A stretch of DNA of 63,749 nucleotides, filler included, from Licmophora abbreviata (taxonomy: Eukaryota): NCBI GenBank assembly GCA_900291995.1. It is 19 parts of 19 records of this genome, joined end to end, with 100 filler letters (N's around TTAATTAATTAA, not from the genome) between each part and the next. Parts side by side here need not be neighbours in the genome. Positions count along the whole stretch, not along the records: positions 5,706 to 10,212 come from OLMU01000554.1; positions 10,313 to 13,099 come from OLMU01000556.1; positions 13,200 to 15,026 come from OLMU01000557.1; positions 15,127 to 20,988 come from OLMU01000558.1; 15 more parts are not named here. One strand, written 5' to 3'. Shown in pieces: positions 1 to 63,749 of this stretch (position 1 is its first letter; the number at the start of each line of letters is the position of its first letter). Under the pieces are notes generated by a model. That model searched no databases, had not been told where the DNA came from, and was given only the letters and a program-made list of their open reading frames with translations. The translations under genes and the position numbers were made by a program.

Positions 1-22
1 GGCTGGCAGTGTCTTTTTTGGA

Positions 23-1390
23 ATGTTACTGGGCGGTCTCCTTGTGGGCACACTTGGAGATTGGGCGGGACGGCGTCCTATGCTGCTAGTCGGACTCGTG
101 TGCAACGCGATTGCTGGTTTGCTAAGTGCCGTCTGTGTTGACGCACTCCAGCTAAGTATCTTGCGAGGCATTGCTGGCATTGGCATCGGGGCGACGGTGC
201 CGCCGCTCTTTACGCTCGTGACGGAGTTGGCGCCTCCCTCGCAGCGAGGCTTTTTCGTCACGGTTGCGGCGAGCTTTTGGATGGTCGGAAGTATCTATGT
301 GGCACTTACTGCATTGTTTGTGTTTGAATACTTTCAACAATCCTGGCGCGTCTTCGCCACGGCGTGTGCGTTGCCGAGTGCCTTGGGAGCGGTCTTGGTA
401 TGGACACTGGTGCCGGAAAGTCCGCGATTCTTGGCACTACAGGGACGCGTGGAAGAAGCCTGCAGCGTTGCCAATCGACTCGCATGGACAATGAACTACG
501 GCGGACCTTCCTTATCCTTGTCGGAATTACACGAGCACTATCCGTCGCGATCGCCGCAGGATGTCGCCGTTTCCAGACCGTACATAGCGTCGTCGTCGTG
601 GACTCGAAGAATCTACTACACCACGTGCGAGGCGTTTTCAGACTTTCTAGTCGGGTCGTCGACGCTCTACACACCATCTCTGCGCTCAACGACGTGGCCG
701 CTTCAGTTGGTGTGGTTCACTCTGAGCTTCGGGTCGTATGGGATTGTGACTTGGATCAACTCGATCTTTGTGGCGGTTCATTTGGAGAATGTATATTGGA
801 ATGCGCTTTTGTTTGCCTTGAGCAACTTACCTGGCAACCTCATTAGTGCCTACGTGATGGACCGTTGTGGCCGTGCTGTGTTGTTGATGGTGAGCTGCTT
901 GTTGGCCGCTTTGTCGCTCTTGTCATTTGCCGGAGCTGCGTGGATAATCAGTCCTTTTGGGATTGTCGCGAGTGCCTGTGCCTTTCAAGCATTTAGCATT
1001 TCAGCTTGGAACACCATCGACTGTATGACATCGGAACTATTTCCCACAACAGTACGAAGTACCGGCATGGGCGTTTGTACCGCCTCGGGTAGGGTCGGGG
1101 CTATGGTGGCACAATTCATCAACGGAATGCTTATGGGAAGTCCGGTATCGCTGCTGCTAGTGGCAAGTGTGTCGTTGGTGTTGGCTGCCATGACGCCGTG
1201 CTTGTTACCAGGTGGAACTGAAATGGCGCAACAACCACTTCAAGACAATGTCGACAGCGGTCATGGAGGTCCGTCCAGCGCTACGACGAACGCCGGAAAA
1301 CACTCTCAAGAAGGGACTAGCGATCGAAGTGCGCTGTATCGAAGGTTAGATCGACCGGTCGACGATGGTGACGAGACGCTCTTGTTGTAG
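23..1390 (+). CDS. Major facilitator superfamily transporter (SV2/organic-cation/sugar-porter-like), 5'-truncated by window start
   Basis: MFS motif A twice (GTLGDWAGRR, MDRCGR), ELAPPSQRG, PESPRFL, ELFPTTVRSTGMG; many hydrophobic helices. Confidence 0.9.
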   Translation: MLLGGLLVGTLGDWAGRRPMLLVGLVCNAIAGLLSAVCVDALQLSILRGIAGIGIGATVPPLFTLVTELAPPSQRGFFVTVAASFWMVGSIYVALTALFVFEYFQQSWRVFATACALPSALGAVLVWTLVPESPRFLALQGRVEEACSVANRLAWTMNYGGPSLSLSELHEHYPSRSPQDVAVSRPYIASSSWTRRIYYTTCEAFSDFLVGSSTLYTPSLRSTTWPLQLVWFTLSFGSYGIVTWINSIFVAVHLENVYWNALLFALSNLPGNLISAYVMDRCGRAVLLMVSCLLAALSLLSFAGAAWIISPFGIVASACAFQAFSISAWNTIDCMTSELFPTTVRSTGMGVCTASGRVGAMVAQFINGMLMGSPVSLLLVASVSLVLAAMTPCLLPGGTEMAQQPLQDNVDSGHGGPSSATTNAGKHSQEGTSDRSALYRRLDRPVDDGDETLLL

Positions 1391-1602
1391 ATATGGATGT
1401 ATGAGATGCACTAAGCTTGTGCCACAGTCAAACTGGAGCAACAATCCTAAATTGACTAGGCGACGAGCATGCCGAGGCGTTCCTAGACTAAAACGTGCAA
1501 GCAAGCATCAAGCTAGCGCACGCCGACACACCGAATGCCATGGATGTTTTCCAACCTAAAGATTGTTAATATTTTGAAATCCGCACACGCTCGTCTCATT
1601 AC

Positions 1603-2516
1603 TCACAGCTCATCGTCACTTTCGTCGAGTTCGTCCAATATGTCTCGTTCGGGATAGTCGCCGACTTGTACATTTCTGCCCCGGACAAAGCCACCATAAC
1701 GCGGCGCCGCCTCAAAGTACCGCTTGGAGCCGCAAGTCCCATCCGTTTTGCCANNNNNNNNNNNNNNNNNNNNNNNNNNNNNNNNNNNNNNNNNNNNTTA
1801 ATTAATTAANNNNNNNNNNNNNNNNNNNNNNNNNNNNNNNNNNNNNNNNNNNNCACGTCGTCGTCACCACCCGTGACAGCTGCAGTATTTGTTCCTTCCT
1901 CTTCTAGTCTCGCTACGTTTCCATTCTGATCGTAGTGGAATCCTTTTGGAAGCTCTAGACCCAGCTTTGCCTGACGCTGCGCCTCGGCGAGTTCCCGATG
2001 CTGCTTGGCGTGCTTGGCAAGCGTAAAGTGTTCGTCGCGCTTCTTTTGTTGTCGCCCCCAGTCTCGCAACGTGTTTGTGCGTTCGTCGTAGTCAGCATCC
2101 GACATGACGTACTTTTGCACAAGCGAAGTGTCTTCGTACTGTCCTCCCTTACTTCCCGAATGCTGGTCCAAGTCGACACAGTGAATCGTCATGCCATGCT
2201 GGAGATTGAAAAATCCTAACTTGTACGTATCGACAGTAGTAGGAGGAAGTTCCTGCACAACGGTACCGTTCTCGATGATCTGCAAGTGCTGAAACTGCCC
2301 TGGGGTTCCTGTAGACTGATGAATCTTGCGTCGCAGGGTGCCGAGTGTGTCGTGGCGATCGAAGCGAATCTCGATGTGTTTTTGGCGCAGATTTGAGTGC
2401 GTTAGATCCAGTAAAAGCGTTGTGGCGTGCAGGTGGTCGTACTGGGTCCCATCCTTGGCTGTCACGTACGATTTCAGTGCCAGCAAGTCGGAATTATTCA
2501 TGATCGTGTCGCTCAT
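1603..2516 (-). CDS. TBCB: Tubulin-folding cofactor B (Ubl + CAP-Gly), interrupted by spacer 1754-1853
   Basis: N-terminal Ubl ending in EDTSLVQKYVMSDADYDERTNTLR; my translation of 1603-1752(-) gives CAP-Gly GKTDGTCGSKRYFEAAPRYGGFVR and acidic tail ...DESDDEL*; start codon uncertain (2516 or nearby ATG). Confidence 0.9.
1754..1853. other. Artificial 100-nt scaffold spacer (N-run, TTAATTAATTAA, N-run); same spacer starts at 5606, 10213, 13100, 15027, 20989, 22780, 26864, 30782, 33871, 36533, 42121, 44634, 47614, 55590, 56988, 59837, 61890
   Basis: Identical structure 18 times; the 12-mer gives stops in all six frames. Confidence 0.99.
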
Positions 2517-2808
2517 CGTGCTCGTCGCCGTGTGGTGTGTGAATGTTGTCATTGTGTTTGTCGGCTGGAATTCGGAATGCAACAGCGGCGCCAATGCGAT
2601 GTGCACGCGGGGACGCAAGACCATCCGATGACTTTGACAAAAACGGATCATAGGTGCGCGAAAGTTATCAGTCTGTCAGCGAGTCGGTATACTCACAAAA
2701 ATGCGACCGCATGACACGACACAACCATGGTGACACGGTCGCATCACTCAATATCGACTGTCCCTCTTGATTTTTCACCTCGTTCGCCTTGCGCTCCAAC
2801 AAACCACC

Positions 2809-3981
2809 ATGTCTTCTTCTTTGATTGAGAAGAAATCGCTGTCGTCCTTTCATTCTGGCGTTCCGAGAATGAAAGGACCGATCCTGACGGGCCTCGCCTC
2901 TCTCACCGTCGTTTACGTAGGCTTCATCTACTTTTTGCGAGATTCGGTAGGTCAGACAGCGATCTAGAAAACTCGTCTGTCGGTTTCCTTCGTTCTCACT
3001 CATGACGTCTTTCATCCAGGGATCCTATCTAACTCCGGCAGACGAGTTTTGTGCAGACCAAGCGTCATCGTCGAAGCCATGCAGTCGCCCCGATCTCTTT
3101 GCCTTTCAAATGTCGTCGTTCCTGTGCATTATTTTCTGCGGAATTACAGGATTCCAAACGTGGCACATCACACGACGTGTGCATACGATACTCCCCGACT
3201 CGCCAGAGGGACGTTTGTTTGGATACTTGCCGGAAAGCGAACAACTTGCTGCGACCAACTTTACATTCCAGTTTTGGGACTTCTGGGTCAGTCTACTGAT
3301 ACCGGAGCACGCTACAATCCTCATGTTATGTCATCATGTCATGGCAGCAGTCGTCAGTTGGTGCTCTCTAGACAACCAAGTGAGTACTTTAGTAGTGTCG
3401 TGTGGTGTGATGCGCTTCGACTTGCGCGAAGTGTTGTACATTTCTCAGTTGTGTGGCTGATGCGTGTCGGTCTTGTAGTACCTCCACTACTACGGAGGTG
3501 AGTCGAGTCGAGTCGAGTCAAGCGTGGTGCTTCAGTTCCCGTCTATTTTTGCGTCGAATCATCCTCTCACATTACCACTTCATCGCATGCTTTATCACAA
3601 CCGCTGTTAGTTTTCTTTCTTGGACTCTCGGAATTTAGCAGCATCTTTCTCGTTTTTATCGATCTCGCCAAGTACTTTCCTCCCACTCCTGGAACAGCAT
3701 TCGACTTTTGGGTGGGTGCCATTTGCGGACCAATCTTTGCCGTGACTTTCTTTTGGTATCGTGTGGTCTTGTGGTGGAAAGTCAGTTATCAACTTTGGAG
3801 CGATGCAATCTACGTCATTCGAACTGGTGTTGCGGAGAAGCTACGGCCAGGACGATCCTTTGTCTTGTACATCTTCTTAGTTCTCAATCTGCCGCTGGGA
3901 ATATTGCAGCTTTATTGGTTTGGATTTATAGTGGGTGAAGTACAAAAGGTCGTACTTGGACAGAATGAAGCGGAATTGTGA
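2809..3981 (+). CDS. TLC (TRAM/LAG1/CLN8)-domain membrane protein, TMEM56-like; 4 exons 2809-2946, 3020-3379, 3479-3497, 3611-3981
   Basis: Spliced reading gives FQFWDF, MLCHH, YLHYYGVFFLGLSEFSSIFL, FAVTFFWYR, LQLYWF; all three introns GT-AG and frame-consistent. Confidence 0.85.
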
Positions 3982-4937
3982 TGACGAGTTTATTGGTTGA
4001 AGTACGACGATGCCGAGATGTATTACATGGATGAAAGAAAGCTAGCTAACTAACTTTGGGTCAATTACGAAGCAACCTTGACACTGTTGTATTGAGATGT
4101 TCCTTGTTTAGCTCTTTCTCAATGAGACACGTCCCTCTGATGATTCTAGCCACTCTAGTCCACCAACGACCCGGTGTTGATTGCACGGTGATCGGCTTCC
4201 TTCAGAGAAACTCCCCGATTCGCGCGACCCGCCGCGCGCCTTATACCACACACAGGCGAAACGTCAACACTTCAATTCGAAGACACAGACATCGCAATCA
4301 TTGAACGTGGCTCACTGGATTGCGACGCCGGAAAGAACGATCAAGTAAGACTGCGACTAGTATCCAGGTAAGTGATATGAAGCGTTTATAGATTGAATTG
4401 CAGCGGCGAGAAGCTTTTTTTGGCGGGAAAAGCGCGTCTTTGTCGTTCGGAACTTTCGTGAGAATAAATCGCAGGAGGAAGCTTCTTTTTGACTTGCCAA
4501 AGGACGGCTCTGACGACACGGCCTCTCCATTGGCGAGTGCATCGTTTCTTAAATCCTCTCACACCATGCACAGTGCCCCCTCGCATGGAGTTACGGATGC
4601 GCCCGGCTTGGGAATCGGAGCCGTCGCTGACATTCAATATCTGATATCATACATACCGTGATTTCACAGCGGACCTTGCAATACGGAATACCTCCGAAAT
4701 GGCTTCTCATATTTCTTATTCCTATGAAAATTCTCTACTCCAACTGCAGGAAGACTCGTTCCGAATTCTCGGTTCTCATCGCTCATCGTCCTGAATGACA
4801 TCGTCGCGAGTCAGTGCACGTCAAAATCTCGTCAGTCGGGGTAAAGACCACAACTCACAAGAAGGAAACGAAGAAAGATCTACCCTAGACCTACGTTGGA
4901 TTCATAGCGTAGAAGGCTTGCTGCTATCGAAAGAACC

Positions 4938-7482
4938 ATGACGGCGCCTGCCTTGTCGATTGCCGTCAAGACGGTGGGTCGCCGACAGCAGCCTGGGCAT
5001 GAGGCGGATCCGCTGTCTGATTTCACTCTCACGGTCTCTCCAGACGACGACCTCAAGTCACTGCATCAGGAGATTGAAACTGTCACCGGACTCAAGGCTT
5101 CGCAGCAACGATTGATTTACCGCGGTCGAATAATCAGCACCGGCAGCAAGGTGGATGTGGAGGAGCAACGACACGGCGAGCAATCCAAGAAGCGAGCTCG
5201 CATTCGCGACGTCGTGGGACTCGGAGATGGGCACACGATCCACCTCGTGCCTCGATCGTCTGCCGATACTACACAAGAAGAAACACCAGAGTCTGCGGCG
5301 CTTTCAAACGAGATCGAGCATCCGACGACTGACGACTCCGGCGATGCAAACACCTCCGCTCTCACTGTGTCAATCTTGGCCGCGCTCTTGGGACTATCCG
5401 GAGATGACGGCGACGGCGATGAAGAGGATCAAGCGTCTCGATCTCAACGAAGAAGAAGCGCTCGACGCAGTCGATATCGAATGAACCGTCATCGTCTCAC
5501 TTCCGAAGATCTTGTCGTTCCTGACCCCGGCTCATTGGAACCTGTCCGGCAAGGCCTTATGACTCTTCACACCATGCTCGGTGCTCAACTCGCTCCACCC
5601 AATTCNNNNNNNNNNNNNNNNNNNNNNNNNNNNNNNNNNNNNNNNNNNNTTAATTAATTAANNNNNNNNNNNNNNNNNNNNNNNNNNNNNNNNNNNNNNN
5701 NNNNNCGCTCCACCCAATTCACCATTTGATTCGAATCGTCAATTCTACCGAGGACAGTGGATTGACTGCCGAGATACAGTGAATCAATGGCTCGAAGCAA
5801 CCATTGTCGAAATCGCGCTGCCAGAGGAAATACTCTCCGATCGCATGCGCTTTCAACGTCGGACTTCCGAGGCTCCTTTTCTGCGACCTACAATGGACCC
5901 TCCTGTCGCCGCCACTGACCTAGAGAATCGACAGAGACTTTTACTTGAGCCTAATTCGGAAGGCGGTGAACAGGAACGTGAAAACAATGACACTGTGAAA
6001 CTCTTATTGATTCATTACAATGGATGGGCGAGACGGTGGGACGAATGGATTCGCAGCGACTCGGAGCGGATACGGCCTTTTCGAACTCGGACGACACACG
6101 CTGGAAGCGGAGCGTTGCCAGCGATCGAGAGCTCGTTCGAGAATGCTCCGTCGACATGTATTCGAGGAGAGGATGTTGCAGTCGATCGGGCAGCATTGAT
6201 TCCCGAATTGGCGCGAGTGTTGTCCGTCTTTGGCAACCAAGTCGCCAGTGCCGCATCGATGCCCTCGCCGGATGAAGATATCCACACGGGCATCGAGACA
6301 TTGGATGCATCGCATCTGCCGTGGCTTTCTGATAGAAACAGTGCGGAGGAGAACAACATATCTGTGAGGACGGACTCGTCGTCATTGCGTCTTCCAGCTC
6401 TTAGCCGGCGACAGCTTGAGAGACTTGCCCCTCTCATGGATCGACTTGGCCGCACATTGACAGAAGCAGCGCCCCATGTTGCCTCCCTTGCTTCGACACT
6501 TCCGGAGGAAGCGAATCCCGAGGTGGGGCGCGACAGAGCATCTCGTAGTTCCGCTGATGCTTCGGAGGACGTGAGCCGGACTGCACCTGACGAGCAAGCT
6601 GTCATGCAGTCCGCGCCCAGCAGTGGGTTCTTTTCTTCATTGCTGTTGCGCCGATCAAGTGCGCGCGCGTCGACTGAGAGCGCTAGGGCGGATGTATCTG
6701 CTCAGGAAGAGCCAAACGACGACGCTTTCGAGCCCGATTTCGTCGACTTTGTGACCAGCGCAACCAATACGTCGCACAGTCGCGTAAGCCGGCGTCGTTC
6801 TGATGACGGAGTAACTGCTGGGCTGCTTGGTGCATATTTGGCGGCATCAAGCTTGAACAGTCCGTCAGAAGGAGAAAACACGGAGAGAAATGAGGAAGAA
6901 GATGGTGATGGTCCCAGCAGTCTATCAGGCCTCGGCCGGTTGCTTCGACAAGGTGGGAACGGCAACAACGGCGGCGGGGGCGGAATTGACATTCATATCC
7001 ATGCTATTGTAACTGGACCGGGAGTCGGACCTGGAGCACTCGCGATGGAGGGGGCGCCCGCAGCGAATGACACCACTCGTGCTACGATCTCTGGCGCATC
7101 AAGCCGTTCGCCCATCCGGGCAAGACGTACTTCGCGAAGCCGAAGCGCTATCGAAGCACCCGTTGAAGAGAATGATGATATCTTTGATGAACTCTATTCT
7201 GAGAACCCGACTCCCCTTGACCCTCGTGGAGACTCACAGGGCGTCCATCATGACGTTCGCCCGTCTTCTGAGTTACCAACGTTGGATGAGAATAGCGAGA
7301 ATCGTATCGTTTCTGATCCATCTCGGTACCTTCTGCCGCCGGTGTCAGACTCTTTGCTTTCTACTTCCGGCAATGTATCCGAGCTTAGTGCTAGTAGACG
7401 GCGCAGAGGACGAATCCTTGGCCGCGTGTTTCGCAGAACGAGTTCCCGTCGCTCAAACCCAGAAGATCGTATTGAACGATGA
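4938..7482 (+). CDS. Ubiquitin-like domain protein with Tudor-knot/chromo-barrel-like module and long disordered tail (one ORF once the 15-nt overlap across spacer 5606-5705 is collapsed)
   Basis: QQRLIYRGR...DGHTIHLV (Ubl); GQWIDCRDTVNQWLEATI and LLIHYNGWARRWDEWIRSDSERIRP (Royal-family-like). Confidence 0.75.
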
Positions 7483-8376
7483 GGCACCGATGACTAGAAA
7501 GCATAATTTGCTTGTATAGTGCCGATACTACAACTCATCGGACAGGCGGAGACTTTTCGCTAGTTATCCTAACGAGGCCGACGTGCAAATTTATACCAAC
7601 ATATCGTTACTGAGCTACTGGTAGGTACTCATTTATCTTCCGAAGAAGCCATAAAATTACCTGCCCCATACAAGGAGAATACTAGCAACCGCCATGCGGC
7701 CACATTGCACCCACACAGTCATTGCTGCTGTTATCGTACCGGTATGCATACCTGTATCGGTACAGTGAAGTGTATGGCACCTCTTGTCGCATGCGGACGG
7801 CTCGTCTGTCGTGCCATCAGCCGGTTCTAGTCCTTCAATACGTGTCAGAAAGAAAGTGGGATCAGACGCATCACTACGCGATGAGAGTCAGGATCAGGCG
7901 GGACTTGCATATGCCGCGAGACATTGCACAGTATGGCGCGAGCATTGGCGGGAAGCTAGCAAGGTCGTGATCCAAGCTGATCAGTCACGGGTGACAGGCA
8001 ATGTCCCGCGCGACAAGTGTAATCGTGGGCATCTCATATCATTTAACTCTCTTCCGATTACTTAACATATTGATACGTTTCAATTGTCTTGGAGAGCACC
8101 TGTAAGCCAATGAAAATCGAGAAAATGTCAGGGAATGAGCACGCGACTCGTAGAGCGCCCTGGTTAATAGACATAAATCAAGGATCGTATGATCTAAATA
8201 ATGACGCGTCGCATAATTGTGAATCGCGCAATCATGGTGCCTCGTACCACGCGCGACTGATGGGGGGCGGAGGCTTCCCTCTTCACACGCTCACATATTG
8301 TTTCGTTTCAACAGGTTGAACTGTACGACACCGCACTGGAGCTTCGTTCATCTCGTGCAGCAATATTCAAGTGAAA

Positions 8377-11350
8377 ATGCGTTTATCTGTTGCTCTCAGC
8401 TCAATCGTTGCGATCTTGGTCGTCAGCAACGCTGATGGCGCACGTGAGGGACTCCTCCGCAAGCTTGCCGGGCTCTTCACCGATGGACGAGGAAGTGTTC
8501 AGGTACGAGGAAGATCGTGACAATTCATGGAGAAGGCTAATCAGGATATCAATGCTCACTGATGCTGCTGTGACTGCTTTTACATTTGCTCACTTCCAGG
8601 GCCTTGAGCGACACCTGACGTACTATGACACTCCTTCGCCAACCCCTGCAAAACCAGTGCCTGTCAAACCGACACCCGCTCCGTTCATGCAGACGTCGCC
8701 CCCAGCTTCCTGCGCTTCGACTCCGGTCTGTATTGACTTTGAAGTCACTCCCGATGGCAAATCCATCGACAATGGGGCCTACGTGAGCAAAGAATGGTAC
8801 GCCAGCTACGGACTGACCATCGTTGCTAGCTCGACGGACGGTGGCTTCACTCCTAGTGGCATGGCCCGTATCTTCGATACTGCGCTCTACGATACTGAAG
8901 ACACCGACCTTGGAGCACCCAATCAGTACTGTCCGATTGCCGGTCCCGGCACGGGAGATGGAGGAAAGCCTGGCATGCCTGGAGAGAACTGCGAGCCCCA
9001 GGGAAATGTTCTGATCATTCAGGAAAGCGATAAGATGGAACCCGACGACAACGCATATGGAGGCAGTATCGAGTTCATTTTCAAGCATCCTGTCGAGCAG
9101 TTACTGTCCATGGGATTGATGGACATCGACAACCTCGAGACAGACTACTTTGAGATTCTGGTTGGCGACATGCTATCGAAACAGAAGATTGTGGGTCTCG
9201 GCGACAACTCAGTTCAAACTGAAACATTTTACAAGTCCAATGTGAACAGCCTCAAGGTTGTGGCCTCCAACTCTCTTGCTATCCGTGATCTCTGCTTCTG
9301 CCCAGGTAGCGGTGCTCCTGATGCAACACCAGCGCCTACGCTGCATCCGATGACACCAGCACCAACCCCAAAGGCTACTCCTGCGCCAGTCCCCGCAACG
9401 CCAGCACCGACTGTGCCGGCGGAACCTCTTCCGACCATCACCGTAACCTACACTGCTGTGCCTTCGACCATTAGTGAGCCCGGCGCCATTGTCACCTACA
9501 CTGTCAGTATCAAGAATACTTCCGGTCCATCCGATACTGTCACTATTGGTACCATCATTACGGACTCCTTCGGAGACTTGAACGGCCAAGGCAGTTGCTC
9601 GGTACCACAGAAAATAGCCCCTGGTGGCGAGTACACGTGCTCGTTTACGAAGCAAATTACGGGTAACGCAGGGGAGGTGAAGCCGAGCATTCTTATTGTA
9701 ACAGGGGTGGACGAAGAAGGTACCGCTGTCACTGGAAGTGACACCACTAGCGTTTCAATCATCAAAGATAACACGCCTCCGGCCCCTACTCTAAGGCCGA
9801 CACTTCCACCTACCGGTGCGCCCATCCCGGCAACACCGAGTCCAACATCAAAGGCGACTCCAGCACCAACGGCCAAGGCTACTCTAAAGCCGACTTCTGC
9901 TCCTACTCCCACCCCGGCTACATCGAGCCCAACTGTAAAACCCTCACCAGCCCCTGCCGCGAAAGCCACTCCAGCACCAACTGCCACGGCCACTACGAAG
10001 CCAACTTCTTCACCTACTCCCATTCCGGCTACACCAAGCCCAACTGTAAAAGCCTCACCAGCCCCTACAGCGAAAGCCACTCCAGCACCAACGGCCAAGG
10101 CTACTCCAAAGCCGACTTCTGCTCCTACTCCCATTCCGGCTACACCAAGCCCAACTGTAAAAGCCTCACCAGCCCCCACAGCGAAAGCTACCCCCATCCC
10201 TGCTACGCCGAANNNNNNNNNNNNNNNNNNNNNNNNNNNNNNNNNNNNNNNNNNNNTTAATTAATTAANNNNNNNNNNNNNNNNNNNNNNNNNNNNNNNN
10301 NNNNNNNNNNNNACACCGGCACCCACTTCAAGTCCAACTCCGGCGCCGACCCGCAGCCCGACGAGTGCACCGACCCCCGTACCCACGTCTGAGCCAACCA
10401 AAGCAACTCCTATGCCGACCCGTAGCCCAACACCAGCCCCAACACCCAACCCAACACCTGTACCAACTGCAAGCCCAACGCCAGTGCCTACCCCGGCACC
10501 AACTCCCTCGCCAACGCCATCTCCCACCGACTCTCCAACACCCTCGCCAACGGTGGAGCCGCCCACGTCCTTCCCTCCAGGTACCTGTTCGTCAACGCCA
10601 GTCTGCCTTAACTTCGATTCGATTCCTGAAGGAAAGGCGCTTGTTCATGGCGACTACGTCAGCACCGAGTGGGAGTCTGCGTATGGCATGACCATTACCG
10701 CTGAGTCGACGGACGGTGGATTCACGCCCGACGGAAAGGTCCGCATCTTCGATACGTCTCTGTTCGACACAGAGGACCCTGATCTTGGCGCACCAAACAA
10801 GTACTGCCCGAACTCAGGCCCAGGAGTTGGCGAGGGTGGAAAGCCCAATATGCCAGGCGAGAACTGCGAGCCGCAGGGTAACGTGCTGATCATCCAGGAA
10901 ACTGACAAGTTGGAGCCTGACGACAACGCTTACGGAGGAAGCATTACGTTCGACTTCTCTTGCCCGGTGGAGAAGCTGCTTACAATGGGCGTTATGGATA
11001 TTGATGTTGGAGAGACAGACTATTTCGAGGTCAGGCAAGGAGATGCAATTTCTCTCCAGATGATCAGCGGACTTGGAGACAACTCCATCCAGACGGAGAC
11101 CTTCAATAAACCGTCGGTCGACAGTGTCAAAATTGTGGTGTCCAACTCTCTTGGTCTCCGCGACATTTGTTTCTGTCCTGGCAGCTGCGGTCCCACCCCG
11201 GTTCCTGGTACCAAGCCCGCGCCCAAGCCAGATGCCACGCCTGCCCCCACGCCTAGCCCCAAGCCTGCTCCGAAGCCTGGCCCCAAGCCCACTCCGAAGC
11301 CTGGAATGAGAAGTCTTTCTGGATCCGTCCGTGGTTTTGTCGGTTGGTAG
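8377..11350 (+). CDS. Secreted modular Pro/Thr-rich protein A: signal peptide, Cys-domain (8711-9307), Ig-like DUF11-type repeat (~9427-9765), PT repeats, Cys-domain (10586-11188), PK tail; intron 8503-8599; spacer 10213-10312
   Basis: Exon 1 translates [42 protein letters not shown] (42 codons, GT donor) and joins in phase 0 to ORF 8390; paralogous to the gene at 14059. Confidence 0.85.
9780..10560 (+). repeat. Coding Pro/Thr/Ala/Lys low-complexity tandem repeats (e.g. [21 protein letters not shown]), broken by an assembly spacer
   Basis: Near-identical nucleotide blocks around 10020-10090 and 10130-10190. Confidence 0.85.
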
Positions 11351-11664
11351 ATTTGACCGAGTAGCGCATGGATCATTGATTGCCTTACCTTTACATGTTA
11401 TGATCGGCGTCAACGTAGTGCATAATGAAAGTAATCGAAGAGACACGACGCCGACGACCACAAGAATTTCGTTTTCGAGAGAGGTTCTACTGTTAGAGCT
11501 AGTATTGTTTGTGGCTTCCTCAAACACATGTAACCCTCCTACGAGTAGCTTCGATGCATTCAGTCGTCCCATTGATTTCCTGTCATCATCACTGGACCCA
11601 AATAGAGTTGTTCTCGTTGTTGCTGTTGTTTTCAACCACCTAATAAAATACTAGAACTATCTCT

Positions 11665-11868
11665 TTACTTCATTCGCTCCGCATTCGAGTTGGGTCCCAC
11701 TCGCTTGCCACCCATACCCGTCACAACATTGACATAGCGACGATTGTATTGAAGACGCTTCTTGGCGCGGCCGCGGGGCTGCTTCTTCTTGTCTTCCTGC
11801 GCTTCCACCTTTGGTGTCTGACCCTTTACTTTACCGGCGCGAGCGAGCGAGCCGTGAACCTTTCCCAT
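11665..11868 (-). CDS. RPS30: 40S ribosomal protein S30 (eS30), no Ubl fusion
   Basis: [21 protein letters not shown]...[16 protein letters not shown]...GPNSN. Confidence 0.97.
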
Positions 11869-12547
11869 GACGTGTGATGCGAAACTTCAATAATAAAATC
11901 TGCGAGTTTGTTTGGAACAGGAAAATAGGAATTCGTGAGTTTTCAGGAACATACATTGAACAAGCGGATGGATGGATCGAACACCGACAACAGCAAGCCT
12001 TCGATCACTACGCGAAGGTTTCTCGAAAGAAAAGTAAGAGTAGGTTGGAATCATACGCGGAGAGAAACTGCCGAAATGAATGAACCGCGCCATGGTTCTC
12101 CTTCCTCGTCGCGGTCCCCCACCAGGAACCCAGAACCTATTCTCGATATAGCAGCAGCAATCATTCGTTCCTGTCTCTTTTTCCATTTGCTCGCGCTTTC
12201 CATCCTCTTCTATCTCTATAGCATCCATGATGACAGTCATCTTGTATCTATGCCATGGTCGAGTCGCATACGGCCGTCTCGTGCTCACCTTGGTGATGTT
12301 GTGTCGCGGTGTGTGGCTGCAGTGCGGCGGTCCTACGTCCCACGTAGGAATGTACACAACCTACTAGTAACGCGGTATGATAGTCAGTTAACGAGGCCGG
12401 CGTAGCGGTGTCACGCGAGCACTCGCGCGCGCTTTCAGACTGCGCTCTGATCCCGACTGCGTCGATACATCTCATTCGAAGTCACACAGCCACTCGTCGC
12501 AGACCAGCTTGCTGCTTGCTGGGGACTCGTGGAGACATAACACGGCA

Positions 12548-13310
12548 ATGTACTGGAGTCATGCCAGGAAGCACATTTGGTATTCAACAAGAAGGAATGT
12601 GGTGGGCGACGGTTCCAGAATCCCAGATGAAAGACTTCTTTTGTGAGAAACTTTGTGGCGACGGAGTTTGGCGATCGACGGCAAGAAGCGATCTAGACCA
12701 GAAGGCGCTATTGAGCAGGCCCTTGACAGCTGTTTGCTAGTGGACGATGCAATTAAGGTCTAAAATCAAAAGATCGCAGAGATGGAGGTAGAAGAAGCTT
12801 TTGTTGCCAAACCATGGTTGTGATTGCAGATACTCGTAGGACGCTGGCTATGCCGTAAAAGTGGGCGAGATTTAGATGCTGTGATTGTCGAACTGGCTGG
12901 GGTCGCCGATCTGGTCGCGATACAGAACAACTGGAAGGCTGCCATCATGCGAAAGCTTCCCGTTACCGACAAGGCCCTAGGAAACGTCATTAGGTGGTCG
13001 ATGCTTGTACCTTTAGTAGCGATTATATGACGTGGGATATTGCGGGTGATCGCAGGTAATGGATTGACGACGATACGGATAGTACCGCGAATCGAAAGGN
13101 NNNNNNNNNNNNNNNNNNNNNNNNNNNNNNNNNNNNNNNNNNNTTAATTAATTAANNNNNNNNNNNNNNNNNNNNNNNNNNNNNNNNNNNNNNNNNNNNC
13201 GATACGGATAGTACCGCGAATCGAAAGGTTGTCGAGCTCCTCGCAGAGCAAGTGGAAGCTGCTGATTTGTTGCTCCTTAACAAGGAGGACTTGGCAGGCG
13301 TTGAGCAAGC
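12548..13310 (+). pseudogene. Degenerate CobW/COG0523 (G3E GTPase, zinc-chaperone family) remnant; C-terminal-domain fragment precedes GTPase fragment
   Basis: MYWSHA..FGIQQEGMWWATVP, EFGDRRQE, IEQALDSCLL (CobW_C-like); DAVIVELAGVAD (Walker B-like), VVDACTF, RKVVELLAEQVEAADLLLLNKEDL (NKxD); frameshifts and in-frame TAA at 13057. Confidence 0.8.
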
Positions 13311-14058
13311 AAGTCAACATCGCCGCAACCATGGCCAAAGTCACTGAACAACAAACGTCTGCCTGTGTCGTGGGTTGCCGATCCATCTTCATAGTAATCG
13401 TAGCTGTTACAGATATCGTCTATTTCTACAGTACAGTAGAGGGCATTTTCATTTCAATCAAATGATTTTCTTTTTAAATAACTATTCACATGCAACACAT
13501 TCACAGAGGAGTTTCAATCTAGCTATACGAGTGGCAATCACAACATCGCAGCATTCTCAAGCCTTCCGAGCCTTCTTTTTGCTGGGAAGCGCTACGAGTG
13601 AGCTACTGGATTGATGATGGATTATCGATCATCGGCGTGGATCGGAGTCATCCATCAGTGAGTCGAGTCGAGTCAGTCACTTGACTCGATTCACAGATTC
13701 AAGATGGTGATGGTTTGGCTGTCTCTCTTTAATGCTCAAGGGTCACATCATGCTTGCAATGACTATGACTTTCTATTCCATATAAATCCTAATAATGTGT
13801 GCATTTAGCTATTACGCCCAATGAGGTCATTTCTATATATCTTAACAAGCCCAAATCCGTTCGGGACTCCAATATAACGATAAACCAATACGTATGATTC
13901 TTATTTTCATCAAAATGTCAACAGTGTCTTTCCTTTTTCACGGTCTTCGCAACTTCATTCTCTTGCGTCGCAAAAGGCTCATAAAATCAAAGAATGGAGG
14001 CGAAAGCGGACTTTCTCACAAGTTTCATTTCCACAACGGAATCAACTCCTCAACGACG

Positions 14059-17000
14059 ATGCGGTTGAGTTCCGCTCTTAGCACGACCCTTGCGGTCCTG
14101 ATTGTCAGCAACGCTGATGCACGTGAAGGCGGGATTCTTCGCAAGCTTGCCGGGATGTTCGGCGATGATGCGCAGGCAACCGATGAGGTACGGAGTATGA
14201 TGTGCGAGCGGGCAAGTGTATGTTGCTCGTAGAATGTCTATTGCTCACTTCATCTGCTTCTGTCTTGATGATCAATATCAGCACGATCGCGACTTGATGG
14301 ACGGCTCTTGCCAACAAGTCTGCGTCGATTTCACGACCGATCGATTTGGAAAAGCTCTCGTTCACGGCGACTACGCGACCGAGTTTCCAAGCGGATTGAA
14401 AATTGAAGTTTCATCTACTGACGGGGGGTTCACACCAGTTGGCAAGGGGCGCATCTTTGATACGTCCCTAGAAGGCACTGAGGATCCCGATCTTGGATCT
14501 CCCAACGAGGCATGTCCAGTCCCGGGCCCTGGAGTGGGTTTCCGTGGCGAGCCTGGCACGCCTGGAGAGAATTGTGACCCTCAGGGCAATATTCTTATCA
14601 TCCAGGAATCAGACAAGGTTCAACCGGATGACAATGCCTACGGTGGAACGTTCAAATTCATGTTTAACTCTCCGATGAAGGTTCAATCCATCGGGCTTAT
14701 TGATATCGAGGAAGAAGTTGACACAACCCTTAAGATCTACAAGTCAGCAGGCGGCGCACCAGAGATCCTCCTGGTTGAAGGACTTGGTGATAACTCAGCT
14801 CAGGAGCAAGCAATTCAAAAGGACGACGTGGTCAGTATGACGCTTGACCTCACAACTTCTGGTGGAGTTAGCAGTGTCTGTGTTTGCGATGGATCCGGCA
14901 CAAGCCCATCACCAACGCCCAAGCCCACTCCTGACCCAACACCCAAGCCAACTCCTGATCCAACACCTAAGCCAACGCCTGAACCCACGGCAGACCCCAC
15001 AAAAGACCCTGTGCCTTCGACAAGTGNNNNNNNNNNNNNNNNNNNNNNNNNNNNNNNNNNNNNNNNNNNNTTAATTAATTAANNNNNNNNNNNNNNNNNN
15101 NNNNNNNNNNNNNNNNNNNNNNNNNNATTGTGATCGGAGCAGACGAAGAGGGATCCCCTGTGTCCGGGAGCGACAGCACATCTGTCACCATCAAAGCCCC
15201 ACCCACTGAGTCACCAACCAATGCCCCGACAGCGGCGCCAACTCCAAAGGGGAGTCCTGATTTAACTCGAGCGCCTACGGCCGCCCCCACTGCCAAGGCG
15301 ACGCCCTCACCGACAAACCAACCGACGGCTGCACCCGAGCCGAACCCCACGATCACAGTCAGCTACAGCGCTGATCCATCGACCGTCACCGAGCCCGGAG
15401 CTACCGTAACGTACACGGTCGTCATCAAGAACACATCGAGTCCTACCGACACTGTCACCCTCACGAGCCTCGTTTCTGACTCTTTTGGCGATCTGAATGG
15501 TGTAGGCGGATGTTCTGTACCACTTGTAATCCTTCCAGGAGAGGAATACTCATGCTCTTTCATCAAGGCGCTAACGGGCGTCGTGGGTGAGACCAAAACG
15601 TCCATTCTCGTTGCAGTAGGATTGGACGAAGAGGGATCCCCAGTGTCGGGAAGCGACATCAGCTCCGTCACAATCGAAGCTGCATCTACCAAGAACCCCT
15701 TTACACAGATGCCGTCCGCTCCCTCACCCGCGACTGGACCGAGCAGTGCCCCATTCCTGCAGACGAGCCCCCCAGTTCCTTCTGGTGTATGTGAATCTAC
15801 ACCTGTTTGTATCGACTTCTCTAGCTCCCCAGAGCGTGAGCTTGTCCACGGTGACTATGTGAGCAAGGAGTGGGCGGCCATGTACGGAATGACCATTACT
15901 GCCTCTTCTACCAACGGCGGTTTCACGCCTGGAGGCATGGCCCGAGTGTTTGACACTTCACTTCACGATTCCGAGGATCCTGATCTTGGCGCGCCGAACG
16001 AGCATTGTTCGATCCCTGGTCCAGGAAGTGGCATCGGTGGAATGCCCGGTGAACCGGGAGAGAACTGTGACCCACAAGGAAATGTTTTGATAATCCAGGA
16101 ATCGGAGAAAGATGCACCGGATGACAATGCATGGGGCGGAAGTATCGAGTTCAGCTTCGCTTGTCCGTTAGAGAGGCTACTGACGATGGGAATTATGGAC
16201 ATTGACAATCTCGAAAAAGATTACTTCGAGATAGTGCACGGTGGTACAGTCTGGAAAAAGAAGATTATCGGACGTGGAAACAACTCGATTCAAGATGAAA
16301 TCCTTGACAAAGAGGATGTGACCAGCATCAAGGCTGTGGTTTCCAATTCCCTCGGCGTCAGATACATCTGCTTCTGCTACGACTCTGATCAGTGTGGACC
16401 ATCGCCCACAACTCCTTCTCCGAGTCCAGACGCAGAAACGGACCCAACTACGCCCCCGAGCCCTTCAGCAACGGCAGAGCCGACGTCTGCCCCTACTGCG
16501 AAGGCGACGCCAGTGCCAATTTCCGAGCCGCCAGCACCTACTAAGGAGGCAACCCCTGTACCAACTGAGCCGACGGAACCAGCCCCTAGTCTCGTTGTCA
16601 CATATACTGCTATTCCACCCATCGTCTTTGCGCCTGGTGCGACTGTCACGTACTTCGTGACCGTGAAGAACACCTCCAGTTCGACCGATCCTGTTACGCT
16701 CAGCAGTCTGACTTCAGATACGTTCGGCGATTTGGATGGGCAAGGAACGTGTTCTTTGGTAGAGACCATTGCCCCAGGAGGTCAATACACGTGCACGTTC
16801 ACCAGGCAAGTCACTGGAAACGCTGGCGAGACCGTGATATCAATCGTCGAAGCGTCTGGAACGGATAACGAAGGCACTCCTGTGACTGGTAGCGATGACG
16901 CTTCTGTAAGGATCGTCGCGAAGGCGAATCCTTCTCCGACGGACAATCCAACTCCTTCTCCAACGCTTTCAACAACTTCCAACCCAACGGCAAACCCTAC

Positions 17001-20000
17001 GGCGCTTCCAGAACCAGATCCAAGTATCACCGTGACATATACCGCTATTCCTCCCAAAATATTTGAGCCTGGAGCAATCGTTACATACATGGTTACTATC
17101 AGCAATACCTCATCATCGACAGATCCTGTGACCATCTCTAGTCTTACGACCGATACGTTCGGCGACTTGGATGGACAGGGGACTTGTTCCATACCGGAGA
17201 CAATAGTTCCTGGAGACCAGTTCATCTGCTCCTTCACAAAGGAAATTGCAGGATCAGCGGGAGAGACCACGACGTCAGTTGTTGAAGTCAATGGAATGGA
17301 TGATGAAGGTTCTCTTGTGTTCGGCACTGACGACGCGACAGTGACATTTATCGCCGCACCTACCCCTTCTCCAACAGCAAACCCAACTCCCTCTCCTACG
17401 AGCAGCCCAACAACGAACCCAACTCCCTCTCCTACGAGCAGCCCAACAACGAAGCCAACTGCTTCTCCAACGAACAGCCCCACAACGAAGCCAACTGCTT
17501 CTCCAACGAACAGCCCCACAACGAAGCCAACTGCTTCTCCAACGAACAGCCCCACAACGAAGCCAACTGCTTCTCCAACGAACAGCCCCACAATGAAGCC
17601 AACTTCCTCTCCTACGAACAGCCCAACAACGGCTTCTCCAACGAGCAGCCCAACAAAGAAGCCAACTCCAACCCCGACAGCTTCTCCAACTGCAGACCCA
17701 ACTCTTCGCCCAACGAAGAGTCCGACTAGCCCACCAGAGCCCGAGCCAAGCTGTAAACTTGTGTACACGGCCTCCCCTTCCAGTGTGCAAGAACCTGGTG
17801 CTACAGTAACGTACACAGTTAAGGTGAAGAACACGTCGTCGTCGACCGACACCCTGACAATTGGAACGTTGATTGCAGATACCTTTGGCAACCTAAACGG
17901 ACGGGGAAGCTGCGTGATGGAACAAACACTCGAGCCAGGCGAGGAATACTCGTGCGTCTTCACGGCTACAGTAACCGGAATCGCTGGCAGTGTCACGAAC
18001 AGCGTAGCTGTCGCCTCCGGAATTGATGACGAGGGGACGGCTTGTTCATGCAGCGATGAAGCGGAAATTTTGATCAGCGCTGCCCCGACGAAAGCACCGA
18101 CTACGTCACCAACTTCTGCTCCCACTGTGTCGATGACTCCTGCGCCCACTACACAGAAGACGCCAAGCCCAACAGATTCACCAACGCCGATTCCCGAGCC
18201 CAACCCAAGCATAGTTGTCACCTTTACCGCCAATCCGTTGACTATCACTGAGCCGGGCAGTACGGTCGAGTATACCATTGTCATCAAGAACACTTCTAGT
18301 CTCACAGACACGATCACCATCACAAATCTGATCTCTGACACTTTCGGAAATATCAACGAGGAAGGCAACTGTTCGCTACCGCAGGCAATCGCGCCTAATG
18401 GAGAATACACATGTACTTTCTCCAAGCAAATTGAAGGTACAGCCGGTGAGGCCAAACCGTCTGTCGTAATAGCCTCTGGAACGGACGACGAAGGAGTTTC
18501 TGTGTCTGACAGCGACGCTACAGTCGTTATTATCGTAGCCTCTCCTACAAAGTCACCCACAAAGACACCCACGCCTGCACCTACCATCCAGGTGACGCCT
18601 TTGCCGACGAACAAACCGACGCCTGATCCGGAACCCGTTCCAAGCATCACGGTTTCCTTTAATGCCGTTCCACCGACCATCTTTGAGCCTGGCGCGACCG
18701 TTACTTACGTTGTCACAGTGGCAAATACGTCCAGTTCCACCGACCCTGTCCTCATCACCAGCCTTATCACGGATACGTTCGGTGATTTGAACGGCCTAGG
18801 CACTTGTTCAGTCTCAGAGACTGTCGCGCCTAACGAACAGTATACTTGTACGTTCACTAGAGAAATCACAGGGAATTCTGGAGATGTCACAACGACAGTC
18901 CTGCTAGTCTCTGGTGAAGACGACGAAGGAACTTCAGTGTCGGGAAGTAGTGACACGACTGTGACAATCATTGCCGCGCCCACTAAGACGCCGACCAAGG
19001 CACCGGTCAATCCTCCTACTTCGTCGCCAACGTCGAGCCCAACCAAGAGCCCAACCAAGAATCCAACGAGCAGCCCAACGTCGGCCCCGACAAGCAAACC
19101 CACACCGGTCCCCGAGCCGCTGCCAGGTATCACTGTCGTCTACACTGTTGAGCCCTCAACCGTTTTTGAGCCAGGAGCGACTGTGACGTACAAGGTCTTG
19201 ATCAAGAACACGTCCAGTCCGACCGATCCTGTCACCATCAGCACACTTGTAGCGAATACCTTTGGTGATTTGAATGGGCAAGGAACATGCGCTGTTCCGC
19301 TGACGATCGCGCCGGGAGGAGAATATGAATGCATGTTCACCAAGCCAGTTAGCGGGTCTGCCGGAGAGACGAGAGAGTCAGTCGTTGTCGCCTCTGGAAC
19401 TGACGATGAGGGCGTACCCGTCTCTGGAAACGACACAGCAAGTTTGACGATCATTGCGGCACCGACAAAGAGCCCGACAAAGGCCCCGACAAAGGCCCCG
19501 ACCAAGGCCCCGACCAAGTCCCCCACCGCCGCTCCGACGGTGAAAGCAACTCCCAGTCCGACGATGACCCCGACATCCGCTCCCGAAGCTGCTGTGACTC
19601 CAGCCCCGACGCCTTCGGATCCAAGCGATTCTTGTAAATCGACGCCAGTGTGTATTGATTTCTCCAGCGCCCCTGGAAAGGATATCAGTCACGGCACGTA
19701 TGTAAGCGAGGAATGGTTCAGTGCGTATGGAATGACCATTACTGCGGCTTCCACCGACGGTGGATACACGCCGAATGGACAGGCCCGTATCTTTGATACT
19801 TCGCTGTACAACACCGAGGATGCCGATCTTGGAGCACCGAACGAGAATTGTCCGATCCCAGGTCCTGGTGTGGGCGAAGGCGGCAAGCCAGGCATGCCGG
19901 GAGAGAACTGTGAGCCGCGTGGCAACGTGTTGATCATCCAGGAATCTAACAAGGCTGCCCCTGACGATAACGCCTATGGCGGAAGCATGAAGTTCGAATT

Positions 20001-20406
20001 CACCTGTCCCGTGGAGAAGTTGTTGACATTGGAAGTGCTGGATATCGATGAGACTGAGATGGACTTCTTGGAGATAACAAGTGGCGACATGGTGTACACC
20101 GACGAGATCTATGGACTTGGAGACAACTCTATCCAGACTGTGGAGATCAACAAGTGGAATGTCAAGAGCATTAAGATAGTGGTCCCCAACTCTCTTGGAG
20201 TGAGCGAGATCTGCTTCTGCCCCGGCGACTGCGGCTTTGTACCCATCTCTCCCGCCCCGGTTGCGATTGCCAATACGGCCAAGCCAACACCCGCACCCAA
20301 ACCAACTCCCGCGCCAACGCCTGTACCCAAACCAACGCCCGCGCCAACTGGAAAGCCACAGTCGATGAGGAGACTAGCAGCTGTCCGAGATGCGCTTGGG
20401 ATTTAA
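14059..20406 (+). CDS. Secreted modular Pro/Thr-rich protein B (>2000 aa): signal peptide, three Cys-domains (14309-14887, 15790-16395, 19633-20232), at least 7 complete and 1 partial Ig-like DUF11-type repeats, PT linkers; intron 14188-14281; spacer 15027-15126
   Basis: Exon 1 MRLSSALSTTLAVLIVSNADAREGGILRKLAGMFGDDAQATDE (43 codons), phase-0 intron at the equivalent position to gene A; joining across the spacer is inferred from strand and architecture. Confidence 0.85.
17368..17690 (+). repeat. Coding minisatellite, 36-nt unit (KPTASPTNSPTT), about 4 near-perfect copies plus degenerate flanking copies
   Basis: aagccaactgcttctccaacgaacagccccacaacg repeated over ~17452-17595. Confidence 0.92.
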
Positions 20407-21686
20407 ATGCCTCGATGGATGCATATATGTGAGCACCTTGGGGAATGGTGATTGCATGTGATCTGTTCGAAACAATGCATTGTGATAGTTAATATACATG
20501 TCAATGAAAGTACGCAAGCAAGAACAACACCGTAAACTAAATATGAGAACGTACTCCAAGCTGATCGCCTCATGCATATTGCGCTCTGGGCTATCCTGTT
20601 TATTCCATGGAACATTTGAGTCGACTGAAAGTCGAACAATTCGAAAGATTGACTTGGACGAGCATCATCATTCACCCCCAGCCACTCGCTCACTTGCAGA
20701 CGATCTTTTCACCCACTCCCTTCTAAGGCATCGCGTATGGACTGAGGATCCTATACGTTTGAGTCTGAGAGCCACGCACAATGTGTATCTAACTCGCACT
20801 AATACAGCCGACTAATGAATTGATTGCAATCATTGTTTAACAGTTAAGGTCAAGAGAGCTGTAGACGCTCTCGTCCTTCGTGTTCATGGTACAATAGCCT
20901 GCTGAAACCGAATTGGCTTGGCTAGCTGCGAGACGATCAATCAATCGGTCGGCCTTCAACGATTGACAGCTGCGCCTTTTTTGTGTCANNNNNNNNNNNN
21001 NNNNNNNNNNNNNNNNNNNNNNNNNNNNNNNNTTAATTAATTAANNNNNNNNNNNNNNNNNNNNNNNNNNNNNNNNNNNNNNNNNNNNGAGCAAATGCTA
21101 GTGAAAAATATCATACGTATTTCAAGCGTACACACCTTTGCAGCGTCGCGCGCCCACCATGACGCGCAGCATCTGTGCGAGAGTCGAGTCAAATGATTCA
21201 TTCGAATCGAACCTACCGTCTGTACTCCCCCCGTCCGAAACCTCTCGGGGAGATCTGGCCGTCCATCCAAGTCAGGCCGTCCATCAGCGCGCCGTGCTTC
21301 GTGACAACAGACAGCACGGATGGTTCTCGCGACGGAGAGAATAAGTTTGGCGTCAAGACGAGGGTAAATCGATCGCTGCAGCACGTTGGAGCATTCTCCT
21401 ACTTCTGTGAGGCTTCTCTGTCCTAAGGTATTGATCTGATTTAGATCTAGAACTTGAAAGATTGACCAGATTTGCGGAAAGCCAAAGCAAGACCACAGTT
21501 TCGTATCTTGGCTGTCAGCTCTATACCAGATCTACGTGATTTCTGCGTGGTCATCCCTTTCTGTCTCGGCGACACGCACGGCATCCGCCCATCGAAGCTT
21601 GGTCCTCCAACGCAACGCACTGTGCGATAGATAGATAGTGTTGATCATATTCGACAACAGTCAAAGACGACGACGACGACGACAAA

Positions 21687-22601
21687 ATGGGAAATCAACA
21701 AACCTTGCCGAATGGCGCGACAGGACCAGCGTCCGACGATCACCAGAGAGGGCACGCAGGCGGAGCTTCGGCAGGAGGCGGCACGGCAGCCTATGCAGGG
21801 GGAGGGTACATGCCCAAGCCCACTCATCAGTTTGGCTACTCTACAGCGAATCAGCAAGAACGTGGGACCTTGTCGAGAACCTCTAGCGATGCCTCAATGA
21901 CCATCATGGACGGTGATTCCACTGCCATTGAGAACTGGATGGATGACGACACGGTCCCCACTGTCTTTCGATGGGAACACGGCGGTCGACAAGTCTACAT
22001 AACGGGGACCTTCAATGGCTGGAGTCGACAGATCCCCATGCATCGATCGGGTAATGACTTTACCTACATTCACAACTTGAAACGAGGCAAGCATGCCTTC
22101 AAGTTCATTGTCGACGACGAGTGGCGCTTTGCACCCGACCAGCAGACGGTTGCCGATATTGAAGGCCGGATCAACAATTTCATTGACGTGACTGACTTTA
22201 AGGCGTACACAGGCGACCGTGACTTTGAACGAGAAAAGGCGGCGGCGGAGTACGGGGCCATGCCGGACAAGAAAGAAGAAGGCGAGGGAGTCGTAGAAGA
22301 AGGAGAGCGGGAGGACGGCATGGCAGGGCCCGATCGCGATGGGGAAGTCTTCTCGCATACCATGCCAGATATGGACGATTACTCGAAGGAACCTCCTCCA
22401 CTGCCACCGCACTTGAGACATATTATTCTCAACAAGCCGCCGCAGCTACAAGACACGGCGGCTCTTCCTGTTCCTCAACATGTGGCTCTGAATCACTTGT
22501 ATTGTACTGCGATTCGAGACAACATGATGGTATTGGGCATTACGCAGCGCTACAATACAAAATTTGTCACCACGGTGTACTACTCTCCCTGTGCAAATTG
22601 A
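21687..22601 (+). CDS. AMPK/SNF1 kinase beta subunit
   Basis: MGNQQT myristoylation-type start; CBM48 VPTVFRWEHGGRQVYITGTFNGW...FKFIVDDEWR; ASC domain PPPLPPHL...HVALNHLY...KFVTTVYY. Confidence 0.96.
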   Translation: MGNQQTLPNGATGPASDDHQRGHAGGASAGGGTAAYAGGGYMPKPTHQFGYSTANQQERGTLSRTSSDASMTIMDGDSTAIENWMDDDTVPTVFRWEHGGRQVYITGTFNGWSRQIPMHRSGNDFTYIHNLKRGKHAFKFIVDDEWRFAPDQQTVADIEGRINNFIDVTDFKAYTGDRDFEREKAAAEYGAMPDKKEEGEGVVEEGEREDGMAGPDRDGEVFSHTMPDMDDYSKEPPPLPPHLRHIILNKPPQLQDTAALPVPQHVALNHLYCTAIRDNMMVLGITQRYNTKFVTTVYYSPCAN

Positions 22602-22879
22602 AAATAAGTAGTAGAGCGTCTCGTTGTTCTTTCTATATTATGTATTCACACAAGCAGTATTGTCTTTTGTTTGTTTGCTGTGTGCGCTAGTTGTGTCGCA
22701 GTAGCGTATCATAGGATGATGAGAACTATCGAGCTGTGACGATGCACGTCGCTGCACGCTGGTATTGGCTAAATCATTGNNNNNNNNNNNNNNNNNNNNN
22801 NNNNNNNNNNNNNNNNNNNNNNNTTAATTAATTAANNNNNNNNNNNNNNNNNNNNNNNNNNNNNNNNNNNNNNNNNNNN

Positions 22880-23087
22880 AGATGGTCTTGTCAAAGGCCT
22901 TTTCACTATCGATGTCGACGACCTTCATGCAGAGCTGGCGTTTGCTGCTGTTGGTCGCCGCTCTGTTCTTCATTGCCAAACTGGATCCCAAAAAGGAGGG
23001 CGTGGAGGAGAAGGAAAGGACCGTCGTAGTAGTGCCACTCAGCAGCGTCCATAGCAGGATCACTGGAAGAATCACGGGGCGTGCCAT
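22880..23087 (-). CDS. Probable plastid-targeted thioredoxin, N-terminal part only (rest lost in gap)
   Basis: Signal peptide + VLS-FSST transit-like leader followed by MKVVDIDSEKAFDKTI, typical of a thioredoxin N-terminus; no WCxPC visible. Confidence 0.55.
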
Positions 23088-23652
23088 TTTAATCGTCGTC
23101 GTCGATGATGTGTCAATGGATAGTAAGCCAGTCTACTGGGTATGCTGTTGTGCTACAAGCAACGTCGTTCTCTCTTACAAACGAGCGACAAGCAAAACAC
23201 AGACGAGCTCCCTCTTTCTCGCGTGGTGGCACGTCGTCGTCGTGACATGCCTTTCTGATTTCGGAGGCGCGCGCGGATCGCGATACGGCGATCACCCTTC
23301 TCTCGCGTAGATGTCCGTATGGATTCTACGTGATTCGAGTCGAATGAGTCCAATAGTGAGGAAAGACCAACTCAGTACCAAATCTACGTGCTTTGCTACG
23401 GATGGATCGGCTTTCCCTACAACTTCAACATCAGCGGGCGATGGACGTACATACAGAGGATGGAATCGGAATGAATGGAATCAATCCAAGGACCGGATTT
23501 CCAGTTTCGATGCACTTGCGCGCGCCGCCACTCGGATCGTGTCATCTCAAAATGGCGCCAACAAAAGATCTCCTCACTCACACTTTCAAGTTTTCGATTC
23601 AGTTTTCTTCCCCCCGCGTGTGTCTTGTTGTCGCTGTGTGAACTCCACCACC

Positions 23653-25308
23653 ATGCCACCTCGAATGTTTCTGTGGAGTCGGCACACTGTCTTCTTTATG
23701 CTTAGCGCCTTGGTTACGAGCAGCAGCGCCAAAACGACAATGACGACACTTGCCTTCACATCCGCCAGCACTCGTCGCGTCGTGAGATCCGTCACAACAC
23801 GTCCCTCTCCTTGGACGTGCTTCTCGATCAAAGCCTCTACTGCTCTTGATACATCGACTGCCGACACTCCTGCGGAACTGCCCGAATTCTCCAGCAAACA
23901 AGGATATCTGGACTTTTTGGAAGCCGCGTCGGCACTCCCCAAGGGATTTGCCACGGGCACGGCTTCTGGGACCTTTGTCTCGCAAGAAGCTCCCGCCATG
24001 GGCGATTTGCCCATTCGAGGGACTGTTATTCATTTGGTGAGTCTATCCAGAATTTCGTAGTGTGGGAAAGTAGTACTTGATGTGTGACTGGAGACATCTT
24101 TGTTCGTTGCTCCTTGCTCAATCAAATGCATCATATGCGTGACTCTTTCACAGACTGAAGGACCAACCGACAATTGGGCTGCTGTCTTTACACAAAATAA
24201 GTTTCCTGGCGCTCCCATCCACGTGGGTCGCTCGCGTTTGGAACAGGGCGGGCCGCTCCATGCCCTTGTCATCAACAACAAGGTATCCAATGTGTGTTCC
24301 GGAGGCGACGGAGTGGCAGACTCCGAACGAGTCTGCGAGGCTGTCGCCGACGCATTGAACCTGCCGGGTGGGGCGGAGTCCGTCTTGCCCTCCTCGACGG
24401 GTGTGATTGGATGGAGACTTCCGGCGAAGGAGTTGGCAGAGCAGGTGGTGCCCAAGGCGGCGAAAGCGATGCAGACCAAGAGCGGCTTGGATGCGGCCAG
24501 TGCCATCATGACGACGGATCGGTACCCAAAGTTGCGGAGCAAGACGCTCTCCAATGGAGCTAGGATTGTCGGTATTGCCAAGGGTGCTGGGATGATTGAA
24601 CCTAACATGGCCACAATGCTGTCCTACATTCTGACGGATGCGGAGATCCAGAGGAGTGACTTGCAGCGCATTCTCACGGATGCCGCAGACACTTCCTTTA
24701 ATAGCATCTCGGTAGACGGCGACGAATCCACGAGCGACACGACGGCCTTGATTGCATCGAATCAAGTCAAAATAGGCTCAGAAGACGAGTTACAAGAATT
24801 CGAAGCGGCGCTGCGGGAAGTTACCTTGGGACTGGCCCACGACTTGGTCCGCAATGGCGAAGGAACGGGACATGTGATTCGCGTCGCGATTGCCAACTTT
24901 CCCGGAAGTGACCTCGAGGCGCGTCGATTGGGACGTCACGTTGTCAACTCGCCGCTTTTCAAGTGTGCTGTCAGTGGGAACGATCCAAATACAGGACGGT
25001 TGGCGGCAGCGATTGGATCCTTCATGGGCAAGTTTAAGAACGACGAAGGAGTCGACAAGATGTCGTTGAAACTGGGCGGACGCATCATTTTTGACAATGG
25101 CAAGTTTGTTCTCGAAGGCGATGAGGTGGAGAAGGAACTGAGCGCTCACATGGAAAACGCGCAACAAGGAGAAGAAGACGAGTATCCGCAGCACCAGCGA
25201 TGTGTCGAGATTGAAGTCGACTTCAAGAATGGAGATGCGAATGCTGTTGTGATGGGAAGCGATTTGACGAATGAATACATTTCTGTCAATGCCGATTACC
25301 GGTCGTAA
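23653..25308 (+). CDS. argJ: Ornithine acetyltransferase / glutamate N-acetyltransferase (ArgJ), probably plastid-targeted; intron 24037-24153
   Basis: STGVIG, IMTTD, AKGAGMIEPNMATML (autocleavage Thr), DGDESTSDT, YISVNADYRS; N-terminal leader with LA-FTSAS. Confidence 0.95.
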
Positions 25309-25499
25309 TAAAATCCTGAAGTAAGTAATAAATAGAGCTGTTGCTATTGGTATTGACTAGTAACACGACGAGGACTGCATTATCGTATCGGTATCCACCT
25401 CGACACACTCGGCCTACATTCCAATCCACTCGATGTCCATGCAAACTTTGGTTATAAATTCCCTTCCCAACCCATTCACACATTGTAGTTTACGCTCGC

Positions 25500-27176
25500 T
25501 TATTCGCGCACCTGTCGCGACGGCATGGACGGCGTACCCGGCATGGTGGCAATGTGCGGCGCCAATTTTTCTTCCAAGACGTGCATGAGCTCCATGGGAC
25601 TAGCAAACTCGTGATTGTTCTTGAGGTCTTGTTGAATTTCGTCCAATACAGCACTATCCCATCCACCCAAACCAACCAGCTCGGTGATTGCCACACTGGG
25701 CGTGACAAGGGGACAATCCGGCGTGAGGTGCATACCGCAGGCAATGCCACAGTTCAAGGAGCACATGATTTCTTGCGAGGCATTGGGGCGAAGGTTGTGG
25801 AGTTTGGTGACGTAGCGGGCACGCAGATGCGCAAGTTCGGCGATGCGACTGGTGAGCGTGAGAATTCGGGAATGGGCCTCGCGAACAACAAAGCGCAAAT
25901 CATGGACGGGACCGAGGCGTTGGGCGACTTGAACCAAGTCGTCGAGGGGAGGAAGCGTGAGTTGAGCCTTACTAGGGGGGAGAGTCGTGGCAGACGGCGA
26001 CGAGTTGCTGCCGTCGTCGTCATTGGCGAGCGTTTCAAACTCAAGTGTCGTGTTGGTAAGATACTTGGCCGAGACGACCGCCATTTCGTTGTTCTTCTTG
26101 TTGTTTTGGTTTGTCGGAGACAGTGTAATGAGCACCATATGTTCGTACGCTAATTCAAGGGTGAGTAGAATGGCAGAGGGGGAGAGGGACGTATCGCTCG
26201 TCGGCGCGTTCTCCTTGTCGCCTGTAGTAGTGGTGGAACGATGCGCGCCATTCTCCTTCACACTGACGATACGCACACCTCCAAGCTCTTGCACCGCCGC
26301 ATTGATGCTCTGGTACCATGCAGTCATGGTATCAAGCTCCTGCGCACGCATTCGCATGTTGCGCGCTTCCGCTTCCGCAGTGGCAAAATCCACCTTGCCA
26401 AGCTCCCCCGCCGCCGACGGTACATTACTCTGCTGCAAGACGAGCGACTGTGTGCGCGACGCCGTCTCATTGGTGATTTGCGCCAGTTCCTCGCGCAGGG
26501 CTTGTTCTCGTGCCTGCAATTGATGCAAACGTTCCTGCTGATACTCCAAGTCTTGGTCTTCCACGTCGTCGTCGTCGTCGTCGTCACTGTCTTGCGCAGT
26601 GTCGTTCTCGTGATTGGACTCCAGTTCTTGAATCATCGTTTCCAGTTCCTTCTTGCGCGTTTGAAAGACTCGATGGTAGGTCTGGAAGTCGTGAACGGTG
26701 GCGTGCGTGTCGGCAAGACGTTGGATCAGGTCTTGGCGGACTTGGTCTCGCTGCTTCTGCAAGTCGGTCCAGTCCGAGGCGGTCGGCATCGGTGCTTGGA
26801 GTGCAAGCGTCGAGGTGCCATTCTTGTCGTCGTCTTTGTAGGTTCCGACGCCATCCATAAAGGNNNNNNNNNNNNNNNNNNNNNNNNNNNNNNNNNNNNN
26901 NNNNNNNTTAATTAATTAANNNNNNNNNNNNNNNNNNNNNNNNNNNNNNNNNNNNNNNNNNNNGCCATCCATAAAGGTCTGCCCAAGACGTTGTTGGAGA
27001 TAGTGCTGTTTGGCTTGTTCGAAACGAGACGGGTCGAGGAGAGGTTTCTTGTCGTCGTCATCCAGCGGCAGCGTCATTGCGTCCACGAGCTTGCGGTCGG
27101 GCTCGATCTCTTCTAGGACATCGAGGGTGGCGCGGAGCTGAGCGATTCTGCGAGAATTGGAAGACGAAGTAGACAT
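25500..27176 (-). CDS. Uncharacterised coiled-coil protein with globular C-terminus (continuous across the 14-nt overlap at spacer 26864-26963)
   Basis: Long open frame, Q/E/L-rich heptad segments, poly-Asp, then alternating beta-like segments. Confidence 0.7.
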
Positions 27177-27675
27177 GGCAGTAGAGAGTCTGTCTGTGCG
27201 ACTCTTGGCGAGAAAAAGAGCAAACAATGCAGTGCGGTAGTCGCGTGATGTCGTGATGGTGGTGATTTCAGATTGCGACACTCTCGACGAAGAACTTTGG
27301 CGTGCTGCGCCTTTTCGTTGCAGTTGCTTTCGTTGCTTTTGCCCATGGCATTGGATCCGCGCGGACTTCCACGCAAAGTTTGTACCGGGTGTTCAAATCT
27401 TTGGAGTTCGGCAGAGACGTCATACTGATATCTTTTGTTTAACTCATCCTTTTTCAGCGTTCTTGTTGAACATCAGTCACTTTTGAATGCATTAGTTTTG
27501 CTCATGTGTGGACGACAAGGAGTGCTCGCCAACCTTCCCGCACTTTTTCACTCAGTTGGTTCTCAGTTTTTCGCTGTTGTCGCTTTTGCTTCTGTTTGGT
27601 ACCGCTATTGTGAGACAACTACACTGTTTCTCTCTTTGTCTTTCTAGTTTTTGATTCCTCCGCCTCCATACGAGC

Positions 27676-28903
27676 ATGCGCATGCAACTGACGATATACG
27701 CGGAGAAGCTAAAGAATGTCGCAGGTCTTCTCGGCGGCACGAGCGATCCCTATGCCGTAGTCGAAATCACAGGCGGTCCAAAGGCGGGAACCAAACTGGG
27801 GCGTACTGAAACGTGAGTAGAGCGAAGCAGGTGTAGTGCGCTGTCTCTCGATCAATGGTGGTCTCACTCTAAATTTATACACATTCTGCACCCTTGATTC
27901 ATTGACGCTCCCAGCATTCAAAATTCACTTTCGCCCGACTTTTGCAAAATGATCTTTGTCGACAGCGACCCCAACGTCATTATGCCCTTTCGAGTTACGC
28001 TTTACGATGAAAATAAAAACGCTGCTGACAAGCTCATGTGTGAAGCTAATTTTGCCGACTTATACAGTGTCTATGGGTGCGTGGGGGACAGCGAGGTGCC
28101 CAAGCACACGCAGTTTGCGCGAGTCAGTGGAGGGAGTAGCAATGGAAGAATCTATGTGCATTTGGAACAGAGTGTTCAAGGAGATAAGCGGGGGTACTTT
28201 GGATTGCAAGTTAGAGGATTAGACGTCAAGAATGTGAGTACGGGGGATCTTAGTGCATGAGAAGTGTTGACTGTGTGCTTCGAACTGTTGCTTACGTCTA
28301 TGTATACTGCTGCGTATTGCTTGTTTCGTTCTACCTGTACTCGTACAGGTCGAGACGGGGGTGCTTGGACTCGGTCGTTCCGATCCATTCTTTGAAATTG
28401 CAAAGAAAGAAGCCGATCCAGACAATGGAATTGTTCGATGGTACGTCTTGCCAACTTTTTGAACTTGCGTGAACAGGTAGAGCGCTTCTCTCGTACGATC
28501 TATGTCGTCGTGCCGTTCCTTGCGTCGTGCAACTCAACCACGACACGCACCACCTCACCCCGCTCACTACTTGTGCGATACCCTCTGCACGTAGGAACAC
28601 TGTGTATCGCTCTGATCCAGTCATTGACAACCTCAATCCCTTTTGGGACAAGGTCACTTGGCTGACGTTGGAAGAGTCGTGTTATTGCGATACCGACTGG
28701 CCGCTCAAGATTGTTCTGCACGATTGGCAACAGAACGGGAAGCATAGATTGATTGGACAAGTCGAAACGACCATTGACGAATTGCAACAACGGAAAGCGA
28801 AAAACAATGGGGATCGGGAGAATGCTCTTGTTCTAACAAAGGAGGGAAAGCAAAGAACAAGGGACTTTTGGTCATTATTGAAGCGGACTTGAAATTAGAA
28901 TAA
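27676..28903 (+). CDS. Copine-like tandem C2-domain protein without vWA domain; introns 27813-27914, 28234-28348, 28441-28594; apparent 1-nt frameshift near 28858
   Basis: KLKNVAGLLGGTSDPYAVV, GLDVKNVE.G.LGLGRSDPFFEI, VYRSDPVIDNLNPFW, LHDWQQNGKHRLIGQVETT. Confidence 0.88.
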
Positions 28904-29036
28904 CGCTAGTGCCGAGTAGTCATCTGCAGTGTGTGATGTATGCGAGTTTGTGTCAAGCGGACCTAGTCTAGATCGTAATTTGCGCTAATCATTGCGAATG
29001 CAGAATGATCCTTGTCATCATAGAATTTATTCTGGA

Positions 29037-31180
29037 CTACGACCGCCAATAGACACCCCCGCAGTCAGTCATGAGAGACGAACCAACACTCCGCCAAAAC
29101 GCCTCGTGTACTGCATCGCTCATAGAAATCGTCTTGCGGAACTCTTGATATCGCTGTTTCACGTCGCGAGGTAGATTCTCACAGTGATCCAAATGCGACA
29201 AACAAAGACGCCACATGGACCTCGACAGCATTTCCGTCGAATGAGGAAATACATACGATCCTTTCTCGCCAATCCCTGGCTTCTTCCGACAGAAAAGACA
29301 CCGAACTCCAACTTGCCCTCGACATGGAATGGAGTCATCGTCGTCATCGTCTGACAGCGCCAACTGTTTACAGAGATGTATTACATCGGCCTCTGTAGCA
29401 GTCGTTAACTCCACGAGATAGTCTATGGAATCGATAAGATCCATGCGATCAAACTTCCTGCTCTCGTCTCGATTAAACGAATGCGTCGCGGTTGTCTCAC
29501 GGAATGCCGGAACGTAGAATCCGCTTGGAGAGGACTTGACGAAGGGACAGACTGCCTTGTGCGCCATTAGCTCCACAACCGTCCGGTATCCTCTCATAGG
29601 GCAAGCCGGGCAGTCATATCGAACCTTGCAACATGCTTCTTCATGCGCATCCAATTGTCCTTTAGATCTGAAGCCCCCCATGTGACATCCCGAGCAGACA
29701 AACTCCACATCAAGGACGTGCGCTCCATCATACTCAATCAAAGGCCCATCCGTGTGGCCGTCAGCGTCCTCAGGAATTAGTGGGTCCAGGCATTCGGCGA
29801 TCTCTGATTCGTTCTGTTCGACCCAGTCAATTGATCGCATTTGTGTCAGTGCCCGCTGGCAAATAGATGCGGGGATGGGGGCAGGCGGTGCAGTCCAACA
29901 AAATTGCTCAAACTCGATCGCATCAAAGTGTCGAAGGCGTCCCAAACCGAAGTGCAGATTGCCATTTTTGACCACTTGAACAGTCGAGTTGACGGTTAAT
30001 AGTTCCTGGAGACAACTGAGCCGATTGACCTCAAATAGCAATATACGAGTGTCGTCATCGTCAAATAGAAATGCAGGTACGAACGTGGCGTGGCAAGCCT
30101 TCACCAGCAGTGCGAGGCCTTCCAAGATATGCTCACACGATATGTCCCGTTCGTCAAGCGCATGAGACCAAATGTTCGCCGACAGGTCGTCGTCCAGTAA
30201 ACACCCTGTTTCTTCAAGCAAATCGTAGAGCGATGGCGAGGTGCGCAGGCCGTCGTTACACACCGCCATGGCTCCCGCGATGACCCCGTTGAGATCATCA
30301 ATGAAGCCTCCTTCATTCCGAGTCTCCATGCCATCACCGACAGAAGCCAACGATACACGCGTCGACTTTGTTGAGTCTCCAAAGCGAGAGTCGACGCCGA
30401 AGAATTGCAATCTCGCACGAGTCAGTATGATCCATGGGTGATTACCAACGAAAGGGCAAGATCGAGCGATAGCCAAAAATCCGCCTGCTGTCTCCGCATA
30501 GGAAAAGACACTCTCATGGGTCTCCACCTGCTCGCCAATCTCAACAATTACGTGAGCACAAACGCACCACAACCCTGTTAGTCGCTCTCGCAAGTGACTT
30601 AGGCAAGAACGATCGATTTTATCGTCCCCACTGTTTCGTCGAATTGCAAACAGCAAGTCCCCCGCGTCTCGGTACCATGCAAATAGCGTGTCATGACATA
30701 ACTTCATGGCTGACGCGAGCAGTCCAGCCTTGATCTTGATAGACGCGAGCTGATGCACAGTATGATAATCATATTTTTTGANNNNNNNNNNNNNNNNNNN
30801 NNNNNNNNNNNNNNNNNNNNNNNNNTTAATTAATTAANNNNNNNNNNNNNNNNNNNNNNNNNNNNNNNNNNNNNNNNNNNNTCGTGCTCAAGATGCAATG
30901 GCCTTCGTACCACAGATTCCCTATGGTTAGAAGATAACGATCCACACTGCTCCAGCAGCGACGGCTTATTTCGTCTTGGCGCCAACGAGGGCTGCGGCGG
31001 TGCTGACGCTGGTCTTGATGTGGGCCGCGGACGTCCTGCTAAACTAGCGGAGTGCTGCGTATCGCGAACAACAAGCCGTGATGGTTCATTGGGTGTAAGT
31101 TCCCGTCGGCATGATGAGGACGACTTTTTACTTTTCACCTCACGACTTCCCATGAGAGGCTTGAGAATACTCCTCAACAT
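29037..31180 (-). CDS. Uncharacterised protein with two C2HC/C2H2-like zinc fingers and a C-terminal GQVGVRCxxC...HxxxC domain; interrupted by spacer 30782-30881
   Basis: FVCSGC...LDAHEEAC, YDCPAC...LMAHKAVC, GQVGVRCLFCR...FP...SHLDHCENLP; link to the 5' piece 30882-31180 is inferred. Confidence 0.7.
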
Positions 31181-31831
31181 GGTGCAAATCTCAGTCAGGT
31201 ATCCAAGATTTCCGGTGAAGCGTCTCGCTTTTCGAAAAAAAAACAATAAATTCGTGCGATTGCCTCGATGCACCGAGTTCACGAGCCTTTCGGTGCGAGA
31301 GCGTCTTCAGCAACACAAGCGCTTTCTACTTCGACAACCTCGTTTGGCTTATCCGTCGCTCAAAGCACCCTATGAACAATCATGAACGGCGATGACTTGT
31401 CTTCCGTGTATACTGGGTCAAGGCTTCCACGATATGGCGATACCGTGTTACCGTGAACCTCGTTCTACTGCAGCTCTCGCGCGAGTTTCATTTTTTTCGT
31501 GATGGAATTCCAAATTCTAAAGGGTTAGGGTTTGGCTTGCGCGGGAAAGTCTGTCCTCGGTCGGCCACCGGGCACGAAAGACATTTTTCGTTCCCGCGAG
31601 ATTGTGCTTCGCGCGATGTATTTCTAGTCTCTTAAATTGTACCATGGCGTTTTCTCTCTACCCCCATACACAACGCCACAATCAATCAATGAAATGAAGC
31701 CTGGCGTCAATGCAAAGGTAGATGTGTAACTCTCTGCTTTGTCTCGTTGTTCGTCTTGGCAGCAGAACTCGCTCAGGACTGTTCTTCGTGTGTCAGGAAA
31801 TCAAGTTAACAACAAGGTCATCGTCGATACA

Positions 31832-34721
31832 ATGAGTGGCGTTCAATATAGTTCGCGACGGAAGTCAGCCTACAGGATTCTTTCAATTTCGACAAAATTA
31901 CTGCTCATCCTTCTCTCCCTTGCATCTAGTGACGAACTTGCCGGTATTCAGGGTCGAAATGAAACTTCGGGGGGAGCAGCTCCATCTGAACAATCGACAG
32001 CTGATGCGTTGAAAGAGACCGTCAACGTGAATACGACGGCGATGACAGCTGTAAACTCGACCGACTTGAAAGACCTCGACGTCAAAATTCACGACTTGGA
32101 ACTGAAGCTCGAGGAGGACCTCCAGAAAGTCGAACGCGATGCTCATGACGTTTCTGACCCGCTTGATGAGGAAACGAAAGTAGATTCCGCTGCATCCAAG
32201 CGAAGACGCAAGACGACACGCCAAGCTCCGCCAGTAGCTAATTACAGCAACGAAACGGAACTGGACCACGACCTGTCTCTTGTGCGTACTGATATTCATG
32301 AATTGGTGAAATCGATTTTAGATGCCGAACATGAAGTGGAGCGATTGCGCGCCAGAATGGTAAGCGAAGAGCGAATACTCAAACACAAGACGGCCACCAT
32401 GAAAACCGAACAAATATTGGACGATCTGCATCGCGGAAAGCTCAATGTCAAAGTTGACTATGTCACTGGGAAACTTATTGCCAGTAAAAAGGATGGTGCT
32501 GGTAGTAGTGCCAAGACAAGAACCTTGGTATCTTCACCGGCAGGTGAAACAGAGCTGGTGGTATCGAATGAGACCGTACCAATCGTTGACAGCGGCCACA
32601 CGGTGGAAATCAACGCAACTGAAAGTACTATTGCGACATTAGATACTTTGAATGTCGAATCAGTGAACGGCACTGTCGCATCTACCACTGAAGCTTCGAC
32701 TGTGGAAGAAGAGAATGATGAAAAGGCGTTGGAGGACATTATCGAGGCAGCGCTACACAAGAAGGTGCCCGCCGAAGAGCACGACGCCTCCTTGGCCAAG
32801 CCGAAAGAGTCCCAGGACGAAGATGAGATCGAGATGGACCCAGAATTGCAAAATCGTGTCAAGGAAGAGATTGAGTCGCTTCGCTCGGAAGCCGATCCAG
32901 CTGTCTTGACATTCGACGTAAATTTGCTCGTAGACGTTGTCCAGCTTGCCATTACCGCCGCATTCTTCGGGCTGATGGCCGTTGTTCTCAGATTGCCTCC
33001 CACCGCAGGCTTTTTGGTTGGCGGCATGTTGATTGGGCCAAGCTTCCTGGATGTGATTGGGGAAATCCACGCTGTGCATACCTTGGCACAGTTCGGGAGT
33101 ATTTTCCTTCTGTTTGAGCAAGGTTTGCTATACTCGCAGACGTACTCTGGTGTTGCTGTCTCGGGCAGAAAAGGTTCCACTTTCGATGCCTCAGACGAAG
33201 GCGAGCCAACCGACGAGGTTCATGCCGGAGAGAGTTCCTCTCTAGTGAGTAAGAGCAGCGTCTTGCATTCCCGACGTAGGGCAAGGATGCTTGAACAAGT
33301 TCCTTCATCCGCATTATCAAACTCTAGTGGTACTGAGCATGACCCGAATCTTGTCGGCTCAGTTGTTCTGATCTTGCTGACGTTTACGACGCTAACGATC
33401 GTTGTCATGACGGACGTTGTGTCCTCGGTATCGGAGGCAATCACTGTATCCTGCTCCATTGCTATCTGTAGCACAACGATTGTTAGCGAGAATCTAGCTG
33501 CTACGAACCTTGCGAGAACCCAGTGGGGATATGGCGTGCTCAAAATGATTGCCATGCACGACCTATTTATGGTCCCGCTGCTTGCGTTGCCGGAACTGCT
33601 CAATTCCTTTGTCGACTTCGGCGGTACCGACGACAAACGGGACAAACAGAGCGAGACGGATATGGAATGGAGCCTCAGAAACGTTTCGGTGCGCATCGTC
33701 CTTGTCGCTGTCTTTTTCAAGGCTTGTATGTTTCTAGGCAAGCACGTCGTGGCGGCAGCGAACTATGCTCAGTCGCGCATGATGGGTGAGAAGGGCGAGC
33801 TCTTCACGCTTAGTATCGTTGCTTATACTTTACTTATAGCCAGCTTGTCGGCCGAGCTGGAGCTATCCATNNNNNNNNNNNNNNNNNNNNNNNNNNNNNN
33901 NNNNNNNNNNNNNNTTAATTAATTAANNNNNNNNNNNNNNNNNNNNNNNNNNNNNNNNNNNNNNNNNNNNCTTAGTATCGTTGCTTATACTTTACTTATT
34001 GCCAGCTTGTCGGCCGAGCTGGAGCTATCCATCGAAGCAGGCGCAGTTCTAGCTGGCATCGCGCTCTTGAAGTCACCGCACGTGCCGAAAGTACTGGCGT
34101 CCATCGAGTCGATCACGAGCGTATTTGGAGGAATGTACATGACGTCGCTGGGCATGATCATATCTCCCTCATTCGTCGTGGAAGAGGCTAGCTCCATCAT
34201 TCAGCTTGTCTTTTTGATTGGCTTATTCAAGCTCGCACTCGTCTCTACGATCTTGAATCGAGTGTTTGATTACGGGATCACGGCGTCCCTAGCCGTCGGC
34301 AGTGCCATGGCGCAAATATCAGAGACCTCTCTGGTTGTATTGGCCAAGGGTCAGCACGTTGGGTTAGTCAGTCGCAAAACGTACTTGCTGCTGATTCCAA
34401 CTACGTGTATTATGCTGTCCATGGCACCGTTCTCCGCCGCTCATCTGTGAGTATACCGTATCGCTCTGTACAACGAGTAACCTTTACGACGTGTCGTCTC
34501 ACGGCCTATTTGTTCTGTTTTCCCCACTTTGCTTGTGAACTGCCCCCAGTCGCCGACTCAAGATGCAAGAAGTGACAGGGAACGACGATGGCAAGGTTCC
34601 GTACTATCTGTGCTTTCTGAAGCGGTTCAGGTTACTGCGGCACCCTAATTCGACCGGTATACCGCTCCACTCGTCAACGAGTCACTACGCCGACGAGCAC
34701 CTATCGGAACATCGAAGATAG
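31832..34721 (+). CDS. CPA2-family cation/H+ antiporter (KEA4-6/TMCO3-like) with N-terminal coiled coil; overlap-gap at 33871-33970; intron 34447-34548
   Basis: DPAVL, LPPTAGFLVGGMLIGPS, TLAQFGSIFLLFEQG, CSTTIV, MHDLF, LSIEAGAVLAG, AMAQISE. Confidence 0.88.
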
Positions 34722-34878
34722 CAAGAGAATGCGCGTAGTGGGGTGACGAGGGAATTGTACTAAACTAGAGTGTGAAACTGCGAATCAAATTGTTCTTTTA
34801 GATAGTTCTGAACAAGAAGAAGAAGTAAAGCCAAATCAATCGATTCTTCCATTAGTTTATTTAGCCAACAGTAGAAGT

Positions 34879-35430
34879 CTAACCAAAGTAGGTAGTAGGC
34901 CGGACCGTGGAGTATGTCCTGTCAGAGAGAGCTTTTTGTCCACGCTTTCCACTCGCGACGCGGTGGACAAGGGGGAACTTGACATTGGCCTTGGCGAATT
35001 GCATGCCGTTCGGACGACGCAAGTCGGCAGCCTTGACCTCGGCGGTGCGGATAATTTGGATGGAACGAGGACGCGTGCGGTGTCGACCGGCCATTTCATC
35101 GTAGAGCTGCGAGACAGCACCCGTCAAGGTAACATCTCTGAATTCACGGTACATGTTGTGCGTTCCTGATCGAGACGAGTAACGAAGCCAGATGCCATAG
35201 TTCTTGACAGTGCGGGAGTTCTTTTCGGTCAATTCGACCACATCCAAGATTTCACCAGTGGTCTTCTTCATCTTGTGGAACTGGTGCAGGTAATACCAGA
35301 ACTTGGACTTGGCAATAACCTGGTTGGGGGCAAAAATAATCATACGAAATGCCTCCGGGTTGGGGTGGTCCTCAGTGGGGGCCTTGCGGCCCACCACTTG
35401 GAATTGGCGCATCACTCCTGCAACGGTCAT
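34879..35430 (-). CDS. RPL18A: 60S ribosomal protein L18a (eL20)
   Basis: FAPNQVIAKSKFWYYL..KMKKTTGEI, VKNYGIWLRYSSRSGTHNMYREFRD, EMAGRHR, RPTTYF. Confidence 0.97.
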   Translation of the reverse strand: MTVAGVMRQFQVVGRKAPTEDHPNPEAFRMIIFAPNQVIAKSKFWYYLHQFHKMKKTTGEILDVVELTEKNSRTVKNYGIWLRYSSRSGTHNMYREFRDVTLTGAVSQLYDEMAGRHRTRPRSIQIIRTAEVKAADLRRPNGMQFAKANVKFPLVHRVASGKRGQKALSDRTYSTVRPTTYFG

Positions 35431-36069
35431 CTGAGTAGGTCAGAAAGAAGAGGTGGCGTGAGACGACGGCTTCTGATAGGGTCTTCACTTCAAGATAAGG
35501 CTCGTATAGCAGCTGGCGGAAATCCATATGACAGCCGCCATGACGCGTCCAAAGCAGTGTCCAATAGTGGCTGATCACGGTGGCTCATGTCCCGACGACC
35601 GATGATGCTAATTTCGTCCCATTTCTTCTTCTATGATCGATCCCACGCAATCCATTACACTTGCACATGTATCTCAGACACTCTGAAGACAATCGTCCTC
35701 CTCCTTTCCTCAAACATGGCTGAAATCTCGCCATTGTCGACGCACCTTGCTATTCCCTTTGAGCCTGCGGAAAGATGCTCGGCCACCAAGTGCTGGTCGT
35801 ATACTGTCGTACTGACGCTACTATGGTAGTAAGAGGTAAGAGGCTTTCAGTGTGTCTGTGTCAGTCTAAGTGTCCATGTCTAGCATGACTCTGTGTCTGT
35901 CTGTGTGCTCGTTTCGTTCTCTCACAGAGATGGCGCGCCGCGAAGAGCCACACGTAGAAATCACTACGATTTCTACTAGACCTGTTCCGTCCCAAGTCGT
36001 CGCATGGTATCCTGCGCCTCGTTTGCTGCTGCTGTGTCATTTAGCTCGTGTCGATTCTATCCCTTGACC

Positions 36070-36492
36070 ATGTCCGACCCTGCTGGAGAAACTGGGGCCG
36101 CCGAGCCCATTACTATTCGTGTCCGTGATCAGGTGAGTCCGAGAAGCGACATGGAAGAGAGGAAGAGATGTTGCACCGTGAAAATGACAAGCATGCGCCA
36201 GCGACGACTCGACTCGGCTTCTCTGCTACTACAAGTATACTCACGCGTGTGTCTTTCTTGTCCTCCTCCTCCTCATCTTCAGACAGGAGAAGAGACCTTC
36301 TTCAAGATCAAAAAGACGACGAAAATGTCCAAGGTCTTTGAAACGTATGCGCAGCGAAAGGGCGTGCAGAGCTCGTCTCTTCGATTCTTGCTGGACGGAG
36401 AGCGCATTGAACCCGAACAGACACCGAAGATGCTGGAACTCGACGATCAGGACCAGATCGATTGTATGCTGGAGCAGACGGGAGGTTACTAA
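36070..36492 (+). CDS. SUMO: SUMO (Smt3-like); intron 36133-36282
   Basis: ITIRVRDQ|TGEETFFKIKKTTKMSKVF...LRFLLDGERI...IDCMLEQTGGY. Confidence 0.97.
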   Translation: MSDPAGETGAAEPITIRVRDQVSPRSDMEERKRCCTVKMTSMRQRRLDSASLLLQVYSRVCLSCPPPPHLQTGEETFFKIKKTTKMSKVFETYAQRKGVQSSSLRFLLDGERIEPEQTPKMLELDDQDQIDCMLEQTGGY

Positions 36493-37236
36493 ACGAAAGA
36501 CGGTCGATAATGTGAAGAAGCACGCGAGTACTNNNNNNNNNNNNNNNNNNNNNNNNNNNNNNNNNNNNNNNNNNNNTTAATTAATTAANNNNNNNNNNNN
36601 NNNNNNNNNNNNNNNNNNNNNNNNNNNNNNNNGTGAAGAAGCACGCGAGTGCTGTGTGCAGTGGAAGTAACGCAATGATACTAAAGGTGGGAAGATTTCA
36701 AGGTCCAAGATAGATGCAAGGATCGAGTAGACAGACTAACGTTTGTAGGACGGATCTTTGACCGAGTCTATCGTGTATGGCTTGTGCACATAGATTGCTT
36801 GCATCGCTCGCAATGCCGTCATCAGTGCAATCGGATCACCGCGAGGACCTAAATCGAAAGGTTGCTATCTCACTAGTTGAGGAAAGGGTCCTTGACTTGC
36901 ACGTTTGACGTCAGGCTTTAGGCTCTTTGCCAAAGCGTCTACATCTAAGCGATGCGGTATCAATGTGGATGGGTTGATTCTTGGTAGCCTACCGGTCGAA
37001 GAGTGTTGTGCTTTCGACGACATTCATAGCCACATTATGGTATTACGAGTACTCGTAGAGGGTCAAGGCGTGACTCCGACGACATGCGGACGCGAGGACG
37101 CATCATCGCATGCGATGCAACACACGAAATCGCACCACAAAATGGCCCAAAACCACAGACCGTCGCAGGAGCATGATTCGATTCATCTTGACTCTTTCTG
37201 ACCCTTCCGTCCCTTCACTGCACACTATGAACAAAC

Positions 37237-39008
37237 ATGTCCAACTATGAGAAGAATACAATTATAGAAGAAACTAGGGAGCCCGGGGCTCCTTGCGAGA
37301 CGAACGATCGGTCATCCTCCTGGTCCACGTCAGGTCAAGCAATCGGCGATGCTCCAAGCACCACACATAGCAGCAATAGCAGCAGCAATGGACTTGTGAT
37401 ACTGACCGACAATGGAAAGGTCACTGCAGGCAATAACGTGTATGTTTCCATGGAGGGCTCTGAACTGACGAGCGTCGAAATGGTTCCGATGGAAGGTCTG
37501 TCGAGAAGGCGGCGGCGACGAGGCGACGACACGGAACACGACGAGCCAGAAAGACCCTCCAATGAAAAGCTCCTGGTGCGTAGAGTTCTTCTGTCGAGAC
37601 TCTTTTGATGACTTCGTGAACGGGCCTTCTTCTCATCTTTATTTTGCCTTTCTCTTTCTCTCTGAACAGTCCACCGCATTCATTTCATTCATGGGCTTCA
37701 CCATGGTCCAGACAGTCGCTGCCTTTATTGCCGGCTCCGAAGCCATGCTGGGAGACTCGGCCGCCATGTTTGTCGACGCACTGACTTACTTATTTAATCT
37801 TGTCGCGGAACGACGAAAGAGTCGCTTTGATGACTTGTGGGAGGGAACGACGGAAACGAATCCTGTACGGCGCAAACGAATCAAACGACGCGCCAAGCGG
37901 AAAATGACGCTGCACATGGAACTGATACCGCCCTTGGTATCCGTAGCCACCTTGTTGATTGTCACTGCCTTTGTGAGTCACAAAGCTATATTGATATTAA
38001 TACTCGACTCCCATCGATCCAGAGCGAAGCAGGCCAGGCCGAATGTCAACTTAATGCTCTCCTTCTCTTTGATGAATCTATTTTTGGACGGACTGAATGT
38101 CTTTTGTTTTGCCAGAGCGAAGCGACTGCTGGGATACGAAACGACCGTGGATCATACGACGCATGGGCATCATCATGGTGGTGGTAGTGGCGATGAAGTT
38201 TCGATACATGATGGGGACTCTCCGGATCTCCACCCGCGAAGACCACGAAATTACGAGTACTTGGACGCGAGCGATCGGGCTATTGTGCTGGAAGGGGCTG
38301 ACGAAGAAGGAGGAGGCCTCTCGTTGCGAGAGCAAATGGAGCTTATCCGGGAAGCAAACGTAGAGAATGTTGGCCTTAATGAGGTGAATGGACATGGGGG
38401 AGGTGGGTGGCGCGAGTCCGCCGAGGCGGCTGTAGGTCAAATCGATACCGAACCGAAAACTATGGCACGCAATGGAGACCACCGCGGGAATGGCCTCGTG
38501 TTGGAAGTGCAAGAACCATCGGACATTCCGTCTTTCAATCGAGAACGTTGCCGTGATATTCCAAATGGGTCGTCGACGGCCGTTTCCTTGGAGACTAGTG
38601 ACCAGTCAACCATTAGCGATCACGACCAAACGAATCTCAACATGTGCTCCGCCTATACAGTGAGTTAATCCCGCGAGCCGTCAAACTCGCTTTGGTTATG
38701 ATGGCTGTCTCATATGCCCATTCTCACTTGTGCTCTTGTTATTTAAACAGCACGTCTTTGCGGACACGTTGCGTAGCATAGCGGTAGTGATCGCATCCTG
38801 TATTGCCAAGCTAGTGGATGGCGTGACGCCCGAAGTAGCCGATGCGACTGCCGCCGTTATTGTGTCGGCGCTCATCTTGCTAAGTCTATTGCCGCTGTTT
38901 CAGGGGCTGGTACATACATTTTCTGAATTGAAAGCAATACGAGCCGAAGAAGAGTCGGAGCGGATGTTTCCAAACGAAGCTATTCGGTCTTCCGCAGAAC
39001 TGACGTAG
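37237..39008 (+). CDS. Cation diffusion facilitator (cation efflux) family protein; introns 37576-37669, 38660-38750
   Basis: SEAMLGDSAAMFVDALTY, His-rich loop, NLNMCSAYT|HVFADTLRS, ADATAAVIVS. Confidence 0.87.
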
Positions 39009-39293
39009 TGCATTGCTCCTATTGAGTTCGTACAGAGAACACTAAAGTTGCTGCGCTGCAGCAGTCTGAACTCTCTGTCGCCTTGAAGCTATGCCAGACC
39101 TTGCGCAATTAAACAGAAAGGTATCGCAAATTCTAGATTATCTCAAACTAACTACTTCATAAGATGGAACAGGCGGCAAGCCGCTCCAACTAAACTTGAC
39201 GACACGGCATCTCACAACCCGACATATTATGATACAACCCTTGCTCTCGAAACTGTCAAATATCAATCCTACCTCTCTAGAGATTATTTTCGT

Positions 39294-40432
39294 TTACGCT
39301 TGATGATACTGTGCGTGATGTGCGTAAGGGTCATGGTGGTAGTGCTCGTGGTGCTGAGGATAGTGCACAGCGTGGGGGTCGTAGACATACGCGGAGGGTG
39401 GTGCCTGCGGGGGAAGTGCCGCCTGGTTGGCCGTGTACGTTTGCATCTCCAGCTGAAAGCGAACCTTGTCGTTGGCCGCCATATCTTCGTAGCTCTTCTT
39501 TTCCTCTGGCAGCAATGCCCTCCAACGCTCTCCCATGACGCGTCCCATTTCGGTAAACTTGATTCCAGGAAACTCCTCCAGCACCTTGGGGCGCATGTCG
39601 CTCGTAAAAAAGACGTAGGCACCGGACGCACGCTTGGGAGCCGCTGGATCCTTCGGACCACGTTTGTTCTTTTTGCGAGGACGGTGGTCCTCAATCATGA
39701 CACCGCGGGCATCGTGTCCCGGCGGCGGAACGTAGCGCGAGATCTCCGAGTCGTAGCGAGCCTTGTCCTCGGCGGCGCGAGCATCCCACGTGGCCTTTTC
39801 TTCTGGCGTGAGGTTCTTGTACATGTGCGACGTGTACTTGGCGAGCTGACCAAAGGTCATGCCTGAGAGAGAGAGAGAGATGGACAGACGGGGTAGTTTG
39901 TTTGAGAAGGATACCAGTAGAGCGATTTCAAACAACGGTGACTGACTTGACTCCAATTTCATACAACACCATCAGTCTTACCGGGATTTTCACGCTTGAA
40001 TTGTTCTCGCATGGCATTCTGGTATAAGAGATAGGCGCTCATGTTTTTCTTAGGAGCCAAAGGATCCTTATCAGGCTTTCCCTTGCGTCCACGAGCACCC
40101 GACGGAGGCAGGACGGCGTCTCCCTTGGCATCGTATCCCGGCGGAGGAATGTACGAGGACAGCTCATGAAGATAACGAGCCTTGTCGGCCTCGGCCCGTT
40201 GGATCCACGCGTGCTTCTCTTCCGGTGGCATTTCGGCATACATGGCAGACGTGTACTTGGCAAGCTGACCGAAGGTCATACCGGGATTGAGCGCCTTGAA
40301 TTGGTCTCTCATGGCATTCTGGTAGAGCAGATAGGCCGACATGTTGCGCTTCGGAGCGCCGGGGTCGCGAGGAGGTTTCTTTGCCATCTTGGTATCGACT
40401 GGCGCGGGAACTGGATACAGGTTCTGTGCCAT
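39294..40432 (-). CDS. Triple HMG-box protein; intron 39863-39981
   Basis: Three boxes starting DPGAPKRNMSAY, DPLAPKKNMSAY, DPAAPKRASGAY, each ending in a DKxR(Y/F) motif; His/Tyr-rich tail. Confidence 0.95.
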
Positions 40433-42274
40433 TGTAAGGAAGGGAACGCACGACGTGAGGACAGGAAAGAAAGTCGCAAGAAAAGTAAATGGAAGGAAGG
40501 AAGGAAGGAATCGCCATTGTGGTGGACACAGAACAGACGCGCTCATCACGAGCACCACGAAGATCGCCCGAAGAATCTTTTGACATCGCTTCACGTGAAA
40601 ATCTCGCTCCTACTGACTATACCGCCACCTCCCTCCATCGCCACACGACCGCACATGCTTCCTAGCGACCACATGGGGAGTAAAAAACGCTAGCAACCAT
40701 CGCGACTGCTACGACACACCTCCCGTCAAGCTTTTTTGCTTTTTTGGGCGCGGACTCTCGTCATTGGGAAGTTTTAAAAAACAGTGCGTCATGACCCTAA
40801 GTAGACACGTTCTCCAGATACTGGTAGAAGTCAACGTCGATTTTTCTACGACGAAGCCCAGCAGGGTCTTGAACGATGAGCCACGACAGCGTTGACCAAG
40901 TACCATCGGTCTACTTGCGTCGACTTTGGTACTGCGGCTTTTACTTTGATGCCATCCACGCAAGATGGATGACATAGTCGAAACGAAAATGGCGGCAAAC
41001 AGGCGCCCTGTCATGCGAAAAGCACTCACCGTCCTTTCGCAATTTCGCTCTCGCTGATGATGACGCTTCTTGGTGAAAGTGAGAAGTTGGCGTGCCCTGC
41101 GCCCTCGCTCACGTTCAAAACATACCAGGAGCTACGCAGTTCGCACATTCGGGAAGAATCTCAGGTTTCACAGATTAGGGATGGAGATCCTTCAACTTCA
41201 ATGAGAACCCAGCGCGGCAAATGAAAACGAAACTTCGCTTTTTTCTTCTACCGATATACTCTTGCGTGACACACGACCATGACTTCGGGCGCTGCACTGC
41301 CATCAATCGCAAGCGAGTCGTGTACGGGGACAGGCCGCTTGGAATCAGCTTTCGAACCCTGATGATGTCAAGAGTGAAACGACGGCAGTGGCACCACCGT
41401 ATGTCCTGAAACATTCAACATTGGGAGAGGTTGATTCGCTGGCTCGCTGGAGCACCTGAATCCTGATCCAGTGGATCGTTCAAGCAAAGAGGACAAGTCG
41501 CCGTCGGATGACGCCGAGGGCCGATTCGAAGAGCCTCATTTGCGACTCGATACGCAAAATCTGAGTCGGAAGACAACGAAAGTATCGATGTGACCGGAGC
41601 GTAGTAGTACCTTGGGCGTTGTGTTTCAAAACCTCCTCCACGTTTTCAGGGCTGGCGACTACTAGCGAAGACGACTCGCCACCAGTGACAATCTCAACTT
41701 CGCTGTCGTTTCCGTCATCGCTCGTCTTATCCATTCCGGCCATGACACGACTGCTTCTGTCGTAGTGGACAGCGGCGACACCATCACCGATGGAGCGCCG
41801 CCATTCGGCTCTAATTTGATCTTCTTCGACGTCGTTTCCTCCGCACCAGTGTTCATTATGCTACTAGAAGGCTGAGTTTCTTTTGAGGATGTGATGAAAG
41901 ACGAAAGAGTGTCTCGACAAGGTGGAAAACTCGACAGCGTCCCCTTGAACATGACCACTGTCGTCACGTCGTATCGAAATGGGAAATGCAATTTGGCAAA
42001 CTTTTTCATCTTCCCGAGAGACTGCCAGGACGACCGGTTACAGCTCGAAGGTTTAGAAGCGCTATGGTAATACAAACGCCACTCTACCAAGATGCGTTGT
42101 CTGTTTGAAGATACAAAGGCNNNNNNNNNNNNNNNNNNNNNNNNNNNNNNNNNNNNNNNNNNNNTTAATTAATTAANNNNNNNNNNNNNNNNNNNNNNNN
42201 NNNNNNNNNNNNNNNNNNNNTTCGTAATGGTACATAGACATCGAAAACTGCGTATTATCATATATTCACCGTAG

Positions 42275-44407
42275 CTAGCAAAAGGTCGATATTGATCCTC
42301 CCCCGCCCGGTGCAAAGCACCCATGCAGCCCATGTGGGATATGCGTCTTGATCCAGATTTTGCATACAGGTCCCTCTTTTAGTTTTCGTTTCAGGTCAAA
42401 GACTGCTAGAAATGACGTGCGTCGGACCGCATCGAACACCGTACCAAGTAGATACGCGTCGTCCTCATTGTTCAAGTCGCCGCCGTCCTTGGGCACTATC
42501 ATGGGCTCTTCTGCAAAGTAGCGACTTCCAAACCAGTAGACATCGACATCCGTATTCGCCTCTCCTTGCTTTAGTTCCACCGTACTTGCATCTTCAATGC
42601 CTATTCGTACGTATCCGTTGGGCGGCGACGAGTCGCCCACGACATTGGAAGCAACAGCATAGACATGCTGTGCTTGCTTCGTAGCGAACTGCGGGTGCAC
42701 GACGCAGTGCTCCAAACACACATTCGATGCACCCGGTGCAATGGATAAGTCCACACACGACTGTGCGGATGGATCAATCTCCAGACGCCATAGGAACGTC
42801 GGAGGAATCACAGAAAAATCAGGGCTAAATCCGCCCCAAGCTCCAAGGAAGTCCTTGGCATCGGAAGGCGGCCATCCTGAAAAGTACGATACCAACTTGT
42901 TGGTCGTGGGGTCGCGGTACCCATGCGAAAAGTGTATCGAAAAGTTGGGTGGTATGTCCACCATGAACGGCTCGAATTGCCCTTTCGCACACGGTCTTGG
43001 CAAGACGACTGCCCTGACGCTTGCGTGTCCATTCATGCTCAGACTCTCAGCGGGCCCTTTGGTCCCCAGCAGGAACGGCAGGCGATTCATTTCCAATGCA
43101 TTCAATAGCAAGACGATGCAATCTTCCATCATGGCCATGTCGTGAGGCGCCAGGGAGCAGTTCGGAATATTGTGCGTGGACCTTGCCACCACCTCAAACC
43201 CGTCGTCGCTCCATTCGGTCAGTGTTATCTCCAAAGACTCGTCGGGAACAATGGACGACCAGTGCCAACCGACCAAGTGGTTTGTGCGAGGACAGAGCTT
43301 GGGATGAGCCGTATGTGCAGCGCCACCCAAGAACGACGGTACCATGGACTCTGGAATGGCAGTGCTCAGATCGTCTCGCAGTTTGACGGCCATTTTCGAT
43401 TTGACAAGAGCGCCGCCCATGTCATCTTCACCCAGTGTTTCGAGCGTTTCTGGGTCGATACGATACGGCAGTCCCGCTTCGTACAGAGCCAATACTTTGC
43501 CTCCAAAGGATACGACATGCGTATTTGCTGTATTCTTGAGGCTGGTTCGAAAGGCATTCCCAGCGATTTTGGATAGCAATGGCGTTGTAGGCGGGTTCGC
43601 GTTGACGCCTTGGCGTGGCGAGTCTCCAAAGACAGTCTTGAGTCCTCGTGGTGCCGTTCCAAACGTCCCACGATATGCAAATTCATTAGCCTCACTTTCT
43701 TTCTGGAAAGCTGCCGTCTCTACAAATCGCGATTGAAATGTAATCTTGCGAGGAGTACCGTCCGTAGGGTGTTTGGGAAACTGGACGCGAAAAATTAATC
43801 CATCGCCATCCAACACGTGTTGCACTCGTTCGTCGTTGACTCCCATCTTTCCCGGCCCGTTCCGATACAAGTCACCTATCAAGTCCTCTGGAAGAGTACC
43901 CTCGACCATGTCTGGTGTAATCTCGTATTCCGCAAAGCCCGTCTGGGCATCAATGAGAGGTTCACCGCGGCCCGGTGTTTCATACGAGTACCAGGCGTGT
44001 CGCCAGTCCGACAGAATGAATAAACCACGACCCAGTTCCTCCTGAGATTCTTTGGGGTGCTTGTTGGAGGAAACACAGTCTTGAAGAATCGGAGAAAGCG
44101 GCTGCGGTGCGGGGTGTAGGTACGTTGAGCCGACCGAATCGTACGGGTCGGCACTGTCGAGCGCGCGTGGTGAACGATCGTCCTCCGGGGGGATAGGAGG
44201 ACCACTGCGTCCTGTTGCAGCCGCTTTCTCCGGCGTAGTGGAAGAAGAAAACATCAACCCCCTTCCTTGAAGTGGGTTGAAACCCATGATTCGACGATTG
44301 CAAAGGTCAAGAGCGAAGGAATCCGCACGCTGCGACGCATTCAGTGCAACTGCAAGCAAAAGAAGCGCTCGTCCCGCTGCCCCAATCCCATCATAATATC
44401 TAAACAT
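42275..44407 (-). CDS. Carotenoid cleavage oxygenase (RPE65/ACO family), probably plastid-targeted
   Basis: GDLYRNGPG, HVLDGDG, KNTANT, four Fe-ligand-type His (TAHP, PHD, IHF, GLHG), EEPMIVP; leader ...RADS-FAL; start at ATG 44407 inferred. Confidence 0.92.
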   Translation of the reverse strand: MFRYYDGIGAAGRALLLLAVALNASQRADSFALDLCNRRIMGFNPLQGRGLMFSSSTTPEKAAATGRSGPPIPPEDDRSPRALDSADPYDSVGSTYLHPAPQPLSPILQDCVSSNKHPKESQEELGRGLFILSDWRHAWYSYETPGRGEPLIDAQTGFAEYEITPDMVEGTLPEDLIGDLYRNGPGKMGVNDERVQHVLDGDGLIFRVQFPKHPTDGTPRKITFQSRFVETAAFQKESEANEFAYRGTFGTAPRGLKTVFGDSPRQGVNANPPTTPLLSKIAGNAFRTSLKNTANTHVVSFGGKVLALYEAGLPYRIDPETLETLGEDDMGGALVKSKMAVKLRDDLSTAIPESMVPSFLGGAAHTAHPKLCPRTNHLVGWHWSSIVPDESLEITLTEWSDDGFEVVARSTHNIPNCSLAPHDMAMMEDCIVLLLNALEMNRLPFLLGTKGPAESLSMNGHASVRAVVLPRPCAKGQFEPFMVDIPPNFSIHFSHGYRDPTTNKLVSYFSGWPPSDAKDFLGAWGGFSPDFSVIPPTFLWRLEIDPSAQSCVDLSIAPGASNVCLEHCVVHPQFATKQAQHVYAVASNVVGDSSPPNGYVRIGIEDASTVELKQGEANTDVDVYWFGSRYFAEEPMIVPKDGGDLNNEDDAYLLGTVFDAVRRTSFLAVFDLKRKLKEGPVCKIWIKTHIPHGLHGCFAPGGGGSISTFC

Positions 44408-45053
44408 GCCGCCAGCGACCAGAAACTTTAGCAAGCGTGAGCCTCTGAACGAAAGATCCTTCAACGAACGTCCGTATGATGGACTCACATGGTCCAGCGC
44501 AGACGAAAGAACCGGAGCATACAAAATTTGAAATGTACGGTGCACATAGCATGCACCTGCGGGCTGACTTGCAATGTACCAAAATCAAAGTATTTCTCGT
44601 AGGACTTCAGTAGGAATTTGAGTTTGAAGAAACNNNNNNNNNNNNNNNNNNNNNNNNNNNNNNNNNNNNNNNNNNNNTTAATTAATTAANNNNNNNNNNN
44701 NNNNNNNNNNNNNNNNNNNNNNNNNNNNNNNNNGACCTTTTAGCTAGATTTGCTGCAATTTGATTAGATTTGGTGGTTCTGAATACTTAGGAGTTTCAGT
44801 GAGTAGTAGCTCGTATACCTATCTCGACAGAACGGCCGCGACCATCGTCTGCCTCATCAAGTGACCGCTGACGTTACGGGACTCCACGACAGGTAGTGAC
44901 GATGCACGTGTCCATTTATGTAACATCCGCACCATGCGGAGAGAGGACAGCTCATACGAGTCCCGAGCTTACGCGATAAAGACGCGTTCAGCTCAGCTAT
45001 TCCTTTCTGTCACAATAACAACTGACATATATGGAAATAAGTCGGTGATCGAT

Positions 45054-46247
45054 TTAATGAATCGCTCTCCTTCGAAGAAAAAGTATGACCACAACGACAA
45101 GACAAGAGGATGAAAGGATAAGCAGCCACCGCGACGGCGAGTTCTCTGTGGAGAAATTCAGCGCGTGCATGTCAAACATGACGCAAAAGAGGAAAACTGC
45201 AGCCTCGTCCGTTGGAGGACCATCCATGCAGCCGTGAGTGTCTGGAACGCGAGTGATCCAAGGGTTATCTGCCCCAAACCACCAGCCAATATCACGCACT
45301 TGAGCTCGCAATAGCTGGTACGACAAGTTATCGAAATCGTCCCAAGAGGCGAGAGTCTCCGGAACGCGAGTTTTCAGTATGTCGCCGTACTGACTGAAGG
45401 CAATGTAGTCAAGCGAACTCATATTTGAGAGTCCCAAGAATTTGTCAAACACGTGGAGTGGGTCGTCCAAGAGATGAGGCCAAAAGCTGAAATACGTTCG
45501 AAACGAGCCTCCGTATTCCATCAGAGCAAGATTGTCGTCACAATTGGGAAGAAATACAGTGTCATTGGACAACGGGACACGATAGAAAGGGCCATGAGAT
45601 TTTGCACTTCCGTGACACGTTGGAAGTGGGCCTTTGTCGACTGGTAGTGGAAGCGAAGTTCCGAAGTCTTCGATTGCAATAGGTGAATCCCGTGCCAAGG
45701 CTCCTTCAGATAGCTGCTTGCCTCGATGGAGGATAACTTTCGTCAACTGGTTTTGGTACTTGCAAGCCAGTGCTTCAAAAATTCGTCGAAGACGCGAGTT
45801 CCCAAAGAGACCGACGTGCTTGTTCTGCAGTAGCACCGCTCCTGGACCACCGTGGTCATCTACCACCTTTCCAATATCACAGAGTGTCTCAGTATCGTTG
45901 GGATCTGACTGTAAGACAAGTTTCCACTCGTATGCTTTTGGTTGCATCGTTTTGTTGGTGGCGCAATTGTACCGGGGTTTCATGATGAAGCAAGTGTGAT
46001 CATAGGAAGGCTCACGACCTGGCACGTGAATGTATCGACCCTTGGAAAGGTCCAATGTGGTACCTTTGTTAATAATATACGCTCGGCAGGCGTTTGGAAG
46101 GAATCTGTCAAGGTAGGCGGAGTTTTCGGATACTGGCGTTGTCTTGGTGGCGTCGAAGTAGAGCAAGAAATAGATTGAGACCAGAGCCGTCAATAGCACT
46201 GCAGCGACTACGGTCATGGCCCTTGACGACACCAGACATTCTCCCAT
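45054..46247 (-). CDS. Membrane-anchored SGNH/PC-esterase (TBL/Cas1p-like) domain protein, putative
   Basis: N-terminal TM, Cys-rich region (YNC), FGNSRLRRIFEALAC (GDS-like), DTHGC (His-containing C-terminal motif), C-terminal TM. Confidence 0.5.
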   Translation of the reverse strand: MGECLVSSRAMTVVAAVLLTALVSIYFLLYFDATKTTPVSENSAYLDRFLPNACRAYIINKGTTLDLSKGRYIHVPGREPSYDHTCFIMKPRYNCATNKTMQPKAYEWKLVLQSDPNDTETLCDIGKVVDDHGGPGAVLLQNKHVGLFGNSRLRRIFEALACKYQNQLTKVILHRGKQLSEGALARDSPIAIEDFGTSLPLPVDKGPLPTCHGSAKSHGPFYRVPLSNDTVFLPNCDDNLALMEYGGSFRTYFSFWPHLLDDPLHVFDKFLGLSNMSSLDYIAFSQYGDILKTRVPETLASWDDFDNLSYQLLRAQVRDIGWWFGADNPWITRVPDTHGCMDGPPTDEAAVFLFCVMFDMHALNFSTENSPSRWLLILSSSCLVVVVILFLRRRAIH

Positions 46248-46604
46248 GTCTCTAGGGCAGTGTGTTATCTGCCGGTTCTGTGCCGGGACAGGCTGGTGGA
46301 TCGATACGGTATGTCAGTCTTAGACCCTCTCGTCTCTCAATCAGCTCTCATCTCGTCGTCCTCGCGTCTCATCATTGCAATGATTGTTATCATCAATCTC
46401 GTGCCTCGACTCGATACACTCGACTCAAAACACGTGACCAGACACTCGTGTTTGATTCGTGACCAACCCGTGCTCATTGCGGACGGTTCCAAATTCAATA
46501 TGACCGCAGGCTCATCTTTGTAGTTCCCGTTCGTCGCAATTGAATTGGCGGCCTTGCCTCCTCAATCGTTGGTAGGCATAGTGACCTCCGAACCGTAGAA
46601 GAGA

Positions 46605-48931
46605 ATGGCCATGCACCAACGTCGCCATCCAAATGAGGCACCGGACAATCCGTTTGCGCGAGGCGGTCGTCGAATGACCTACACCGGAGATGCAAGGTAC
46701 GGACCGCAGCAGGTAAAGTACAAGAGCGGCCGTTCGGCTTTGACCAAATCCATTCTTGTAGGAGCGGTCCTGATTATTGCGTATGGCACATACTCCTGGG
46801 CTTCCACCCCGCAATCCACGAGCCGATTGTCGGAATTGGGATCTAAGACGAAAGTACCAGCACGGTCATTGCCTTCCAATTTCAAGACCCAAAAATCCAG
46901 TCTGCAGGGGAAGGACTTGTCCTCGAAGAAGAAATCTAACGTAGACTTGACGGAGACCTCAGACATCACCTACGAAGAAAACAAGGGCGGATCCTTGCCG
47001 TATCACGTTGCGAGCGAAGACGCGAGTGAGATGCCTGAACTGCCCGTAGGCGTGGAAAGTTCGGAGGAGCATATCGAACCTAATAGGCATTCTGAGGAAA
47101 CAGGAGAGGCTGAGCATGATGCGACAGAAAGTGCACAAGAAAAAGAAAGCGAGAACGAGGAGTCAGCGACTGGGGAGGAACTTGGCACCGGAAACGACGC
47201 AGGGCAGCAGCGCTCGAAAGCGGAAGAAGAAGATGCGACACAGGAAACGGGCGCTGATCATGGCGGCATTGGAATTGCAGGAGTTGGAGGCGAACCTGTC
47301 ACCAATGCAGGCAAAGGCGGAGGATCTAAAACCCCCACCACAGATGCCAATAAGGATCATGAACTGGACGGAAGCGAACCTCGTAAGGAATCGGACGCCA
47401 CCGAAGATGCTGAAGGCAGTGAAAATAAGGAAATGGAGCATGCGTCGAAGGAGACACAGGCCACAGACTCTGGCGACGGCCATCAGGAGGAAAACAAGAT
47501 GCAACATGTTGAATCGGGTGCAGAAGCGACAAAGACATCGCGTGCCACTGAGCTTGTAACTGCGGGCGGTGAATCTACCAGCCTTGAGGGCGTCACGGCT
47601 CTGCCTGCACATGNNNNNNNNNNNNNNNNNNNNNNNNNNNNNNNNNNNNNNNNNNNNTTAATTAATTAANNNNNNNNNNNNNNNNNNNNNNNNNNNNNNN
47701 NNNNNNNNNNNNNGCCACGACAGTAGGCGAAGCAGAAACCCAAAAAGCTCCACACCCGGAAGGCAACTCAACGGCATCTGATGCTGCGACGTCGATTGGC
47801 GTTGACGTCGCGACAGATGGGACAAGCGGTGCCGGGAAGGGACACTCTACAGCCACGAAGATTGGCGACGGGAAGCTGAACGTCACATCGAGCACTGAAG
47901 TTGAGTCTCAAGGCGGCAGTAGCATGGGACTCGGAAAGGAAACGCTTGGTCCTGTTGGAGACAACGAGCAGATGGCAGCTGATGGCGATACAGAAGGCGG
48001 CATCGATGCCGCGCCAACCTCCACGATGACAGCCGAGGTGGAAAAGGCTGCAACTGCCGCCGTCGACCGAATCGAGGAAAAAGTTCCAGCCACGGATACC
48101 GTGGAAGATCCTCAGTCGTCCACCAAGGAAGAGAAGGTCGCGGGGGAGACGGGCACAGGCTTGACGAAAGAAAGTGCCGAGAGAACGCAAGCACCAAGTA
48201 CAGGTAGCACCGAAGAAGAAAAAGAGAATGTTGAGTCTGAGTATAAGGAGGAAACTGCTGCAACGAATCATATGGAGCCAGTAGCGAAGAAATCAAAGAC
48301 GGCGAAAGGCTCGGCAGCGATAGAAACGGCGGAAACAGCTGGGCCCGCCGCAACAGACTCCATGAATCCCGATCCCATTGTCAAGAAGTCGAAAAACAAG
48401 GCAACTCAAAAGATTGCCAAGGGCACTTCCAGTACTACGCGACTAGCCAAGACTGCGGAAAAGTCCAGCGAGAAAGCCGCTGTCACGATGACGAAGAAGA
48501 CGCCGTCGTTGTTAAGGGGTGGCGTATCCAAAGAGACACTAGTCAAGGAGACCGCTGCGGTCCTGCAACCAAAGGAAGAGTCGCATCACCATGAAGAAGA
48601 GAAGCACCACGAGGAGAAGTCACATCGCCACGATGCACACAAGCCCCACGAGGAGCATCACCATCAAGAGACCCACAAACACGACGAGGAGCATCATGTT
48701 CATCACGACGAACACCACCACGACCACCACGATGATAAAAAGTCGCCAGCCAAGACAAAGACGAGTACTGCAGGTACAACAGCAACCAAACACAAATCCG
48801 AAGATGAAAAGGTTGGTGCAGTGTTAGAAGCAGCGTCGTCTCATGTCAAGACGACGTCGCACACGGGAACAGCAGGCAACACGAAGAAGAAGATCAAGAA
48901 GAAAACGACAAAGCTGCTCCGAACTAAATAA
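46605..48931 (+). CDS. Type II membrane protein with long acidic low-complexity ectodomain and His-rich/Lys-rich C-terminus; spacer 47614-47713
   Basis: Single TM (SILVGAVLIIAYGTYSWA), then E/S/T/G-rich; open frame resumes at 47714 in the frame of ORF 47924; His-rich block ~48577-48735. Confidence 0.7.
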
Positions 48932-50184
48932 TGACGACGATGCCGTTCCTTGGGGTTTTCTCGCAACAATTTAATACCTTAGTGGCCCATTGTATTGATA
49001 TTCCCATGTTTCATTAGTTTATCTGTGACGAAACGACTGTATTGTAGCTATAATCCATCGTTAGCACTGGCCGTTTCGACTCGTTCGCGTTTGCACACAG
49101 ACCGAGCGGTAAAACTGGTAATATAAGTTGTACGAGTTGCATGCTGGGCGTCGAGTAAATGGTAACAACGTTGGGTTGCCGTTCCGTATTCTAGTCTAGT
49201 TTAACGTCGAGTCAATCTAGTAAAGAGTCAGTCTTCTAAACACTACGTTCGAGTAATCAATGCAATCACAGCTCCGTTTAGGCTGACACATCATTCGTTA
49301 CTGAATACGGTCATGAGCAAAGACCGCCGTGCGCGCGCGCGCTCGCTTTTTGTATACATTTTTGTTATTGTTGCGGCTGCGTTCTGGAAGATACGATGTA
49401 CGCGATGAAGATGAGGAGACCTCATTCGCCTCTCACCTCTCATCATCGCTCGTCGGTCTGTTGTCAGCGTGGGAAGAGGCAAAGGGGCGCGATGTGTTCT
49501 CCCCTTGGCTGATGCTCTCATGCTGATTTCTGATGCTGTTTAACTACGACCGATAGAACACTAGAGAAAACGCAAAGGACAACGCAAAAGGAACCAAAAA
49601 CATGACTCAGGCACCAAAATTGGAGCTGGTAGAGGCCACCGAGGATGAAGAAAAGGCTTCGATCGGCGTCCCGTCCACGTTGAGACTGCTGCTGCTGCGG
49701 ATCCATGGCCACCACGACTGTAGTGCATGATATGTGTCAGTGGTCTCTTTCTCTCCAATGATGGGTTCTACATGAGATTTCCGAGTCCATTCTGGATTCT
49801 GACGAGAACAAACAGTGCCGTGGACTGCTTCTCGAAGTATTGTTTCACGCACGCCTTTCTGCAGAGGAGGAAAAAGAGAACTACGACCTCACGTCGGTCC
49901 AACCACAGGAAGCAGCAGCAGCAGAACTGTCAATTTCTTTTGCATTCAGTTTTACTCCAGTGATGTAGTATCATACACAAACAAGACGTTAGACTCTTTG
50001 GACAGACATTGCAAGCTGATGACTCATTGCTTATCCGCTAGATAGTATCTGAGGGGAAGAAAACTGAATGCATTGAATTGTGTCTCGGGTCATGACAAGC
50101 GAACGCACCGATTGTCTCTATGTCATACAGATGTATACACTCATTACTCTATCATTCTCGATTGTATCCTATTTTGATATACAG

Positions 50185-50481
50185 ACTGCCATTGCGGTAG
50201 AATTCACACCTGCTTCATCCGAATCCGCGTCGTATCAACTGGAATGGAAGGAGTACCCCGCCACGTGGGAGCAAAGCAAGAGTACTGCCCGTGTCTCGAC
50301 TCCAAGCAGCAAGCCAAAGTCTATGTGTTCCTGCGAAGCAACGAACTTGAATCCGGGCACAACGTATTGCGTGCGACTGACCTGTACTGGATGTGAACCC
50401 GGGCCTGAACTTATTGTCGATACGGAACAAGTGGGATGTACACCGCAGCCCTCCAAGGGGTGTGCGTGTGTCATCTTGTAG
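50185..50481 (+). CDS. 3' exon of a small FN3-like protein ending in a CaaX box (CVIL); 5' exon not identified
   Basis: Acceptor acag ending at 50184; YQLEW...NLNPGTTYCVRL is FN3-like; C-terminus GCACVIL*. Confidence 0.6.
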   Translation, partial: TAIAVEFTPASSESASYQLEWKEYPATWEQSKSTARVSTPSSKPKSMCSCEATNLNPGTTYCVRLTCTGCEPGPELIVDTEQVGCTPQPSKGCACVIL

Positions 50482-50702
50482 TAGAGAAGAGAGGAGGTGA
50501 CTGTAAGGAGGGTCAAATGATGATGATGATGATGTGGTTCGTGAGACGACGTGGAGGACGACACTAGAGTCCGACCAATGTGACAAGATAGATGGGGATA
50601 TAGTAAAGCAAACTATAGCTAGCAATTAGCTGTTCAGTAGTTCTAAAATACGAGTATCATACTCGTGCCGAAATGCGCATGACAAGCTAAGTACTACTGT
50701 TA

Positions 50703-52166
50703 CTAGGTGTGATGACGAGCACCATGTTTTTTTTTGGGCAACATGTTCGTAGGAACAACGACGGGCCCATTCTTGACTCGTATTCGCAGCAATTGATTCT
50801 CCGTGGTAGCGTACAAATATCCGTCCTCTCCCAGTGTAAGACTTGTAATAGGAGCATCGACTGGCAACATCCCTAGCCATGCGCCAGTTGCGTCCAATAT
50901 CCAGATACCTTGATTCAATGTGCCGATAAAGATGGTTCCTTTGCGATCCACGGCGAGGGCACATGGAGGTGTTGTCGTATTCGCAGCAGTGCCCAAGAGC
51001 GCCGATAAGTTCGAAACAAACTTTTCTCTCCCATGCCACAAACCTTGTTTGTTTCCATTGTTATCGTCACTCATCGATTGCAATTCTTCATCTTCGTCTT
51101 CATCTAGTATCGACAAGCGTACCAACCACACCTCGTCGTCGCCCCCACCGCCTGCCTTCGTCGTTATGACATACAGCGCGGTCCAAGTGGAGTCGAGTGC
51201 CATGCTTCCAATCTGTCCTCCGGTTTGGTACGCGAGTTGGAGTCGAATATTTTGATCGGCATGCGTGACATTCTCCCAACGGTGCGCCTGACGACTGTGC
51301 ATTGCAGACGAGAGCGGATCTACGTGGATCGCTTCTTTCAACCGATAGATCGCGTGTCTTGCTGAATCGTTATCATCATCAGACGATGAGTGTTCTAAAA
51401 CGAGCAAGTCGCCAAATGGCGTCATGATCATGTGCGTCGGTCGATCGAGACGACGCCAGCTTGGATCTGGCTCGGACGAGACGACAGTGGGGAGTTGTAG
51501 TATCAAGGGCGTTCGTGCTCCGTTGGTTTCTTCCTCGACTCGTACAATCCGCCGTTCGCCATATTCTGCCACAATCAATCGTCCCTCACTGGCATGATCA
51601 TGGCCTTGAAAGTCGATCGCCAGTGGGCCACTGCCCGTGTTGCCTTGAGAAGCAGAAGAAGTACATGATTTCCACAGTCCCGATCGACACCCTGATGCTT
51701 CCATGGCGAGCGTCTTTCCAATTGCAATGGGTCCTCCACCCACCTCCCACCGCCAAATGCGTCCACCGTTGGATGAAGCATGACAAGCGTCGTCCTGGGA
51801 GAGCAACAAGTAGCCGCGTCCCAGTTCACTGTCGTGTTTCCATAGAGAAGCGACGACGTTCTCAAGTCCATGCGACTGCACCAAGTACAATGGATCCTGA
51901 AGTAACGATGATTGCTGTGCCGAAGGATTTTGGTGCGACTGAACAAACAAAACGTCGTGCAGGGCATGAAGAGTGTCGTCGCCCAGTATCACATGACTCG
52001 TCGCGACAGGCCCCAAAGTTCGATTCCAAGAAGAACTCATCAGTCTCGAAAATATACAGTAGCACAGTGCAGGAACAAAGACGGCTGTCCATGCCATGGA
52101 GGGAGGCAAGAACAAGGGGAATCCACCGCGGTGGCGGCTGCTCAACGTCGTCGCCATGGTCGTCAT
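50703..52166 (-). CDS. SMP-30/gluconolactonase-family beta-propeller protein with N-terminal hydrophobic anchor
   Basis: GRIWRWE, EGRLIVAEYGERRIVR, LAVDRKGTIFI, TSLTLGEDGYLYATT..LLRIR. Confidence 0.8.
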   Translation of the reverse strand: MTTMATTLSSRHRGGFPLFLPPSMAWTAVFVPALCYCIFSRLMSSSWNRTLGPVATSHVILGDDTLHALHDVLFVQSHQNPSAQQSSLLQDPLYLVQSHGLENVVASLWKHDSELGRGYLLLSQDDACHASSNGGRIWRWEVGGGPIAIGKTLAMEASGCRSGLWKSCTSSASQGNTGSGPLAIDFQGHDHASEGRLIVAEYGERRIVRVEEETNGARTPLILQLPTVVSSEPDPSWRRLDRPTHMIMTPFGDLLVLEHSSSDDDNDSARHAIYRLKEAIHVDPLSSAMHSRQAHRWENVTHADQNIRLQLAYQTGGQIGSMALDSTWTALYVITTKAGGGGDDEVWLVRLSILDEDEDEELQSMSDDNNGNKQGLWHGREKFVSNLSALLGTAANTTTPPCALAVDRKGTIFIGTLNQGIWILDATGAWLGMLPVDAPITSLTLGEDGYLYATTENQLLRIRVKNGPVVVPTNMLPKKKHGARHHT

Positions 52167-52796
52167 GAATTTACGAATACTCGTACCAGGTACCCAGTCA
52201 AAAATTGAGCGCCGTAAAAGCAACCCGCGCGATCTCACGCAGTCTTAGGCGCATGTTTCCGTCTCGTGTTGCATCGTCGCTTCAGGAAGACGATTGAACG
52301 ATTCTCCTCTGCAAACGCATAGCATCTCAGCGACAGTATACACCATGAAAGATTTCATAGGCATATAGGTGGACGCGCACATTTCGTGTACTCGTCTTAT
52401 CCTGTCGATGATGATCTGTTATTGCAGATATGTCTCAGCTTGTATCGTCTGCAGTGACAAATAGTATCTTCTACTTAGTTCAAAGTGGATAACCTATCAG
52501 CCTTCTAATGTTAACTCGTGGCACTGATGACGTATGAAAATAACCGGGGGAATAGTGTCAACACTGCCAGAGCAGCGCTAGACGTTTCGACGGCGGAATA
52601 GCTGTAGAGATGTAGTCTCAGGCAATTTTGGTGCAAAGCCCCCTTCAACACAGCGCGGCATCAAGATCTCCAGCACTTGGGAGGCATCGCCCAAGAGCGG
52701 GAGCGTAATCCCCACCCATACATTAGCCAAGACGGACTCGCCTCTACTTTTGATGAGTTGGACCAGAAACAAAAGTGTACTAGCAGTCATGGATCA

Positions 52797-53687
52797 TCAA
52801 TCGTCTTCGTCAGTTTGTATTTGTCGCTGTACTGTCTTGATCAAGGTCTGGACCATGGCACGTGTTTGTTCTGCCGTCAAGACTTCGGTGTTGGCAATCG
52901 CATTGAGTACGAGTATCGTATACTCGGGTCGTTCGCTGTGGACCCACAATACACCATTGACTCCAATACAAACTTCAAAGGGCAATACTGACAATTCCTG
53001 CAAGACGACATTGCCTGGATGGAGCAACTCCCGCGCCAGTCCTATCGATATCTGTTGCACAGTCCCTCCCTTCAATTCTCCGTAGGTTCCTTCATTGGTC
53101 ATCCAGTCCTTCCTTGGAACACCGCTGTCCCGAGAGCCCAATTGACACGACAATGTCGGGTCCATGCTAGCGTGACACTTGGAAACACGCGCATACACTA
53201 GTGTTCCCTGTGTCAAATGCGGTTTGTTCCGCTTGGTGGCCCCCTCAAAGTGCAAGTTGCTCAACATGGCCGGATGTGGTCCGAATATGTGTACTCGATG
53301 GACGTCGCCACCCTGTTCGGTTCCCGCCCGATCCATGACGACTCCCACGACGCGATCTTCCACTTGGGGAATGTAGCGTTTTGGACTTGTCCATACAAAC
53401 CACGTGTGAGGACGACGGTGGTGCAATCGACCTGCGCATGTAGCAATAATGCTGGTAGTAGTCGTTGTTGCTGTGTCTGGGGAGGCTGGCGTCGTAGTGC
53501 CACCGTCCGAGACAGCAATAGCGTCGTTGTCGTTGTCGTCGCGGTGCCTGTATCGCAGACCAGTACCAAGCTTGAGATGCCTGTTTTTGTTGTCGGAGGT
53601 GATAATCCCAATATGTTTGGTCACGTCGTCTCCAGGAAGTACCGTGATTATAGGAGGCGGCGGCGGTGCTGCAGTGGAGGATGACAT
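52797..53687 (-). CDS. RRP40: Exosome complex component RRP40
   Basis: VLPGD, LGTGL, KRYIPQVEDRVVGVV, FEGATKRNKPHL..GTLVYARV, YGELKGG, FEVCIGVNGVLWV. Confidence 0.96.
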   Translation of the reverse strand: MSSSTAAPPPPPIITVLPGDDVTKHIGIITSDNKNRHLKLGTGLRYRHRDDNDNDAIAVSDGGTTTPASPDTATTTTTSIIATCAGRLHHRRPHTWFVWTSPKRYIPQVEDRVVGVVMDRAGTEQGGDVHRVHIFGPHPAMLSNLHFEGATKRNKPHLTQGTLVYARVSKCHASMDPTLSCQLGSRDSGVPRKDWMTNEGTYGELKGGTVQQISIGLARELLHPGNVVLQELSVLPFEVCIGVNGVLWVHSERPEYTILVLNAIANTEVLTAEQTRAMVQTLIKTVQRQIQTDEDD

Positions 53688-54151
53688 GCTTGATTTGTCT
53701 ATTGGAAAATTGACGAATGAATCAATCGAATGTGAATCAATGAATTCGATTGCTCAAGGATTCCTTTGAAACGCAACACGAGCAGCTTATTTCAAAAAGA
53801 GGCATGTAGTCTAGCAATCGTCATCCATCCAAAGAGACTGTACCCCAACGACACATAGACCTACAGCTAAAAGTGTAGGAAGTATCTATGATACCTGAAC
53901 ACGGCCCCCCCTCTGCCATAGTGTGTGGCTGTCGAGCAAGCAGAACTTGAAAAATACTCATGGTTCTGTCGAAACGGTGACCAAGAATGTCCGATTCTTC
54001 CAAGATTCGACCATTTTTGTCGACACGCTCAACACACACAAAATGACTCTCAGTCCACTGTCAATGGTCGCACAGTGCAGTCAGTGTACAGTGGAGTCTC
54101 TTGTCCTTCGTTGATCCCTCCCCCTTGCTTTTCTTTCTCTCCTTCACCACC

Positions 54152-55123
54152 ATGGCTGCCCCAGAGAATGCTGTTTCCCGCAAGTCCCGTTTGACAGTGC
54201 CGTCGGGAGCTCAAGAAACGACAACTTCGGCTGCCTCGTCTTCGCTCGGCCCGGCTGCTATTTCTGGACGAGTGTCAGCACCTCGCGCGACTCATCCTGG
54301 AGCTCATTCTCATCATCTGACATCGACGACACAGTACTTATCTCGACTCGTAGACGTACGTCAGATGGATGTCCAGTCCGCCTTGGATCAAATGAAGACG
54401 CTCCTCAGTCGAAGGCCTCACGTCGTCTACAAGACGAGCTATTATCGCAAGCAAACCAAGAACCACTGGGCGCGCGACGACCCCGCCTTTTGCGTCCTGC
54501 AAGCCGGATTTCTCCTCGTCGCTAGCTTTGCCTACGGCGTGGCCTTTCGCGCTTCCGCTCGACTGACCTTTGCCTTTTTACTACACAGTCTCGTCTGGAA
54601 CTGGCTGGTCTGCGGTCTTATTACCTGTACGGTCCTTCGGGAAATTGCCAATCGACACTTGACGGTGCACGCGTCCAATCATGTGCGGCAGAGTGTGGAA
54701 TGGTTGTATGCATTTGATATTCATTGCAATGCCTTCTTTCCCCTCTTTTGTGTCTTGTGGGGAGTTCAATTCTTCTTGTTGCCACTCGTGCTGGGCAAGT
54801 CCGTCGTCGCACTCGTCGCGGCCAATCTCCTTTATGCCGCGGCCTTTTCCTGGTACTGGTACATTACACATTTGGGATATCGAGGTGTGTCGTCGTTTCG
54901 TTGTTGTTGTTGTTGGTGTTGTGCACTACTCTTTCGTTCGTTTTGAGCTGACGCCTTACTTTCTTTTGTGTGTCTCGCAGCTCTTCCATTCCTTTCCAAT
55001 ACCGAGGTCTTTCTATTTCCAATTGCAGCAGTCGTCTTGCTCTTTGTACTCAACTTGATTGGATATCCATTTGGTATGGGCTGGAATGCTGCAAGGCTGG
55101 TGGCGAAAGTGTACTTTGCGTAG
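54152..55123 (+). CDS. UNC50: UNC-50/GMH1 family Golgi membrane protein; intron 54885-54980
   Basis: QMD..SA..QM, YYRKQTKNHWARDDPAF, VEWLYAFDIHCNAFFP, YITHLGYR|ALPFL. Confidence 0.95.
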
Positions 55124-55572
55124 CATGATTTCACTGTGTTTGGTCGATTCATGGTCGAAGAGAGTCTAACCACTACTACATATAAGTGCACTACGATAAG
55201 CAGAGCAATGTCCCTCGTGTCATGTATAGGAATGTTCGATTTGAGATAACTGGTAGACTTGATACCTCTAGAGAATGAGTCGAGTCGGGTCTCATCCTCT
55301 CCATCTCAACCACTCTCAACACTCAACACACATTCTGAACACATATCGAAAGTGCCTGACTCGACTCACTCCACGCCTGACAATCTCGGGTGTTCGCTTG
55401 GTGACGCTTCGCTTCATGCGAACACTGTAGCGATGCTCGAAATAGCGCGACGACGATGTTGCTCGAGCGGCGAAGAACACTTCCATGCAAGATCGCAAAA
55501 AGGCACGGGCGTAGTGTCGTCTTTTCATCCTCACACTACTCCCCCCTTGCCAATAATCTATCTACTCCAACA

Positions 55573-56987
55573 TGGGATTGAAAGAAATGNNNNNNNNNNN
55601 NNNNNNNNNNNNNNNNNNNNNNNNNNNNNNNNNTTAATTAATTAANNNNNNNNNNNNNNNNNNNNNNNNNNNNNNNNNNNNNNNNNNNNCTATCTACTCC
55701 AACATGGGATTGAAAGAAATGAAGTTCCAAAATGAATTTGAAACGATGCGAATGAGAGAAGAACGGTACAGTCACGACGCGTTTCGTCAGTTTGGTCTGC
55801 TCCGAGGAGAAGGCGGCCGACGACAGCTGCAGTCCGAAGGCAATAACGGAGACAGAAATGCATCCCGAGCTCCTACTAGCACCGATGGCACGATTGCGAT
55901 TCTTGTGGTCGTGTCTATTCTCTTTTGCTGTGTATGGTAAGTTCGATATGGGGGCTTCTCTATGAAATGAGATACTACTACTACTACTACTATCTTGCGC
56001 TTTGTTCTTTCGTCTTGCTCACGATTTGCGTTTCTTCCTAGGCTCCCCGGGATTTGTCGAAGGCGCTGTATAAACACTCATCACCACCACCAGCATGGTC
56101 TCTCGTCGCGTCGGCAAAGTCGATCCAGCAGAGATGCAGCGGCAGTCGCCAATGTTATTCGACAGTCCGTTGACATTCAAAGAAGAGCGCGTGGATTGCC
56201 GTCTCTCTACACACACCCAGCGAGACTCGCACTCTCCATCGAACGGCGAAGGGCGCTCCTGGAAGACATGCTAGTGACCAAGGTACGTATGCAGTTGGAA
56301 GGGGAAGCTGTGTTGATCCTAATTTAGTTCATGTTCTCATTTTTGTTGTTGTTACAAAACCTACAGCATGTCATTTTCGACTCGACTGCAGCAACAGCAA
56401 CCACTATCGTGTCATCATCGGCCGATGCGTCGTTGACCGGCGACAAGATGACAGCAATGATGCGAAGCAAGAGCGATTTGATCCTTCCAGCAGTAGGCGG
56501 CAACAACAATAACAACATGCCATTGACAAACGAGGATGCAATTCGAGACGGGAGTGGTGGTCAGGATGACTCGAATGCCACTGATGGCAATGATACCATG
56601 GAGCCGTGTGCGATTTGTTTGACCGACTATCAAGATGGGGATGAAATCTGTTGGTCCCAGTCTTCAGAGTGTCCCCATGTCTTTCATCGTGCCTGTATTT
56701 TCGAGTGGCTACTTCGACACGACGAATGTCCCTGTTGCCGAAACGACTTTTTGGATTTTGAGAATCATCGTGGCGATGAGGATGCACGAATGATGAGGAT
56801 GACGAGTGGCTCTACTGCATCTTATAACAATGTAACGGCATCAGTAGCACCAGAGGCAGACTTTGTTTTTGCCTTGAATGCGATTCATCGGCAGTTCCCA
56901 AATGGGCCGCCACCCGCGCTTCAAGCTGAGATCTTTCGTGGACTCGTCGATTTGTACTTTCCGCAAGTCTTCATTGGTGGGAGCAAT
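55573..56987 (+). CDS. TM + RING-H2 E3 ligase (ATL-like), copy 1; introns 55937-56041, 56283-56366; 3' end lost in spacer
   Basis: TM IAILVVVSILFCCVW; CAICL...C.HVFHRACIFEWLLRHDECPCCR. Confidence 0.85.
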
Positions 56988-57087
56988 NNNNNNNNNNNNN
57001 NNNNNNNNNNNNNNNNNNNNNNNNNNNNNNNTTAATTAATTAANNNNNNNNNNNNNNNNNNNNNNNNNNNNNNNNNNNNNNNNNNNN

Positions 57088-58157
57088 TGCTCGTGACCAA
57101 GGTACGTATGCAGTTGGAAGGGGAAGCTGTGTTGATCCTAATTTGGTTCATGTTCTCATTTTTGTTGTTGTTACAAAACCTACAGCATGTCATTTTGGAC
57201 TCGACTGCAGCAACAGCAACCACTTTCGTGTCATCATCGGCCGATACATCGTTGACCGGCGACAAGATGACAGCAATGATGCGAAGCAAGAGCGATTTGA
57301 TCCTTCCAGCAGTAGGCGGCAACAACAAGAACAAAATTGCCAATGACAAACGAGGATGCAATTCGAGACGCTAGTCCTCGGCACGATGACTTGAATGTCA
57401 CTGATGGCAATGATACCATGGAACCTTGTGCGATCTGTTTGACCGACTATCAAGATGGTGATGAAATCTGTTGGTCCCAATCTCCAGAGTGTCCCCATAA
57501 CTTTCATCGTGCCTGTATTTTCGAGTGGCTACTTCGACACGACGAATGTCCTTGTTGCCGAAACGACTTTTTGGATTTTGAGAATCATCGTGACGATGAG
57601 GATGCGTGAATGATGAGGATGCCGAGTACCTCTACTACATCTTATGAGAATGCAACAGCATCAGTAGCACCAGAGGCTGACTTCGTTTTGGCCTTGAGTG
57701 CGATTCATCGGCAGTTCCCAAACGCGCTTCAAACCAGATTTTTCGCGGACTCGTCGATTTGTACTTTCCGCAAGTCTTCATTGATGGGAGCAATAACAAT
57801 CGCACTGATCGGCAGCAAGAAGAAGAGGAAGAGCGAGTGGTACAAAATGGGAATGGGTCACGATTAGTGGAGTTAACAGAGCGACTGCCTCAGGAACGTA
57901 TCATGCTGGATGCTCACGAAATCATGCTGGTCGAAAATGATGATATTGAAGTGAGGAACGAGGAAGTAGATGTTGAAGTCGGAGAAACTGAGACGGCACC
58001 AGTGGTGGCTCCAGTCGAATATATCGAGTCAACGGAAGGATCGGGTGACGGCCTCGTGCGGATAGCAGATACTGATATCGTCGTCGCGCAAATGACAGAG
58101 ATCTCGCTAGACGAAGACGAGGGAGAGAGGCAAACCAATAGTGCACCCCGCTTGTAA
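57088..58157 (+). pseudogene. Second copy of the RING-H2 gene with two frameshifts and a premature stop
   Basis: Near-identical to ~56270-56987 including the intron; +1 nt near 57335, CGA>TGA at 57607, 12-nt deletion and -1 nt near 57720-57740. Confidence 0.75.
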
Positions 58158-58400
58158 AGGGTCGTGCACATAACGTTTCATAGATGCTCATAGTAACGCC
58201 ACAATTGTTGAATGAAGGATGCAGATGATACCTATTAGCTCTTACGAAGGCGTTTGTCCATTGGACTCATCGATCCGTCGAAGAGGAGAAACGAACCAAG
58301 ATATGAGGGGTAGGGATTCATTCAGATGTTCCGGTATTTGGAGCTGACCCTCGTGTCACGGATATGATGTCATCTTCAATCTGTGATAGTCTCATGATTC

Positions 58401-60800
58401 ATGGCATGGCCCGCCACGAATCGAATCACAAAAAACAAACCAACAAAAACGACAGCAAACTCAGTTGCGACGATGACAAGTTCGGTCGTCGATTCCCAGC
58501 TTGTCTCGCTAGACGACACAGATTGCTATGCCTCATCGTGGGCGGAAGCCGTCAAAACATCGGAAAATTCAGGAAGTTTAAAGAATCCTTGGGGTGGCCG
58601 CGGCAAAGGCGGACGACTTCTCAGTCGTCGCACCATTCAGCCTCACACTGTGGTAGTCGACGACGTGAGACTCGAGTACGTTAACGATAAGGGTCTTCCA
58701 GGCAAGATATTGTTGGAGCGCGCTACACTTAAGTTACTTTCGAAGCACGTATATGCTATTGTTGCGAGAAATGGGAGTGGAAAAAGTACCCTCCTGAGAC
58801 GAATCGATGCTGGCAAGATACCAGGATTTCCAACCCACCTGTCATCTATATACATCCCGCAAGAAGTGATCGTAGACAAAGAGAAGACACCTCTCGAGAT
58901 GGTTCTGAGTCACCACGATAAGTACTGTCACGAATCCACGGCGTTGGCTCAAGGAAAGATCGAGGATCTCGAGGATCAGTTGGAACAGCTCGACGTTTCG
59001 TCGTCCGACGCAGATGTGCAAAAAATGGAAAGTCTATGTGAACAAATTTCTCAGCTTGAAGATGAAGCGGACTGCAACTACGACGACATGGTAGCACGTC
59101 TTCAGGCTCAGGAATCCTTAACGTTCTTTGGGTTGGACGAGAGTCACTGGCATACACCAACAGGCCGCCTCTCAGGAGGTATTCAAAAGAAAGCTCAGCT
59201 AGCGACCGCCCTGTTTTGCAAAGCAGACTTGCTTCTCCTGGACGAACCTACAAATTTTCTGGATGTTCAAGGCTTGATCCAGCTGCGTCGACTCATTTCG
59301 ATATGTACAGAAAGGAATACTACCGTTCTACTCGTCTCGCACGATGTCGATCTCATAAACGACGTTGCGTCCGACGTCATGCATATTTCACAGCAGTCGC
59401 TTGAGTACTATCCGGGAAACTATAGAGACTTTCTGGGATACAAACAACAGAAGGACCTTCACAGTCTCCGAGAGCACGTTGCCCTAGAAAAGAAACGCGA
59501 TGCCATGCTTCAAACGCTGGATCACTTGAAGAAGCAACCCGTGCCGAAGCGAGGCGGCGCCAAGAAGAAGGGACGTGCGATCGAAAGTATGAAAAAGAAG
59601 CTTGAAAAGCAAGGCATTGAGCATGATGAGAAGGGTCATCGATGGAAGCAACAAAAATCGGGAACAGGTTTGTTGAATAGTCTTATATGCTGTGCTATCG
59701 AGCGGGAACCGCATCAATGCACTAACGCATCTCATCTCTTGTGCGTACAAAATAACAGGCATTAAACAAGGATCCATTAACTCGGTCGATGCTTCCTCAA
59801 GGAATAGTTTGTCCCACTCGCAACTCCTCAAGCGAGNNNNNNNNNNNNNNNNNNNNNNNNNNNNNNNNNNNNNNNNNNNNTTAATTAATTAANNNNNNNN
59901 NNNNNNNNNNNNNNNNNNNNNNNNNNNNNNNNNNNNGCACCTGTCCCGGACAAGGCTGTACAGTTCGTGTGAGTATTGCGCTCATTCTCTGAGTCTCGTC
60001 TTGAGTAGCGATTCTTTAGTTTCTCACGTTACCCTGCATACCACAGCTTCCGGAACCCTACCAGTACATGGGGCGAGCCCCTTATCGTGGCGACAGATTT
60101 GGGCCATGGTTACGGTGCCCCCGAAGAAAGCCCACCGACGCAGCTTGATCCGTTGGCAACGCTGGGCATGAAGAAGACGGGATATCTATTCGATTGTGTT
60201 GATATTTGTGTCGACGAAGGTTCAACGACGTGTATTCTTGGCAGCAATGCGTCTGGCAAGTCGACGCTTTTGCGGCTACTCGCTAAGCTCGAGCAACCAC
60301 TAGAGGGCAAGATTGATCATGCCCAGGGCCTAGGCATCGGATACTTCGACCAGCATGTCGTCGACGAAATGATCGAGTCAGCTGATAGCGAAGGAAAAGA
60401 AACGACGACGTCGTTGTCATTCCTCGCAAGACGTTTCCCAAAAAAGACTGAGCAGATCCTGCGTGGGGAGCTCACGTCGTTCGGTATCGGGCCAGATCGT
60501 GCAGTGACCGATGTGCGATTCCTCAGCGGAGGAGAGCGCAGTCGGGTCTGCCTGGCCGCGCTCATGCTGTTGGATCCACAGCTGTTGATCATGGACGAGC
60601 CCTCTTCGCATCTTGACGTCGAAAGCGTCGAGGCACTTATCTATGCACTGCGACAGTGGAATGGGACGGCGGTCATGGTCTCGCACGACGCCCACTTGAT
60701 TCGGTCGCTAGGTGGGTCGTGCTATATCATCATGCCGCACGAAGGCAAGATTCGGAGGGTACCGGACATCGATGCTTACCTCAAGACTTTCACTCTTTGA
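58401..60800 (+). CDS. ABC-F family ATPase (two NBDs, no TM); introns ~59668-59758 and ~59968-60046, spacer 59837-59936
   Basis: RNGSGKST, LSGG, LLLLDEPTNFLD, VSHD, YPGNY; second NBD GSNASGKST, LSGGERSR, DEPSSHLD, VSHD. Confidence 0.93.
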
Positions 60801-61178
60801 ATCGCCAGAGCTCTAGCTTAGTAGCTGTTAATGTATCGAGTAGCACCCAATAAGTTGCTAACGGTTTCGAAGATCGATTTTGGCATGTGCTTTCGTGCAG
60901 AATTCTATATTTGCTGATGTACGACTCGTATTCACAACAAGGTTACATCCGGGTGTCTATACCCTTAGATGATAAAGCGCACCGCGCGTCGCCCTGCCAT
61001 TTTACATTTTAGTGAGAGTGAGTCGAGAGGCCGCGGATTGAGTGTGCGTTATGTTGAATGTGTCCACAAGAGTGAAGTGCGGGTCCACCACTGTACCGCC
61101 ACCGTTATCGCGACAACGACACTGTGGTCGTTGTTCACGTCGCCTGCTCGAACCCTCCTTCTCCCATAATCTAACGAA

Positions 61179-61889
61179 ATGAGAAAGATCAGATCAATAG
61201 AATACGACCGTGCCCCGCAAGGTGATGGCACTAAAAAGGTTCCTTTCAATACACTCGATTCTCTGATGCCTTCGAATGAAACTTTCGAGGTGGACCTTGA
61301 GGCCGATGAGGGGTTGCATCGGAGGTCTCCCCCACTAAAGCGCTCCAGCGACCCTCTGTGGCTCTTCTCTGTCGCCTTGACGCTGGTTCTCCTCCTTCCT
61401 TCCCTGACTACTGCAATTGTTTTATTCTACAGTCTGCTGAACCGGATCTGGCCTGCGACGCTCTTCTCGTCTCATCTGACCGTGGCGCTGTGGGCAGCAC
61501 GAGACAGAATCCCCGCCGATGACACTGACAAGACTAGCTACTGGAAGTTCTTTCGACGACTTGGGCCCTCGGTGCTGGACATTTTTCTTTTCTCGAGCTT
61601 GTATCTTGCAATTACTGGAGTCTTTATTGACGAGTTTTTTGCTGACGTCGACAATACGCCCGTTGTTGAATGGGAAGGGTATCGCAGCTTGTTTGTCTGG
61701 GTTCGAGCTGCTGGAATGATTGTTGCGGGTCTCCGTGTAGCTCAAGAGGTAGTTTCCTTTGGCTTAGTTTGTTATCATCACTTGTATGGTCTGAATCTGC
61801 AAGACGATCATCGACTACCCCGGCGGGCCGTTGCCGCTATGGCACGACTCAAGCATCGCTCTCATTCCATGTTGCCCGAGGTCCGACGG
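61179..61889 (+). CDS. Uncharacterised multi-pass membrane protein, 3' end lost in spacer
   Basis: Open frame with several hydrophobic segments; no recognised motif. Confidence 0.55.
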
Positions 61890-61989
61890 NNNNNNNNNNN
61901 NNNNNNNNNNNNNNNNNNNNNNNNNNNNNNNNNTTAATTAATTAANNNNNNNNNNNNNNNNNNNNNNNNNNNNNNNNNNNNNNNNNNNN

Positions 61990-62190
61990 CGTAACCTGTT
62001 TGCCACCCTTCGTGTTGGGACCTTGTTTACCACCTTTAGTGCTTCCTTGCTTGCCCCCTTTCGTGTTCGTAACCTGTTTGCCACCCTTCGTATTGTGACC
62101 TTGCTTACCGCCTTTGATGCTTCCTTGCTTGCCTCCTTTCGTGTTCGTAACCTGTTTGCCCCCTTTTGTGGCGATGCTCTTCTTTCCTCC
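61990..62190 (-). repeat. Coding KGGKQ repeat, 7 copies arranged as a 78-nt (26-aa) higher-order unit, running into a spacer
   Basis: TKGGKQVTN-TKGGKQGS-(I/T)KGGKQG(H/P)N twice plus the start of a third unit. Confidence 0.92.
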
Positions 62191-63749
62191 ATCCTTTCCG
62201 GTGGAGTTTCCATCTAAGCCTCCTTGACCATCTCCTTGAATCGTCAAGATGGCTTCGTCGCAGGCGCGTAGTTCGTTTTTATCTGTGACACAAGCACTAT
62301 TGGAGAGGGATAGATCTGCGGGTGAGCCGCCACAACTCCGCTTTCCGCCGATGCTCCAAGATGCAATCTGCCAATCGGGATTCTCACGCTCGTGCGGGCC
62401 CTCTTTTTCCCCCCAACCTTCCAGAAACTTGTCCGAACATGAAATTTGGAGGGTGAACGGTGCATCACCGTTTGGAGGGTTCCACTCAACCTGCTTGTTT
62501 TTCACAGAGAGTAACGAACTTGAATCGTCGATCCCATTGAGAACTGCAACACCGTTATTGTTACCCTCAAGTACGTTTCCATTCACAAATACAAATCGGA
62601 AGTTACGGAAAGACTCCCCGACAGGTTCAGAAACGACGGTCGTCGATGCAATTGTTGTGTAGTCAACGGTGATTACTACCGATTGGAATGCCGGAATCTT
62701 CACGCTACAGGCAACTTCCTGCTCGAAACTAGACGAACAGTCGCCGTCTCCCCTGACTTCTATGCCCTCAATACTGAGTAGACTATTGACGGAGTCAGTG
62801 ACTTTCAAGTCAGTCAAGTCGGCCTCCCCAGTGTTGAAGACCTCAATCGTGAACGAATGAGAAGATCCGGGCAAAACAGTATCCGGACTGAAAGTTTTTT
62901 CAATCTCAACGAATGCAGTTCCATCGTGTAGGGCGGGGCTCTCGCTTGGACTTCCACTGGGACAGTCGTCAGAGGGGGGCAGTGTCATGTCAACAGAAAT
63001 TGGTGCTGACGTCGGAAACGCGGGAGGGCCTCCACTAATCGGTGCTGGAGTGGGAGGTTCAGCATCACAATTACCAGGACAGAAACAAATATAACGAAGT
63101 GCGCCCGAGCTCTGTAAGGTAATTGTAAGTTCTCGTACTCCTTCGAACTCATCAAGAGACGCTGTTTGAACTGAATTTTCACCAATTCCCTCGATTTCGA
63201 GGAATTCGGTTGTTTCAACGATCCCTCCATTGCCCTGAAGGACAGTTACAATCTCCGCAAGTGCGGAATTGTTGGAATAAATATTCATAAGACCCACATC
63301 AAGCAGCTTATCAAGTTCGCAGGCGAAATTGAAAACAAAGCTTCCACCCTCAATCTCACTATTTGGTGAAGTTGTTCCCCCCTGCTGGATAACAATCACA
63401 TTTCCGACGGGATCGCAATTCTCTCCCAATTCACCAGGTCGGCCGCCCTGACCAGTTCCAGGTCCAGGTATACTACAAGCCTCATTCGGACTGCCAAAAT
63501 TCATATCGGTCAAATTTGCGGTGGCCGTGTCCAAAACTCTCGGTCGTCCAGATGCATCCGTGGACGTAGTCGTCATCGTTATACCATACAAACTAAACCA
63601 TTCCATGCTCAAAAAGTCGCCGTGTTGTATTGCTGAATTGTCAGGAAACATGGCAAAATCCAGACACACCTTCTCGCTCGAGCTACAAGGGGTCGTAGAG
63701 GATGAGGGTGGTGCAGACAGAGCTTCGGCTGGGCCCGCCGTCGGTAGCG
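61990..63749 (-). CDS. Modular protein C, presumably extracellular (both ends missing): divergent Cys-domain (63687-63067), DUF11-type Ig-like domain with ~110-aa insertion (~62917-62240), KGGK repeat tail
   Basis: Frame open to the window edge; GSPNEACSIPGPGTGQGGRPGELGENCDPVGNVIVIQ matches the gene A/B domain; IEKT...FTIEVFNTG...VTDS...LSNSACV; signal peptide not in window. Confidence 0.85.

What the first reader, a model, noticed from the sequence alone, without database searches (positions are those of the whole stretch)
8377..20406. Family of very large secreted modular proteins built on an unnamed ~200-aa Cys/Gly/Pro/acidic domain (6 copies in 3 genes)
Seen: genes A (2 copies), B (3 copies) and C (1 copy, 63687-63067) share a domain. 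Its consensus in A/B is C....VC.DF...G.YVS.EW...[20 protein letters not shown]....[43 protein letters not shown]...MDID...GLGDNS.Q...CFC. Six Cys are conserved in all copies and five acidic motifs in A/B. The domains alternate with Ig-like repeats and Pro/Thr stalks. A and B share a signal exon and intron position. Inference: a disulfide-stabilised, probably Ca2+-binding beta-sandwich on a glycosylated stalk, as in an adhesin, trail/EPS or cell-wall protein. I cannot assign it to the named diatom extracellular domains I know (frustulin ACR, pleuralin PSCD, GDPH, choice-of-anchor A).
Basis: partly seen in the sequence, partly recalled or inferred. Interest (0 to 1): 0.8.

Follow-up and report, generated by a model that had tools for sequence, protein, structure and literature searches.

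The report
Diatom adhesin-like family, bacterial-type binding domain
A diatom has made about 90 copies of an unnamed lectin-like domain that is also found in bacterial surface proteins and giant-virus collagen-like proteins, and mounts them on long secreted mucin-like stalks, so these proteins are fresh candidates for the glue or matrix of diatom biofilms.

Summary
In detail: six copies of a 193-203 aa domain (35-69% identical, six invariant Cys) lie in three genes. Genes A and B share a signal exon and a phase-0 intron. No Pfam or NCBIfam model covers the domain. AlphaFold2 (pLDDT 96) gives a galactose-binding/CBM-like jelly-roll; the best solved matches are modest (Z 9-10: a putative CBM from Aeromonas, BtuJ2, CBM22). 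Predicted giant-virus collagen-like proteins match strongly (TM 0.75-0.81). Bacterial homologues sit in T9SS, RTX and PEP-CTERM surface proteins. The Ig-like stalk repeats are bacterial-type DUF7507. Asp/Asn residues are conserved across bacteria and diatoms; one Cys pair marks the diatom-type copies. Best reading: secreted, unanchored, mucin-like multivalent adhesion or matrix proteins built on a probably bacteria-derived, probably Ca2+-dependent glycan-binding module. This parallels the choice-of-anchor-A Trailins but uses an unrelated fold. Expression, secretion, Ca2+ binding, ligand and direction of transfer are not shown.

The parts
8377..8502 (+). Gene A exon 1: signal-peptide-like N-terminus and pro-region with an RKL motif
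   Evidence: max KD11 2.8; SignalP not run
8503..8599 (+). Gene A intron, 97 bp, GT..AG, phase 0 (predicted; no spliced read seen)
8711..9301 (+). Domain copy A1 (197 aa)
9434..9766 (+). DUF7507-type Ig-like repeat of gene A; a second one lies in the gap, on G000:C555
9767..10585 (+). Pro/Thr/Ala/Ser stalk of gene A, with a 111-bp tandem repeat at 9857-10188 and an assembly gap at 10213-10312
10586..11176 (+). Domain copy A2 (197 aa)
11177..11350 (+). Pro/Lys/Thr tail of gene A with an RSL motif and the stop codon; no membrane anchor
14059..14187 (+). Gene B exon 1: signal-peptide-like N-terminus homologous to that of gene A
14188..14281 (+). Gene B intron, 94 bp, GT..AG, phase 0 (predicted)
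14309..14887 (+). Domain copy B1 (193 aa), directly after an RDL motif
15127..15681 (+). End of one Ig-like repeat after the gap at 15027-15126, a linker, and a full DUF7507-type repeat (15349-15681)
15790..16377 (+). Domain copy B2 (196 aa)
16588..19458 (+). Six DUF7507-type Ig-like repeats (starting at 16588, 17023, 17749, 18208, 18643, 19126) separated by Pro/Thr/Ser stalks; 36-bp tandem repeat at 17371-17631
19633..20220 (+). Domain copy B3 (196 aa); this copy was modelled
20221..20406 (+). Pro/Thr/Lys tail of gene B with an RRL motif and a TAA stop; no membrane anchor
63079..63687 (-). Divergent domain copy in gene C (203 aa; several acidic residues lost)
62647..62910 (-). DUF11 Ig-like domain of gene C
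   Evidence: E 1e-6, over the cut-off
61990..62190 (-). Lys/Gly/Gln-rich repeats of gene C, running into a gap; a matching continuation lies on G000:C576

Best explanation
Genes A, B and C belong to a large, lineage-expanded family of secreted, mucin-like diatom proteins. Shown from sequence: signal-like exon, RxL motifs at both ends, Pro/Thr/Ser linkers, DUF7507/DUF11 Ig-like spacers, 2-4 copies of the domain per gene, no anchor. Shown by prediction: the domain is a galactose-binding/CBM-like jelly-roll with a Gly/Pro/Asp-rich insert of about 40 residues. Inferred mechanism: conserved Asp/Asn residues (D63, D65, D111-D112, D137, N165 in copy B3) chelate Ca2+ at the loop end of the sandwich, and this site binds glycans or other acidic surface ligands. 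Several such heads on a long glycosylated, Ig-stiffened chain give multivalent binding that cross-links extracellular polysaccharide and ties the cell to surfaces or to other cells. The same head is also appended to secreted enzymes as a tether. Inferred origin: head and Ig spacer came from bacterial surface proteins by horizontal transfer; the diatom-type head gained disulfides and was then amplified by tandem duplication and shuffling.
For: Fold: pLDDT 96.2, pTM 0.91. VIA-align top rows are 9q5u putative CBM (Z 9.8, rmsd 3.5, 131 aligned), 9i2l (9.3), 8x8h CBM (9.0) and CBM22 (9.0); a model of a bacterial copy gives the same class (9q5u Z 10.1). Context: homologues occur with T9SS tails, RTX repeats, SdrD-B, SprB and DUF7507 stalks, and beside C-type lectin, CBM60, CBM2, CBM96 or choice-of-anchor A domains; some are single-domain PEP-CTERM proteins. 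Predicted collagen-like proteins of Fadolivirus and two pithoviruses match at E 2e-15 to 6e-14, TM 0.75-0.81, 27-28% identity. All five core Asp/Asn positions are kept in 54 of 67 own-genome, 53 of 61 bacterial-labelled and 210 of 300 unlabelled copies. Expansion: 90 matches of 91 candidates, 60 contigs, about 26 clusters of neighbouring contigs. Fusions in this genome to trypsin, M43 peptidase and GSDH plus L-lectin. All 13 taxonomically named hits among the 120 listed Ig-repeat relatives are bacterial, and the listed hits reach 57% identity. Relatives occur in transcriptome-derived records of Synedropsis and Gedaniella.
Against: No ligand, metal, secretion or localisation data. Z 9-10 is only slightly above the 7-8 typical of unrelated sandwiches; the top rows are tied and include a B12 binder. 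Classical CBMs bind through exposed aromatic residues (recalled), whereas the aromatic positions conserved in all groups here lie in or next to strands, and the loop aromatics at columns 46 and 116 are largely specific to this genome. That the acidic residues cluster is inferred from strand alternation, not measured on coordinates. The tree is unrooted, its main split has SH-aLRT 90 only, and 2 of 45 bacterial rows fall outside the bacterial side, so the direction of transfer is not shown. Named diatom relatives are araphid genera (recalled classification), which argues against a raphe-specific trail role.
Confidence: 0.58

Rival explanations
1. The domain is a structural building block: a Ca2+-rigidified spacer or self-associating cross-linker in a cell-wall, stalk or mucilage fibre, with no outside ligand.
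For: Copies sit at both ends and in the middle of the chains and occur in arrays of up to 5-6. The conserved residues are acidic or Gly/Pro rather than exposed aromatic. RxL motifs and Lys/Gly-rich tails recall diatom cell-wall proteins (recalled).
Against: In bacteria the domain is the whole passenger of small PEP-CTERM proteins, and in this genome it is appended singly to enzymes. Both suit a binding module better than a spacer. True spacers (DUF7507, SdrD-B) are present separately.
Confidence: 0.2
2. The domain scavenges a scarce small ligand (vitamin B12 as in DUF4465/BtuJ, or a trace metal) and the stalk holds it in the mucilage.
For: BtuJ2 (9i2l) has the longest structural alignment (163 residues, Z 9.3), and further DUF4465 chains are listed. 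The ESM Atlas lists a DUF4465 cluster at 0.80, flagged there as often chance. DUF4465 proteins are augmented jelly-rolls with a stabilising Ca2+ (PMC13398666).
Against: No PF14717 hit in 64 plus 11 members. The DUF4465 pocket is aromatic, with a conserved (N/G)TPAY loop, and no such motif is in the consensus here. About 90 copies on mucin stalks and presence on viral collagen-like proteins fit scavenging poorly.
Confidence: 0.1
3. The proteins are a recognition or defence repertoire: diversified heads bind bacteria, viruses or mating partners, as decoys or receptors, rather than building the matrix.
For: Large paralogue family, mostly 41-68% identical to copy B3; loop aromatics specific to this genome; fusions to proteases and to an oxidoreductase.
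Against: The putative binding residues are nearly invariant rather than diversified. Genes A and B have no membrane anchor or signalling part.
Confidence: 0.1
4. The genes are bacterial contamination or silent pseudogenes.
For: Both modules have close bacterial relatives; no transcript of these genes was seen.
Against: GT-AG introns at matching positions; eukaryotic neighbours such as RPL18A, AMPK beta, RRP40 and UNC-50; silicon transporters in the same genome; 60 contigs carry the domain; codon-position bias and intact frames up to 1759 aa.
Confidence: 0.02

Closest known systems
Diatom adhesive-trail Trailins (CaTrailin1-4, choice-of-anchor A / pAdhesive_15, PF20597) and the mucin-like CaFAP1 and Ca5609 (bioRxiv 10.1101/2023.03.06.531300)
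   Same: Very large signal-peptide proteins with Pro/Thr/Ser-rich stalks, no membrane anchor, and a domain shared with bacterial surface proteins that use several kinds of anchor; Cys-containing modules interspace the stalks.
   Different: CAA is a beta-helix like ice-binding proteins; this domain is a jelly-roll sandwich with no PF20597 hit. Trailins are shown in trails by proteomics and antibodies; nothing like that is shown here. DUF1 and DUF2 of CaTrailin4 and Ca5609 (six Cys) could not be compared because the supplement is closed; the paper calls those proteins diatom-specific outside known domains, which this domain is not.
Galactose-binding-like / CBM jelly-roll modules (9q5u putative CBM of Aeromonas salmonicida, 8x8h, CBM22, CBM8, CBM61) and the Ca2+-dependent PA14-type CBMs of RTX adhesins (PMC12077191)
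   Same: Predicted beta-sandwich of the same class; binding-module position on fibrillar secreted proteins; acidic loops that suggest Ca2+.
   Different: No sequence similarity; 7-17% identity in structural alignments; a large Gly/Pro/Asp insert; ligand unknown. No chain described as PA14 is among the listed fold matches.
DUF4465 / BtuJ1-BtuJ2 cobalamin-binding proteins (PF14717; PMC13398666)
   Same: Augmented jelly-roll, longest structural overlap (Z 9.3, 163 residues), surface-exposed bacterial proteins.
   Different: No HMM match and no TPAY motif; multidomain mucin architecture.
DUF7507 / DUF11 (TIGR01451) Ig-like repeats of bacterial surface proteins
   Same: The spacer repeats are members, with up to 57% identity to database repeats whose named carriers are all bacterial.
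   Different: Here they are in an intron-containing diatom gene and separated by mucin-like linkers rather than joined head to tail.
Collagen-like proteins of giant viruses (Fadolivirus A0A7D3V5T2; Pithovirus LCPAC104 A0A481Z4M9 and LCPAC101 A0A481Z3G2)
   Same: Predicted structures match the whole domain (TM 0.75-0.81, 27-28% identity), so probably the same family on another kind of stalk.
   Different: [quoted passage not shown]

Membership tests
Trailins / choice-of-anchor A (PF20597) | CAA (pAdhesive_15) domain by HMM | tested here: not met
   No PF20597 hit in the five gene segments or in 64 family members; the same model does hit the separate CAA domain of P0298
Trailins / choice-of-anchor A (PF20597) | Beta-helical, ice-binding-protein-like fold | tested here: not met
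   The model is an antiparallel sandwich matching CBM-like chains
Diatom mucin-like adhesive/EPS proteins (functional class) | Signal peptide, Pro/Thr/Ser-rich stalks, no membrane anchor | tested here: met
   (hydrophobicity scan only, no SignalP)
Diatom mucin-like adhesive/EPS proteins (functional class) | Presence in trails or EPS, and O-glycosylation | not testable with these tools
   needs proteomics and antibodies
GDPH / vWD diatom adhesive proteins | vWD domain with a Gly-Asp-Pro-His motif | tested here: not met
   No vWD Pfam hit; no GDPH in the six copies. The defining paper (PMC6745473) was not held
Carbohydrate-binding modules (galactose-binding-like superfamily) | Jelly-roll beta-sandwich fold | tested here: met
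   (predicted; Z up to 9.8 and 10.1)
Carbohydrate-binding modules (galactose-binding-like superfamily) | Sequence match to a described CBM family | tested here: not met
   No Pfam, NCBIfam or PDB sequence hit of this kind
Carbohydrate-binding modules (galactose-binding-like superfamily) | Demonstrated carbohydrate binding, with or without Ca2+ | not testable with these tools
   only conserved Asp/Asn residues
DUF4465 / BtuJ | PF14717 match | tested here: not met
DUF4465 / BtuJ | Aromatic B12 pocket with an (N/G)TPAY loop | tested here: inconclusive
   Motif absent from the consensus sequences, but no residue-level structural alignment was available
DUF7507 / DUF11 Ig-like repeats (spacers only) | HMM match over the cut-off | tested here: met
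   Gene B: DUF7507 E 1e-26, TIGR01451 E 7e-9; gene C: DUF11 E 1e-6; the single repeat in gene A is under the cut-off
Frustulins (ACR) / pleuralins (PSCD) | Short Cys-rich ACR or PSCD repeats | not tested
   No sequences in hand; recalled lengths (about 50 and 90 aa) do not fit a 196-aa sandwich
DUF1 / DUF2 of CaTrailin4 and Ca5609 | Six-Cys repeats between PTS regions (sequences in Table S6) | not testable with these tools
   Supplement of the preprint closed; journal version not held

The most novel reading that the evidence does not exclude
This is an undescribed Ca2+-dependent lectin family that bacteria, giant viruses and diatoms all use as an attachment head on fibrous stalks. A diatom lineage took both the head and the Ig stalk from bacteria, added disulfides, and amplified the head about 90-fold into its main adhesive or matrix protein system, an alternative to the CAA and GDPH systems.
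Probability: 0.3. Interest if true: 0.8.

Novelty: new variant of a known kind. Interest (0 to 1): 0.55.

Why it matters
The proteins that glue diatoms to surfaces and build their biofilms are known from very few species, and the known domains (CAA, GDPH) do not cover all of them. This gives a compact, well-modelled 196-aa domain with named candidate Ca2+ ligands that can be expressed and put on a glycan array, and an HMM-ready family to look for in existing trail, EPS and cell-wall proteomes. It also defines an unnamed surface-protein domain of 2,637 sequence clusters that spans bacteria, diatoms and probably giant viruses. The general theme (mucin-like diatom proteins with bacteria-derived domains) is already known, which limits the surprise.

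Tried and rejected
Expression: no RNA holder was listed. Of three runs laid on 15127-20980, one gave seven short low-depth pieces, some with tagmentation-adapter ends, and two gave nothing. The stretch laid holds no intron, so this says nothing on expression. Viral contigs: three scans (copy B3, alignment A1, P0144) found no relative; these rely on exact patterns and do not contradict the structural match. PDB sequence searches gave only weak, implausible hits (best: uridine phosphorylase, E 0.014), rejected as chance. A search of the own genome for PF20597 found nothing, but the control genomes were silent too, so it shows no absence. ESM Atlas: nearest clusters were unnamed bacterial hypothetical proteins at 0.88-0.90, leads only. 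Literature: ten searches (the last for five sequence motifs) found no description of this domain; subscription papers and closed supplements (the Amphora trail proteome, Trailin Table S6) could still hold it. Earlier scan notes: three look-ups returned nothing. Contamination was considered and rejected.
Full report
Observation. The window is eukaryotic DNA (RPL18A, AMPK beta, RRP40, UNC-50) from a genome with silicon transporters (11 matches), which together with the named relatives below points to a diatom. It is a chain of contigs joined by 100-base spacers. They align with six invariant Cys, score 120-292 bits against each other against at most 25.8 for 200 shuffles, and differ mostly at third codon positions. 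Gene A has exon 1 at 8377-8502, a 97-bp intron and a stop at 11350; gene B has exon 1 at 14059-14187, a 94-bp intron and a stop at 20406. Both cross a gap. C555 of G000, absent from the window apart from its overlap, matches 10313-10521 at 98% and adds an Ig repeat, which supports one gene A of at least about 1,070 aa. Gene B is at least 2,050 aa. Gene C probably runs over C579, C578, C577 and C576, with a similar signal exon, four domain copies, Ig repeats and Lys/Gly tails; this join is inferred from contig order and from a paralogue on C692-C693. Neither A nor B has a hydrophobic tail, and both carry RxL motifs near each end (their role as diatom processing sites is recalled).

Family. In the own genome one copy finds 90 matches among 91 candidates (a lower bound, including a few partial ones), on 60 contigs in about 26 clusters; one Ig repeat finds 55 of 56. 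Inspected members are mostly arrays of 1-5 domains on Pro/Thr/Ser linkers, some fused to trypsin, M43 peptidase, or GSDH with L-lectin and Calx-beta. Outside, the profile finds 2,637 representatives at E<=0.001, 270 of them at 1e-30. Named eukaryotic records are Synedropsis CCMP1620, Gedaniella CCMP2646 and a Tiarina fusa transcriptome, the last possibly from prey. Named bacteria include Synechococcales, Leptolyngbya, Acidobacteriota, a Pseudomonadota MAG and a Chthoniobacteraceae MAG. The family is patchy in bacteria: 7 of 201 genomes in the cyanobacterial sample and 4 of 301 in the Pseudomonadota sample, each count including the seed genome. No Pfam or NCBIfam model covers the domain in the window copies, in 64 aligned members (Pfam only) or in 11 bacterial members. 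The diatom and bacterial profiles align at 99.9% probability.

Context in other organisms. Among 32 long hits scanned (of 150 listed) and 23 further proteins, the domain occurs with T9SS tails (P0128, P0132, P0169, P0171), RTX repeats plus DUF7507 (P0121, P0162, P0210), SdrD-B arrays, and beside C-type lectin, CBM60, CBM2, CBM96 and choice-of-anchor A domains. It is the sole passenger of small proteins with PEP-CTERM-like tails. One module on several secretion and anchoring systems is the pattern described for CAA (10.1101/2023.03.06.531300). The Ig repeats are DUF7507/DUF11; of the 120 best relatives listed, the 13 with a taxonomic name are all bacterial.

Structure. AlphaFold2 on a 64-row alignment gives pLDDT 96.2 and pTM 0.91, a beta-sandwich with a long loop region at residues 56-97. 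Foldseek and VIA-align place it among galactose-binding-like jelly-rolls: 9q5u Z 9.8 (rmsd 3.5, 131 aligned), 9i2l BtuJ2 9.3 (4.2, 163), 8x8h 9.0, CBM22 9.0. These rows are tied and only a little above the Z 7-8 background, so they give the fold class, not a family or a function. A bacterial copy (pLDDT 85) gives the same picture. The only close structural matches are predicted collagen-like proteins of Fadolivirus and two pithoviruses (E 2e-15 to 6e-14, TM 0.75-0.81; the next hit has TM 0.38).

Conserved residues. Over 428 distinct domain sequences with at least 85% profile coverage, the best-kept polar positions are D63, D65, N70, N92, E104, D111, D112, D137 and N165. Five core positions are all kept in 54 of 67 own, 53 of 61 bacterial-labelled and 210 of 300 unlabelled copies. 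From the alternation of strands, the PDD, DxD (137-139), GDN and pre-terminal loops should lie at one end of the sandwich; I had no coordinates to measure this and no metal was modelled. RTX-adhesin PA14 modules bind sugars through a loop-held Ca2+ (PMC12077191), which is the model I borrow. The Cys73/Cys93 pair is in 66 of 67 own, 281 of 300 unlabelled and 1 of 61 bacterial copies. Bacterial labels came from record names where available and otherwise from my reading of architecture.

Origin. A quick LG+G4 tree used 115 of 264 dereplicated rows: all 45 bacterial, all 15 unlabelled rows lacking the Cys pair, 18 of 63 own and 37 of 141 unlabelled rows with the pair. It puts 43 of 45 bacterial rows, 13 rows lacking the pair and 1 with it on one side of a branch (SH-aLRT 90). 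Two long bacterial rows fall outside. All 18 own rows group with one unlabelled row (SH-aLRT 94), consistent with expansion in this lineage. The tree is unrooted and most divergent bacterial copies were lost to the coverage filter, so transfer from bacteria is an inference from breadth, divergence and the bacterial Ig stalk.

Reading. Most likely these are secreted, mucin-like multivalent binding proteins of the extracellular matrix or adhesive, with a Ca2+-dependent glycan-binding head (0.58). Rivals are a structural cross-linker or spacer (0.2), a B12 or metal scavenger (0.1; the DUF4465 pocket motif of PMC13398666 is not in the consensus), a recognition repertoire (0.1) and an artefact (0.02). 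Expression was not shown.

Papers. I read parts 1-4 of 7 plus passages of 10.1101/2023.03.06.531300; parts 2-3 of 5 of PMC13398666; and passages of PMC7335047, PMC8027222, PMC12077191, PMC9054022, PMC12803021 and PMC12113381. Other papers were seen as search listings only. PMC6745473 and the journal version of the Trailin paper were not held, and preprint supplements are closed; either could already mention this domain. Ten searches found no description of it.

Verdict. A real, unnamed, widely shared surface-protein domain, strongly expanded in this diatom, on a known kind of protein architecture: a new variant of a known kind, interest 0.55.

Noticed in passing
window gaps 10213-10312 and 61890-61989; G000:C555, C574-C576: G000 holds contigs whose numbers fall between window contigs but which the window leaves out (C555, 639 bp; C574; C575, 12.9 kb; C576). 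C574 is 77.5% identical to window 61284-61789, so there is a local duplication.
   Followed up: partly
window 61990-62190 (-); L060, L071: Lys/Gly/Gln-rich repeat tails on gene C and a paralogue. KxxK spacing recalls polyamine-modified silica-associated proteins, and alternating Lys and Gln could allow cross-linking (both recalled, untested).
   Followed up: no
L051:4416-8531 (G000:C5333); P0127: The domain is fused to Calx-beta, a legume-lectin domain and a glucose/sorbosone dehydrogenase, a bacterial-looking combination; a database protein has a similar one.
   Followed up: partly
L047 (G000:C5638), L053 (G000:C749): The domain is appended to a trypsin-like protease (five copies) and to an M43 metallopeptidase.
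   Followed up: partly
G000:C845: Three silicon-transporter units lie in tandem within about 4 kb, in long open frames of 710-1334 aa.
   Followed up: no
P0144, P0165, P0178, P0198, P0108: Unnamed proteins with divergent, often Cys-richer versions of the domain: five tandem copies in P0144, and a single copy with a stalk and a transmembrane-like tail in P0108. They may come from other eukaryotes or giant viruses; none was placed.
   Followed up: partly
L048 (G000:C6037), P0111, P0118: Several family members end in a different Cys-rich domain of about 300 aa with no Pfam match.
   Followed up: no
window 42278-44584 (-), 24088-25305 (+), 58398-60797 (+): Ordinary neighbours: an RPE65-type carotenoid oxygenase, ArgJ, and an ABC ATPase split by a gap.
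   Followed up: no
PMC12113381 table: A Phaeodactylum gene annotated as DUF11-containing (Phatr3_J48356) is listed among promoter candidates in a study of the oval morphotype; whether it carries this domain was not checked.
   Followed up: no

Follow-up and report, generated by a model that had tools for sequence, protein, structure and literature searches.

A short contig in the eukaryotic assembly of Licmophora abbreviata raises the question of whether a eukaryote encodes an extracellular protein that staples itself by an intramolecular isopeptide bond. Self-made Lys-Asn isopeptide bonds underlie the extreme mechanical and proteolytic toughness of bacterial adhesins and pili, and SpyTag-type protein glues are based on them. 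The window analyzed here, a 63,749-nt stretch of DNA, consists of 19 small contigs joined by N-linkers, of which contig 19 (1760 nt) carries only the query frame. A sequence-only reading had proposed that this frame encodes a DUF11-type domain with a Lys-Asp-Asn triad and an inserted domain. According to the accessible text of a 2025 survey of the AlphaFold database, isopeptide domains are found only in bacteria and archaea, eukaryotic hits being false positives or contamination (PMC12617251). The same text cites the existence of such bonds beyond these two groups as a question raised in the field (PMC12617251). No paper on a natural eukaryotic intramolecular isopeptide domain was found in the literature searched; the individual hits of the survey are given in the supplements of PMC12617251 and may include diatom proteins.

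Profile evidence for a DUF11/CLIPPER domain

The query frame runs on the minus strand for 586 stop-free codons, with neither a start nor a stop inside the window: its 5′ end leaves the window and its 3′ end meets an N-gap (Table 1). When the whole fragment was compared with Pfam, DUF11 (PF01345) matched with 29.5 bits (E 1e-6), above the gathering cut-off of 24.6, as expected from the DUF11-type assignment of the sequence-only reading. The match places residues 280–367 on profile positions 2–86 of 114. NCBIfam TIGR01451 was sub-threshold (19.3 vs. 24). The interval that had been given for the domain, 62240..62917, does cover DUF11 together with its insert, but its ends lie 1–2 bases out of frame; shifted into frame (62242–62916), it reaches 31.8 bits against PF01345. 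The insertion of about 110 residues that had been placed before the Asn strand measures 111 residues when counted from the last matched core strand.

Table 1. Positions in the window of the query frame, its domains, the triad codons and the adjoining linker.
Feature	Position	Strand	Content or basis
ORF fragment P0001	61990..63747	-	P/S/T-rich lead-in, N-terminal domain, Pro-rich linker, CLIPPER domain with insert, K/G/Q-rich repeats
N-terminal domain, ~210 aa (residues 21–232)	63052..63687	-	Without Pfam family; homology to other proteins
Pro-rich linker (residues 233–277)	62917..63051	-	Sequence
CLIPPER/DUF11 N-terminal part (residues 278–367; model strands 1–7), with Lys284, Asp318 and the Cys337/Cys347 pair	62647..62916	-	Pfam, tandem-repeat HMM, model pLDDT 88–97
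Lys284 codon (AAA), first strand (VEIEKT), proposed bond donor	62896..62898	-	Translation, alignment, model
Asp318 codon (VTDS), proposed catalytic residue	62794..62796	-	Translation, alignment
Inserted beta-rich module, 111 aa (residues 368–478)	62314..62646	-	Alignment, model
CLIPPER C-terminal part (residues 479–505): penultimate strand with Asn483, and last strand	62233..62313	-	Model strands 208–217 and 223–232, pLDDT 93; weak HMM alignment
Asn483 codon (LSNSACV), proposed bond acceptor	62299..62301	-	Translation, alignment, HMM
Lys/Gly/Gln-rich repeats (KGGKQ...)	61990..62220	-	DNA period 78 nt, 2.3 copies, 91% match; truncated by N-gap
Linker N44-TTAATTAATTAA-N44 between contig 19 and the neighbouring contig	61890..61989	.	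Sequence

A second profile drew on 53 canonical DUF11 repeats that occur in tandem in four metagenomic proteins, and this HMM matches residues 280–369 at 65.6 bits. The C-terminal part, SLSNSACVTDKNELR, aligns weakly to canonical nodes 99–113 (0.2 bits, E 0.033); that alignment, which is not significant alone, puts SLSNSACV on the canonical vsNTAsv strand and Asn483 on the canonical Asn. As a control, 21 C-terminal parts of bacterial units were compared with the HMM, and 16 of them align to those same nodes. The canonical alignment is thus strong at Lys and Asp and weak at Asn. Full-length matches of domain plus insert to bacterial proteins reach domain E-values of 1e-38 to 1e-44, far beyond chance. 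Searches of PDB sequences with the fragment, the family profile and a tandem-DUF11 protein returned nothing relevant, the CLIPPER structure 9IFR being missed because it is too distant in sequence. Judged from these matches, the fragment contains a true DUF11/CLIPPER domain.

The domain and its insert form a bacterial unit

Domain and insert together constitute a conserved unit. We found it in marine bacteria of five phyla (47 loci), and many adhesin-like proteins from metagenomes have it too. Named carriers include marine Flavobacteriaceae (Gelidibacter, Gaetbulibacter, Robiginitalea), Prolixibacteraceae, Acidimicrobiia, Chloroflexota, Gammaproteobacteria and Opitutae, and every homologue with a named source is bacterial (47/47 loci). 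The unit is present as a single copy in each of 32 proteins. By homology, then, the interrupted domain is a pre-existing, widespread bacterial module, which the sequence-only reading had not recognized, and not an insertion peculiar to the query protein. A scan of metagenome contigs with the fragment gave 75 pattern matches, with no relative among them.

The query resembles the bacterial units from the first to the last strand, including the motifs of the insert, the cysteines and the triad. Identity to them is 33–45% (55–67% diverged), and the branch leading to the query unit has a length of 2.56 vs. a median of 0.2. So long a branch is expected of a copy evolving outside the bacterial pool. 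The surroundings also differ. In bacteria, the unit comes after tandem DUF11/DUF7507 stalks and before a conserved C-terminal domain, and a T9SS sorting tail was detected in the one carrier protein scanned (P0071); the query unit, in contrast, is preceded by an unrelated N-terminal domain and followed by K/G/Q repeats. Leaving the host question aside, the unit represents a widespread undescribed CLIPPER variant with high similarity across five bacterial phyla.

Conservation of the Lys-Asp-Asn triad

We aligned 57 units, namely the query, 26 metagenomic sequences and 30 from named bacterial genomes. All 57 rows have Asp, and 55 have Lys and likewise 55 Asn, the misses being gaps in truncated rows. 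The query has all family-invariant core residues of this alignment intact and keeps the motifs KTF, VTD and N-S/T-A beside the triad; the codons proposed for the three residues in the sequence-only reading are indeed those of Lys284, Asp318 and Asn483. Lys and Asp are 34 residues apart in the query vs. 33 in 9IFR (Lys715/Asp748/Asn806; PMC12617251, Table 1). Retention of the triad over the very long query branch suggests selection on these residues. Two extra cysteines specific to the query, Cys486 and Cys496, flank the last hairpin.

An intramolecular isopeptide bond based on the Lys-Asp-Asn triad has been demonstrated experimentally in DUF11 (PDB 9IFR; PMC12617251), which bears out the association on which the sequence-only reading had relied. 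The accessible text of that source also states that some DUF11 domains are without the bond, that the survey's rule for CnaA-like domains has the same strand arrangement of Lys, Asp and Asn, and that both the CnaA and the CnaB fold accept domain insertions in loops (PMC12617251). As the insert is positioned between the catalytic Asp318 and the bond-forming Asn483, a bond would close the loop that bears it. Taking sequence and model together, Lys284 and Asn483 most likely form an autocatalytic isopeptide bond helped by Asp318.

Predicted structure of the domain and its insert

The AlphaFold2 model of residues 272–510 has a mean pLDDT of 78.7, with 88–97 in the core. In this model Lys lies on the first strand, Asp ends the third and Asn is on the penultimate strand, pLDDT being ~93–95 at Lys and Asn. 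Superposition of the model on the CLIPPER crystal structure 9IFR with VIA-align gave Z 13.5 and an rmsd of 2.2 Å over 117 of 123 residues; it spans model residues 4–233, i.e., reaches across the insert. A Foldseek search placed 9IFR at rank 4 (E 2e-4). Integrin alpha calf-2 domains, which are free of such bonds, are tied with 9IFR (Z 14.6), so the fold alone does not discriminate. The domain is accordingly modelled as an Ig-like, CnaA-type beta-sandwich superposable on 9IFR, a fold match which is not specific.

When the insert was modelled alone, none of 48,161 chains reached Z ≥5, the best being Z 3.8. Residues 368–478 had no Pfam match at E up to 10, and the ESM Atlas gave no usable match for them. 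Conserved within the family are the insert motifs FRFVFVNG..LEG, (H/Q)(L/I)SCSD, GWG..GP and WQIA, together with Cys437 and Cys472. The modelled insert is beta-rich, with a fold unmatched among solved structures. As it has neither a family nor a known fold, the putatively clamped 111-residue module would be a good target for structure and ligand studies.

The N-terminal domain and its paralogues in the window

Homologues of the N-terminal domain of the query number more than 100 among metagenomic proteins, and the window contains five further copies, on contigs 3–6. These paralogues have a PT-rich architecture. On contig 3, a paralogue and an ORF with matches to 28 eukaryotic Tudor/chromo-barrel chains are ~900 bp apart in gap-free sequence; there, a member of the N-domain family, with a CLIPPER-type domain after it, has a physical link to a eukaryote-type gene. 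At the Lys position, the CLIPPER_2-like repeats of these paralogues show Tyr, so the family in this genome does not generally keep the triad.

The best identity of the query N-domain, 43%, is to a window paralogue. In a quick tree, all six window copies fall inside one 14-row clade (SH-aLRT 98). They are not monophyletic there, as metagenomic clade mates are present and four changes are needed. The query N-domain is joined, at a weak support of 86, to two metagenomic proteins and stands apart from a tight clade of four window paralogues. One of the metagenomic clade mates, P0054, has a sub-threshold SdrD_B match (25.2 bits vs. a cut-off of 29.7), and its cluster mate P0168 has SdrD_B domains above threshold. 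Among 163 other proteins collected, 44 have the unit, 120 have the N-domain and none has both. A word-index protein search gave one match of similar length, in the N-terminal domain only, and none among longer proteins; in the ESM Atlas, only leads below 0.9 were obtained for the N-terminal domain.

Origin of contig 19

Genes for AMPK-beta, RRP40, UNC-50 and RPE65 are present on other contigs of the window. One linker (59837–59936) separates two halves of a single ABCF gene, matching residues 4–260 of 5zxd_A on one side and 320–517 on the other, and hence joins truly adjacent DNA; the link of contig 19 to contig 18 rests on a linker type verified only for that other contig pair. The tetranucleotide correlation of contig 19 with the rest of the window is 0.734, inside the range of the window contigs (0.712–0.930), whereas all 44 bacterial homologue loci stay below it (maximum 0.663). 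Its GC content, 49.8%, is like that of the rest of the window. Codon usage correlates with that of the pooled eukaryotic ORFs at r 0.39, the range of those ORFs themselves being 0.38–0.74. Within its 1760 nt we found no intron, eukaryotic neighbour, start or signal peptide, the N-terminus lying beyond the window.

Six sequencing runs match the fragment, with shares of at most 0.14 and no RNA run among them. Comparison of four runs with the contig gave nine short contigs of 80–318 nt, five with a likeness of at least 99%, one of 95–99% and three of 90–95%. Their sources are three marine or sediment metagenomes and one run labelled with a coded organism; none of the nine bridges the ends of contig 19, so that they bear on neither expression nor linkage. 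A eukaryotic origin of the 1.76-kb contig is probable. Such a host would depart from the range given for the DUF11 family, namely surface or secreted proteins with signal peptides in bacteria and archaea.

Discussion

The explanation that we favour, with a probability of roughly 0.55, is that the fragment belongs to a gene of the eukaryote for a large, mucin-like extracellular protein with an adhesive or matrix role, with modules derived from bacteria and an isopeptide-stapled CLIPPER domain that holds an insert. Marine bacteria would most likely be the source of the modules from which the gene was assembled. The CLIPPER domain is predicted to be a CnaA-like Ig sandwich in which the loop before the penultimate strand carries the 111-residue beta-rich module. 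On folding, Lys284 on the first strand and Asn483 on the penultimate one, aided by Asp318, would most likely bond autocatalytically; in this way the two sheets would be stapled together and the insert-bearing loop closed. The bonded unit may thus resist pulling, heat and proteases while displaying the insert, probably as a binding module. A stronger version, that a marine alga captured a bacterial self-stapling adhesin module, kept its triad under selection through deep divergence and clamps, by means of the bond, a binding module whose fold is absent from solved structures, is put forward tentatively, at somewhat short of even odds.

Bacterial DNA in the eukaryotic assembly, from a contaminant or a symbiont, would make the protein an ordinary fibrillar adhesin with a CLIPPER domain. 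The exclusively bacterial sources of the named unit loci fit this, as do the bacterial partner domains of the metagenomic homologues (e.g., T9SS sorting tail, SpaA_2, HYR_4C), a codon usage at the low end of the window range and the lack of any eukaryotic feature on the contig, and the 2025 survey, in its accessible text, explained eukaryotic hits in this way (PMC12617251). We nevertheless consider it unlikely. No bacterial unit exceeds 45% identity to the query, whose branch is very long, the tetranucleotide signature is closer to the window than in 44 of 44 bacterial loci and the GC content agrees with it; the metagenome contigs scanned hold no close relative. In addition, the collected proteins keep unit and N-domain apart (0/163), and on contig 3 the N-domain family and a CLIPPER-type domain are linked to a eukaryote-type gene. 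The gene could also be eukaryotic and its domain bondless, i.e., a rigid Ig-like spacer in which packing or recent descent accounts for the persistence of the triad. Bondless DUF11 domains do exist according to the accessible text of PMC12617251, the window paralogues have lost the Lys, and the gained Cys486 and Cys496 could provide stabilization by a disulfide instead; against this, Lys, Asp and Asn persist with their flanking motifs despite 55–67% divergence, and we regard such a spacer as distinctly unlikely.

That the frame is what remains of a transferred gene, decaying and unexpressed, appears very improbable: the gene is truncated by gaps, but its 586 codons are stop-free and the invariant core residues of the family are all intact. 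The partial Pfam match (profile positions 2–86 of 114) might suggest an incomplete DUF11 domain, completed in trans by strands of another protein as in split-domain fibre systems. We rejected this reading, the least credible of those considered, because the missing strands are modelled in cis after the insert (pLDDT 93) and the model aligns to 117 of the 123 residues of 9IFR.

If the stronger version is true, a natural CLIPPER bond in a eukaryotic secreted protein would answer positively the question cited in the survey, and if the contig is truly eukaryotic, it would provide a rare eukaryotic case of bacterial self-stapling. A credible eukaryotic case with physically linked paralogues would extend isopeptide chemistry to eukaryotic extracellular matrices, and would add to the evidence that algal adhesives are built from transferred bacterial parts.

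Comparison with known systems

The CLIPPER domain of the Acinetobacter silvestris fibrillar adhesin B9T28_05395 (9IFR) shares with the query the Pfam family, the Lys/Asp/Asn triad and the CnaA-like sandwich. The query differs from it in having 13% identity, a 111-residue module before the Asn strand, a eukaryotic assembly as its source and a single copy instead of a tandem stalk. In CnaA-like pilus adhesins of the RrgA/GBS104 type (GBS104-like Ig, PF21426), the isopeptide residues flank a domain insertion, as in the query, according to the accessible text of PMC12617251. As the bond-forming residues flank the insertion, the bond in that type clamps the base of the insert. The insert is there a vWFA adhesion domain, whereas that of the query matches neither a Pfam family nor a solved fold.

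Among diatoms, a partial likeness is offered by the Trailins, proteins of adhesive trails whose bacterial Choice-of-Anchor-A domains were obtained via horizontal transfer, as far as the accessible text of their description goes (bioRxiv 10.1101/2023.03.06.531300). Like the Trailins, the query would combine a bacterial surface-adhesin module with a Pro/Thr/Ser-rich extracellular protein of a eukaryotic alga, which is an analogy only; the PT-rich architecture of the Trailins recurs in the window paralogues. The domains are different, the query having no CAA/PF20597 match at E up to 10, and the accessible text claims no isopeptide bond for Trailins. The diatom Phaeodactylum tricornutum has on chromosome 17 a gene described, in the accessible part of its source, as 'DUF11 domain-containing' (Phatr3_J48356), which is induced at low salinity and whose active promoter drives eGFP (PMC12113381). 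It is a DUF11 gene on a eukaryotic chromosome, likened to the query by annotation only.

Results

When the P0001 frame was translated, the codons of Lys284 (VEIEKT), Asp318 (VTDS) and Asn483 (LSNSACV) were found at 62898-62896, 62796-62794 and 62301-62299, exactly where the sequence-only reading had placed a candidate isopeptide triad. The domain interval of that reading was slightly out of frame, and positions 62242-62916 were used for the domain scan. In the whole fragment, Pfam family DUF11 (PF01345) matched residues 280-367 with 29.5 bits, above its gathering score of 24.6, over profile positions 2-86 of 114. The final quarter of the profile is unmatched at its expected place, which is the signature of an inserted domain, so the proposal of a DUF11-type domain carrying an insert was borne out. 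Scores for two related isopeptide families, DUF7507 and DUF7933 (Pfam), and for TIGR01451 (NCBIfam) stayed below threshold. Coordinates of the features discussed are collected in the table.

Table. Features of the window referred to in the text
Feature	Positions	Strand	Remarks
P0001 frame, 586 codons	63747 down to 61990	minus	unbroken; 5′ end is the window edge, 3′ end is an N-gap
N-terminal domain (N-domain), ~210 aa	63052-63687	minus	motif GSPN..C..PGPGTG.GG..GENCDP.GNV..IQ; CFCPG at end
Lys/Gly/Gln-rich C-terminal repeats (KGGKQ)	61990-62220	minus	78-nt period, 91% match; ended by the gap
Paralogous giant PT-rich (mucin-like) genes with N-domain	8390-10210, 10412-11347, 14216-15025, 15130-20403	plus	cluster
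Ser/Arg-rich disordered ORF	5779-7479	plus	Tudor/chromo-barrel motif HYNGWARRWDEW
ABCF-type ATPase gene halves	58401-59762, 60087-60797	plus	5zxd_A (ABCF1) residues 4-260, 320-517
Linkers	1754-1853, 5606-5705, ... 61890-61989		N44-TTAATTAATTAA-N44

We used an HMM of our own, built from 53 canonical tandem DUF11 repeats of 122-130 aa from four metagenomic proteins. It aligned residues 280-369 with nodes 4-95 (65.6 bits), placing Lys284 and Asp318 at the canonical vvKTF and itDlv positions. Within residues 460-515, SLSNSACVTDKNELR fell on nodes 99-113 with Asn483 at the canonical Asn, at a score that alone is not significant (0.2 bits, E 0.033); in a control set of 21 bacterial C-terminal parts, 16 fell on the same nodes, each weakly too. 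The triad of crystal structure 9IFR, which was solved with its Lys-Asp-Asn bond, is Lys715, Asp748 and Asn806 (PMC12617251, Table 1). Lys-to-Asp spacing is 33 residues in 9IFR and 34 in P0001, whereas Asp-to-Asn spacing is 58 and 165, respectively, an excess of 107 residues that is close to the 111-residue length of the insert. P0001 is a genuine member of the family, DUF11 having been renamed CLIPPER (PMC12617251). The C-terminal repeats of the frame are high in Lys and Gln.

An AlphaFold2 model of residues 272-510 (ma55ae9de810e) was obtained from a 17-row alignment, with a mean pLDDT of 78.7 (88-97 in the sandwich strands, poor in the loops). Model residues 9-16 form the first strand, which holds Lys; Asp closes strand 40-48, and Asn lies on the penultimate strand (208-217), followed by the last one (223-232). 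As described in the survey, the bond of CnaA-like domains joins the first and penultimate strands of opposing sheets, and these folds accept domain insertions in loops (PMC12617251). Foldseek ranked 9IFR fourth (E 2e-4, target-normalised TM 0.64). VIA-align paired 117 of the 123 residues of 9IFR with model residues 4-233 (Z 13.5, rmsd 2.2 Å), so the strands that follow the insert complete the CLIPPER fold in the model. The best scores came from integrin alpha calf-2 domains (Z up to 14.6), whose identity to the model is 20-22% over ~125 residues, compared with 13% for 9IFR; the isopeptide pilins BcpA, EbpB and SpaD reached Z 11-13. As the 9IFR match is tied with other folds, the predicted fold agrees with CLIPPER membership and is no proof of it. 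ITGAX-like_Ig_3 Pfam matches were also seen on a bacterial DUF11 array.

Residues 1-520 served as query in an exhaustive HMMER search, which yielded 1244 proteins (E ≤ 1e-3) in two independent sets, one matching the N-domain (210 aa) and the other matching residues 280 to ~505 as a single block. Among the other proteins compared, 120 match the N-domain and 44 this domain-plus-insert unit, none matching both; 22 of the 44 cover the Lys strand through the Asn strand (domain E 1e-28 to 1e-44). Components of bacterial adhesins accompany the unit in these proteins, namely tandem DUF11/DUF7507, SpaA_2, HYR_4C and a T9SS sorting tail. When one genome per prokaryotic species was scanned, the unit was present at 47 loci, among them loci of cultured strains (Gelidibacter salicanalis, Gaetbulibacter aquiaggeris, Robiginitalea aurantiaca, Mangrovibacterium marinum and Draconibacterium orientale) and of genome bins assigned to Acidimicrobiia, Chloroflexota, Gammaproteobacteria and Opitutae. 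The insert is single-copy in all 32 insert-bearing proteins, and in the 13 of at least 1300 aa it sits at relative position 0.72-0.89, i.e., behind the stalk repeats. Domain and insert together are an undescribed yet widespread bacterial module, pre-existing and conserved.

For the alignment of 57 units, the query was combined with 26 units of metagenomic origin and with translations of 30 units from named bacterial loci; of 32 long matches, two were left out because a stop interrupted their translation. Asp318 is Asp in 57/57, while Lys284 and Asn483 are retained in 55/57 each, the other two rows having a gap. Further invariant or nearly invariant columns are Phe286 (55/57), Phe387, Cys437 and Pro451 (57/57 each) and Cys472 (56/57). 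The proposal of a Lys-Asp-Asn self-crosslink is partly supported: the triad is intact, strongly conserved and, in the model, on the right strands; the bond itself is a prediction. If formed, it would act as a clamp at the foot of the insert. Cys486 and Cys496 (62290-62262 region) flank the hairpin joining the penultimate and last strands of the query; they are absent from the 26 metagenomic units and may form an extra disulfide gained in its lineage.

In the unit tree, bacterial units (loci L001-L032) have end branches of ~0.1-0.5 and are closely alike across Actinomycetota, Chloroflexota, Bacteroidota, Pseudomonadota and Verrucomicrobiota. This likeness, together with Bacteroidota being the sole phylum to form a single group, suggests from the sequences that the unit moves among marine bacterial phyla.

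The insert modelled alone (residues 366-480) gave eight short strands with a pLDDT of 75.8 and a pTM of 0.70. Among 48161 representative solved chains none reached Z 5; the top rows (best Z 3.8) are small beta-barrels, e.g., the cathepsin C exclusion domain and avidins. Family scans and an Atlas search returned no Pfam or NCBIfam family and no Atlas lead. We infer that the insert is a displayed binding module from three features: invariant motifs, a pair of conserved cysteines, and a single copy behind stalk repeats near the C-terminal end of the bacterial proteins.

The N-domain matched no family in the Pfam scan. It has more than 100 homologues, some of them multi-copy (up to six matched stretches per protein) or paired with SdrD_B domains, and five further copies lie on window contigs 3-6 (35-40% identity). 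One paralogue, a frame of 1758 codons, contains PT-rich spacers together with seven stretches of DUF7507 (CLIPPER_2). These stretches have Tyr instead of Lys on the first strand (TVTYTA) and, mostly, Ser instead of Asn; judging from these residues, the triad has apparently been lost in the window paralogue copies.

Discussion

The window is not continuous DNA; identical linkers connect its 19 contigs, which measure 1.3-7.9 kb, and each argument from neighbourhood across a linker needs its own check. Contig 19 (1760 nt) contains solely the P0001 frame. With a probability of roughly three in four, we assign it to the eukaryote on indirect evidence. Other window contigs encode clearly eukaryotic AMPK-beta, RRP40, UNC-50 and RPE65, and the ABCF halves on either side of 59837-59936 share one strand and follow each other in the correct order, so at least that linker joins adjacent DNA. 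On contig 3, which is ungapped, the paralogue at 8390-10210 lies ~900 bp from the Tudor-type ORF, whose motif weakly matches 28 eukaryotic Tudor/chromo-barrel PDB chains (E 1e-3 to 1); in this paralogue as in the query, the N-domain is followed by a Pro-rich linker and then by a CLIPPER-type domain. Tetranucleotide correlation of contig 19 with the rest of the window is 0.734, within the range of the other contigs (0.712-0.930; 0.71-0.85 for those of similar length), whereas all 44 bacterial 1760-nt pieces around a homologous unit give 0.663 or less. In the unit tree, the query also sits on a branch much longer than any other (2.56, median 0.2), the bacterial units being mutually close across phyla.

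Other observations are neutral or speak against eukaryotic ownership. Query codon usage correlates with that of the pooled eukaryotic ORFs at r 0.39, the ORFs' own range being 0.38-0.74 and the paralogues giving 0.22-0.37. A quick N-domain tree places all six window copies inside one 14-row clade (SH-aLRT 98), but the query joins two metagenomic proteins with weak support (86) and lies outside the clade in which four window copies cluster tightly. One of these two proteins, P0054, has a sub-threshold SdrD_B score (25.2 bits, cut-off 29.7); bacterial-type SdrD_B domains above threshold occur in P0168, its cluster mate. Sequencing-run contigs matching contig 19 are short, of low depth and mostly near-identical, and none bridges the contig ends.

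According to the CLIPPER survey, the bond gives thermostability and protease resistance, whether such bonds occur in eukaryotes is cited as a question raised in the field, and the survey's own eukaryotic hits were judged likely false positives or contamination (PMC12617251). Our literature search returned no description of a natural eukaryotic intramolecular isopeptide domain. A DUF11 annotation on a diatom chromosome is already published: Phatr3_J48356, "DUF11 domain-containing", on Phaeodactylum tricornutum chromosome 17, belongs to the genes with overexpression at low salinity, and eGFP was expressed from its promoter; the available part of that article carries no statement on isopeptide residues (PMC12113381). 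A further "DUF11" match, PMC10269134, was rejected, as it actually concerns DUF1118. The interest of P0001 lies in its probable eukaryotic host and its fold-orphan insert. Its closest functional analogy is with diatom adhesive-trail proteins, in which bacterial Choice-of-Anchor-A domains gained by transfer occur within PTS-rich proteins (bioRxiv 10.1101/2023.03.06.531300).
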